Assembly (NCBI GenBank): GCA_021432655.1
Contig: MU271464.1
Location: 1-60,099, forward strand
Reading direction: 5' to 3'
DNA length: 60,099 nucleotides
Origin: Atractiella rhizophila
Lineage: Eukaryota
Position numbers and translations under genes: made by a program. The first letter of the stretch is position 1. Each line of letters opens with the position of its first letter. Below are positions 1 to 60,099 of this stretch, in pieces. The notes beneath the pieces were generated by a model. That model made no database searches. It was not told the DNA's origin and saw only the letters and a program-made list of their open reading frames with translations.

Positions 1-34
1 CTAACCCTAACCCTAACCCTAACCCTAACCCTAA
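1..34 (+). repeat. Telomeric repeat tract (CCCTAA)n, left chromosome end
   Basis: Window opens with ctaa(ccctaa)x5, the C-rich strand of the canonical TTAGGG telomere. Confidence 0.97.
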
Positions 35-1391
35 GGGGGATTGCAACTGTAGCAGGTAAACAAAAGACAACACCAAGTGAGATTTACTGTGGAGCAAAAA
101 GTAGATAACTCTAGTTTCATCCCAACCAATGAGATAAAGACATTTTATGGTGCCCAGGCTCGATAATTGGATCAAAACAGATCTGGACGCTTCTGTGGAG
201 GGATACGACAGCTTGACCTCAGAAATTCGTGGTTGAAACAGCTTGATAGTAGCCAAGAGTTGAAGGGGATCAATTTCCGCCTTGCGATCATCAGAATCGT
301 AATTGAACCGATACCACAACCTTTGGAAAACGGGAGACTGAGCAAAGAAGCGGAGCTTGCTGCTCCCAGTTTCTGGCTCATTTGCATAATTCGACAGTTG
401 TTGGCACCACTTTCGACAAACCAATCGATATGTCCAAAAATTTCTATATGACGAGTGCAGATACAGACACTGGAAGATGAGGTCCATAATTTCGAGAGGT
501 ACCAAAGAAATTGGAGAAAAGGTGCCTGCTGTTGATGGTCCATGTAAAGAAGAGCGGCATTGGTGAGTCGACTCAATGACCCAATGGTCGGCTTCTCGAT
601 GAATAAAATAAGGGCGGAGGCTTAAATATGTTGACTGCCAGGGACCATTAGGACTGAATGAGCTGCTCCGATAAAAGGAGGAGAAAAACCTTGCTTCGTC
701 GAAATCTGGTTGAACAGAACTTGGACTGAACTCCGTGTCCACAATGCCGAGACGGACTTCAGAGTCATCGAAACCTATAAAAAAGTCAAGGGAGTAAGAC
801 GTAGGCCTGTCAGCAGTATCCGGTCCGATATGAAAACCAAATCCTTTGGTTTTAACACTCGCACTTGCTCGAAGGTCAAAAATTCGTGAAAAAGACTTTG
901 CGACGGAGCTGATATATCGTGGGAGATAAATATGTTTAACATGCGAGCACCGGCTAGGGTTACAAATGATTTGCTTAAAAATATAGTCAGATGATTTCCA
1001 CAACCCGTCCCTCCTGCCAGTGTGCTTGGCGCCACGGCTTGACGAAACGACTTAGCTTCATGCCAGTTGGCTGGAAATCAACGCACATGTCTTCCCATCC
1101 TGCTCTTGGTTATCTAAAACCAAGGCACCTGTCGCAAAAGTCTGATCAATCTGATTTTGCATCTCTGCCTCTACCTTTGTGGCATTGGTGGACGAACGCG
1201 GTCACAAAAGGCAAGCTGCCCCTGAGGGTATCAAACCTTTTTCCAGCGGCCTTGCGCAAACCCACCAGTTTGCTCAAATTTCTCCCAAGCGAATCAAAAT
1301 CTTCATTCACATCAGACCTGTCATCTGCTTCCTGGCGCAAGCCAGTCCTCATATGAGCCTGTGTCCAGAGCGTCATCCTCGTGACCTGCAT
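35..1391 (-). mobile_element. Probable highly degenerate non-LTR retrotransposon 3' portion, joined by its 3' end to the telomere
   Basis: Minus-strand translations give short motifs in the same order as the LINE at 5996-7173: RCLGF~RYLGM (1130-1116), CGNH~CGNA, FI..LFH, TGL, LTNAALL~LVDRVLL, CIC..GH~CSC..GH, PFNSWLLSSCFNH~FPNSSILDSLIAH. Both end in cctgc...aatccccc. Many stops and indels, each match is weak, and the 5' limit is unknown. Confidence 0.4.
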
Positions 1392-2211
1392 TTAGCCAAC
1401 ACTCCGAATAACAATAAATTTATTCTGCTCATTTTCGCTGACACGAACCGGCAGAGTGACTTTGACGTTTTTACATCCGATTTTCATCTATTTTGACGGA
1501 TTTTGGTCGCACTCCATCCAATCATTCGACTTCTTGCATCTTTTCAGGACCCGCTAGACGCTTTCACTTCCTCCCGTGGTTCCTTTGTATCAGTGTTCAG
1601 TCAACTCCACAACAATGTTACTCACCTTGGCATAGGTGTTGGCGTGCCTAAAACCCACGTAGATCCATGCGCGAATTTCGCCTCAGGCTCTGGACCTTGT
1701 TTTCCCCTTGTCGGTGTGACGAGTCGAAATTGGCAGCAGACTGTACCTAGAGGAGCAGGCTTAGGATGGAACAACACGGGCCGCGCTCGCAAGTCGTGCT
1801 TCCTTCCGAAATCTTCCTCGCTCCAATTTCTGCCCTGCCGATTCCAAGTTCAGGCCTCCGCCCTGCCTGACGCGGTGAAACCACCTTTGTGCTGTCGTTG
1901 CCGGCTGTTTTTGCTCACTCTTCGACGAATACGGCAGTCTGTTAATTAGTTTCGATTGAATTTGAACTGGACTGACTTGGATGGAGGTCATGGAATCCAT
2001 GGAAAGGTCAGTTTGTGACCTTGTCATGACACACGGTTCATAAATACTGCCTCTCTTCAACCCTTCCATCCATGGTCCATCTTCGCTCTTGCTAGTTTCT
2101 CTGCTTCCTAATAAACAGCTCGAGGTCTTTATTACCCACTTCAGCTCACAGAGCACATCCTCTTCCCACACTTTTCCAACCTTATTATCAAAGACAATTT
2201 CGATAGCAACA

Positions 2212-3107
2212 ATGTCAGATCCTGAAAGGGAATCACCTGTGGACGAGAAGAACACTGAGATTGAGAATGCGAAACACACTCAGGGTCCCTCGGAAGTAGA
2301 GAAGGAGACTATTGAGGACGAGAAGAAACCTGCAGAAGAGAAGAAGCGTAGGTTCGACGTGAGTTTCCACTCAACACGTCCCTTTTCATTTGGCGGAGTT
2401 AAAATCCATGATTTTTCCATTGCGAACAGAAAACGTTTGAGAGTAAAGAAAAAGGTCCCAAGCACACACTTATCGATATATCGCGGATCGAGCCGAAGGC
2501 TGAGGACTTGTACGATAAGGAAAAGGTTGATTTGGAGCAGGTGGGGATGGATGACGTGTGGCAGTTGCTCCAGTGAGTTTCCGTTCATCATTCTTTTCGC
2601 AAGAAATGGGAATGGGAGAGTTATTTTTGGTCTCGGTCATTGTTGGTCAATGTGGTCATGATGATTTCCCTTTTTGTGTTTAGATGCGACGAGAAGGGAT
2701 TGACGAACGAGGAGGTCAAACCTGAGGTCAAACGTCGAACCGAAATCTTCGGACCAAACGAGCTGGAGTCGAAGGAACAGAACGCTTTCCTCCAATTCCT
2801 TTCATTCATGAGGAACCCTCTCTCCTGGGTCATGGACGGAGCCACTTTAGTCGCCATCGCTCTCTCGAACGGCGGAGGTAGCGCTCCGGATTGGCAAGAC
2901 TTCGTCGGAATTGTCCTTCTCCTTTTCGTTAACTCAACCATCGGTTTCTACGAAGAAGGCTCCGCCGGGAGCGCTGTCAAAGCTCTCATGGAATCTTTGG
3001 CTCCTAAGGCGAAGGCGAAGAGGAACGGCGAGTGGAACGAAATCGAGGCTTCTGAGCTTGTACCTGGAGACGTTGTTTCCTTCAGAAGCGGTGACATTGT
3101 CCCCGCG
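2212..3107 (+). pseudogene. PMA1: Plasma-membrane H+-ATPase (P3A) 5' fragment: N-terminus, TM1-2 and start of actuator domain only
   Basis: Spliced reading (introns ~2359-2429, 2574-2683) gives KAEDLYDKEKVDLEQ...FGPNELESKEQNAFLQFLSFMRNPLSWVM...PDWQDFVGIVLLLFVNSTIGFYEE..AVKALMESLAPKAK...LVPGDVVSF.SGDIVPA, then homology stops. No TGES or DKTGT motifs. Normally conserved residues are substituted (FMRNP for FMWNP, EEGSAGS for EERNAGN). Confidence 0.9.
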
Positions 3108-5116
3108 TCTATGCTACCACTCGAAGGGCGGCCTACTGACATGAAGAAGGCGGAACTGTTTTGGAAGTTTAAAATTGGCGTTGTCCCGTTTCGTGATCCT
3201 CCCGAAGAGGCCGACGACGACGATGCAGCGGCAGCGGCAGACGAAAACAACACCGAGAAAATCGATACCGAAGGCGACGGCGACGGCGCTGACGAGGGTG
3301 ATACCTACCAAGTCGACGCAAGCGAAGATGATGCATACGAAGTCGACGCATATGAAGAGGATGCGTACGAAGTCGAGGAATATGAGGATGATGCATACAG
3401 GGACAATCCGGCTGCCGACGATACCATCGAAGAACTGGATTCTCTAAACAACTTTGAAAATCCAGCCGAGAAGGCAGCGGAGATCCGTGGGCAAAATAAC
3501 GATTTACAACGCTGTCATCCAAAGTCTCCAACACAGGACTCGCGTCTTTTCCATTTATGTTCGTGGAAAAACAGCTCGCCTTCTTTGCCACTCTCGCGCT
3601 GGCACACTCGTCACCACGCCTTTCAACTACAACGAGGACTCATATCTGCATCGATTTTTGTTTCGGTACACGCGCGCTACCAGAACCCAACGGGGGCACG
3701 ACGATACTTACAGGAAACCGAGCAACCCTGTAGAGGAAAGAGAAGCGAGGCTCAACCTTGGGATCAAGGATGACGACGAGCTTTACGTCGTTGACATCGG
3801 TCCATCCAGATACTACGTCTCGACCCCATTCACGAGCTTTCACGTATTTCCTGTCGGTCGTGGTACGAAATGCTTCTACGCCTATTGCCCTGGTCGAGAT
3901 GAACTTGTGCTTTTTAAGGACACCTGGAGGAAGATGCAGTACGAAAAGGAGGGAAACACGCTTCGAATGTTAAACCTTGCAAATATCCCTAACATCCCGA
4001 CTGTTCTCGACGAGTGCGATATCGAGGGCTACTTCCAAACGATCGAGGCACCTTTCGGCCAAGCCATGCAACATTACGTTCAGGTTACTGACGAGATCGG
4101 ACGCCCTCTTTCTTCGTTCAAGTCTAGCTGGGAAATGATCAATGCTGTTTGTGACGCTATCTTAGGCATGTTTTTCTTCTGTTTTATTGCTCCACTGACC
4201 GGAACACAGCTCACAAACTCGCTTGGGAGATGACCAATATTTTACACCGGGACATTTCATCGGGAAATATCCTGATTTATGATCTACCAAGATCTGACGG
4301 CGAGCCGGCAAGATCTCAAGGGCTTCTGATAGATTTGGAGATGGCAAAAACAGAGTCATCAAATTCGTTACCGCGGACGACTGAACGTACTGTACGTTCG
4401 CTCCTGTTTTCAACGCGAAGCGTTTCTGAACTGTGGGACATTAAGGGTACCCATCAATTCATCGCTCTCGAACTATTGAATCCAGGTCGCATCAAGCATG
4501 GACCCCAGCACGACCTCGAATCATTCATCTATGTCTTACTTTGGATCACAATACGGCACGCCAAATGTGGACCATCTATGGGAGAGGATGACAAGCGTAG
4601 CGCGCTCGAATTTTCGACAGGAAGAGCACGATGGCAAAAAGTCGCGCAGCGAAAAAAGAGCTTCTCGCGTCCTCCTCTCGCGTGACACTCCTAGCTCTAG
4701 AGACGTCAGGACTGCACGACGCTCTCGAGGCAATCTGGCTGCCCTTCCAAGCTCATATGCAGGCTATCCGACTTGGAAGGGCCGATCAACTCAACAGCAG
4801 CATCTTGACGCATTCTGTTTTGATCGAAAAGCTTTCATCCAGCCTTGAAAGTATCGATTGGAAACAGACAATGGATCCTGCTATAATTTACGTTATGCTG
4901 AAGCGAAAGAGGAAGGATGCAGACGAGGATGGAGAAAGGGAGAGGAAGCGATTACGGAGCCGTGCTGGAAGAAGTGGTGAGAATGGCGGTGGACAAAGGC
5001 TTGCCAGGATTGTCCAGGCTGAGAAGAGTGCTGCAAGTGGTCGAACGAAAAGAAGGAGTGGGGTGAGAGAGGTAGAGGACAGAGGTGGGAGAACTGGATT
5101 GAGGAGTCAAGGATGA
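3108..5116 (+). pseudogene. Fungal-type protein kinase (FunK1 / Pkinase_fungal), 5'-truncated and frameshifted
   Basis: Family motifs ELFWKFK..PF.D, RGQ|ITIY..QHRTRVFS..ARLL..RAG, RGHDDT, LFKDTWR, GRPLSSFKSSWE, ILHRDISSGNILI, GLLIDLE, GTHQFIALELL, HDLESFIYVLLW. Frameshifts at AAAA 3493-3496 and TTTT 4611-4614. Introns ~4166-4209 (GC-AG) and ~4393-4445. Confidence 0.85.
3299..3399 (+). repeat. Coding tandem repeat encoding an acidic DAYEV/DAYEE tract
   Basis: Imperfect 15/30-nt period (gatgcatacgaagtc-gacgcatatgaagag-gatgcgtacgaagtc...) inside the kinase N-terminal region. Confidence 0.75.
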
Positions 5117-5330
5117 ACGATCGTGACAGCGCCTTCGCTTCTCACATTCAATATGATTTTGATGTATTTCATTCTGCAAGCCATCCACAGCTTTACTCCT
5201 CCTACAGCTTTACTCCTCCTACATTTCTTGTTGATGATTCTATAGCACGGATCATCAAGTTCGTCACAACATCAGTGTGCTTGAACGAGCCAAGGACGAC
5301 GCTTAGCTGCAACGATTGATGTGCTTTCAG

Positions 5331-5995
5331 GTCAATGTCCCTTGGATTACTGACCCTGATGAGATCATCGTCCAGTAGGTCTACCCTAGGCTGTCTCGTC
5401 CATGTGCCACGCACTGCTGTATGTTGCTGGCGACATTTAGGCGGTTTGCCCCTTCTTTCTTTTTCTTTCATATCACCGAAAGCGGTGCTGATCCATCGAT
5501 AGTAGGGCCAAGGCTGTCTCGCTCAATCCTACCGATTGGAAGAGGGCACATGAATCATTTGCTGGTACTTTCTCTTTCATCCGCTCGCATGTCATTCGAT
5601 CTGATCGTCTTTTAAACCACAGAATACCTGAAGTCGGAAGGTGCGCTTGTGTGGAAGATTCCCGAGGGACTATCTTCGTCTTTCGAAGAGGCGGCAGCTA
5701 TGGGAGAAAGTTCTCAACATACTGCCTTCATGATGATGTTCCTAAGCGATTCTCCTCTCCCAAGGCCCGACAAGCCCATCAGCGAGGAAAGATCTTTCCC
5801 CCTTCTCATCTAGGCTGGTACCACTGCTTGTGGTATTTACTGCATTCAATACGCCAAGGTGCGCCCTCTACAGAACTTAGCGAAGTCTGCTGGACTTCAA
5901 GGTTGTCACCACCGCTTCCCCAGTTAAACATCAACTTTTGAAGGGTTACAGCGCAGACGCTTGCTGCGACTACGACGACCCTGAAGTTGTCTCGA
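5331..5995 (+). pseudogene. Medium-chain dehydrogenase/enoyl-reductase-like (ToxD/YLR460C family) gene remnant
   Basis: Spliced pieces: KAVSLNPTDWK (5500-5532), EYLKSEGALVWKIPEGLSSSFEEAAAMG, AGTTACGIYCIQYAK, FKVVTTASP..HQLLKGYSADACCDYDDPEVV. Internal segments are missing and the gene is cut by the LINE. Confidence 0.75.
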
Positions 5996-7173
5996 GAAGG
6001 AGAAGGACTGGCCCAAAGCCAGGATCAGCTCAATTTGGTTAGTGACTGGTCTGATCGGAATGGAATGAAGCTCAACATCCCCAAATGCAAGGTTGTTGCT
6101 CCCTTCCCTGTCTCAGTCATCGTCAATGGTCTTCAGCTCCAGCAGGTCACCTCTGCAAGGTACCTTGGCATGTCGCGGGGTCCAGATGGTATCGATTTCA
6201 AAGGTTGGCTTTTGGAGAAGTCTGACAAGCAGGACAACTTCCTGAGGAGCCTCCAGGTTTGTGGGAATGCTTGGAGTGAAGTGATCCGCCTTGCAATCTA
6301 CCGCACCTTTATTCGGCCAATCTCAGACTATGGCGGCGGTCTTTTTCATTATTGGATTCTAGCCGACGAGCGCCGTCGCTCCTCATCACCTGCAATGCTG
6401 GCGGCGTCCCGTCACTTCAAATCGGCTGCTTCTTGGATTGTAGGGGTTTCACAGGACCGATGGAAACTGGCCTCGTCCATGACAGGCTTACTCCCGCCTT
6501 GTGAACGCTTTCGTCAACTCGGAGCAGGTCTTACTGCCCATCTCCGCTCCCTTTCTCGCTTCAATCCTGCCCTCCCTCTCGTCATCTCTCCCTGGACGGC
6601 TCCTCCTTTAACCTTCTGCATTGTTCCTCACATTCAGTCCTGTGAGCTATACGCTCGCTTTCTGACCGTGCAAGCAGATGAGGAGGCTAGCAATGGCTAC
6701 GTTCTCTCCCTTCAAACCTTCCTTCGTCGCGAACGGCTTCGCCTCCTCGGCTAGCTCATTGGTGGCTTAGGTTCCCTTGTCTCACTGGCTCAGAGGACGG
6801 CGTCCTTGGTTGACAGGGTCCTCCTCATCCCCGACATCAATCTACGACGTTTGGCCATCAAGTGGCGCGCTGGCCGCTTCGGATTCAGCCGAACCTGCTC
6901 CTGTGGTCTCCCTTTCTCTCGCGGCCATGTTCAATGTTTGATTGCATCCCTCGGTTTCTTATCTTCTGTTGACTGCCCTTTCACGGATCTCTCCCAGTTC
7001 TCCTCAGTTCCTCTACCTTCTTTCCCCAATTCTTCAATCTTAGATTCTCTCATTGCTCATAGAGATAACTCATTTTCTTCCATTGCTTATCAAACCCTCC
7101 TTTGTCTGGTTCAACTTCCTTAGTTCATAACTGAGCCGTAGTCATTCCTGCAAATTCACTCTTAATCCCCCCC
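5996..7173 (+). mobile_element. 5'-truncated non-LTR retrotransposon (end of RT, thumb region and C-terminal Cys/His motif)
   Basis: QLNLVSDWSDRNGMKLNIPKCKV, RYLG, RLAIYRTFIRPISDYG, C-terminal CSCGLPFSRGHVQC. One in-frame TAG at 6752-6754. ORF ends at 7123, followed by a short 3' UTR ending in a C-run rather than poly(A). Confidence 0.88.
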
Positions 7174-8034
7174 TCAAAGTGAAGGCCATTTTACCCGTCA
7201 AGAAAGGCTACCGAGGAATGACGGACGGGCGACAGCCATCCGCATGGACATCAGTCGAAACTCCGATGAATACTTACATCACCACCTGCTTCCCAACGTC
7301 CGTCATGATCAACTGTCACGATCAATCTGAGAAGGCTAATGATGTGAATACGCCAGAAGGTCGCTGGCAGGCAAGGGTGGCCCTACCTTAGTTCCAGACT
7401 TTTACTTTTGGCACTTTTAGACTTTCAGCACTTCGCTCTGCAAAAGCGGTGTTTGCATCAATTTGACTACAGCTGTAATCGTGATAGAGGAAGAGAGTTG
7501 TGTGTAGCTGGGAAGGCGGTAGTAGTCAAATTTCCAGGAGGCAAAAGAGCCATTATCCATGGTGGGAGATCAGTAGTGCATTAGCAGCATCGCGGAGATC
7601 GAGCGGCGGAAGGAGGAAGCGTTGAATCATTTCGAGGAGGAGCGAGAAAGCATTGAATCATTTCGAGGAGGCGAAGGAGCTCTCATCGATGGTGGATCAG
7701 CAAGGTGAACCCCACTGCATTTGCAGCATCGCGGAGATCAAACAGCGGAAGGAGGAAGCGTTGCGAGTTGAGGGAGATGGAGTGGGGCGGACCCATTGAC
7801 TCGAGAGCTGTTCTGGATGAACCTTAGTGCATTGCGTGTCTGTTGGTCACGGACATTGCGCAGTCTTAAAAGAGAGCGATCATCGATCGTCTTGGATCAT
7901 CCAGTTCAGATTTCCTCGCTCCAGCCTCTCCTACAATAAAAGCAAAAGAGACTGGAAGTTGTAGAGTCAAGATGAGCCAAACCGTCAAGAAGAGCCTGAA
8001 CTTTTCCGCGATTCATTGAGTGAGTAACTATCGG

Positions 8035-8462
8035 CGCGAAAAATCCCACGGAATTTTAAGGTGATAAGAAGATAAGATCTCAAAGATTGCGGTTAACAGA
8101 CGTAATCCTTAACAAAGGTGCCTGTATGCAACGTGCACCATCCACATGCATATGATATCTTGTTGTCCAAGGTAATCTGGAAGAATTGCGCGGAAGCATG
8201 TGGCAGAGTCAGGATATGAACTGTAAAATGAGCTGAAGCAAAATACTTTTTCCAAGGACAAGGACAAAGCGAGATATGTCTCCTGAAATAGAATCGAATT
8301 ATGATCTCAAAAAAGCTGCTGATCAAATATAATAATAATTGGAGATCGATTTTGTCTGGTGGTCGTATGGCACAGGAATTCTGTGACGAGAAACTAACGA
8401 GGAAAGCACAAGAAGAAGGAGGTAGATGAGGTCGACTCGCGATGAAAGAGACGACCTCCCCG
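8035..8462 (+). repeat. Left arm of long inverted repeat; upstream region of the sugar transporter
   Basis: 8102-8462 is the reverse complement of 16792-17148 (roughly 90% identical by eye, several small indels). Weaker similarity extends to ~8035/17226. Confidence 0.95.
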
Positions 8463-8533
8463 AAAGCTTTAAAGGCACTGAGCTTCTCCTCGATTTTTTT
8501 TTCCTCACCCACAACTGAGGGAAGCATCACGGT

Positions 8534-11405
8534 ATGGCAACGTTGTCACAAATCGTCTCAAGGACCTCTATCGACCCGCCGCGCCCTGCCCTAGCTACTG
8601 AATTGGTGGGCTTCACTTTATCTTTTTTACTTGAGGTTCCTTTCTGACTTTGTAGCCTCACAGGGTCAAGGCAGTACCTTTGGTTCTCCATATGTGTTCG
8701 TTTTGAGTTTTGTCAAGCCGCTGCTTCTGAAAGATGTGGACTCGACAGTGTAGGCGTCGCGGTGTTCGCATCGCTTGGAGGACTGTTGTTTGGTTATGAT
8801 CAAGGTGTTATATCCAATGTCATCGTGAATCAAGTTCGTTCACTCTTTGTTCATAGATTCTTCCCCCCAAATCTCATCTGTGACTTCAGAGTTTCGGCTC
8901 CTATTTTCCTAAAGTCTTCACGGACCCCGATACCAAAGGATGGGTTGTTTCGATTCTGGAGTTGGGTGCCTGGTGAGTGGTCTTTGTTCTCTCTTGCCTA
9001 GCGATTGAGCTGACGGCAGCATCCAGGTTGGGAGCGTTGTTGATGGGTTACATCTCCGACAGATTGGGAAGAAGAAAGTCCATCATTGTTGCTGGTAAGT
9101 AGACTCTCAACAATGAAGCTCTCTGACTTTGCTCTCACAGTTTTTATTTTCTTACTTGGCTCTGCACTGCAAACCGCCGCCCCGAAGAGTCAGGACGCGT
9201 ATTTATTTGCTGGGCGTTTCGTCGCCGGTTTATCGTCAGTTTCTCATTGTGACTATTATTTAGTGTTGCTCACGGATGAGAGCAGGATCGGAATGTTGGG
9301 TATGTCGTTCCTCTTTGTCAGTTCCCAGCTAACTTAGGAGCGTCAGCTATGGTTGTGCCAGGTGTGTTTTTAAGCCTTTATTTTTACAATGATGACTGAC
9401 GTTGCCATAGCCTATCAATCCGAAATCGCGCCAGTCCATTTAAGGGGAACACTTACTGCGTTGCAACAATTCAACATCACGTGCGTCTTCCTCATCCTCA
9501 TCTACCACTGCTGATAATCGATTTCAGTGTTGGGATTCTGGTAAGCCACCATGTCGCAAGATAAATCAGTACTAACGCACCTCTTCTAGTTGGCCTTTTG
9601 GATTTCATGTTCGTCCAACGATTTTCGTTTTAGCTGCTTTTGAGAAGCGACTACTTAGATGGGACTCATTTCATTGGAGGGATAAACTGCACCAATATCG
9701 GTAGGTGATCCAATTAAATATTTGTATTCGACAGGTTTGCATGGACTCATTGTCTGGTCTAGACTTTAATCAGGCTGAGGTTGATTGTCCTGGATTTGGG
9801 AGACTGGATCCCGCGTATTGTGCTGAAAAAATTGGTGTACGTGGAATTCTTTCAAGACCAAGCATACCTGAACTCTTTGGGAAAGTGCGTTGGTCAACAC
9901 ACCGCTAGCTGGAGGATTCCTTTAGGTGTTCAGCTCCTGCCCGCCTTGATCCTCGGAAGTTCGTTATTTTCTTGTCTCCGTAGTCCCTTCCTCATAGTTG
10001 TTTTAAGCTGGAATTCTGTTCTTCCCGGAAAGTCCCAGATGGTTGATGGGCAAGCATCGAGATGAGGAAGCCATCCAAGTCCTCTCGCGCCTCCGGCGGC
10101 TTCCCAAAGACCACAGAGTGATTCAGCTCGAGTACAAGCAAATAAAAGCTGCCGTTATGCTTGACGAAGAGAGTGAAAGAGATAGATATCCACACTTGTT
10201 GGATGGGTCCAGAAAGTCCGAATTCAAACGTGGAGCGTTGAAGTATGTGGATCTTATTCGCAGGAGACCTTGGCTCCACAGAGTGCGTATTTTACCAGAT
10301 TCAAAAATTTGGGTTAACAATCGCGAGCAGGTCTTTTTGGGATCTGCCATCAACTTTTTCCAACAATTCACAGGTATCAATGCGATTGTCAGTTCAGGTC
10401 ACTTGTACGGTCGAATATCATTTCTGACATGATTGGTAGATCTACTACGCTCCTACCATTTTCGCGTCTGTCGGTCTCTCAGGAGAAAGCACCAGCATTC
10501 TCGCAACCGGCGTCGTCGGAATCGTGAATACCCTGTCCACCATTCCTGCTGTCCTGTGGGTCGACAAATGGGGAAGAAGACCTATTCTTCTCGTCGGGTC
10601 CTTGGCTATGTTGGCTGTCACGTTGGTAAATATGTCTTTGAATATTGCGTACGAGGATAGCTGGAGCTCTCACAAAGCTGCTGGTTGGGCCGCTGTGACA
10701 ATGGTTTGGCTGTTCATCGCCAACTTTGCATACTCCTGGGGGTGAGTGGCTTTCTTTTCTATTTTTCTCAGCCTGACCAAATGTTTGCTCTTAGGCCTAT
10801 GGGTGTATGTTTTCGACTTTCGTGACTACATTACGAGTGACTCAATTGTGAAACAGTGGATCTATCCTGCCGACATCATGCCAGTCTCCATTCGAAGTCA
10901 AGCTCTCTCCATCACGACCTCTGCTAACTGGATGTGCAACTTCATTATTGGTGCGTAGTACTTACAAAAGTGACATGATCTCTAATTCTGCTTCAGGGCA
11001 AGTCACACCGAGAATGATCAAGAACTTGAGATGGGGAACGTACCTGTTTTTCTCCGTCTGGCTTGCGTTGTATGTCCCTTTCAGTGACAATGAATGTCGT
11101 ATTGATGATCTGCTTAGGAGTGTTGTCTTCGTCTATTTCTTCGTCCCCGAAACGCGCGGGAGATCCATTGAAGGTCCGTACTTGCTATCATTATTCGCAC
11201 TCACATTTATTCGACTTCAGAAATCGACGCAATTTTCAGAGATACAACCGCGGCCGAAGACGAGGAAAGGAGAAAGAGAATTCATCGAGAGTTGGGTTTG
11301 GAAGAGTCTTCTGATGCACTTGACACTCACATCAAAGAAAAGAGCGACGACGACAATGTATTGGAAAAGAACTTGAAGCAAGAGGGTCAACAAGAATTTG
11401 CTTGA
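8534..11405 (+). CDS. MFS sugar-porter family monosaccharide transporter (~20 introns)
   Basis: FASLGGLLFGYDQGVIS, SDRLGRRKSI, AGRFVAGL, YQSEIAP.HLRG.L..LQQ, WRIPLGVQ, PESPRWL, FFQQFTGINAI.YY, VDKWGRRP, FAYSWGP, NWMCNF, FVPETRGRS.EEID. Stop TGA at 11403-11405; start inferred. Confidence 0.93.
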
Positions 11406-11757
11406 AAAATATGTACGTCGTATGGTTAACAAATAGTTTGGTGGACATGTCGTCTATTGTTGGGTTCTTAACTTGAATTGTAATTGTATCTTACTACTGA
11501 TTGTGACTGGGTTTCTCAATACGTATAAAAGAAGATAAATTTCAATGGAATTGAACTCCCACAAGTTTTGTAACAGAAAAATATTACGTTGTGACGTGCA
11601 TTTTGTGAACCATGAAGAGGACGAATTCTGCTCAACGACCAATGTAGTTATTGGTGTTTAAGGCTTCAACCTAGCACACAACACATGGTCAGCAACGAAC
11701 AGCTCAAGACTTGAAGAAACAAAATATGATCACATCTTCATGTTCATAATCTCTTCC

Positions 11758-13359
11758 TCAAAGTTCTTCTTCTCGCTTTTCCAAGTTTTTCAAGTCTTCG
11801 GAATTGTGCGTGTGCGTCGAGGTCTGCACTCTGATGCCTGTATCCAGATGCTGATCCAGAGGAGGTCTCGAAAGACGACTCAGCTGGTAGGTGGGAAATT
11901 TCGCTCTTGATGTTTCAGCGCTGACGGGTGCTGGAGCGACATGAGAGTGGCTGAGATTTGCAGAAACCGAAGTGCAAGAATGGTTGAATTCCTCTTTCAG
12001 AGGCCCACGAATGTTCAACGTAACAATTGTTGTGAGAGCTATAATCCACAACGGCAATATTAGACGGAAATTGCTCATGTGAAGAGACAGAAAACGAACC
12101 ATAGGTGTGAGGATGAAGAATGCCGATAGCCACATGGGCATTTGAGGATAGAGCTTTGGATGGTTTTATCAGACTATAAGGTCCAAGGCGAATGAGGTAG
12201 AAGGACTTTACAAGTTGCAGCGAATAAAATGGCATCCGCAATAGCAAATACAGCTGTAAATGCCGCGCTTGTCATGGACAGATGAATCAATCTTTGAAGT
12301 AACCCATCCGTCCGGAAATTGGAATGTCAGATTGTCAAATCAGAACGCAAATGGAAAAATTACTAACCTTTTGTTGAAATTATGTTGTGCCTTTCTCAAA
12401 TGGTAGGAGAGAATAAAGCTAGAGAAGTGTGAATACCTATTGTGACTTCGATGAAATTGTAAATGATTACGATATTATAAGGTCTGACATCGCCTATAAA
12501 TGCAATATCAAAGAATCGATCATCTGAGCGTGGAGCGTGGATTACAATAAAATACATACAACTACCCACAGCGTGAGCTGGAGAGCGATTTGGATTCTGT
12601 CAACAACCTCTTTTGCCCTATATTGACGTTTAGGGTACATGACAAACAAACAAGGCGCAAGATAAAATAACTCACAACTTTGATTGAATGCTGTTGAAGA
12701 CTTGTTGAAAATTATAAAATTGGCAAGACCGGTTCCCAAGCTCGCCAAAATCAAAAAGACCATCAAAGCACCAACGAGTTTGTTTTTGTAAAGGAATCTC
12801 CAACACCTTAAACCAATCGTGTTGGTTGTTGGACTACATGGTGTTGATGGAGGGCGTACCGATGTGCAAAGTAACACTGGGAAAAGAACTGACAGCAGAC
12901 GATTGAGAATGTAACAAAACTGTAAAGATGATGCACGCACAGTACTCCAGACGGGGAAGAGAATAAGTGAGCGTTAGTACACTGGTGGGAAAAGGGATTT
13001 GAAAGGGTCGTATCGTGTGGTGATAAGGTAGTACCAGGCCACGGCGATGTTGACAGCACAAGAACACATGGAACAAGCAAAAAGAGCCAAGACAAGAAAC
13101 TTATACACAAAGGGATCCTGGTTACAACTCAATCCTGGTTACAACTCAACTCACGAAAACGTCGAGAGCGAATTAAGTACGTACGTTTCGATAGGTGAAA
13201 TAATATGAGAAGGTGTGTTGAACCACGAGTGAAGCGAGGGCTGTAGTACCCAATGCTCCAACAAGCCAAGGACTGCCGCCAACATGAAGTTTGATCCCGT
13301 AGGACTCGAAAAAAGAAGACATACCCAAAGAGCGCAGCACTGTTGACTTCAGATGCCAT
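11758..13359 (-). CDS. Multi-pass membrane protein, DUF6534-like basidiomycete family
   Basis: Spliced hydrophobic exons SPWLVGALGT..LVVQHTFSYY, D.FVYKFLVL, RCWRF..NKLVGALMVFLILASLG, and a TLNIRGPLK motif before a S/T-rich cytosolic tail. Family assigned from recalled consensus. Confidence 0.6.
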
Positions 13360-14179
13360 GCGAGCAAGACTAAAAATATAACTCTGCCAGATATCGGATG
13401 AGGAGTGTGCAGAGAGGAACGCGCTTTATGTGCCCTGGAGAAATCTCCAAGAACTTGAATGGCCACGATCCTCACCACGAATTCCGTCCATGAAAGAATG
13501 AGATCGAAACAGCAACACCACATACTCCACAGAGAATAGGTGTTTGAGTAAAAACGTGGACTCATCGATTACGATCACTATTGGTTCACCAATGCATTGA
13601 GGCACGGTTTTCCAAGGTGATTTTCAAGCAACAACAATTCCGCTGGCCGCCCGCTTCTATGTCTGCTTAGTCAGGGAGGAATGAGACAGAAAGTGGAAGG
13701 CTCGAATAAGATGTCCTAAAATTGCGTATCGAAACCACGATGGTACAGATTTCGGAGAACATCGTGTGTTATCAGAAAATGTGGGAGTGCCCTCGTTCAT
13801 GTTCGGGATTCGCTCTCGCTCGAGTAGGAGGTAACATCTAAACATTTCATTTCTAGTAGGTTTACGCCAACCCGTAAAACCTCTTCTTTATCATTTACAT
13901 GTCCCAAATTCGAGCTTTCTTTGTGTGAGGATTACGAGGTGGGAGCATCTGCGGAACGAACGGAATGGCGGAACGGCGGATGGAGTGGATACGAGTGATA
14001 CGGGACATGAGGAATTGGCAAACGAAAAGGTAAGTTCTCTTGTAAGCAAAAAGAACGTAATTCTGTATAAAGCTAAGAGCACACTTGAACAGCCGAGGCA
14101 AAAGTGTGGCAACGCCACGAAAGAAAAGGAATGGAGGTTGAAAATAGAACCCTAACTATCACGCATTGTCCATCGCGAC

Positions 14180-16658
14180 TTAATTACCAGCCCAAATACC
14201 CCAAGGTCCATTGGTCAGGGTACCATCCCATAGCAACCCTTGTCTCGTGTCTGCAGGTCTGTGAGGCCAGGCGTTGATCAATCCATCCAAAAGTTCCACA
14301 TTCGAATAATGCACCGTGGAATTAGCTCCTCCATTTTGGACTAGGAATCCAACGCCTTTGGAAGCGAGTAACCAAGGATAAGCACGCGTCGTAATCACTG
14401 TAACGTCGTTTGCATACACTTCCACGACGGAATTGTCGACGACGATGGTAAGATTGAGACTCTGTTGGACAGTCGTACCGTCCGACGCGATATTCCAGAG
14501 TCGCAGCTTTCCATACTCCGTCTCATTTCCATCTGTTATCAACGAGTAATTTTATGAGCAAAAAGAACGGTCATCGTGAAAAAAATTGGATACGTACAAC
14601 TTCTGACCAGAGTACTGTGGCTTCTATTGATGACGAGCGTCTCGTTTTTTGGATCGTAGTAAATATCCGTATATTCTTGATCACTGGCCAGTACCCTGAA
14701 TCCAGCCTGAGCCAGGGAAGACGTATCGCCTTGGAACTGTAGAGTCGCATTGATCGCATAGTGCCGACCACTTGGTTGAGTTCGGAAGGGAACATAACCA
14801 GCGGTTCCAATAAGAGCGACAGCAGCTGGACGAGAGATTGTCGAGGAGGAACGATATGCCTGAATTGTCTCAGGAATGATACGTTGCCCCACCTATTAAG
14901 AAGAAAAATGAGAACGATATGACCACGATCATACAATAGCACACCGTGACCACAGAAGTAGTGCCATCCTTCTCATTCCAAACCTTCCAATTGCCGGGGC
15001 CATGCAAACCAGGAGTATTGGGGTCAACGTTATGTATCACTTTGAGGAAAAGGTCTCGGAAGAGAGTAAAGGCTCCTTGATATCCTCTCTGTGCGGTCAG
15101 AACCAGATCCTCGTCATCCTCCTGTATACGATTCTTATGTCAGCAATCATCCCATAATTGAATAAAACTGCCTACATAAGTCCATCCTACCAGTACGGAG
15201 CGGTTTCCAGACACAGGGAAGAAGATGGAGGCATATACTCGTCCCCAATCGACGACACCAACAGCATCTAGTGTTGAACTGATACCATCTCCTTCATTGT
15301 GAAATGTAGCAGCGGCCCCTCAAGAGAAGCTTCAGACGATAGCATGAGCAACGCTCAACAGGTACTCACAAAGTGGCCAATGATTCTCGTGGCTTCCATT
15401 CCTGCCTTGCTCTGTGCCCATTCCAATAATATTCAACGCCCTCGAGTCACTCCCATCGTCATACGCCATTCCATTTTCATTCAAACGCGTGATGCCACTC
15501 GTCTCGAAATTGATCCCAAAGTTCCCACTCCATTGGGAAAAACTGGAGAGACCGGGTTGAGATACAATCGGTCCAAGATACTTCCAGCTGAGGAAATCAT
15601 GGTCCGCCGCTTGACGATACAGGAGCAGACGTGGTCCGGTGCTGGATTGGCCAGAGTCTGCGCGAATGCCACCAGAGATGGTGAGAAAATTGGAGCCGTT
15701 GACATCATTTGATACTCCCTGAAGCATCTTTGACAGAATGGCAGACTGGAACGCGTATGGGTCACGGAATCCAGTCATGTTTTTCAGTGGCCATTCATCT
15801 AGGAGTTGTTAGCAGGAGCAAAAGAAAATAAGAGATCACAAACAGATGACTGGGTTTCCGCCCGTACCAAATTTTAGTTTGATCCAGCTCGCTCCCCCGT
15901 CCTTTGTGTACGCCAAGCTTTGCGTTTCTGTGCCTTCCTGCTCAGGTGGAGAACTGGTGGCGCCGAGTGGGCCGGGGAATACAGAGGTGTAGATCGTAGT
16001 TGGGTAACCGTTCCATCCGCGTTGAATGATTGAGCCGTCGAATACACCCCGAATATCGTAAACTTCCGAAGGATACTGATGAAAAATCGGTTCAACAAGA
16101 ATCAAGGTACGAACTGCAATCTTACGAGTGTCTTTGGATTCTCCCATCGGTTAGCTATACAATATCCGATCAATGAGTTGGTCTCGGAAGACTGCTAACA
16201 CATACCATCTCGCCAATAGGTCAGATCGTTTGAGAATGCCGAGCACTGCGATATATTGCCCCATTGGTAGTGCTAAAAAGAAATTTAGACTCGGAAATAT
16301 AATATAAAACTGACATACTTGAGGGTGGCATTGATACCCAGCGTGGAAAGAACCATCGCTCCTCTGAAAGAGTCCTATAAACAAATCAGTGGTTGTTGGA
16401 GCGGATACAAGTTCGATCCTCACCTTGCGGGTCATTCATCCATCCTTCAGGCGCGATCAATCTGGCCTGCGGCCTCCAGACAAAGAATAAAGTCGAATTG
16501 CCACATTGCGTCAAATCGCCAGGAGCAGCATTTTGATTGGCAACGCACGTGCTCGACGGGTACTGATGTTTTTCAGTCCCATGGAGAGGTGAAGAGAAGC
16601 TGGCCGCGACTAAGGTCGAGGCGATAGCGAAGTTCGGATTGAACTTGAAGAAGTGCAT
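14180..16658 (-). CDS. Secreted GH32 beta-fructofuranosidase/invertase (possible fructosyltransferase)
   Basis: Signal-peptide-like N-terminus, WRP..RLIAPEGWMNDP (nucleophile), FDGS, GFRDPY, NFET (acid/base), D.G.AYAS, and a C-terminal beta-sandwich LTIVVDNSVVEVYAND...TTRAYP. Confidence 0.95.
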
Positions 16659-16700
16659 TGCGTGAATGGGATCTTGGACTTGATCGTGTTTATGTACCCA

Positions 16701-16796
16701 TATATATATACTCGAGAAGCACGAATCGTTTTCGTTTATGAACTTCCGCTTACCCGCCCCACTTTCTCATGCAGTCCCCAGCCACGCCCAGCGGGG
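16701..16796 (-). promoter_or_regulatory. GH32 core promoter: TATA tract plus SYGGRG (CreA/Mig1-type) motifs
   Basis: tatatatata at 16701-16710, ~45 bp upstream of the ATG. SYGGRG matches at 16757-16762, 16776-16781 and 16791-16796, with more at 17161-17166 and 17240-17245. Confidence 0.5.
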
Positions 16797-17226
16797 AGGT
16801 CGTCTCTTTCATCGCGAGTCGATCTCATCCACCTTCTTCTTGTGCTTTCCTCGTTAGTTTCTCGTCACAGAATTCCTGTGCTATACGACTAAGTTACCAG
16901 ACAAAATCGATCTCTAATTATTATATTTGATCAGCAACTTTTGAGATCAAAATTCGATTCTATTTCAGGAGACATATCTTTCTGTCCTTGGAAAAAGTAT
17001 TTTGCTTCAGTTCATTTTCCAGTTCATAATATCCTCACTCTTCCACATGCTTCCGCGCAATTCCAGATTACCTTGGACAACAAGATATCATATGCATGTG
17101 GATTGGACCTGGTGCACGTTGCATACAGGCACCTTTGTTAAGGATTACCTGTGCAGGAGGCTGGGGAATCTAATCCCAATCTTTAAGACCTTTGCACCAC
17201 CTCAGAATTCCGGGATTTTTTTGGCG
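16792..17226 (-). repeat. Right arm of long inverted repeat; upstream region of the GH32 gene
   Basis: Reverse complement of 8035-8462, with the strong part at 16792-17148. Confidence 0.95.
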
Positions 17227-18586
17227 GCAAAGTGGTCGCCCCCAGGGGTTTGCGCAAGCGGCCGGAGGCCGCAACGAAATGGTTTTGCGCTTCAATTTTG
17301 AGAAAATTTGCAGCCAAAAAGCAGGTAGGTGTTATCGCCGACCATCTCCGACCCCTTTGGGCGACGGGTCTGCTGGGAATCTTACTTGTGGAGAACAGCC
17401 CAACGGGGTTTTGTTCCTTTGTCGCACCTTACACCAATGTTAGCGTGACCACAGACATGTAACTGTCTTCAAATAATTGTCTTGAATAATATACCTCGGG
17501 CCGTAATTGCACCCATATCGATGACTTCTCTTGCTGAAGAATTGTGCGTAGGAACCGGAATGTGAACCCTTAATACATGCTTGATAACACGGTCAGCGTT
17601 TGTGAGGAATGGCAGAAATTTATCGACGCTAGACCTAGCACTGGTCTTTGCCTTCTTGGCCGTTGGGTTCACCTTTTGTTGTGGGCCAAGGACTGCACCA
17701 GCTCATCGTTGTCGATATTCATACCAGACAGGTCCTCTCCCACTACTTCATTATGGGATCATAGTCCTGATCTCGCTCACTTAGTCAACAAGGCCATTAG
17801 CTGCCAGAAGGACTGGGTCCGAAGGCAGCCGCACAGAGGGAACCTCTGCGTGGGTTGAGGAGGCGTGTGGGTACCACAGAGTCATCAACCTCAACAAGAC
17901 TCGGCTAGAGCTGACGGAACAGGACAAACCCATATCTTCCACCGATGTCTGGGCGTGTCGGATGCCCAAAAATCTTCGATGGATAAGCTCGTCGCCATAC
18001 CCAAAGAGCCAGGTGTCTTGGTGGACAATTTGTTGGCGATTGATAAAAAGAGTCGCGGTCGTCTCATTTCAAAGGGCAGGCAGGTGCCATGAACATAAAT
18101 AGTTTGGGTTGAAAATTGTAAGAAACTGCAAGCAAGACCTTCAGCTCGTCGTCGCAAGTATCTTCCTGTGCCTTCGTTTATGCACATTTAATACGGAAGC
18201 CCAACATGGGGGTGAAGACGGTACATACTCAGTGTCATCAACTGAAGACCAACTCGTCCCATTATTCCTCTTCACCAAATCAACCGAAGTCCTTGATCAT
18301 TTCCCTAAACAACCGACACGGTCGCCGTTGAAATCAAGTGTGTTCGTGGGATTTAAATGTTGGAAAGGGTTTTTAAGCGGTACAGGGACAGTGTTAGCAC
18401 CATGCGGAGCAAAGACACGATGGACAACCTGCCTTGTTCTAGGCTGAATCATACATAGCAAATCATAAAAATAGCCCATTAGCGATTCAATACGGCTTAG
18501 AAATCGTAATGGAGTCGAGTTCCCAATCGAAGGTGGTTGCTTCGTGGATTTGGGCCAGGATACAAAATTGTCACAGGCTCATGGGG

Positions 18587-20273
18587 TCAGCTCTGGCAGC
18601 CATCCCCAGTCGCAGCGGAACTGTTCTTACTGTCTTCGGACCAACCGTTGTTGTAGAACTCAGTCTCTTCATACACCTCATCTGCCCAATCCTTGATCCA
18701 CCTGAGTCGCGGGCCAGATATTTGAGGATCGATGCACTCGTCATCATCGTCCACATTCTCGAACCATTCAACAGCTCCGCTAAACTGTAGCACGTCGCCC
18801 AGGACGCGATGGTACCACATAAAAATGTCGGCCAGATCCCCATCAGCATTGTCCAAAGTCTCTGCTGCCATCCATGCTTTTTTCCCCTTCCTCTTCCCCC
18901 TCTCTCCTTCTAAAGCATCTCCTACGTTCTCTTCTGCCCTTACAGCCATCCCAGGTGGAAGAAGGGAAGCATTGTCGAAGGTTCGCTTGAATACCGCTGG
19001 CGGCAAACCAATAGTCGGCCCAAGGTACTCGTCTTCCATGCTCTCCCGTAAAAAGTCGTTCTTTGATTTCCGTTCTCTCTCACTGTTGAAAAAGGAAGGA
19101 AACTCTTCTATTCTCTTCAAGGAGGCATTGACTTGGGTGTCCATTTCTCGTACGAACTTATCTCGCACGCGGACGTACTGAATGTGTATCAGCATGGCAG
19201 CAACGAGGGAAGAAGCTTGCTCACAATGTTCCCCTCCTTTCTTTCAAACCATACTTTGTATGCACAAATGTGCTTATAGATAAGCGATGTGACAAGGACG
19301 ATATTAGTGGCCTGATCGCAGTTCTCCTCCTGGCAGTCGGCCCCAAAGATGGTTGATATCCACGACCAAACCTGGTCTCCATTAATCATTACCCACCGCA
19401 GAAATGCTTGAGGACAAACATCCAAACTCCAAGGTAACAGGTGGGCTGCTTGGCATGGGGTTACCCTCCCGTTCAAACCACTCAGTCGGCAAGTTCCATT
19501 ATCCCTCTTCCAGACCTAATGTGTCATTTAGCGAAACCTGTGCCCTGGAACAATATGGAACAACCTTTTCTACTTCTTTTTGATTCCTGCCCTTCGGTTC
19601 CTGAGCGAGTGAACCAACAGCTCTTTCAGACGGTGTACCGGATGCTGCTTGAGAATCCAGCGAACGATTAGGACCACGAACTGCTTTCACTACCATCCCT
19701 TCCCTTCCATAACCATTCCATATTGTGAGACGTAGAGAACCCACTTGGTGCAATTAAAAACGCCCTCATGTCACGTATCCTGGACCATATTCGGTTCCTC
19801 TGTCTCAAAACCTCCAAACAGAACCTGTTTTGGCAATCTTCCGCCGTACGAGGAGAGTTGGGATTGCGCTTCGTCCAGTCTTCCGCTACCAAAGTCCTGT
19901 CCCATTCCACCATCTTGATTAGGAACGCACGATCCCTCTCCCCTTCTTCCGGATTCAGGGGTATCAGACGGGCATCCTCCTCTTCACTTGATCCCTCCTT
20001 TTTCTTCTTCAGCTGCTTCTTCAGCTTCTTCTTGTGCTCATTCGGCTTTTTGTCTTTCCAACCAACATTCACACTAATCTCCGATGGTAGGTGAAGCGTC
20101 TGCAGAACCTTCACTGTGAGGAGAACGAGCTCAGCATTCGTTAGAGCGTAGATGTCGTCGGAAAGGGTGGGCTCGTAGTAATCGATCGGAGGGTTGGGTT
20201 CGCGTAGAGGAAGAGGTACAAGGGTTTCCAGAAGGGTCTGTAACGTTTCAGACGGCTTTATCTCAGCGGTCAT
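18587..20273 (-). CDS. Putative HNH_2-like endonuclease-domain protein (possibly degenerate)
   Basis: Spliced ORFs with RNQKEV, CQAAHLLPWS and D.ATNIVLV.SLIY...KVWFE, resembling the fungal HNH_2 pattern AAHI.P...N.I.L...H. Acidic C-terminus. Exon structure uncertain. Confidence 0.45.
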
Positions 20274-20530
20274 TTTGATCACTACTATTCGGCCCTGGGG
20301 GCCAGCTTTCAGCTTTCTGGCTTCTCCCCTACTGTGCAACTTGAAACAGTGTACCTTCAAGTTGAGCAGGATACAGGGTCCTGACCTCATAGCTGTCAGG
20401 ATCAGAAACCAGTGAGCGCAAAACCTCCGATACATTTGGCAACCATCTCACTACACACTACACATGAACAACCATGACCACCGTTGCAGAACTCAGACTG
20501 CGTTTACAGGAAGCTCCAATCAGTTGGCGG

Positions 20531-22586
20531 TCAGAGGACAAGTGCTTCGCTTCCGCCCATCTTCTCCAAACACGCTTCTGCATTCGCCCTCCTCTCCTCC
20601 GCGTACCTGTTCAGTTCATGTCACCTTCAGGTCGCGCTTCCTGGAAACAGAGGGAACGACTCACTTGACTTCTAATCCAGCGTTGAACATGGTGATCATG
20701 CTCCCACGCAGATTCCTCAAGCTATCGTCCAGCTTTCTTCTCAATTCCCCTTCCCGCGCATCACGCAGGTGCTGGATCTACGGACGGGGAAACCGATCAG
20801 GCGATTGCAGAGGAAAGAAGTGAAGACTTGCTTGTGTCAGTGCCGTGCTCTCCTCTTCCGAGACAGTCACAGGCGGGACCAGCTGATCCCATTCGATCCA
20901 CTTGAACGGCTTCAACAATGCCCTCTCTCTGACCTCTCGTTCCTTCGCAACCTTGACCAGTTCCCTGTCAGCAGCTTCGTCTCCGGTCAGATGCAGGCCC
21001 AAGCTGGCGGGCGGTGTGGAGGTCACTGTCACGGATTTGGTGTACGCCAATGGATTTCGCATTTCCTACGTTCTCCTTTCAATTACACGGCAGTGTGACG
21101 GTTAGAGAAACCTTACGTCAGGCATGACTCCAGAGGACGAGCCGGGCTGAGGAGACGATGCTTGATCCCGCTCTCTGTCTGTTTCCAACCTGGCCTGTTC
21201 CCTCTCGCGAAGCCACTTTGGTGGCGCGCGATACTGCACATAAGTCCGTCAGCCTTGATACACCTGGTCAGACGGGAGACACACGCTATTTACGGTCGGG
21301 ATGATTTTTGGGGGCAGACCCATCGCCCGTGGTCCAGCGGGGATGGCGCCAGGAGGGAGAGGTGTGGGCGGATTGCGGGTCGAACTTCCACTTCCTGGCG
21401 GAGTCGAGACTTTGTCTATCAGTGAACGTGGGCCAGTCGGAATGGGCGTCTCGACGTTCGTCCCTTTTGCTGCCACCTCACCTTCCTCCGCCTTTTCTCC
21501 CGTCCCACCAGAGCTACTCAGGGTCCTCTTCACCACGATGCCTTTGGCGAGACTGCGTCCTGCAGGAGATTGAATCTGTGGTTGAGACTGACTTTGACTC
21601 GTCTGACCCTGTTGGAACTCTTTCGGGCCAGTCGGAGCGTTAGGGGGAGGGACCCCAATGGGACGAGAGGCCATGATCCTCTTGGGAGGGCCTTGACTCG
21701 GACCACCAGGATGGTGAGAGTACTGGCGTTTAGGCCCGGAGGGTATCATTTGTTTTGGGCCTGTCGGAATCGATGGTAGAGGGGTTGAACGAGCTGGCGA
21801 GCGTGACCGTTCCCGACTGCGACTCCTGCTTCTATCCCTCCCTCGACTACGGCTACGACTACTTCGTCGCGAAGACGGGCTGCGACTGAGCGAGCGGGAG
21901 ACGGTTCGAGAGCGAGAACGAGAACCATAACTGCGACGTGAGCGGGGTGAAAGAGAGCGAGTGCGTGAGCGTGAACGACCTCGGGGAGAACGTGAGTGAC
22001 CGCGAGGTGAGCGCGAACGTGAGAGCGAAAAAGACCGTCTTCGCCTGGGAGAGCGAGAACGGGAACGTGAGGGACGCCAGTACGACGGACGGGGTGATCG
22101 ACGAGGCGAAAGGCGTGTATCTGCATCATAAAAATGTGTAAACTCTCTTGACAAATGATGATGAAGACGCCAGCGAAAGCACGAATGGAAGAGAAGAGTA
22201 ACCCCAAAGAAGAGAAAAGACGGACCTCTGTAACTCCTTCCCCTGTCCCTCTCAGGAGCCCATCTATCGCTCCTTCTCCTCCTGTCTTCCTCTTCTCTCT
22301 CCCTCCTCCTCTCTTCCCGCATCCTCATTCCTTCCCTTCTCTCTCTCACTTCTCTCTCCCACTCCTCATCGTCCGACTTCACCTCGCCCTCCTCCACGCC
22401 ACCCGCCAGATCATCGTACGCCATCACTTTCCGTCCTGCTGGCGGGGCTGGAAGACCAGGAGGGGCGGGAGGTTGGGAGGCGGAAGGAGTGGCAGACGCT
22501 ACTGGTGGAGACGGTGGTTGGACGGAGCCACCGCGAATAGACACGTTTGGGCGCGCCGGGAGAGAGGGCGGAAGTGGGAGCGGCAT
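20531..22586 (-). CDS. Arg/Ser-rich, Pro-rich hypothetical protein with IPTGP(K/R) repeats and C-terminal coiled coil
   Basis: 445-aa ORF with MAYDDL, a long RS tract and repeated PTGPK/PSGPK/PAGPR. Further exons at 21062-20531 are inferred. Confidence 0.7.
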
Positions 22587-22615
22587 TCTTCAACACTGAC
22601 TGGCGGATGGTCGGC

Positions 22616-23928
22616 TCTGCTACCGTGATGCTGAATGGCCAATCAGTTGGTTAATGTGGTTAATGTCGGATGTTGATGGTGCTTTTGCTTTTGCTGGAAG
22701 GAGTGAACCACACATCCGACCGGAGGTTCCCAATGACGCAGATGTTATATCCCTTCTCTCCCAAAAGCTGCCAGCTTGAACTATCCCAGAACCCCAAAGC
22801 CATCTCTCAAGATATCATCGAACTGTATCAAACACCACACTGAATTACTGTCATCTCGGCATCGAGACTGCCCTTATATCATCACGAACGAGCACCATAA
22901 CAATGCAGGCAGCTAAAGCAGTCATTCCTTGCGTCCCCCCAGACTCGAACGTCAAGGAATCCCTCCCTTCCCACGCAGACGAGATACCGACAGTGCTAGA
23001 CGCCAGCGAGGCTCCCCTTCTTCTTCGTAGCTCCTTTGGAGCTCTCCTCACAAGGACGTTGCCAAAGTGCGTATTATTACTACTTTTATCAGCTTCACCA
23101 TTGTGCTGTTATGTCATGATGTTCCATATTCATAACCTACAATATTCTTTTTCCATCCATTACTTGCGTTATGTCCATTATTCCCTTATTCCTATCACAT
23201 CGACTCCCTCCAACATATGGTTCGTGCTGAGAGCAACTTCTACTCTACAGATACACGGGTTCATATCCATCTGCTACCGTGATGCTGAATGGCCAATCAG
23301 TTGGTTAATGTGGTTAATGTCGGATGTTGATGGTGCTTTTGCTTTTGCTGGAAGGAGTGAACCACACATCCGACCGGAGGTTCCCAATGACGCAGATGTT
23401 ATATCCCTTCTCTCCCAAAAGCTGCCAGCTTGAACTATCCCAGAACCCCAAAGCCATCTCTCAAGATATCATCGAACTGTATCAAACACCACACTGAATT
23501 ACTGTCATCTCGGCATCGAGACTGCCCTTATATCATCACGAACGAGCACCACAACAATGCAGGCAGCCAAAGCAGTCATTCCTTGCGTCCCCCCAGACTC
23601 GAACGTCAAGGAATCCCTCCCTTCCCACGCAGACGAGATACCCACTGTACTAGACGCCAGCGAGGCTCCCGTTCTTCTTCGTAGCTCCTTTGGAGCTCTC
23701 CTCACAAGGACTTTGCCAAAGTGCGTCTCAGTCCTACTTTTATCTCCTTCACCTTTTGTGCTCATGTTATGTCATAATGTTCTGTATTCATTGTTTGCAT
23801 CTACAATATTCTTTTACCATCCATTACTGGCGTTATGTCCAATATTCCCTTATTCCTATGACATCGTAACCCTCCAATATGTGGTGCATACTGAGAACAA
23901 CTTCGACAGATACACCGGTTCATATCCA
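22616..23928 (+). repeat. Tandem duplication, ~654-bp unit (22616-23269 / 23270-23928): promoter, exon 1 and intron 1 of the PAF-AH gene
   Basis: The first ~280 bp are identical, exon differences are mostly synonymous, and the intron is clearly diverged. Confidence 0.97.
22903..23269 (+). pseudogene. 5' partial copy of PAF-acetylhydrolase-like gene
   Basis: MQAAKAVIPCVPP...TRTLPK exon, an intron and ~19 nt of exon 2, then the sequence restarts at the promoter. Confidence 0.85.
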
Positions 23929-25351
23929 GTCGGGGTATGCGACGTCGAGCTCCCCATCGAGCCGCAGACATTCGGCTCCTTCAAACACATCAGCATGCCC
24001 TCCCTCCACGCCGGTCTGCGCATCGACAGCGTCCTCTTCTCCGTCTTCTATCCCGCCAAAATCGACCCTTCCTCCGGCGCAACTCCAGGAGTGGCATGGT
24101 TTCCCAAGCTCGGACAGACCATCGACGGGTTCCTGAAGATGGCCAGCAGGATACCCAACAACTGGTACAGATCCATCGCATGTCCGTCCACTCCCTCACC
24201 ACCACCTACCAAGAACGCAGGTTGATGACTGATTGATTGTAACAGATCCCATCGCCGCCAGTGCCATCTACGGCACCACCTTCCCAGCCTACAAGTCTCC
24301 AACCCTCCTCCCGCCTCCAACGAACCAGGGCAAGTGGCCAGTCCTCCTCTTCTCCCACGGGGTAGGGTGCTCCCGTCTCATGTACTCCGCCTACTGTGGA
24401 GAGATGGCTTCAAGAGGTTACGTCGTTGTCGCCTTGGAGCATCGGGATGGCACTGGACCTTCCAGCACCATCAGGACCAAAGATGGGAAGACGGAGCAGC
24501 TGGATTGGTTAGATTGGAAGGACCTCGAGTTCGCTCTTCTCTGCTCCTCCTCTACTCAATGATCTTATCTGAATTAGGTGGCCTGACCTCAAGGAACAGC
24601 CTAAAGACGATACCACGCTCAGACATGAGCAGCTTCGTGTCCGACTCGCCGAATTCGAACAAGTGCTGAGGGTCTTCGAGAGCATCAACCGGGGAGAACT
24701 TATAGAGAGCCTGCTCACTTTGGGCCCTGATTGGAGCTGGAAGGAATGGGAGGGTCGTCTAGATGTCGAAAAGGGGAGAGTTCATGTCTCTGGTCATTCC
24801 TTCGGTGGGGCTGCTGCTGTGCGTCTCCTTTTTCCTCAATTACAGCTTTATAAAGTATTGTTGTGATGTGGTACAGCTCGCCGCTGCGGCAGATGACAGG
24901 TTCGCCTTTAGACGAGTTGTCACGATGGACGCCGCTACACAACGTTCGTATTTCTTCGTACCCCACATCATCCCCTCCCTGTACATTATTTTGACGCTGA
25001 GCAGGCTTGCTACCATGGGGCGACCGTCGCATCCCAAATCCACTGCTCAACATCACCTCCGGCGAATTCGTCAAAGGGGCTGAAGAGAGCGCTCTCGTCC
25101 AAATCTCCCGCACTGCCCCAAGTGGACACGTCTACATCTTCTCCATCGTGGGAGCGACCCATCCTGCCTTCTCAGACGTACACCTCATCCTTCCTGACCT
25201 AGTCAATCGGTTGATTGGACTCAAGATCGATCCGGATAAGGTCATTGAGCTCTCTGTCAAGTCGACGCATGACTTTTTGGAGGGACGAGAGGAGGAGATG
25301 ATTAAGAGGCAGGAGCGCGAGAAGAAGGTCTTCCTTAGAGAGCAGATTTGA
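23557..25351 (+). CDS. Platelet-activating-factor acetylhydrolase-like alpha/beta hydrolase
   Basis: YTGSYPVGVCDVELP, VLFSVFYP, KWPVLLFSHGVGCSRLMYS.YCGEMASRGYVVVALEHRDGTG, nucleophile GHSFGG, catalytic His in THPAFSD. Confidence 0.93.
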
Positions 25352-28300
25352 GATCACGATCCGTGGCGTGGATACTTGTAGATACTTATCTTCCCTTCGT
25401 CATGTGTATATGGAATCTTCATTTGAAACAGGCTAGCACAGCAACGAACGCTTTTCTTTTAATGCGAAATCCAATTCGCGAGATGTTGTACATGCACAAA
25501 ACTCATCAAGGCATTCACAGATATCAAACGGTACGAACAACCTTTGGACCTAAATGGATCAAGTGGGAAAATCCAGAAGAACAGACGATCACTAGAGGAG
25601 TCAACAAACAAACTGTGTCACTTTTCGACATCAAGTCTTAACAGCGTCTAAAGCCTCGACTACCCTCTTCCCGAATCCAAGCAGCTCCTCCTCCCCCCAC
25701 CTCCTTCCGACTAGTTGAACTGCAACCGGCGCATCTTTAAACAGCTCTGGGTGGTCCAAATACTCCTTCCAATTGGAGGCGTCGTCCTCAGATACAGGCT
25801 CGTGCTTCCACGATGGGTCGTCGACATTGGTTGAAGGGTCAATTGGCATCGGAATGACGAGTGTCGGATAGTCGAGGAAGTTCCATATGGCTGTATAACT
25901 GACGTATCTGTCATCCCTAAGATCAGCTCATCAGAGTCGTTGAATGGACAAGCATGGAACAAACCGATATCGCCCATGTGGAGGTGCGAGCTGAGCTCCT
26001 GCGGGAAAGAGTAAAGCGTCGACTGGCCGTCCCGTTCCTGTGAGTGAAGCGCTTGATTGCCAATAGTCATGGTAGGCGTTGCGATATTGCTCCTTTTGAA
26101 TATTTGCCTAACAACACTTTTAGGAAGTCTGTCAGTTGCAAAATAGAGATAAGTACCTGATGGTACCCATGTGCAGAAAGGGGCTCGATTTCAATCATTC
26201 CAACGATTCCGGGGAAGATTGTCTATCCGTCCATCAATGAGCCTGAGTATTCATGCAAGTAACCTGTGAATACCTCATTGCTCTCCTTCATTGTCTCTCG
26301 AAAGCTCTCCCCTGCATCTGCAAGCCAGAACTTGTAGAGCAAGTGCATTCCCGCAAGATGATCCATAGGCTTCATGGTTACAACATTGTGTCCAGCTCGC
26401 TTTACGGCGTCGACAGTCTTTCGCAATGCAGCTCGGAGTGGTGGATGCGGCATTATAATCTGCTCTCCAATTCAATCCTTCATCAAAGAATGGTCGATCG
26501 AATAGCGCACTTCGTCCCACTCCATCACACCAAAGCAGAGCTTGCCCTTTAAACCAACATCGCCGCGCCATTCCCCGCGAACGCATTTAGGGTCCTTCTC
26601 CCATGGTTTCGCATCTACGATCGCTTTATACAAAAGTTCAACTGCTCCTAATGTACGAGCCATAGGTCCGATGGTCGATTCTACAGATTCCATGCCCAGC
26701 AGAGTATTTGATACGTCTCGATAGGGGATGATGCGCGTTGTTGGGCGAAGAGAGAACAGGTGGTTGAAGACGGCAGGAATGCGAACAGATCCGCCTTAAA
26801 TGATATTGTTCAATGATGATGACAGGGGAAGAGACGATTACATACCAATGTCGGTCCCAAAACCACCTGGGCTGCCTCCCAATGCAAGGAGCGCGCCTTC
26901 CCCTCCACTGCTTCCTCCTGCAGTAAGAGTGCGATTACGGGGATTGTCTGTTCGTCCAAAAACCTTCACAGAACACGTCTACATCTTCTCCATCGTGGGA
27001 GCGACCCATCCTGCCTTCTCAGACGTACACCTCATCCTTCCTGACCTAGTCAATCGGTTGATTGGACTCAAGATCGATCCGGATAAGGTCATTGAGCTCT
27101 CTGTCAAGTCGACGCATGACTTTTTGGAGGGACGAGAGGAGGAGATGATTAAGAGGCAGGAGCGCGAGAAGAAGGTCTTCCTTAGAGAGCAGATTTGAGA
27201 TCACGATCCGTGGCGTGGATACTTGTAGATACTTATCTTCCCTTCGTCAATGTGTATATGAAATCTTTCATTTGAAACAAGCTGGCACAGCAACGAACGC
27301 TTTTCTTTTAATGCGAAATCCAATTCGCGAGATGTTGTACATGCACAAAACTCATCAAGGCATTCACAGATATCAAACGGTACGAACAACCTTTGGACCT
27401 AAATGGATCAAGTGGGAAAATCCAGAAGAACAGACGATCACTAGAGGAGTCAACAAACAAACTGTGTCACTTTTCGACATCAAGTCTTAACAGCGTCTAA
27501 AGCCTCGACTACCCTCTTCCCGAATCCAAGCAACTCCTCCTCCCCCCACCTCCTTCCGACTAGTTGAACTGCAACCGGCGCGTCTTTAAACAGCTCAGGG
27601 TGGTCCAAATACTCCTTCCAATTGGAGGCGTCGTCCTCAGATACAGGCTCGTGCTTCCACGATGGGTCGTCGACATTGCTCGAAGGGTCAATCGACGTCG
27701 GAATGACGAGTGTCGGATAGTCGAGGAAGTTCCATATGGCTGTATAACTGACGTATCTGTCATCCCTAAGATCAGCTCATCAGAGTCGTTGAATGGACAA
27801 GCATGGAACAAACCGATATCGCCCATGTGGAGGTGCGAGCTGAGCTCCTGCGGGAAAGAGTAAAGCGTCGACTGGCCGTCCCGTTCCTGTGAGTGAAGCG
27901 CTTGATTGCCAATAGTCATGGTAGGCGTTGCGATATTGCTCCTTTTGAATATTTGCCTAACAACACTTTTAGGAAGTCTGTCGGTTGCAAAATAGGGATA
28001 CGTACCTGATGGTACCCGTGTGCAGAAAGGGGCTCGATTTCAATCATTCCAACGATTCCGGGGAAGATTGTCTATCCGTCCATCAATGAGCCTGAGTATT
28101 CATGCAAGTAACCTGTGAATACCTCATTGCTCTCCTTCATTGTCTCTCGAAAGCTCTCCCCTGCATCTGCAAGCCAGAACTTGTAGAGCAAGTGCATTCC
28201 CGCAAGATGATCCATAGGCTTCATGGTTACAACATTGTGTCCAGCTCGCTTTACGGCGTCGACAGTCTTTCGCAATGCAGCTCGGAGTGGTGGATGCGGC

Positions 28301-28822
28301 ATTATAATCTGCTCTCCAATTCAATCCTTCATCAAAGAATGGTCGATCGAATAGCGCACTTCGTCCCACTCCATCACACCAAAGCAGAGCTTGCCCTTTA
28401 AACCAACATCGCCGCGCCATTCCCCGCGAACGCATTTAGGGTCCTTCTCCCATGGTTTCGCATCTACGATCGCTTTATACAAAAGTTCAACTGCTCCTAA
28501 TGTACGAGCCATAGGTCCGATGGTCGATTCTACAGATTCCATGCCCAGCAGAGTATTTGATACGTCTCGATAGGGGATGATGCGCGTTGTTGGGCGAAGA
28601 GAGAACAGGTGGTTGAAGACGGCAGGAATGCGAACAGATCCGCCTTAAATGATATTGTTCAATGATGATGACAGGGGAAGAGACGATTACATACCAATGT
28701 CGGTCCCAAAACCACCTGGGCTGCCTCCCAATGCAAGGAGCGCGCCTTCCCCTCCACTGCTTCCTCCTGCAGTAAGAGTGCGATTACGGGGATTGTCTGT
28801 TCGTCCAAAAACCTTCACAGAA
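25127..28822 (+). repeat. Tandem duplication, ~1.85-kb unit (25127-26973 / 26974-28822): PAF-AH 3' end plus amidase 3' half
   Basis: Near-identical copies. Differences cluster in ~25400-26170 versus ~27245-28020, and both ends of the unit are identical. Confidence 0.97.
25631..26973 (-). pseudogene. 3' partial copy of amidase gene
   Basis: Starts at VFGRTDNP..GGSSGGEG and runs to GFGKRVVEALDAVKT*. Lacks the N-terminus and the catalytic Lys exon. Confidence 0.88.
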
Positions 28823-29788
28823 TTAGCGTAAGTCAGTGCTAGGTGGATAGAAAAGGATGCATGCGTAGTTGTCCGTTTCGCCCCACTGGAATGAACCTCT
28901 TAGCAATTTGCGTCGTGAAATAACACATCATACCATCAAAGTTTGAGGAACATTCGTGCGACAATATAAGATCGCCCCTGCTTCCTTCAAGAGGGTAACG
29001 AGTGTCGAATCCTTGGGAGAGATGCGACCAATCCACGAAGCGTAACCTGGCCAGTTCGATGGTCAGCTGCGAAATCACAATCAAAGTCAGATAAGAGGGT
29101 AGCGAGTCCTCACTGCGAACACGGCGCGACCCCATGTATGCACGAATGAGTGGGATAACATAATGCGAAACAGTGGTGCAAGGTCATCCGCCCCACTTCA
29201 AACTTAGAAGCAGAGCCACTAACCCATTGTGCACTCTTTCCCCTCAACTTCGAACTGGTCTTTCAGGCTAATTGGCACCCCCCAAAGCGCTCCACCGTTC
29301 CATTCTCCATTCTCTTCCACTTTCCATTTATTTCCTTCTTCTTCTAACTCCTGAGCTCGCGCACGAGCTTCGTCAAACCATATCTCTGTAAGGCAATTGG
29401 TCGTTCTTCCACACATCGGATATGTTAGCCAATTACCACAACAGAGCAGAAAGGCAGGGACGCACAGCTGTGCATATGTGGCGCGCTTGATGAATCCTTC
29501 CAAGACTTCTGTGGGCCTCCACTCCGCACGCCTGAGATCTTCAGCAACCACTTCTAACGGAGCCTGCGTCATCTCCCATTCCTTCTCGCTAATCCCTAAG
29601 TCCCGATAATGCGCTTCTAACCACGACAGGACGTTGTTTTCCGATTTGGGAGGGAGGAAAGAGCTGTTGATGATGGAAGCAGGGATGAGATCATCCCTCG
29701 CTTTTCGTTTCACGAGACACCTGGCATACCAGTCGGGGATGCCTTCTGTCGCTCCGTCTTGGGGGCGCGTGTAAGAGGGCGCAAACAT
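27480..29788 (-). CDS. Amidase-signature family enzyme (acetamidase/general amidase)
   Basis: GVPISLKDQF (catalytic Lys), RTNVPQTLM, GGSSGGEGALLA, GTDIGGSVRIPA (Ser-cisSer-Lys triad), GPMART, PVAVQLVGRRWGEE. Confidence 0.94.
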
Positions 29789-32108
29789 TACTTCGTACCT
29801 TGGGTGAGTTGGTCGTCGTTTTGGGGTGCGACGCAGCGGCGAGAAGGCATACTACAGCTGGACGTCTGTCTGCGATTCTGAAAATCCAACAAAAGCGATC
29901 GCTGTGATCGTGATCACATTTAACGGGGGAGCGGACGGAAAACTGCGCGAATTAACAATCACAGACCTTGACAATCTTTCCTTGCTGCAGCAGGTAAGAG
30001 GTTAAGAAATGGAAGTTTTTAGTTTCTCGATCCTTTGAGGATCCTCCTCACTCACAGCACAGTAATTACTGTACAGCGACAACGGCGTTGATGAGTCTTG
30101 TCAGCAATTAAGGCCGCAGAGAAAGGTGGACACCTTCCTTACTGGCTCCACTGGATACTTGATAGGGATGTATTGAAAATGCTCAATATGGAGATGTTCA
30201 ACATTCCCTGTGGACACCATCTTGCGCTTCTTCCTATTAATAAGGAAGGAGGCAGGCTAGCGAGTTGTCTTCGAAGTTTCTTCTTCTGAGGAAATAGAAA
30301 GTCTGGTATGGTTTGGATCAGGTGCCATACTTTGATTGTCTTCACTGTTGGAGTTGGAGTTTTATGGTTGGTCCATCACTCACAGATAAGGCTCCAGCAT
30401 ATATTCCCTGAGACCCGTCTGCATCGACGATGATGGTCTCAGGTGAGTCTCATTGTATTTACCTTTGTTCACTTATAGATCTGCATCGACGATGATGGTC
30501 TCAGTCGTCTAAGGTCCCTCCCCTAACATTCACAACCCTTGCTTTATTCCTATCCAGCGCATGTCCAGTACCTTCTTTCTCTTTTCCAGTTTTTCAAATG
30601 AGTCCTAAGTTAGCAGTTCAGTAGAAGTCGAAACAAGCATACAAACTTGCATCTTTGAGCCCTGTGATCATGTGATGGTTGACCTTACAAGCAAAAACAG
30701 ACTTCCAAGTTGCACTATATCATAAAAGCATAACATTGCTTTCAAATGCATTTACGTCGAAATTGTCGTAATCTTTATAAAAATCCTGCTCATTGTGATG
30801 CAGTTTGATCAAATAACCCCTTGAATTGCTGGACGTGATTTTGAACACGCCTTTTGGCTTCAAAGGGCTTAGGCAATTGGTGTAGGAGTTTGTGAATTCC
30901 ATTATTTGGCCAAGATTGTAAAGGAACCTTCCAATGGGCCCTCTTCTGTGATAGTTTTCTGCTTCCACAATGGAGACGATAGCAAAACAACTCGTTAGGC
31001 GGACGAAAATCGTTTAGCAAATAGTTAACTTAGTGCAGTTAGCCTTGCCCTCTGTGGGGCGACAATCGGCCGTTGACGAGCCTGCCAGTCGAAAACCGTA
31101 CCTTGTCGACAACTGGACAGATGGGATAAACCTAGGGTTATCTCTTTCTCACAACCAAGTCATCGCGACCGTACTCTGCAGCATCACTGTAAATGACCGC
31201 CACACCTCTTTCGGAGTGTTTCAGTGGTCACCATCCCTACTTTTTCCTTTCACACATCGAGCCCAAAGCACTTCATATGTGAAGACACGCGTTATTCGTT
31301 TGATTTGAGACATTTTTCAAACCTAAGCTGTCTGAAGATTGACAGAAGGCACGAACACAGAGCATTTTACCAGAACGCCTCTTCTCGTTCTCCAATGACC
31401 TCACTTTTTTCTCTTCATCAAAATGGAACGCGCAAAAGGTGTCAACAGGAAAACGCCCCCTCCAACAGGGAGTGCTTCTACGGTCAATGGAGAGAGGGTA
31501 GAAATCTATATCTGATCGTGCCAACACACACTTTTACGAACACATAATACAATGACCTGGTGTGTTGCTTCATTGCCAACCGAGACTATTGGCATACTCT
31601 GAGGTCTAGAGCTGGAATGCTTGCATTGTATTATTGCAACAATATTAATGTTCATATTTTGCATAGCTTTTGAATGTCGCAGTATGGTTGGAGGAGGAAG
31701 CACACACTTCCCTACCATTGCTTCAGATAACGTGCCATTTTCACCCCTCCTCCCCCTTTCTCTCATCTTCAATCTTTTCTAATCCTGTTCTCTGTCTCAA
31801 TTCCTACCTCCAGATTCGGATTCGGTTTGGTGATTCATCACGTGCTCATCATCTTCATCAACTCTCAGAAAGGACGTCCACCTACTTCCTCCTGAGCTAG
31901 CCTGAGCATTTGGCAGGATACCCACTCATCGCGATTCCAGCGACAGCGACAGCATTCGCCCAAAACCTCCTTACGAACATATTATAAGACGTCGACGAAT
32001 TCACGCCTGGCAGCTGACAAGCAGACAAAGACGTGGGCACCGATCACGCGCATCCATCACAGTCCAAACACTTTGCGCCCTCGCTCATAGCGCCAAGCAC
32101 CAGCAATC

Positions 32109-35100
32109 ATGTCCTCCCTTCCCACCCAGGCCGCTCCCCAACAGCCATCGTCCACGAGGGAGTCTAACCTCCTCAACATCCTCCTCACCCCCTCCGCGTC
32201 CTCCACTTCTTCTTTCCCGACGCCAACCTCACAGCCACCCGCTTCTCAGGCGACGTACTCCTTCCCTCTCACCGCGCAACCCCCTCCCGCCACCCAGCCG
32301 CCTCCCCAGCCGAACTCGAGCCAACATACCCCCAATCTCATCCACGACCACGAGGGAGAACGTCAGGACGACATGCTCAAGCTCTTCGGTGGACACATTG
32401 GGCCGAGCAAGAAATCTTCGGGCGAGGATCTGCTGAAGACCCTCATGTCGGAACCGAGGGGAATGGAAAGGGAAGGAAGAGCGCTCTTGGAAGGATTAGT
32501 CGAGGAATTGGAGGGTGGGAGGGAGAGTGGGATGAGCGGTGGTGCCTTGAGTGCGATCAGTGGTGGGATGAGTGCCACGAGTGGAGGGAGTGAGGTTGGA
32601 GCGTACGTTCTTTTCTCTCTGTTTTTGTTTTTTATTGGTGCAGAGAAAGGAAATGTGGTTTCATTCAAAAGCTTGCGCGGTCCTTGTTCAGTTTTGACCG
32701 TTGACAGTTGAGAGTCGAAAACATGAAATATCTTGAACATTCTTCTCCAACTTACCCTCGTATGGTTTGTTATCCAATGCGGCGGTGGGAAAGCCGTTGA
32801 GCCAAAGTGACCCTTTGCTCTTCCCTTGTTCTTTTGTCGGGAGCTTGAGAGATGTGAAGATTCTGGGTCCCTTTGTTTCACTATCAGTGCGAACAACATG
32901 ACACTTTCGGGAACGAGACCATTATGCGTGGAACGTTTCAGTTACTTGAGTTATTGCTGCCGCAGTCAATGCTCTTACACTGAGATCAATATGATCGAAG
33001 ATTTTTTGACATGAAAGGTCGTGGTCATTTGTTTTGTTTTGAAACTGACATTGTATTCCAGTGCTTCCTTTCCATCCTTCCCGCATTCCAGCCTCGCTTT
33101 ACCCCTCCAGCCCACGCGAACGTCAGGTCCACACAGCTACACATTCTCGACTTCCTCACCTAGCAATACCTCTGAAGTCCCGAGCACGAATTCCCCTTCG
33201 AACGCCGCCAAATCGCCCTTCGATTTCATCTCACCCTTCGAAATGATGGAGCGACAATTCAAGCAACCAGCTCCACGGCAACCTCAGCCGCCAACACAAG
33301 CCCCAGCTCAACCACGCAAGACCTCTCCCATGGCCGGCGGCGATTCTCTCGAGAACGAGTCTCTCCCTTCCACCGGCAGCGCTAAGAAGACACAGCGAGA
33401 CGAGGTGGTGGAAGACTCACCCGAGCTGATTGCGGCTCGCCAGAAGTGGATGGCGAAGGAGTATAGGGACCGCGGAATCGAAGCTTTTGGAGGGCAGAAA
33501 AAGACTGGATTCAAGATGCCTCCATCCTCTGATCCCATAACCATCGATTGCTCAAAGCCTCTCCTCGAGAGTCTGTATACTCAACACATGACTTTGACCG
33601 CCATCACCCTGTTTGCTACGCCGGTGAAGATGGAAGTTGGGAGGAAGATGGCGGCCACCCGTGATGGCTTTATTAGCTATGCTACGAAACAAGGCATGTG
33701 CTGACCTTTAAGTTGTCCCCTCAAACTTATCCGAAACGGTGACCAGGTCGCGTTCGAGTGATTGACCGTAATACGGGGGCTCGCTTGCTACTCAAATCCC
33801 ATTCGTTGCCGATCATTGACATGGCAGTCTCCAAGATGGAAGGTCGAAGCCTGTTGAGTGCAGGATTGAGAGCAGAGAGTCTGGCTACCTGCGGGGCGGA
33901 CGGCAAGTTGATCCTGTGGAAAGTACCTAGCAACTTCCATGATGATACCACCGAGTTTGTCTTCCCTCTATTCAACCCTTTGATTTCCCCCTGATATCCT
34001 TCCTCAGGTACAGAATATCCACCGAAATTCACAGCGGCAACATGGGCACGTTCGCTGGGCTACAATGGCATCCCACCAAACCAGACGTCCTTGCTGTCAG
34101 GACGACCAAAGGAGCCTTAGCCATTTTGGACTTCGAGAAGGACGTTAGTGGGAAGATCCTGAACGGGAGAGGTCCGGTGGCATGGGAGGAGGCTATTAAA
34201 GGCCAAAGACTCGTTGTCCTTCCTACAGTGCGTTAACTGTTCTGTCGCTTTGAGATGAATGTGACCGTGATGCAGATGGCTCGTTTGATGACATTCTCTC
34301 CGGATGGGACTCTCCTCGCTGTCTACACCGACGACGGCTTCCTCTCAATACGCGAATCAGACCATCCAGAGAGAGTAGTCTTCCAATCAAAGCACAAACT
34401 GGCATCTCCCGCATCTAGCATCACTGGTGTCGAATTCCTCAACGCTCCGGGCTGCCACCCCAGATATATCTCCATCAGCAGGAACAACGGCACCAAAGTC
34501 GAAGTTTTCGAGCTCCCCAACCTTCTCCAGTCTATTCTTCAAGTCAACTTTACTGCTTCTCAAGTCGCCGGCACATCCTTACCCCCTTTGGATATGGCCA
34601 CTTCTCTTTTTTGCCATACATCCTTCCGCTCAAATGTTTCCACGCTTTTCATCTCCAACTCCCTCCGAGCGAGTGTCTTCGCTTTCCATGTTCAATTCCC
34701 GAAATCATCGGAATTTGAGAAGGAATCCAACAGAACAGATGCGGACTTCATCAAGCAGCTCGTACAGCAGAGACCCGAAGCCAGCCCGCTCAGCCCCGGC
34801 ATTCTACCCACCCCTTTCGTCGACTACGTCGTCGAGATTCCTACGGTAGAGACGGTCATCAGCTTCGCATTGGACGAGGTACCTGCGAGCCAAGAGCGCG
34901 ACGACGGAGCTCCCATCAGTTTATTCCTCAGTCACCCGAAAGGGATCAATCAGTTGTACATCGACCGAGCCGTCGTTGATCCCAAATATCAGCCAGAGCA
35001 GAAAGCCGAAACTGAGGACGAAGAAGGGGCTGGATATATGACACGGAGGATGAGTCTCGAGAGCAGTATCCAGGTTCAAGTGGAGACGGAGGTCGCTGTT

Positions 35101-36809
35101 GACGGGGAGAAGGCTCAAACGGGCGATGAGCAACCGGCGGAGTTGGATGTCCCAGAGGGCATAAACGATGCATCGATGATGGATTTGTTGGGTTCTCCAA
35201 AAGAGGCACGACTTGGAGATACTCCTGAGGTGGAAAACGATGTTTCGGTTTCGGAGATGAAGTTGGCAGGAACGGTGATTAACGGAGCTATTAGAACGAT
35301 GAAAGAGAAGAAGGAGAAGTCGGTCCCTAAGTCGGACTTCAAAGAAAAGGAGCAGACGCCCTCCACATCGAAGAGGAACGAAGGCGAAGCATCGACTCCG
35401 AGCTCGAAGGATTTGCGGAAACTTGAAGACAACCTTACTAATAAGATCGGCAAGTTGTTTACAAAGGAGATGGATAAATTCCGTATGTAAAATCACACTT
35501 TCACCTTCGCGCCATGCTAAACCGTCAACCGCAGAGCAACGGGCCGAAGAGGAGAGAGCAAGTCAAAATGCTAGCGAGCTTTCTCGTCAGGAAAACATCC
35601 TTCGTCTCGTTTCCAATGCTCTCTCCGGTAACACAAAGAAGCTCCTCGAGAGTACTGTTAAAGCCGAGATCAAAAATGTGGTCTTGCCCTCTATCTCCAA
35701 AATCATCGCCGATTCTGTCTCAGACCAAATCTCTAAAGGAGTCGCAGAAGCTTTACGAAAGGTTTGTCTCTTGCCTCAAGCTTGCAAGACAATGGATGTT
35801 GAATGTTCGATATAGACCCTACCCAACGAACTCGAACGACTTCTTTTACGACCGGATGTGTCCAGTCACATGTCAAAACACTTGGGCTCCAGCGTTGCTC
35901 CGCTAATTGAACGAAATGTGCAGACGATCATACAGCAAACCATCGTACCTCGCTTCAGGGATGGAACGCAAGCAATGCTCGAGTCGTTGATGAACGAAGT
36001 ACGATCAGAGATGGTGGATGTGAGAAAGGAGATCGTTGCAGAGCAAAGTGAAATCCTCAATGGGCAAGAGAACGAGCTGAGAGACCTCAGAGATACTGTA
36101 GATGGATTGAGGTCTCAGATTAGCAACCTCGAGAGGATGGTATTGCGGATGCAACACGGCTCGAACGGACAGGCTCCAGCTCATCAGGACACTCAGCCCG
36201 TTCAGCCTCTCCATATCAAACCCCACATCCAGCATGCTCCACGCGCCACCGGCTCTTCTTCTTCCTCACAGGCGACGCCTCCTTCGGGCAAACCGTCTCA
36301 AATTCAGCCTACCAAATATATACCCCAGCGGCCAGTCACTCCGACCTCTCAATATGAGGACCTTTTCCTCAATGTTTTGTCAAATCCTCACAACTCCCTC
36401 GTTACGCTCATCGACCAGGCACCACCACACAGGCTTAGCGCGATCTTCGCTGGTCCGAGTGGAAAACCTGTCATCAGTCAAGCCGTCATCCTCACCATGG
36501 CGCACAAAATCGCTGCGGAGCTTGACAGCACAGATGGAAAGCTGTTGGATACTGGTCGCCGGAGACTGTCTTGGCTTTGGTATTGTATTCAGTCCGCTGA
36601 TGTAAATGTGAGTGCTCATCCACGATTATCTTTCACCCTTGTTGAAACGGACTCAGGACCAAACCACCGCTGGCTACTTGGGACGAATCTTTAACGTCGT
36701 TCGCACGAGCTTGATGAGCCGACAGAAGAAGCTTGAAGCAATTGAAGATATTGATGGTGCCATGGCTATTAGCGAGGTCATCAACGCTGTCCAAGCCAAG
36801 ATTCCTTGA
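32109..36809 (+). CDS. EDC4: Enhancer of mRNA decapping 4 / Ge-1 / Pdc1 homolog (WD40, coiled coil, C-terminal domain)
   Basis: ISYATKQGRVRVIDRNTGARLLLKSH..PIIDMA WD40 start, FSPDGTLLA, RQENILRLVS..L helical region, C-terminal ISQAVILTMAH...LSWL. Confidence 0.8.
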
Positions 36810-37410
36810 GGCAATGTTCAGTAGTCGTAGGTTCAGTAATTACGTTTCATGAAAACGGACGTTTCTGGGTTTTCATGATATCCACCTAATATACTTTCGT
36901 AGTACAACACTCCACGTCAGTTTTTGTTCTTGCGGTGCCGATCATTTGTGCTGCCCTGTCGTTCAACACATCCCTCCGCAACGCAAATTTTCATGCACTA
37001 CATGCAACATGCCATCTCTTCTGTCTTTTTTCGGTCAAGTTTCTAACATGTTCCATGGAATACGATCTGTATACGCAAATGCAATTGACACGATTTCCTC
37101 TTTCGCTCCTCTACGACTTCAAGTCGGTCCAAGCTTATCATCTATCGAACTCAAGATTTAGTATGTAGAACTGCTCCCATTTTATCCCCACGAAATAATT
37201 CGTCCAAAATCGCATATCCATCCCTGAGCGCCCCGAACCTCTTGGTCCAGACAAATCTCTGTTTCGACTCTATCATTTCTTTGTGCAATGGCACAATAAA
37301 CAAGTAATCGCTTCAGGACTGGCACCACAACACCGCGTCGTCTAAATGCTCTCGAGCTGTTTTGTTTTGGGCGCTCTTCTACACATGGGCAGATTGCGAT
37401 TCGGCCGTTA

Positions 37411-38053
37411 TTGCAAAGTCAGAACAACGCTCATATCCTCGCGCCAAGGCTCAAAGGTGTCCTTGTTGGTAGAAAGGACAGGCTTTACATCGTGACAGAA
37501 TTTATTGAAGGTGTCGAGCTAGAGCGCTTGGAAGAATTTAAAGGAGGAGCAGAGATCGAAAGCAATGACAGAACTTCGGCCAGCCTTAAACCTTCCGAAC
37601 CAGTCTGATAACCCTTTCATGACATCCATGACTGCTCACGGCACTCACTGGTGGGTGCCATTTTCGCATCGGACGAGAGCGCTTCGGACCTTTCCGCTTT
37701 ATCAGCGAATTCCACACGTTCCTTGCTCTCGACTACATCCTCCAGATCCCCCGTTATGGCCAGATGTTTGGGTCTGAGCTCGCAGTACTCGAAAGACGCG
37801 ATGCTCGAGTTTAAGGCGAAACAATACGTTTTTAAGTTCAGTCATGGCGATATCGTACCCTCAATTATTTTAGTCCATCCGATGACTGGAAACATTCGAG
37901 GAATTGTTGACGCGGAGTTTCTGGGTGGTTTCCAGAGTTCTGGGAATATGTTGGGTGGGTGGGACACAGGCCGATAACCCTCTCTGCGAAGAATGTGGAA
38001 AGGTTTAGGATGCAGGCAGCCGAGCGACGGTACAATGATGAGCTGGAGATGTA
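37411..38053 (+). pseudogene. APH/choline-kinase-like phosphotransferase relic
   Basis: APRLKG..YIVTEFIEGVEL and FSHGDIVPSIILV....IRGIVDAEF.G resemble HGDL.P.NI / IIDWE.AG. Frameshifted, with catalytic motifs decayed. Confidence 0.6.
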
Positions 38054-41000
38054 AAAGGTGCTAATGTCTATGTTTACTTGCGTCTAGTCTTCCGGTTTGG
38101 CTTTTCTTCGCTGTCAGGAATACTAAATGAGTCCTACAGTCCTACTGGCGTTCGAAAGATCCGGCGCCTCTTTATTCCGTGATGATCAAGAATAATTCAA
38201 ATTGCTGCCAAACGAGGTCAGCCTGGAAGACCATATTGTCTCCAAACCCGCCACATTCAAATCAAGGTTCACTCTCCTGCCGTATTTTGCACACTTCCCG
38301 ACAAGATAAAAGTTTCAAATCGCCTGAAGCTGCAGATAGAGGAGCAGCGCACAATCGACCAATGTCCTCCGACCATCCCTCACTAATCCTCGCACTATTA
38401 TCCAGAAGTCACGGGTGACATGCCGTGTCCTCCACTTCGAACGATTTCGTGCCCAGATTGAAGCAGTTTCTAAGTCAGCTAGCAAAGGTCAACGATTCAA
38501 TGGTTATGCAAGACACGCGCATTTCTATTAGTTCAGACATCGTGTTGTAACGATGTGATGATAGATATGGAATGAATGAAGTGGCACAGCTCTTCATGTC
38601 AGTCCAGTGGCTTCTCTTGTACCAGACCCCTGCCCAGCCCCCTGCATACCATCTTTGACAGAACATCCTTTATCCTCTCCAAGGAATTGTGGTTTTCCAT
38701 CAGTTCTACCTTCTCTCGGTGTTTTGATTTGTGGACATTTGTCAATGGCAATTTGAGTTACAGATAAGAGCGAACAGAATAGCCGTGGATTCTATTACAG
38801 ACTACAGATATGCATCTACGGAATCTATTCATATCGTTAGGTCTTTCCTTCTGGTCTCGAAAGTACTTACAATGTCGTCGTATCGGATAATTGCAATCTT
38901 CATTCACATAGCAAACAATCTTCCAAACCCGAAAACATAAACACATTGTCGTCAACTTGACTTCAAATGCTCCCTTGTTCGGACGCTAGAATTTCGGGGA
39001 GGGCTATGTTGTCTATCTGATTAGACTTGAAATCTGGAAAATAAAACTAAGACTGGAGAATAATTTTGAGAGCATGGGCCTCTTCCACTCTGCATTTGAA
39101 GTTAGGGTTGTGTTCCTGGCTCCACAGCGGTTTGACCACTATCAGCGCACCAATAATAAGACAGGATAAGGAGAATGGATTATGATAACCCCTAAGCTGA
39201 CTCCAAACACTTTGCCTGACTCAGCCTGAGCAGGAGAAATAGGACACCACAAGAGCAACGATACTTCATACGAAACTAATACTCCGCCAATTTACCACCA
39301 ATCCAAGACCAATCTTCTCAATCGCAATTGCTGGTCAGTAATAGGAGGAGCAAGTCCATAAATGAAGCCAACGTGGGGCAAAGACAGCGCCGTGCCTGGT
39401 GCGACCTTAAGGTCAATCATTTTGACACCTCAGCGTGCCGATACAATAATGTAAGGGAAACACAACCCGCCGGGTTCGAGCGAAGAAAACCGGACGCAGA
39501 ACATGTTGCATTCACGCTAGGTTTGCTTATCGGCCACGAGAAGTTATCAGGGACACGGACAGGCGGTGCACAGGAAGTTGAGGGGTAGTGCAAGGACACT
39601 GAGGCTGAAACGAAGAGCGACCAGGCGCAAAAGGTAGCCGAAATTACAACTGTATGTTTCTGCATGCTTGAAATAACGCAATAACTGTCATAACTAGCTC
39701 ATAAAGTACTTCGTCTGTGTTGACAAAGAAACTGGTAGTCAAGAAATCCGACCGAATGTGCAAGAGCAATTTGAAAATTTGAAATACCAAATATTGTTTG
39801 ATAATCCGATTTTTCTTAGGATGTTGACCCTGAGTCGAGCTGATAATGACTTATTTTTCGGCAATGAGCGGCCTCGCAAGCGTTTTGTCGTTTCGAGCTT
39901 TAACTCGAGAATATTACCCATTTCTCAAACAAAGGACATCAAAGACCACGAAGACATTCCAAAAGCTGTGAAGGCCAGGTGCTTCAAGGTTAGCAAAGGG
40001 TTCCCGGATCCCAATTTTGGGGGCTATGCTTCTATTGCTTGTATAAAAGTTCGATTCCATTTCTTCATGCCCTCATCAAGAACACCGCCATTCACTTCTG
40101 CTATTTCTGAGTCCAGATATCATCTACCTTCTTTACAATGTCTTACGATAGAACAACTTCCAACGAGCAATCTCAAGAAGGGGAGACCAGTAATACACAC
40201 GTCATCGATGTAACAAGACCAATGCAAGTGTTACGATCTCAGAGAGCAAACCGGCCCAAAGGCGGTGTGTACCGGCGCACGCAGGTGCTCAATGTCCTCA
40301 GCTGGACTAGTAGACCACAATCTGTAGTTATTGGTGCATTTCTTTTATCGCCTTAGTGAAGTATCCCCTAACGGATTGGAATGCTGCCGAAGGAGCTCGC
40401 TCTCTAAAATCGATGTCATCATCTGCGACTATTCACGGTGAGCCTGACTTTTGTGGTGCCGTAGACAATTGGTATTGATGTCACTGCCATTGATTCTCAA
40501 GCGGAAAGGTTGGTCGAATCCATTCCTACTTCAAGGGGCTAGCAGACACGTGTCAACAGGAACGGAACAACTCTCAGCACTACCAGCATTCCAGCTGTTA
40601 CCGGAGCTCCCGCTCCCATATGGAGCATCAAGAGCGTCTTCAGAAACCTCGAGAACACGTTTGCCACTTCTCCCGCCCCAGCTACCGAGGCAGCCAGAGT
40701 ATGGTCCCCTCCCGCCATAATCAAAAAAAGTTCTGAACCGATGGAGCTTTTGCCCTTGCATAGTGAGCCTCAGTTATTCTTAATTGCTAGCAGGTTGATT
40801 CTGATTAATATACATTTCACCCTTAAGCGTCAAGGTTTGTCAAACTTATTGCTATTTCTGATGACTAACAGATTTTACGCAAGTCAAACAGGCACAGCCA
40901 ACGACCTCACAATTCCGGCTGCTGCTAGCGCTTCTGCCGGCGCAAGGGATTTGGATTCCAACAACACCGAGAGCAGGTCTCCCACCAACAGCGACATAGT

Positions 41001-43567
41001 ATGCTTCTTTCCCCTACAATGCCCCAAATGAGTTCTGATGGCCTGGTCACGGTGGATTACGTCCATACAAAGGTCCGCCCTCCAGATGTATTTCCTTTGC
41101 TCGCGACGATCCTATCTTTCTTGCTGGGGTTCGTAAGGCAGGAAGACTCCCACGTTTATCAAGTGCTCTTCAATTGCTTGAACATCCTCCTTGCCGGGAC
41201 GGCGTGGGTAGATATCAGCTCGCGTTGGCGCGCCCGTACGCCATAAATTTCATTTTGCCTTCTTCCTTACTCACCCACACTTGAATTGACCAGGTGACCA
41301 CAAAGGGAGAGAATCCATCCGTAGCGTCATCCCTTGGCTCCTCTTCTGGACCTTCCATATGTACGTCACATTCGGGATCATTGTACACCGCCTGGACAAA
41401 AAGAAAAGATGGACGGTTACTTTTCTCCCCACAATCGTCTTGGTTTGGGTAGTTGCCATCAGTTCGATTTGTCGCAGGCTAATCAAACAGACCTGGCACA
41501 ATTCCCTTCGTTTTATGTGTGGCCACTGAAGGACAGGAATAGTGGATTGTTTCATTGAAGGACAGTAATAGCAGATCTGTTTCCTTGACTTAGATTTGCC
41601 ACTCGTACTAAATGTCACTGCTCAGATCTACATCTTGTTGTAAGTGGATAGGCTCCGTATGCATCTCTCAATGTACCTTTTTGCTTAAAACTTACAAAAG
41701 GATATGTATCGGACAAACTCTTCGAGTTCCACTTACGGCCATGTGAAAACATGAGGAGTTACTAGTGACTAGTTGCTGTTCATGATCATAATGGACACTG
41801 AGCTCCTCAAAAAGAAATTAAAACGAGAGGGAAATCATTTCATCCTGCATCGTCATTGTTCTTGCCTCTAGTTGCTAATTGCTTCACGCGTGTGAAGGAA
41901 AACCGTTCTGAGTCGCTTTCTTGAGCTTCAAAGACCTGATGAACTTGCCGATGTAAAGGGGGAGTACTCAAATTAATTGCACAATAGTCACAAGAACATG
42001 ACAAATCTGTATACAAGTTAGCGAAACTCGTTCTAGAGCTTGCTCCCCCATTGGTCAAACGCGAAAGAAAAGCTGGCAGCAGCTAAAGAAAAGTGGCACT
42101 TAAAGGGCGTCTGAATATAGCCGCGCCTCTTTCTTCCGATGAATAATGCAAAGCCAGGAAGGAAGATATGGATGGATATTGAAGGCTTGATCGCAAGAAG
42201 AAGCGACTGGGTCTAAATATGAAGGGAGAGAGATGGTTACGCCTCTTACGGGGAAAGCTTTCATTAAGCAAGGGTGCGAAGTTGTTGTAACCCATTCCCA
42301 GTCACGACTTGCCGTTAGGTGATCTCTGGGTCCGATTTAGTCGTTAACGATTGTTGGAGGAAGTAGGGATCTAACGATCAAGAATTCGCCATTTCAGGAC
42401 GAAGGTGTGTTTGTGTCCGCCTTCTCATCCAATGGTACTATATCTCGTACTGAAAACCGCGTGAACATCATGCCAGCGCTTGTCTAATGCCTCGACGGTC
42501 CTAGCTAATGGCGGCTGAACATTGTTGCTGCGTCCTGGCTGCTCTACAGGAGTTTTATGTTGGGGGATAAGGAGGAGTGGAGGACCTGGATCGACTATGA
42601 TCAGTGTTTCGAGTTATTGGACGGAGGAATAGGGTTCAGTGCGCTAGATTATTTGATCGATACGCCACCTAGGGCTGTTTATTGGAATCCGAAGGGGGAT
42701 TCAGGCCTGAAGATCTAGTTTCGACGCCGTCTATTTACTTTCAGTCTTAGTAATCTGAATGGTGTCGATAGACTAGATGGTTAGGAAGAAGAAGGGAGAG
42801 GAGTAGAGTGCTTAATTTGTATTTCTTTACGTTTTCGAAATTGTGCTTCAGAATTTTGTAGAATATATCGAGATCTCGCGCTTCGAGTTTCGAGAACGAT
42901 CTTTGGAGCAGGTGCCAAGTCGCTGATCTACTTTGTATGAGCATCTATCTTCAAACGCTGATCGCGCACAACACACCAGACGCTCTCAATGGACCTTTTC
43001 AAAATACAAGTCTGGGAGGCCGCTTGCAGTCACCTAATCACTTCCAATGCCAAGATGGATAGACAGATCCTTCAGGACGAACTCATTGTTCGAGATGTTG
43101 GTCCGCTTGCCCGCATGTAAGAATTTTTGCCTTAGTGGTGTAAGAAAGCCTTTCTTGATTCTTTCGTTCCTTCGACTAAGAGATGAAGGATACTACAGAT
43201 TCGAACCTGAGCTAATTAGGGAATGAAATGGTAGAGCCACTGATTATGCTTTCTTTAAATCTGCCGATCATGACAATGCTAGACTTCTGAAATTTGATTG
43301 CGAGATTTCAACAGATATGAGGGACATCTTGGAGCTAATGGCGAGCGAACTCAAACCGCGTGTTTAAGAAGGCATTACTGCGATGCCAGTGTGTGAGCGC
43401 AATGAACAACGAGAACAAGTGAGAAACATGATAAAACTGTCGCGACTTGAGTAATGATATTGACAAGTTGTCGTTACGTTGCTTCTTCCAGACGAGTGGA
43501 GCTTGTACGTACAGCCTACACAGAGCGCACCAAAGAAGTCGTGAGTGAGAGGTAGGAAGAAACGACG

Positions 43568-45038
43568 ATGGCTGCTCCCAAACGCTCGAGCTCGCCCACC
43601 GCACTCTCCCGCGCTCTCGGTGCCGCCTTCCTGCAACACCAAGTTGCCCAGCTCGAAAGTCAGGCGTCCGCCTCGAGTCAACGCGGCGCAGGCGGTAGGG
43701 GCGGGGGAGATGGACGCGGTGGCGGGAGGGGAAGGGGGAGGAGGGGTTTATGGGAACCTTCTGCTGGCGGAGGAAGCGGCGGAGGGATGAGGATATTGAA
43801 GAAGACGGATGAGAAGGGCAAGGGACGTGAGGTCGGCTCTTCTGCAGATGGGGATAAAACGGAGGAGGGGAGGAGGATCCCTCATCTTTCCGTCCTTCTG
43901 TACGCTCTCCCAGTCCTCAAATCATGGCTCAGAGCCGGCCATCGGGTACTCATACCTCTACACCGTTCGTCTTTATTCCATCGCATCAATCACTCGCTGT
44001 GTCCTCTCTTGACTCTGACTCTGATCGACAACAGTGATAGCCGAGCTCGACAAACTCAAATCACAGAAAGATGTCCCAGAGGCGACTCAAGCGCGGGAAG
44101 CCATTCGATTCCTCGAGTCCCAATTCGCACGCTATCGCTCCGCGCCGGCTGCAAGGGCATCGGAAGACGGAGCGAAGAAGGAGGAATCCGAAATGCTGCT
44201 TCTGGCACAGGGAGTGAGGGAGGAGGTGCCTTGGGGCGACACCGAGTCGCACTTTCGACCCTTTTCCACCTCGACACATGCCTCTGCGGGAGAGAAAAAA
44301 GAAGAGAAGAATATAGAGGAGGACGGGAAGGAAATGCCGCTTGATGAGGAGAGGACAATCGTTGATTGTCCCTCTGACATCCGACCTCTCATCCAATGCG
44401 CTCTCTGGCGGAAACCTCTGCATAGCCGGGTGTACATCTATTCCCCATCTTCGTCGGTCCCTCTCTCTGCAGCTACGTCTCCCAAACCAGATGCAAACGC
44501 GAACGGAGGGTCGGAAAGCATCGAACACTTAGCGGCGTGGCTCACAGCTTTCGGGATAACAGTCGTCCAAGTAGACGAAGGGGAGAGAGAGAGAGCAACC
44601 AAAGAAGAGGAAGAGCGGCGACGACCTCGTCTCGGTGCACAGAATCGCAAGACGAACAACCCTCCAGGTTCGGCGTCATCATCACAACCAGTACCACAGC
44701 CAAAAGAGCGGCGAGTGCCTGGCCTGAACCGTCCTGCCGCGCCGGCGGTCACGCCAGCTCCTCCGTCCAACCCTCGACAGCCTCCTCCGAAAACGCAACC
44801 ACCTCGTCAGGCAGCGCTGCCGACGCCTCCTCAGCCTCCACAACCTGCTGCACCACCATCCCAACCGAACCCACCAGCTCCTCCCGCTTACCCTTCACCT
44901 CTTCCGCCTCGCGAATCTCCGAATTCCCTTCCAGGTGGACAAATCAAGATCCTCCAACGGCCCCCTCCTGCAAATGCCCAGAATCCGACTGGAGGGAGGG
45001 GGAGAGGTGGAGCGGAGAGAGGGTTATTCGTGCCTTGA
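43568..45038 (+). CDS. PIN-fold (SWT1/SMG6-like) protein with Pro-rich tail
   Basis: LSRALGAAFLQHQVAQLE N-terminus, SVLLYALPVLKSW...VLIPLH|VIAELDKLK...AREAIRFLE. Intron ~43964-44034. Confidence 0.7.
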
Positions 45039-45321
45039 ACACCGTGGATCCCTCCGCAGAGGACTATCGATTGTCTCCGATTATGTCTGGAATCGTTTGC
45101 CATACTTGCCTCTGTTGATCACAGTCTGAACAAAGGACATTTGTGAATTGTATCATATCCCTGCACTGTCTGAGCAGCTCGTCGCCGCGTTTTGTTTGTG
45201 AGAAAGAGACGCTTTTGTTCATTACACTCCTTCCTCCCACCTAAATACTTTGTCGCTCTCCGAGCATCTACAACGCGAAGCAAAGAGTACGAAGAGTATA
45301 ACGTTAATTCGACGCCTTCGA

Positions 45322-46446
45322 TTACTGGATGTGTCCTTTTCCTGGCTTCTCCGACGTGATACCTATCCCATTCACCGTCAGACCGTCACGACAACGGAAC
45401 AGAACGAGGAAAAGTAAGAAGGAAGGGAGCAAGGGAAAGACGAACCGGTGAACGGATCAGCCTTCTGTCTGATCGATTTCTCGTTAGCCGCCTCCTGCCA
45501 TTCCTTGGTCATCGTCTTAGGGGTATTCCCGACTACACATCGCATCAGCATCCCATTTCAAAGAGTGCCGGGGAAGAAAGAAAGGGCAAGGAGGAGGGGA
45601 GGCACGAACTGGCTCGAAGTCCGAAAAAGACGACTCCGGCGATGACGAGCACGGCTGTGACACCGAGGGTGACCTTCATGCTGTCTCCAGGCTTGGTGAG
45701 CGGTTCACGGGGTCCATGGGGTCCGAAAGCGATGTAGTAGGCTACATTTCCAACCGTCATTCATCAGTCAAGTCCAGTCCGAGCTGTCTGTTGGGTGGAG
45801 GAGGGAGACGAACCAGCCTTCTTCTCGTCGAGAGAGAGAGTCTTCCAGTCTGATTTTTGGACTTCTTCCAGGTGCCGGAAGATCTTTTCTTGGTCTTGAG
45901 GTGCGAGGGTCTTCCATGCTGTCTCGATCTATGGCCGTTACCAAATAAGAAGACAAAGCGGTAAGTTTCACATTAAGCATTGAAACAAAGTAGCGTGTCC
46001 AGAAGAGATATTGAGACGAAGGTATTGGAGGAAATGCTGTCCACCCGTAGCTGGCTGGGGTAAGGTGATGCGCCAACTTAGCGTGACACATAGTCCCCTA
46101 GGAGTAACACATCCTTCTCGAGAGCAAAGAGCATATCAGCGGTCCAAGGAAGAGGTTGTGAACTCTTCATAACTAGAACCGCGCTCTCATTTCGTCGGTG
46201 ACGGTGACAACATCCGACGTCTCCGTCTCTCCGTCTCTCCTCCTCCGACTCTCCCTCCTCGCCAGTCGGCATCCCCGCCAACAGAACAACGGCCACAAAG
46301 TGATAAGAACATACATTGCTCAGCTTGATATCGCCCAAGGCCGACGGAGAGCCAGCAGCTGCTGGGGCAGCGGTAGCATACGACCTGAGTCCGTTGGCAG
46401 CCGGGCGCAGGAGTGGCAGGGGGCGGGTGAGTGCGCGGGACAGCAT
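45322..46446 (-). CDS. COX5: Cytochrome c oxidase subunit IV family (yeast Cox5 / mammalian COX4)
   Basis: Mitochondrial presequence MLSRALTRP..., LEEVQKSDWKTLSLDEKKA, AYYIAFGPHGPREP, one TM helix, TPKTMTKEWQEAANE...KADPFTGI. Confidence 0.95.
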
Positions 46447-48200
46447 ACTGTGGGGAGAGTGCTGAGGAGGTGACCAGTGGGAGAGTGTGGATTTGTTGAG
46501 AAGAAGAAATCGAGCGAGCGGAAGGTAGTCGGATGAAGTCGGCAAGCATACTAGTTGTACGTACTGCTGCTGGCTTCAACCAACCGCAGACGGCAGTGGG
46601 AGACATGGATGGCTGGACGCCGAAGCTTTGGAACTTATTGCAATGCAAGATTGCCAATGGGACGCATGGGAGGCTAGCGACAAGGTACGCTGCTTTGAAG
46701 TTTTGAGGTGTGGTCTTCTCCCATGGCTCGTCCACAATGTAATTCATCTGTTTTCTCTGTTACAAACGCCAAAGCGAGATTTATTTAACCGTTTGTGAGT
46801 TTTCTGCCATCCTTGTTCAGCTATGAACAGCTGCCAGGGACTCATGCACAGTACTTCTACTTCAAATATATGACTTAGTCCAATTTCGGAACACTTTTCT
46901 GACAACTCTTTGTGCAGACCTTTTAGGGGTCATTCCTTACTGGTCACTACTGAGACCACAATACATGACCATATAAGATTGTAGGTGCTCAAGACTCGAT
47001 CAGTTACAAACCCCTTGATGTGAAATGCTTGAGAAATGTTCGTCACAGCAAGGACGTAATACTATATTTTCTCAGTGTTTCTGATATGACCCTCGACCCT
47101 AGTTTTACATGTGCACCTATGTTCCGGTGGCCTGCTCCTCAGTGGCTTTGTTATCAAAGCTCCTTTTCTTTCTTGGTCCGCGATGACTTCTCAGTGGAAG
47201 CACTTCAATATGTTTCATACTGACTATGGCCACGACTTCAGGGACGGAAAGTAGACACTCATGCAAACAGTGCTGTATCTGAGCACAATTTGTTCACCTA
47301 ACGACAATCAAAGATTGAGGGTTCGTCCGCAGTAAGTAGTCTATCATCACTGAGAGCAACGTACATTATTACCTTTTTCTGCGCTTTCCCAACTAGCAGC
47401 GTCAGATTCCCCTCTAATTGTGCTACTGCTGCCCCTACTGCCTCTTGGCTGAAGATATGCCATTTCCTCCAGACCAATAACTCTAGCGGTACACAAATTT
47501 TAACTCGCCCATCACGAAGAAATGTACTGCAATGGGAAGCTTGAGAAAGGAGAGCACTAGAGTGCGGTATGGTCTGCGGTGGAAGACTTTGCCGCGCAAC
47601 TGACTCCCTCGGAATCGACAAATCTGATTCTCGCCGCGCGCTTGTCTGCACCACCCTCTTTCCGATTATTTCTCACAGCTGAGATCCAAATCTAGTCAGC
47701 AACAGTGCAAGTATCTTTTGTGAGAATCGACGCACGGGGCACAATGACAATGGAGATAGAGTGGAACGTTTGCGCGTGCTCCCACAACCACACTCACACG
47801 GCGGCGTTGAACACTGCGACGGCGCGGAGGATGTGGAGTGAGCGGGAACAATCCGTTGACAACACTCTACCCGTCCTTCCCGAGGAGTTCGCAGCAGAAC
47901 CGCGCTTGGCGCTTGGGTTATCAGCCCTCACTCCGACGTCGAGCGTAGGAGTTACGAACCGCGCGTCACACGCACGCTTTGTCGTCCTCCCTTTGGGAAC
48001 CATTCTTTGACATCCGACAACTGTACCATCCTTGGTGGTGCAACGATGAGTTCTTTCAGCCAGGAAGTGATTGTGCGTTGTGGCATCGGATCGGTTGCCC
48101 CAGCCCGAAGGATATAAAGCTGGCTCTCTCCCTTGCTTGTAGTCAGTACAATCATCTTTCGTCAACGACTTCATATCCCTCTTGGAAGAGATCCACCAAA

Positions 48201-49699
48201 ATGTCCACTCATAAGGCAGCTATCATTGAAGGTCCCGGCCAACAATACAAGATCTCTCAAGTTCCCACGAGAGAGCCCAAAGCTGACGAAATCAGAATCA
48301 AAGTCAGCTCCTGCGGGTATGATTTCTTTATTTCAACCGGATAAAAAACAAAAACAACCCAAAAACCCCCTTAGAGTCTGTTATTCCGATGGTGCCACCG
48401 TGTACGGGAAGTGGCCAGGCGTTTCTTATCCCCGAATCCCTGGTGCGTCTCTTTCCGTCAGAGCAAGACGAGATTGTTCACAAGCCGTTACAGGCCATGA
48501 GATTGTTGGTCGCGTAGATAAGTTGGGGGCGAATGTTGATGCGACGCGCTTTCCCGTTGGATCACGGGTTGGGGCAGGATTTTTCGGTCTGGTTCTCCCT
48601 ACATTAGCTTGTGAGCACAGCATTGAAGGGGTGACACAGGCGGAAACTGTTTCAAATGCGACGAATGTTTAAAAGGCGACCTGGCTGGTTGTAGTAAGAT
48701 GGGTCTTGGAAATGCTGTGGGCGCCGTCATCGATGGAGGCTTCCAGGAATATGTCTCCTTGCCTTCGTCAGGTACGCAGTAACATGTTTTCTTGCTCTGA
48801 GTGTTCTGATCTGTGTGCCAGCTGTCGTCAGGATCCCAGAAGGAGGAGAAAGTGATGCTGAGATTTCACCGCTCCTTTGTGCGGGTATGCACCTCATCCT
48901 TTTTACAAGAGCGTTCCCTGGTTGATTCTGCAAACGTCAATAGGAGTGACTGTGTACGACGCTATCAAAAATGCAGATTACAAGTCCGGAGATCTCGCTC
49001 TTGTCCAAGGTATCGGTGGTCTAGGCCATCTCGCTATCCAGTTCGCAGCAAAACTTGGGATGCGAGTTGTCGCCGTTTCAGGAACATCTGATAAGAAGGA
49101 TTTGGCGTTACAACTTGGTGCTCATGACCTTTGGACCAGTGCAGAAGCGGTTGAGAAGGCGCAACAGTTCGGTGGAGCTAAGCTGATCATCACCACTGTC
49201 ACGGCGTCGAAAGCCATGTCCGAGGTCAGCCGTTTTTATCGTCTTCATTCCACCTTTTAACAAGTAGTGTAGATTATCCCTGCTGTCGCGAGATATGGCA
49301 CGGTTCTTCTAGTCGGCGTGCCAACCGATGGTGGACTCGAAGCTTCACCAGTGGTTCTTACGACGCGCCGAGCTCAAATCAAGGGGTGGTTCTGTGGCGA
49401 GCCCAACAGGTATACACTTTCCTGAACTGTCTTTGTTATTCATGTTGACCCGTGACGATTTACAGCATCGAAGAAACAGTTAAATTCGCACTTCTCAAGG
49501 ATGTGAAAGCCCTCATCAAGGTATCTCAAATAGCTTACCTAGGATAACGCTTTGACTCTATTACTAGACGTTTCCTCTCGATAATATTCAGGAAGCTTGG
49601 GATGACGTTTTAACTGGCAAACCGAAGTTTAGGTTCGTCTTATTTGATCTCGTGAAGGGCTGTTACTGAAGTTATCCCAGGAACGTGATCGTCTTTTGA
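48201..49699 (+). CDS. Zinc-dependent alcohol dehydrogenase (MDR family)
   Basis: CGVCYSD, PRIPGHEIVG, structural Zn CFKCDEC......GC, SPLLCAGVT, QGIGGLGHLAIQFA. TATA-like gatataaag at ~48111. Confidence 0.93.
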
Positions 49700-49815
49700 C
49701 GAAAAAATGTAGGAGCTATTGGTCACACTAACAAGGATATGTAAATCCTGCAAAAATTTCGCTTTCAAATGCAGATTATAGTTACGTGTCAACCTGTTAA
49801 CAATCGCAAAATTGA

Positions 49816-51549
49816 TCAGAGAGGCTGGATATACAGGCCATTCTTGTTGAACTTTCCCTGAGGATCGTATTTCGTCTTCAGCTGTCGGAGCTTTGCATAA
49901 TTTCCTCTAAATATCTGCTCAATATACAGGTCAAGGTCCTGAAGTATGGCATAACCGAAACGCACGGTTTCAGGCTGCAAAAAGTCAGCCGGAGCACTGG
50001 GGAAGCAATCAGTCTCTGCCGTGTTCGCTCCTACGATTTCTCTTCCGCTTTGGATCAGTCTAGTTGCCTCCTCCTTTATTCTGTTGAACGTTTCTGCATC
50101 GTCCTGTGCAGCGAACCTACAGCCAACTGGACGACAGTGATACGCTCAGAACGCGGCCATGCCGTTAAGTCGCTCGATGCAGTGGCCTCGGAGGCATAGT
50201 TAAATACCAGTAAGGAGCAAAGAGTTCACCCACAGCGTGATCAATTTCAAGGACGAACAACGTGCAAGGCACTTGAAAATCAGGCTGTTTCGTGGCTCTC
50301 AGATACCAGTCCCAGCCTCTGAGAATAGTCTGTTCGTCCACCTTAGTCGTGAGAGGAGCGTACAGAACTGTGTTCATTGTTCCGTACAGCTGCGACAGAC
50401 TCTCTTCCCAAAAGATCGATAATGTTACAAGTAAGTGCAAGGTTAGAATGTAATTGAATATCGGCGCACCATATCCTGCAATGATTTCACAGAACGTCTT
50501 CATACCAGTGCCATCACTGAGCCTCCCTTCCAGCTCCCAGATCCATCCAAGACCCGTAATATTATCGCTTTTCGCATTGTGCTCTCCCACAGGATCAAAA
50601 ATTTGTACAGCGAATGAAGGTCTTGAAGCGTCGATACAAACGGCCAGAACGTAGAAGGTCGTGCCTCTAGATAAACTTGAGTTTTCCTTTAGCCATTTAT
50701 CGGCCCTTTTCGCAAAGGCAGGAAGAGCAGAACCATCGAAGAAAATGCTACCACCATATATTTTTCGAGGGTATGGATGTGCACGCAGGAGATAGGACTT
50801 GACAACTATTTCGCCAGTATCAATTAAAGGTGCAAAGTGCAGTGGGAAATGAACTAACCGCCAAAATTTCCGTGACCCCCTCTTAAGGCCCAGAGCAGGT
50901 TGCCATTTTCCTCTTCGCTGGCCCAAACCTCTCGACCGTCTTGCAGTATCACACGAGCATCCAAAAAATTCCCAGGATCACTTCCCCATCCATACTGAGG
51001 GCTAAGCCAACTCGATCCACCTTGTTGACACTTATTCTTAGTTGATTATTGTATCATGAAAGCGCACCAGCAATTATGCTGCCCCCTACTCCAACAATTG
51101 ATACGCGAGGCCCGACAACCACATAATCAGGGGCAAACTTCTCCATTTTCTGGTACACACTGTTGCCAACTTATTGTAAGTAGTAATGGCTAGCCGATAA
51201 AGCAAAATTCGACACACGTTCTCCAATTCTGGCCCCCCTCCACCAGAACCGTCTTTTCTTTTTCATCCCACTCAAACCCGTCAAAAGCCTTCATGCTTAA
51301 GACTATGTCCACATTCTGCGATCCTGCGATTCCGCCTGAACGCACGCTGAAGGAGAAAGGTGAGTCGTAAAGCAATTTTATTGTTGTCGACAATTCAACT
51401 TGGTCTTTGGGCACTAGGACAAGGTTGGATTGAACTGTACTCTGATCCAAGGACCACTGGGTGGTATATGAAGCGAATTCCGGAGAGTTGGGAAGCAAAA
51501 TAGAGGCTGGCTGCAGATGTTGCTTGATCACGCTGATAAAGTGGTCCAT
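49816..51549 (-). CDS. FAD-linked oxidoreductase (FAD_binding_4/BBE-like), paralog A
   Basis: LVLVPK..ELS..IK, FSVRSGG, VGVGGS..GGSSWLS.QYGWGSDP.NFLDARVILQDG, LLWALRGGHGNFG, LRQLKTKYDPQG. Confidence 0.9.
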
Positions 51550-53002
51550 GGTGGGGTGATGCTACCTTAATCAATCACTGTGAAGTTCAGGCTCTTATAT
51601 CTGCTGATAACCACGGCCATCTCGCTGTATTCAGAGGTATCTGTGAATAGGATTACGTGGAGCTGCCGATACGCTCGGGGAGGACGGTGTCGACAGACAG
51701 TGATTAATATCATTATGCCCATGTCAGGTTTCAAGTTGAGGTCGCGCACCTCGCCGGCCTCAGGATATCTCACATGCGGACTAAATGCATATGCAAAGAA
51801 GAGACTTAGGGACATGCAACGTTCAACGTTCAACTTCAAGCTGTAGAGTACAATGCGAGCAAGCGATCCAAAGCGATCAAGCATTCCTGCAGCGCCACTC
51901 TATTGTGCCTGAACAACTGCAGGTTTCCTCCGTCCTCTCCAGGTAATGATGACACCTATGACAGCCAGCCGTGACCCGGTCTCTTGCAACGCCGAATCTA
52001 TACACGTTTATTGTTGTGGCAGTCCTACTGGGTGTTCAATATGGTGTTGGAAGTACTTTCATGCGTTAGCTTTAGTACACGTCGTCAGTAATCATTACGA
52101 TACGAACTTGAATAGACTCATATGATGATGATATGACTCAGTACCTCATGTTGTGTGGATGCTATCGACTATTATGGAATGCCAATGCGAGCGGCTTCAA
52201 GCTTCAAGTTGCAGCCAAGTGAAGCTTTCACCTCGTCTTTTTATATTTCGTGACTGTTTGGTGAAGGCCTTCCACGGACGTGATCACTTTTTAGGGGACA
52301 TAAAGATATCGTCATTGTCTAGCTCGAAATGTTACACTGAAGTGGAGCAGACTGGTTGCTCTCGCAATGGTGTAGCAGGCCGTCAGCTTCTGATGCAAAA
52401 CTTGAGCGCACAGTTACTCACAACTTTGCCATTTGCTCTCCAGGCTCTCCTGCCATGCAACCAGTGACTCCTCATCGGCTCGTAGCTTGCGCTCCACTTA
52501 CCCCTTTCTGCGTTTAAAGAAGACTCGTTGTGATGATTTCAGAGGGACTACTAGAAGTGATGAGTGAAGGTTTTGAAAGAAATGACCAGGTACCACAATG
52601 GATTCGATCAAATGTAGCCAGTCTTCACGCTACACTGCAAGCGTAGCAACAAACGCAGGGAGAGGAGGCAGATTCTGAGATCGATAACCGTACCTGTGTT
52701 AATGGGAGAGACTTGAATGGACAACGCATTAGAGTGTGATGGGAGCAGGCTATGAACGTGTTAATTTTGCACCACTGTAGCTAGCTTCGGACTAGAGATT
52801 CTTAGCCAAACGGGGAGGGCAATGTTATCGCAGGAAATAGGCCTTCGCATTGTTCAGCCACAGGTTATCATGCAACAATCACTAAATTATCGAGTCATTA
52901 GCAGACCTTGACAAAGGTTAAAATTACTTGATCTCACGGACTCAAATAATTTGAAATAGGTTAGAGCTCGCAAACGGAATTTACGGCTAATAAAAGGATG
53001 GC

Positions 53003-53551
53003 ATTATTGGTTTGAAGTTTTGAAATGAGAAAAATATTTTTATTCCATATAATATCTGCACCACAATGCACTCTTTTTGGCCATGGAAGCACGGATTGGA
53101 AATAATCACATTCTATCAACATTTCCTTATTCGGATTGAATGTGCTATGCGAAAGGTAATTTCCATCCATTTCTTGTGAGCCTTTTACACGCATAAAGGT
53201 TAGATGACGAACCTGAAACAGACCTAAACAAGCCCAAACCAGCAGATCGTTTGTGCTGTTCGTTTCTAATTATTAATTATTGGTTTGAAGTTTTGAAATG
53301 AGAAAAATATTTTATTCCATATAATATCTGCACCACAATGCACTCTTTTTGGCCATGAAAGCACGGATTGGAAATAAATAATCACATTCTATCAACATTT
53401 CCTTGTTCGGATAGAATGTGCTATGCGAAAGGTAATTTCCATCCATTTCTTGTGCGCCTTTTACACGCATAAAGGTTAGATGACGAACCTGAAACAGACC
53501 TAAACAAGCCCAAACCAGCAGGTCGTTTGTACTGTTCGTTTCTAATTATTA
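53003..53551 (+). repeat. Intergenic tandem duplication, ~273-bp unit (53003-53275 / 53276-53551)
   Basis: Two AT-rich copies with about six substitutions and a 4-nt insertion; attatt microhomology at the junction. Confidence 0.95.
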
Positions 53552-53755
53552 TTCATCACATTTATTCATGCTTGCGACCCTTTCATTGAACGAGGAAAAG
53601 CAGGCAGATTCGATCAATCGTACAGCCTGCGTTAAGCTTTATAAGTAGCCGTCGTCGATGCAGACAGACAGTAGAACCCATTTTTGGGACTGAACCTGAA
53701 TCTTCGGACTTCTTCCCCCGTTCCTCTTCCTCTAATCTCGGAGCATCTATTGAAC

Positions 53756-54937
53756 ATGTCTGATCTCGACTCGTTCTTTAACCCTTACAGAATCCTTGGA
53801 ATCAACTCCAACGCAACCGCAAAGGATATCAAATGCGCATACCACAGACGCGTCCGTTTCTCATCTTCTCTTTTGACTTTGCTTTTACCATTCCCGGATG
53901 GCAGGCAAGGGAGACACACATCAAGAAGAATCCAGAGAGGCCGAACTGGGCCGCGGAGGAGTTCACGAAGGTGGCGCAGGCGTATGTCGTCCTCACCGAT
54001 GGTGAGCCGTCTGTTGCTTTCTCCTCTTTATGGGCCGAGAATGAATTTTGGCTCGACAGCGAAGAAGAAGCGGGAGTGGGAGTGCGCGTATAACTCGTAT
54101 GAGGGCCAAAAGGAGTCGGAAAATGATGGAAACATGACCTCGAGGAGAAACGATGATGACGCATACCGTCCTACTGAGCGATCACCTCCTCACCCCTCTT
54201 CCTCATTTCGTCATATTCCCCAACCCTCCCACTCTCAATCCCAAAATCAACATCCGAAGCCAACCGCCAATTGTCGTCCCCATCCATTTCCTTCCCACGA
54301 CTCCGCACAGAAGCCCTCATCCAAACTTCACCGTGAATACGCTAGCCCAGCGCACCTTGGAAGGCCGAATGACGATCCGGCTAACATAGGTTCGCGCTCG
54401 CATTCCTATGATAACTATGCACCTCCGCCCGTAGATGCTTTCGATATGTACGACCGGATCGTGCTGGAAGGAATCAGCGGGTGCGATTCCCATGAGAATG
54501 CGTCCGATCCTTTGATGATCATACTGGACCATCTAATACGGCGCCACGGAGTCGGGATGGACAGAGAACGACGCGGCGGACAAAGTGCTCCAGCGGAGAC
54601 CTTCATGGACGCTAGCTCTTCCGCTAGGGACACGGAGACAGATAGCACCATGCAGGAATGGGTAGTTAGAAGGAAGACTCGGTATGTTCGCCACGAACAA
54701 CGGGCTGACGGCTCAAAGCTGCATGAGGAGGTCGTCTTCGAAGACGAACCTGTACGAGCAACGTTTGGCGGGGAAGCGAAACAAGAAGTCGATACAGAAA
54801 GGGTCGTAGGAGGTGCTGGTAGGTGGGGGCCTGAAGACAGGGAGAATGGAAATGATGCGGCCGGGGGGAAGGGGAAGGGGAGAGCACGATGGAGGAGGCG
54901 ATGGTCAATCTCTCCGCCAATTCTCCTTCCGGGTTGA
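53756..54937 (+). CDS. J-domain-like protein (HPD replaced by HIK) with disordered C-terminus; may extend to 55539
   Basis: NPYRILGINSNATAKDIKCAYHRR|ARETHIKKNP......EEFTKVAQAYVVLTD|.KKKREW after removing introns ~53852-53904 and ~54002-54059. Confidence 0.75.
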   Translation: MSDLDSFFNPYRILGINSNATAKDIKCAYHRRVRFSSSLLTLLLPFPDGRQGRHTSRRIQRGRTGPRRSSRRWRRRMSSSPMVSRLLLSPLYGPRMNFGSTAKKKREWECAYNSYEGQKESENDGNMTSRRNDDDAYRPTERSPPHPSSSFRHIPQPSHSQSQNQHPKPTANCRPHPFPSHDSAQKPSSKLHREYASPAHLGRPNDDPANIGSRSHSYDNYAPPPVDAFDMYDRIVLEGISGCDSHENASDPLMIILDHLIRRHGVGMDRERRGGQSAPAETFMDASSSARDTETDSTMQEWVVRRKTRYVRHEQRADGSKLHEEVVFEDEPVRATFGGEAKQEVDTERVVGGAGRWGPEDRENGNDAAGGKGKGRARWRRRWSISPPILLPG

Positions 54938-55972
54938 GGGGTCAGCCTGCAATGAAGAGGCCAAGAAACGAGGGAGCTAGAGGGGTTGGGACTGCGGGTA
55001 AGGATAGCACGAGAAGGAACCATGTTGACGAACCCGATGAGCAGGGTGCAATAAAGAGGACAGGAAACGGCGGAAGTAGAGGCGCTGGGAGCTGGAGTAA
55101 GGATAGCAAGGCAAAGTACGGCGAACCAGACGAGCCTGCGTTTCCGGAGGCGGGACCGAGTGCTCCACTGGCAGGCCAACGTCGCAAGCCTTACTCTACT
55201 CAACTCCCATCACCTCCGCAGAGCTCTACCAAACAGCCTGCTTCCTCGTCTTCAGCGGCAGCGGACAGACCCCCCTCCTGTGTTCACACCCCCTCTCCAG
55301 CTCCACCTACACACACCACCTCTCCCACCTCTCAAATCTCTGGTGGGCCAGTCCATCAACGGAGGAATGAGAATCCGCCACCGAACAACCCACCCACTGC
55401 AACCCCAATCAGTGCCACTTCTCCGCTCCCACGGATAGTGACACCCAGCCGTCCCGCAACAGAGCCAGCCGAGAGCAAGAAGCGGCCCTTTTGGAGTTTA
55501 AGCGCAAAGACATATGTGGCTAAGAAGAGACACATATAGTAATCCCACAGACAAAGATGATGATGAGATGGGCAGGAAGGAAGGAGACGGAGTTCGCATA
55601 TTATTTGTTTCGTCTGTCATCATCGCAATCAGCGAACCATATCACCAAAGCAACCGATTTTCTCAGCCGAACCTAATATTCGAAGTTTTTCATTCATCAC
55701 CATTTGGAACATCACCATTTGCAACCAGAAGCCAAATCTGCGCCTGCACCTAAGTGCATATTTTCACAGAGAATCTAACGCATATTCTCCCAATCGAGCA
55801 CCTCGGGACGGACAAGAACAGAACAATATTTCTCCGTGCCTCCAATATTTCCCGTCTTCCCAAAATTTATTTACAGTCCTTTATTGCCTCAGTCGGACGT
55901 CAAATCCACCAAATCCACCGAATTTTCAAGTTCAATGCAGTTGATAGTTACCATAATCTCAAGGTAGATTAA

Positions 55973-57690
55973 TCAAAGCGGTTGGATATACAGACCATTC
56001 TTGTTGAACTTTCCTTGCGGATCATATTTCGTCTTCAGTTGTTGGAGTTTAGCGTAATTTCCTTGAAAAATCTATTCGATAAATGTTAAGGTCATGATAT
56101 GTGCGACAGGCGGAACGCACCGATTTAGGCTGTAAAAAGTCAGCGGGAGCGTTGGGGAAGCAGTCGCTTTCAGCTGTATTTACTCCTACAATTTGCCTTC
56201 CATTTTGAATAATTCTGTTTGCCTCCTTCTCCACTTTATTGAACGTTCCTGCGTCATCCTGGGCTCTAAATCCCACAGCTAATTGAACAACTGTGTTACG
56301 CTCAGAACGTGGCCAAGCCGTTGAATCGCTGGACCCTGTGGCCTACGGTAACAGTGAGCATTTTCTTTATGCAAAGGAAGTGCTCACAGCGTGATCTATC
56401 TCAAAAACTAGCAATGTGCAAGGAACCTGAAACACAGACGGTTTCGTGGCGTCCGCAAACCACTTCCATCCCCTTAAAAAGGTTTCCTCATCCACCGTCG
56501 TCGTAAGAGGAGCGTACAAGATTGTGTTCATCGTCCCGTATAACTGACACATGTTCTCTTTCAAACGATTAACAAGGGTACAACGTGCGGATGTGAGTGA
56601 GCCTACCGTATCCTGCAACGATTTGACAAAAAGTCTTCAGACCTGTGTCATCACTTAATATCCCGTCCACTTCCCAGATCCACCCGAGGCCGGTTGGCTC
56701 GCTTCCCTTCGCATGCTCTTTTCCCAATGGATCAAATATTTGCACACCAAATGAAGGTCTGGAAGGATCCACACACGCCATAAGGAGGTGGAACGTTGTG
56801 CCTCTGGATAAACTTGAGTTATGCTTTAGCCATTTATCGGCCTGTTTCGCGAATGCGGGAAATGCAGAAGCATCGAAGAAAATGCTCCCACCGTAAATCT
56901 CGCGAGGGTAGGGATGTGCACGCAGGAGGAACGACTTGACGACTGTTTCATCGGTTTGGAATGAAAGTGCAGAGTGGGAATGGAAGATGACCAACCACCA
57001 AAATTCCCCTGACCTCCTCTCAATGCCCACAGGAGCCTGCCACCATCTTCTTCACTAGCCCAAACTTCTCTGCCGTCGTGAATAACCACACGAGCATCCA
57101 AGAAATTCGCTGGATCGCTTCCCCATCCGTACTGGGGACTGAGCCAGCTCGATCCGCCTTATTGGCGGCGTTCTCGTTAGCTACGTTCTTGGTTCCTGAG
57201 GTTAAAACGCACCAGCTATTATGCTGCCTCCCACTCCAACAATGGGAGTGCGCGCTCCCACAACCATATAATCAGGGGCGAATTTCTCCATTTTCTGGTA
57301 CACTCTGTTGCCAATGTAAGTATCACCACCCGCATCATCAGCCTAGATATGGACATACGTTCTCCAATTTTGGCCAGCCCCTAAAAGAACCGTCTTTTCC
57401 TTCTCGTTCCATTTGAATCCATCAAAAGCTTCCATGCTCAGTACCACGTCCTCATTCTGCGATCCCGCGATCCCGCCTGAACGCACGCTGAAGGAGAAAG
57501 GTGAATTGTACAATAGTTTTACTGTCGCGGCCAATTCGATATCCTCTTTTGGGACCAAAACAAGCTTGGGTTGCACTGCGCTGTGATGAAGAGACCATTG
57601 GGTGGTATAGGAAGCGAAACTTGGAGTGTTCGGTAGAAGAATAGAGGATGGCTGGAGGTGTTGCTTGATCTCGCTGATAAAAAGGTCCAT
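55973..57690 (-). CDS. FAD-linked oxidoreductase (FAD_binding_4/BBE-like), paralog B
   Basis: Same motifs and intron positions as paralog A (FSVRSGGIAG, LLWALRGGQGNFG, LKTKYDPQG). Confidence 0.9.
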
Positions 57691-58214
57691 TGCGAACGCT
57701 GCCTTGATCATTCACTGACCCTCAGCCGTATTATATCGATGCTGTATGTCCTCGGTATCCTCGTTCTGATTCATCGATATCCGTAGATACGTTGAGTACT
57801 AGGAAAGGTCGGTACCTGGAAACTGATGCGAATGTAGGGGCGGATGACCGATGCCTTTAGACGATCCGTATCCTGTCGCCCCACACCTTTGTCTACAGGA
57901 TGTCGGGGAGATGGGAGAAGTGTTGAACGTGGTCAGTACCTCCGCGGCGCAATGATACGTCAGACATCGATCAGAAATATTCGCAAATGAACGCCGTTCG
58001 GATTGGAAGGACGGAGATGACAAAATATGGCCTGGGTGGAACCTCTACTACATCTGGATACTGACATTATGCCCAGCTCAATTTCACATCAATATGGATG
58101 GCACTTTCTCTTTCGTGAGTCTGATTATGCCAGCAGTGGATGCGGCCAGTAGCATTAAACGGGAGATCTATGGTTAAAGGACAGAGACATAATTCAGTGT
58201 GGCATTTCTCCACA

Positions 58215-60099
58215 CTATTGCTTCCCCAAAATGATGTCAGCAGCCTTGAGTGAGGTCGCGTAAACTGGTTCCCATGAGTCTGACAAAGCAAAACAATACG
58301 AGAAGAGTACGAACCCATAGGCATGGTGTGACTTGTGATCTCGAGAGGCAGTATAGAAGCGTCCACGATCCGAAGCCTATTGGTCCCATAAGGCTTTAGA
58401 TCAGGTCCAACGACTCCGCCCATTTCTTTGGGAAGCATGGCAGACGAGCCTAGCCAATGACTTGCGCCAAAGGCTGAACCTTGGACATAATCCAGAAGCG
58501 CGCTGTAGAGAATCAATTCCTATTTACCAGAAAAGCGAAAAACACACGTGTCGTTGTTGAATTGATTTAATGGCACTCCCAAGCCCTCTACAAAAAAGCT
58601 GTCGATCAAGGTCGACATGGCGGAGGACTGGTAGACTTTCAATGCTTGCTTCATAATTTGAACGACGACCTTCTGATCAAACTCGTCGGTCAAGAAGCGT
58701 GGAGTAATCTAAAAGGCTGTCAAGGACAGCATACTGTTGAAGAGGAAATGTCATTACCGCAGGATCATCGAATGGATCGGTGGAGACAGCATGACAGGTT
58801 CCCCGAGAGAAAGGCATGGAGGGCCAAAAGATTTGCTGAAGCGAGTTGGGAAGCGCACTACAGACTCAATGATATGAGGTACTCTTCAGGTTGAGGGCAA
58901 AAGGGACTCCTACCTCTCGCCAATAAATTCGGCAATGGGTTGCTTTTCGGTCGTTATCAGTCTGTCGTATCCGGTTTATCACATCGCTTAGAAGTGTTAC
59001 AAGAACTTACTTTGATAAAGCATTGTACAGGGCGGTAGCTCCAGCGACGTTGGGAAGAGCTCCAGCTTTCACAGCAGCTTGAGCCTTCTTGGGGATAGAA
59101 GCGATGAGTTCCTTCTTGAGCGTCTTCGCTGCCGATGAACCAAAAAGTTGGTCGATGGAGGTGAGGGAAATGATGGGGGCGAAGATCAGGCCCGCATCAA
59201 CGAATCCGCTCTGGTTCACGAATTGGGTGGCGAGACTGGCACCAAGCAATGTCCCAGGCTGATCTACGAGGTTCTTTCCCACTCCTGAAAGCTCTAATTT
59301 TTGCGTAATGCCCAACTTCTTCAAAACATCTGATGGACCGAATCCGGATCGTTCAAGGATAGCTGGAGTTTGCAGAGAACCTGAATCCCGTTATTGGTTA
59401 AAGATATGGATGTAGTGTGTACCAACCCGCAGCAAGAATGATTTCCTTTGTTCCCCTTAACTCGATCCCTTTCCCGCCTTTCTCAGAGCGTATCTCCATT
59501 CCAGTTGCTTTGTTCTTCGCATCGGTAATGACTTTGGCGACTCGAGTGTTTGTCAACACTGTAAGCTTGCCAGCCTTGATGTTGTTCTGGTTGTAAAGAA
59601 AGCCTTGAGCCGCGCTGGATCGCTGATTCACTCCAGTTTTAGCATTGAACCTAGTAAATTTATGTTAATACCTCCTATTCCCTTCGGAGGAAGGGCAAGC
59701 TGACTTGATGTCCCACACGGTGTTGGCGACAACAGCACCTGCTTGGAGTTAGGTGAAATTGGTGAAGAGGAAGAAATTTGTACCTGTTCGCGAAGAAAGA
59801 TCCTTGAGAACAGGAATACCACTGAAGACCTTGGAGAAGGCGGTCTTGTAACGGGCAACTAGGCTTGGAATCCGCAATGGTGTCTGGTTCACATTCAGGA
59901 TTACTCTTCATGGCAAACATTCCGACTTACCGAGAAGCTGACGTTGATAGGACCTCCCTTGCCATGAGAACTTGCATCGAAGGTTGCACCTAGAAGCTGC
60001 TCTGCCTTGGAAGGTACATTGAAGTTCTCTACTGCTTCAAGGTATGGGGTCAGTTCCTTCGCGTTCCATCCTGGATTTCCTAGCTCTGTAAGAAGCTTT
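58215..60099 (-). CDS. GMC oxidoreductase AA3_2, glucose oxidase/dehydrogenase-like (5' part beyond window)
   Basis: RSSAAQGFL, LTVLTNTRVAKVI, KEIILAAG|SLQTPAILERSGFG, GVGKNLVDQ, HAFLSGNLS, SHWLGSSAMLPKEMGGVV...RIVDASILP..TSHTM (His/His catalytic pair), KAADII. Confidence 0.92.

What the first reader, a model, noticed from the sequence alone, without database searches (positions are those of the whole stretch)
8035..17226. Sucrose/fructan-use cassette bracketed by an inverted repeat that doubles as the shared upstream region of transporter and invertase
Seen: 8102-8462 and 16792-17148 are reverse complements (~90% by eye, fading out to ~8035/17226). The left arm ends ~70 bp before the sugar-porter ATG (+) and the right arm ends ~135 bp before the GH32 ATG (-). 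Two non-homologous, convergent genes therefore carry the same ~400-bp upstream sequence in the same orientation. Known: GH32 enzymes release glucose and fructose from sucrose or fructan, and sugar porters import monosaccharides. Inference, three non-exclusive models: (a) co-regulation by wholesale promoter duplication; (b) an invertible 8.3-kb cassette whose flip would swap only distal upstream sequence between the two genes, or the scar of a staggered-break inversion; (c) long TIRs of a non-autonomous cargo-carrying element. I found no target-site duplication and no transposase.
Basis: partly seen in the sequence, partly recalled or inferred. Interest (0 to 1): 0.85.

Follow-up and report, generated by a model that had tools for sequence, protein, structure and literature searches.

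The report
Inverted duplication upstream of two sugar genes
A root fungus carries two mirror-image copies of a 425-base stretch of ordinary non-coding DNA, one in front of a sugar transporter gene and one in front of an invertase-type gene, most likely left by a small local rearrangement and not by a jumping element; whether the shared DNA makes the two genes switch on together is untested.

Summary
Bases 8039-8462 and 16792-17220 are reverse complements: 95% identity over aligned bases, 17 gaps, BLAST E 5e-130. The left arm ends 71 nt before the ATG of an intact 22-exon sugar porter. The right arm ends 133 nt before the ATG of an intact 10-exon GH32, 45 nt beyond the end of its RNA contig.

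The arms are low-copy. They have no target-site duplication, no sharp outer termini and no similarity beyond them. The same assembly, named Atractiella rhizophila by its source, holds a second GH32 on another scaffold, 662 of 671 residues identical. Read contigs show that this copy keeps the right arm and runs on collinear past its outer end, but stops matching near 13.75 kb, inside the "cassette". The porter has no second copy. So the repeat-bounded block is not a mobile or duplicated unit.

The best reading is a local inverted duplication of unique intergenic DNA. Its anatomy fits the scar of a staggered-break micro-inversion. Shared regulation is possible but unproven. The single RNA data set shows abundant GH32 contigs and almost none for the porter. 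This is a new member of a known kind, of modest interest.

The parts
8039..8462 (+). Left arm of the inverted repeat. Well-kept core 8097-8462, diverged outer 58 nt.
   Evidence: Exact DNA contigs of runs X1/X2 cover 7147-8131 and 8271-12559.
16792..17220 (-). Right arm of the inverted repeat. Core 16792-17153, diverged outer part to 17220.
   Evidence: The second genomic form ('B') also carries it at this position.
8534..11405 (+). Sugar-porter (MFS) gene, 22 exons, 601 aa, intact. The source calls it 'general substrate transporter'.
   Evidence: P0001 maps letter for letter onto 22 exons. Pfam Sugar_tr 1-452 of 452, E 4e-123. Cluster of one; the next best relatives of its largest exon are 55-59% identical.
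11758..13565 (-). Unannotated set of minus-strand ORFs rich in hydrophobic stretches. Possibly an orphan membrane-protein gene, possibly not a gene.
   Evidence: No Pfam family. No Atlas relative above 0.76. 0 hits among 1.84 billion representative proteins. My naive gene model only. The accessions of the two flanking genes are consecutive.
14180..16658 (-). GH32 gene (invertase/fructanase type), 10 exons, 671 aa, intact, with an N-terminal hydrophobic leader.
   Evidence: All 9 introns taken from RNA joints of run X3. The translation equals P0121. Pfam Glyco_hydro_32N and 32C.
16659..16746 (-). GH32 5' untranslated region, at least 88 nt. The RNA contig stops 45 nt short of the arm.
   Evidence: X3 record 17 reaches 16746. 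The X3 depth of bin 16523-17023 is accounted for by that contig alone (my arithmetic).
13730..13828 (.). Left limit of similarity between the window and the second GH32-bearing form ('B').
   Evidence: The X1 exact contig 8433-13828 (depth 152) overlaps by 30 nt a variant contig that starts at 13799 (depth 336). Bin arithmetic allows about 70 nt more of B to the left.
17226..17330 (.). Short high-copy element next to the outer end of the right arm. It is not part of the repeat.
   Evidence: Bin 17024-17524 has depth 3340 (X1) and 2722 (X2), against 150-340 nearby, and there are many different loose ends at 17274-17326.

Best explanation
The two arms are an inverted duplication of about 425 bp of otherwise unique intergenic DNA. 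A local rearrangement produced it, not a transposon. The likeliest single event is a small (8.3 kb) inversion made by staggered breaks at one breakpoint. In that event the stretch between the two nicks is filled in and ends up at both ends of the inverted segment in opposite orientation. A replication template switch that copied the stretch backwards would give the same picture.

The consequence is that one of the two genes kept its native upstream region and the other acquired a copy of it. Each gene kept its own last 45-71 nt (core promoter and leader). Shown here: the repeat, its low copy number, its position just outside the GH32 transcript, the intactness of both genes, and the fact that the repeat-bounded block is not the unit that is duplicated or polymorphic. 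Inferred: the mechanism of origin, and any effect on expression.
For: 1. The repeat is real and only two copies exist in the scaffold.
2. Read-contig depth over the arms is 206 and 459 (X1) and 69 and 307 (X2). Neighbouring unique DNA is at 152-336 and 96-340, and the true high-copy element beside the repeat is at 3340 and 2722.
3. There is no target-site duplication and no similarity beyond the arms. No transposase or recombinase family was found in 107 ORFs of at least 110 aa. These were 107 of 117; I left out the 10 that lie in the two known genes.
4. 10 of the 17 gaps are not multiples of three, so the arms are not coding. The arms have essentially no RNA cover in X3.
5. A second GH32 (P0135, on a 25,475-bp scaffold, 662/671 identical) is the form seen in the reads. 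All 3 amino-acid changes within the listed range match it, and 14 of the 17 listed exonic differences are synonymous.
6. That form is collinear with the window from about 13.75 kb through GH32, the right arm and on to at least 19.2 kb. No second form of 8.5-13.5 kb is laid, and the porter has no second copy among proteins.
7. Size and anatomy match inversion-associated inverted duplications of non-repetitive DNA in Drosophila. Those have a median of 321 bp and a range of 46 bp to 1.9 kb, and in 12 of 18 inversions they come from only one breakpoint (PMC1885836, passages read).
8. The scaffold has several other young local duplications.
Against: No outgroup or ancestral arrangement could be examined, so the inversion itself is not shown. 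A high-copy element adjoins the outer end of the right arm. One position in the arm (16979) has a summed X1 depth of 1127, which could mean one or two further copies of a 40-nt piece elsewhere. The outer 57 aligned bases are far more diverged (8 mismatches) than the 341-base core (11 mismatches; Fisher p = 0.002). A single clean event does not predict this, so later gene conversion or selection on the gene-proximal part is needed as well. The DNA of the second scaffold could not be fetched, so its left side is unknown.
Confidence: 0.6

Rival explanations
1. Functional promoter sharing. The duplicated 360-bp core is an upstream regulatory module kept alike in both copies by selection or gene conversion, so that the invertase-type enzyme and the sugar importer respond to the same signal.
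For: Both genes have the same sequence in the same orientation and at similar distance. The arm lies just outside the GH32 transcript. The gene-proximal core is 96.8% identical while the distal 57 aligned bases are 86% identical, which is the gradient expected if proximal parts matter more. The last 31 nt before each gene are identical. The pairing of functions makes sense.
Against: In the one RNA data set the GH32 contigs have depth 298-411 and the porter region 1.4-5.8 (contig depth is unreliable, and the GH32 RNA carries the letters of the other copy). The other GH32 copy lacks the proximal 58 nt of the arm and is still abundantly represented in RNA (my reading of the joint at 16767/16850). 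No CreA/Mig1-type motif enrichment was found: 0 and 1 sites against 1.5 expected. No zinc-cluster regulator motif is present in the window. One distant GH32 locus from a metagenome has no sugar porter within 10 kb, among 58 of 136 ORFs scanned.
Confidence: 0.25
2. The arms are the long terminal inverted repeats of a transposase-less, cargo-carrying DNA transposon of 9.2 kb.
For: Long inverted repeats bracket host genes.
Against: There is no target-site duplication, and the outer ends fade instead of ending sharply. The arms are low-copy. The arm shares no short words with any stretch noted elsewhere in the scan. The second GH32 copy runs collinear through the outer end of the right arm and loses similarity inside the block at about 13.75 kb. 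The block is therefore neither inserted nor copied as a unit.
Confidence: 0.06
3. Two independent insertions of a low-copy dispersed repeat (MITE, SINE or solo LTR) that happen to lie before the two genes.
For: The inner ends are sharp. A summed depth of 1127 at one arm position in X1 hints at extra copies of a short piece.
Against: Neither arm has flanking duplications. The depth bins over the arms are near the unique level. There is no third copy in 60 kb, and the arm's 29-mer has 0 exact matches in the metagenome collection. Two copies landing in the matching orientation at 71 and 133 nt from two functionally linked start codons would be a coincidence.
Confidence: 0.08
4. An actively invertible cassette. 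Recombination between the arms flips the 8.3-kb segment in living cells and changes the distal context of both genes.
For: Arms of 425 bp with exact blocks of up to 50 nt are long enough for homologous recombination.
Against: No strand-changing joint is among the 15 listed of 53, though contigs break inside the arms and drop rare forms. No recombinase was found. A flip would leave the first 425 bp upstream of each gene unchanged, so the expected effect is small.
Confidence: 0.04

Closest known systems
Inversion-associated inverted duplications made by staggered breaks (Ranz et al. 2007, PLoS Biol 5:e152, PMC1885836; abstract and passages read)
   Same: Inverted copies of ancestrally unique, non-repetitive DNA sit at the two ends of a segment. 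The size of about 425 bp lies within the reported 46 bp-1.9 kb (median 321 bp). Often only one breakpoint is duplicated. The copies diverge by substitutions and small indels.
   Different: Those cases are megabase inversions in Drosophila, proven by outgroup gene order. Here the segment is 8.3 kb in a basidiomycete fungus and no outgroup order was available. The identity here (95%) is above their mean (88%).
Transposase-less cargo-carrying DNA transposons with long TIRs (Pack-type elements; the NLR-carrying element noted in this genome, e1-7573930; ToxhAT as cited there)
   Same: Long inverted repeats bracket host genes, with no transposase inside.
   Different: No target-site duplication, no sharp termini, no family of copies, and no empty site. 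The limits of the duplicated or polymorphic DNA do not coincide with the arms.
Fungal sucrose/inulin utilisation genes regulated together, such as the Aspergillus niger inulinolytic genes and transporters under InuR (recalled, not from any call; my search found no fungal paper)
   Same: A GH32 enzyme and an MFS sugar transporter sit side by side, and joint regulation is plausible.
   Different: In that system co-regulation works through a transcription factor that binds short sites in unrelated promoters. Here a whole 360-425-bp block is shared, and no regulator gene is seen in the window.

Membership tests
TIR-bounded non-autonomous (cargo) DNA transposon | Target-site duplication directly outside both arms | tested here: not met
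   The flanks at 8038/8039 and 17220/17221 share no direct repeat (direct reading).
TIR-bounded non-autonomous (cargo) DNA transposon | Sharp, well-conserved outer termini | tested here: not met
   The outer 57 aligned bases have 8 mismatches and many gaps. The sharp ends are the inner ones.
TIR-bounded non-autonomous (cargo) DNA transposon | Presence/absence or copy limits that coincide with the arm ends | tested here: not met
   The second GH32 form is collinear across 17220 and stops matching near 13.75 kb, inside the block. The porter is single-copy.
TIR-bounded non-autonomous (cargo) DNA transposon | A family of related termini elsewhere in the genome | tested here: inconclusive
   No whole genome is held. 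The depth bins are near the unique level. There is no third copy in 60 kb and no look-alike among scan notes.
Staggered-break inversion with breakpoint duplication | Inverted copies of non-repetitive sequence at both ends of one segment | tested here: met
Staggered-break inversion with breakpoint duplication | Duplication size within the described range | tested here: met
   424 and 429 bp, against a range of 46 bp-1.9 kb and a median of 321 bp.
Staggered-break inversion with breakpoint duplication | Ancestral arrangement with a single copy and the segment in the opposite orientation | not testable with these tools
   No fungal genomes or relatives' loci are available. The second scaffold could not be fetched.
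Co-regulated gene pair through a shared promoter | Shared sequence lies upstream of both transcription starts | tested here: inconclusive
   GH32: the RNA contig ends at 16746, 45 nt from the arm. Porter: no RNA cover in 8006-8506 and depth 2.5 after it. Contigs cannot show a start.
Co-regulated gene pair through a shared promoter | Correlated expression across conditions | tested here: inconclusive
   There is one RNA contig set only: GH32 at 298-411 and the porter at 1.4-5.8. There are no conditions to compare, and contig depth cannot rank genes.
Glycoside hydrolase family 32 | GH32 N-terminal propeller and C-terminal sandwich domains in an intact frame | tested here: met
   PF00251 at 2.1e-29 and PF08244 at 1.5e-27 in 671 aa with no stop. 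The aspartate-bearing WMNDPQG and RDP motifs are visible in the translation; their catalytic role is recalled, not tested.
Sugar porter family (MFS) | Full-length Sugar_tr profile | tested here: met
   PF00083 positions 1-452 of 452, E 4e-123. The substrate is not determinable: relatives are named glucose, xylose or quinate transporters.

The most novel reading that the evidence does not exclude
The 360-bp core is a transferable sugar-responsive control module. One rearrangement copied the invertase gene's upstream region onto a previously unrelated sugar importer, which wired extracellular sucrose or fructan splitting and uptake of the products into one regulon in a root endophyte. Gene conversion between the arms now keeps the two promoters in step.
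Probability: 0.15. Interest if true: 0.55.

Novelty: new member of a known kind. Interest (0 to 1): 0.3.

Why it matters
GH32 enzymes mark a fungus's ability to take plant sucrose for itself. They are uncommon in Basidiomycota and rare in mycorrhizal species (PMC2728104, abstract and passages read). This makes an invertase-type gene next to a sugar importer in a root-associated fungus biologically relevant. If the shared block does drive both genes, it would be a clean natural example of regulatory rewiring by copying a whole promoter block in one structural event. If it does not, the locus is simply a small rearrangement scar. That is still useful as a marker of how micro-inversions arise in fungi, but not surprising.

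Tried and rejected
- The whole genome is not held, so no genome-wide copy count of the arm was possible.
- A 29-mer of the arm had 0 exact matches in the metagenome collection.
- Look-ups in the scan's own notes with the arm, with the second GH32 protein and with 12.3-20.5 kb found no look-alike stretch.
- I used my last protein search on a left-flank kinase exon, hoping to find a partner on the second scaffold. I set the cut-off too strict (1e-30) and it returned nothing. Whether the second scaffold shares the left flank therefore stays open.
- Rfam found nothing in the window.
- The middle ORF set has no relative by Pfam, Atlas or the 1.84-billion-protein search.
- The one related GH32 locus from a metagenome (L001; 55% identical, 65% G+C) showed no sugar porter within 10 kb among the 58 longest of 136 ORFs. 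It is too distant to say much.
- A first naive intron model of the porter read through introns and was discarded. The model used is the source's protein mapped exactly.
- The part of the cassette without a second form in the read contigs (8.5-13.5 kb) is reported only as 'no second form laid at 90% likeness'. Contigs drop variants, so absence is not proven.
- A RIP-like mutation bias was considered. 13 transitions to 6 transversions is unremarkable.
- An assembly artefact was considered and rejected. Independent read contigs match 7147-8131 and 8271-13828 exactly, and they carry the right arm next to GH32 in the second form.
Full report
**What is there**

The window is a eukaryotic, intron-rich sequence for which no whole genome is held. 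Protein look-ups show it is a complete 60,099-bp scaffold that its source names Atractiella rhizophila. Earlier notes of this scan call the genome an Atractiella-like root fungus.

The inverted repeat is real:
- Seven collinear inverted pairs were found.
- A local alignment of 8039-8462 against the reverse complement of 16792-17220 has 379 matches, 19 mismatches and 57 gap columns in 17 gaps.
- Self-BLAST gives E 5.5e-130 and finds no third copy in the scaffold.
- The inner ends are abrupt, and the last 31 nt are identical.
- No similarity continues beyond either end.
- The outer 58 nt align significantly (0 of 500 shuffles reach the score) but are much more diverged. There are 8 mismatches in 57 aligned bases, against 11 in 341 for the core (Fisher p = 0.002).
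- Ten of the 17 gaps are not multiples of three, so the arms are not coding.

**The genes**

*Porter.* The source's 601-aa 'general substrate transporter' maps letter for letter onto 22 exons at 8534-11405. It covers the whole Sugar_tr profile. Its relatives carry mixed names (glucose, xylose, quinate), so the substrate is open.

*GH32.* I built the gene from nine intron joints seen in RNA contigs. It gives an open 671-aa frame identical to the source's protein, with both GH32 domains.

*Distances.* The left arm ends 71 nt before the porter ATG. The right arm ends 133 nt before the GH32 ATG, and 45 nt beyond the last base of the GH32 RNA contig (16746). The RNA depth of the bin that holds the inner half of the right arm is fully accounted for by that contig. 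The arm itself is therefore essentially untranscribed in that run (my arithmetic). Each gene keeps its own last 45-71 nt, and the arms supply what lies upstream of that.

*Between the genes.* At 11758-13565 on the minus strand lies a set of hydrophobic ORFs. They have no Pfam family, no Atlas relative and no hit among 1.84 billion representative proteins. The two flanking genes have consecutive accessions, so nothing seems to be annotated there.

**Copy number and the second GH32**

I laid four public runs on 5000-20000.
- X1 and X2 are unspliced DNA contigs of one sample.
- X3 and X4 show the GH32 introns removed, so they are RNA-derived.

In X1, exact contigs cover 7147-8131 and 8433-13828 at depth 152. 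In X2 they cover 7145-8131, 8271-12559 and 12530-13828 at about 95. From 13799 rightwards only a variant form is laid, about 2% different, at about 336 in X1.

The protein collection explains this variant. A second GH32 (P0135) sits on another scaffold of 25,475 bp in the same assembly and is 662/671 identical. Within the range of differences listed:
- all 3 amino-acid changes match P0135;
- 14 of the 17 exonic differences are synonymous.

Both copies are therefore under purifying selection.

This 'B' form keeps the right arm at the same place. By my reading of the joint at 16767/16850, it lacks about 65 nt there, including the innermost 58 nt of the arm. It runs on collinear past 17220 to at least 19.2 kb. 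On the way it has its own indels, including a 370-bp deletion form at 17642-18013.

To the left, B stops matching near 13.75 kb. No second form of 8.5-13.5 kb is laid at 90% likeness. The porter's cluster has one member, and the next best relative of its largest exon is 55-59% identical and comes from other fungi.

Two small indels in the arm, at 16979 and 17026, have the same state in B and in the left arm. This window's right arm differs at both, so it carries its own later changes (my reading). In 16850-16979, B differs from the window's right arm by 3 letters and no gap. The left arm differs from it there by 5 letters and 3 gaps. The left/right split is therefore at least as old as the A/B split.

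*Depth over the arms.*

| Region | X1 | X2 |
|---|---|---|
| Left-arm bin (8006-8506) | 206 | 69 |
| Right-arm bin (16523-17023) | 459 | 307 |
| ~100-bp element just outside the right arm (bin 17024-17524) | 3340 | 2722 |

The arm bins are close to their neighbours. The arms are therefore not a high-copy repeat. One position, 16979, sums to 1127 in X1. I attribute this to overlapping contig ends plus words shared by the three known copies, but one further copy cannot be excluded.

**What this means for the three models**

*Model (c), cargo transposon.* It fails four tests:
- no target-site duplication;
- no sharp outer termini;
- no family of copies;
- most tellingly, the limits of what is duplicated or polymorphic (about 13.75 kb on one side, beyond 19 kb on the other) do not coincide with the arms.

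No transposase or recombinase family appears in 107 of the 117 ORFs of at least 110 aa; I left out the 10 that lie inside the two known genes. No zinc-cluster motif occurs in any frame.

*Model (b).* As active flipping it has no support, although contigs cannot exclude it. No strand-changing joint is among the 15 joints listed of 53. As a scar of a staggered-break inversion it fits well. Ranz et al. found inverted duplications of non-repetitive DNA at 17 of 29 Drosophila inversions, with a median of 321 bp and a range of 46 bp to 1.9 kb. [quoted passage not shown]

*Model (a).* It is correct as anatomy. As function it is open. The identity gradient (gene-proximal core 96.8%, distal part 86%) is what constraint on a proximal promoter, or gene conversion, would give. 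Two points count against a strong, shared promoter role:
- B lacks the most proximal 58 nt of the arm, yet it is the form seen in abundant RNA contigs.
- The single RNA contig set has GH32 at 298-411 and the porter region at 1.4-5.8. This measure cannot properly rank genes.

**Verdict**

The feature is a genuine, low-copy inverted duplication of unique intergenic DNA that gives a sugar porter and a GH32 the same 360-425 bp of upstream sequence. It most likely arose in one local rearrangement, either a micro-inversion with a staggered break or a template switch. It is a new member of a known kind. The regulatory reading remains a testable hypothesis and has not been shown here. The decisive data were outside the tools: the second scaffold's DNA, a genome-wide count of the arm, relatives' gene order, long reads, and condition-resolved RNA.

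Noticed in passing
window 17226-17330: A short element of about 100 bp with palindromic pieces lies directly outside the right arm. It is high-copy in the genome: bin depth 3340 in X1 and 2722 in X2, against 150-340 nearby. Many different continuations appear at 17274-17326. It looks like a MITE-type repeat.
   Followed up: partly
window ~5500-7166: A multi-copy, strongly transcribed stretch. DNA bin depth reaches 4811 in X1 and RNA depth reaches 19978 in X3. It holds long plus-strand ORFs (5942-6751, 6755-7120) with no Pfam family. By eye it recalls the tail of a non-LTR retrotransposon ORF, but no tool confirmed this. The unique, exactly matching DNA begins right after it at 7147.
   Followed up: partly
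window 13799-19200 versus a second scaffold (protein P0135): The assembly holds a second, about 2% diverged copy of GH32 with its upstream arm and right flank on a 25,475-bp scaffold. It apparently lacks the porter block. This is either a haplotype with a roughly 6.6-kb indel or a segmental copy.
   Followed up: partly
window 14180-16658 (GH32): The closest relatives of the largest GH32 exon are all Agaricomycetes: Serendipita vermifera at 68%, then Vararia, Heterobasidion, Hysterangium and Mycena. None of the 14 hits at E<=1e-15 is named as Pucciniomycotina, the group to which Atractiella belongs. This may reflect sampling, loss in relatives, or transfer between root fungi.
   Followed up: no
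window 25126-28822; 22616-23928; 53003-53551; 49811-51580 vs 55968-57717: There are several other local duplications. One is a 1.85-kb tandem pair at 99% identity that carries PAF-acetylhydrolase-like ORFs. Tandem pairs of 0.65 kb (92.6%) and 0.27 kb (96%) also occur, as do two FAD-binding oxidase paralogues at 74%. The scaffold is prone to duplication.
   Followed up: no
window 2577-4682: A fragment of a P-type ATPase (N-terminus and the start of the E1-E2 domain only) lies beside a fungal-specific protein kinase split over two frames. They look like pseudogene debris in the left flank.
   Followed up: no
window 7530-7775: Local direct repeats of 31-48 nt lie upstream of the left arm. One X1 contig shows an extra repeat unit there (joint 7766 back to 7661, depth 148).
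   Followed up: no
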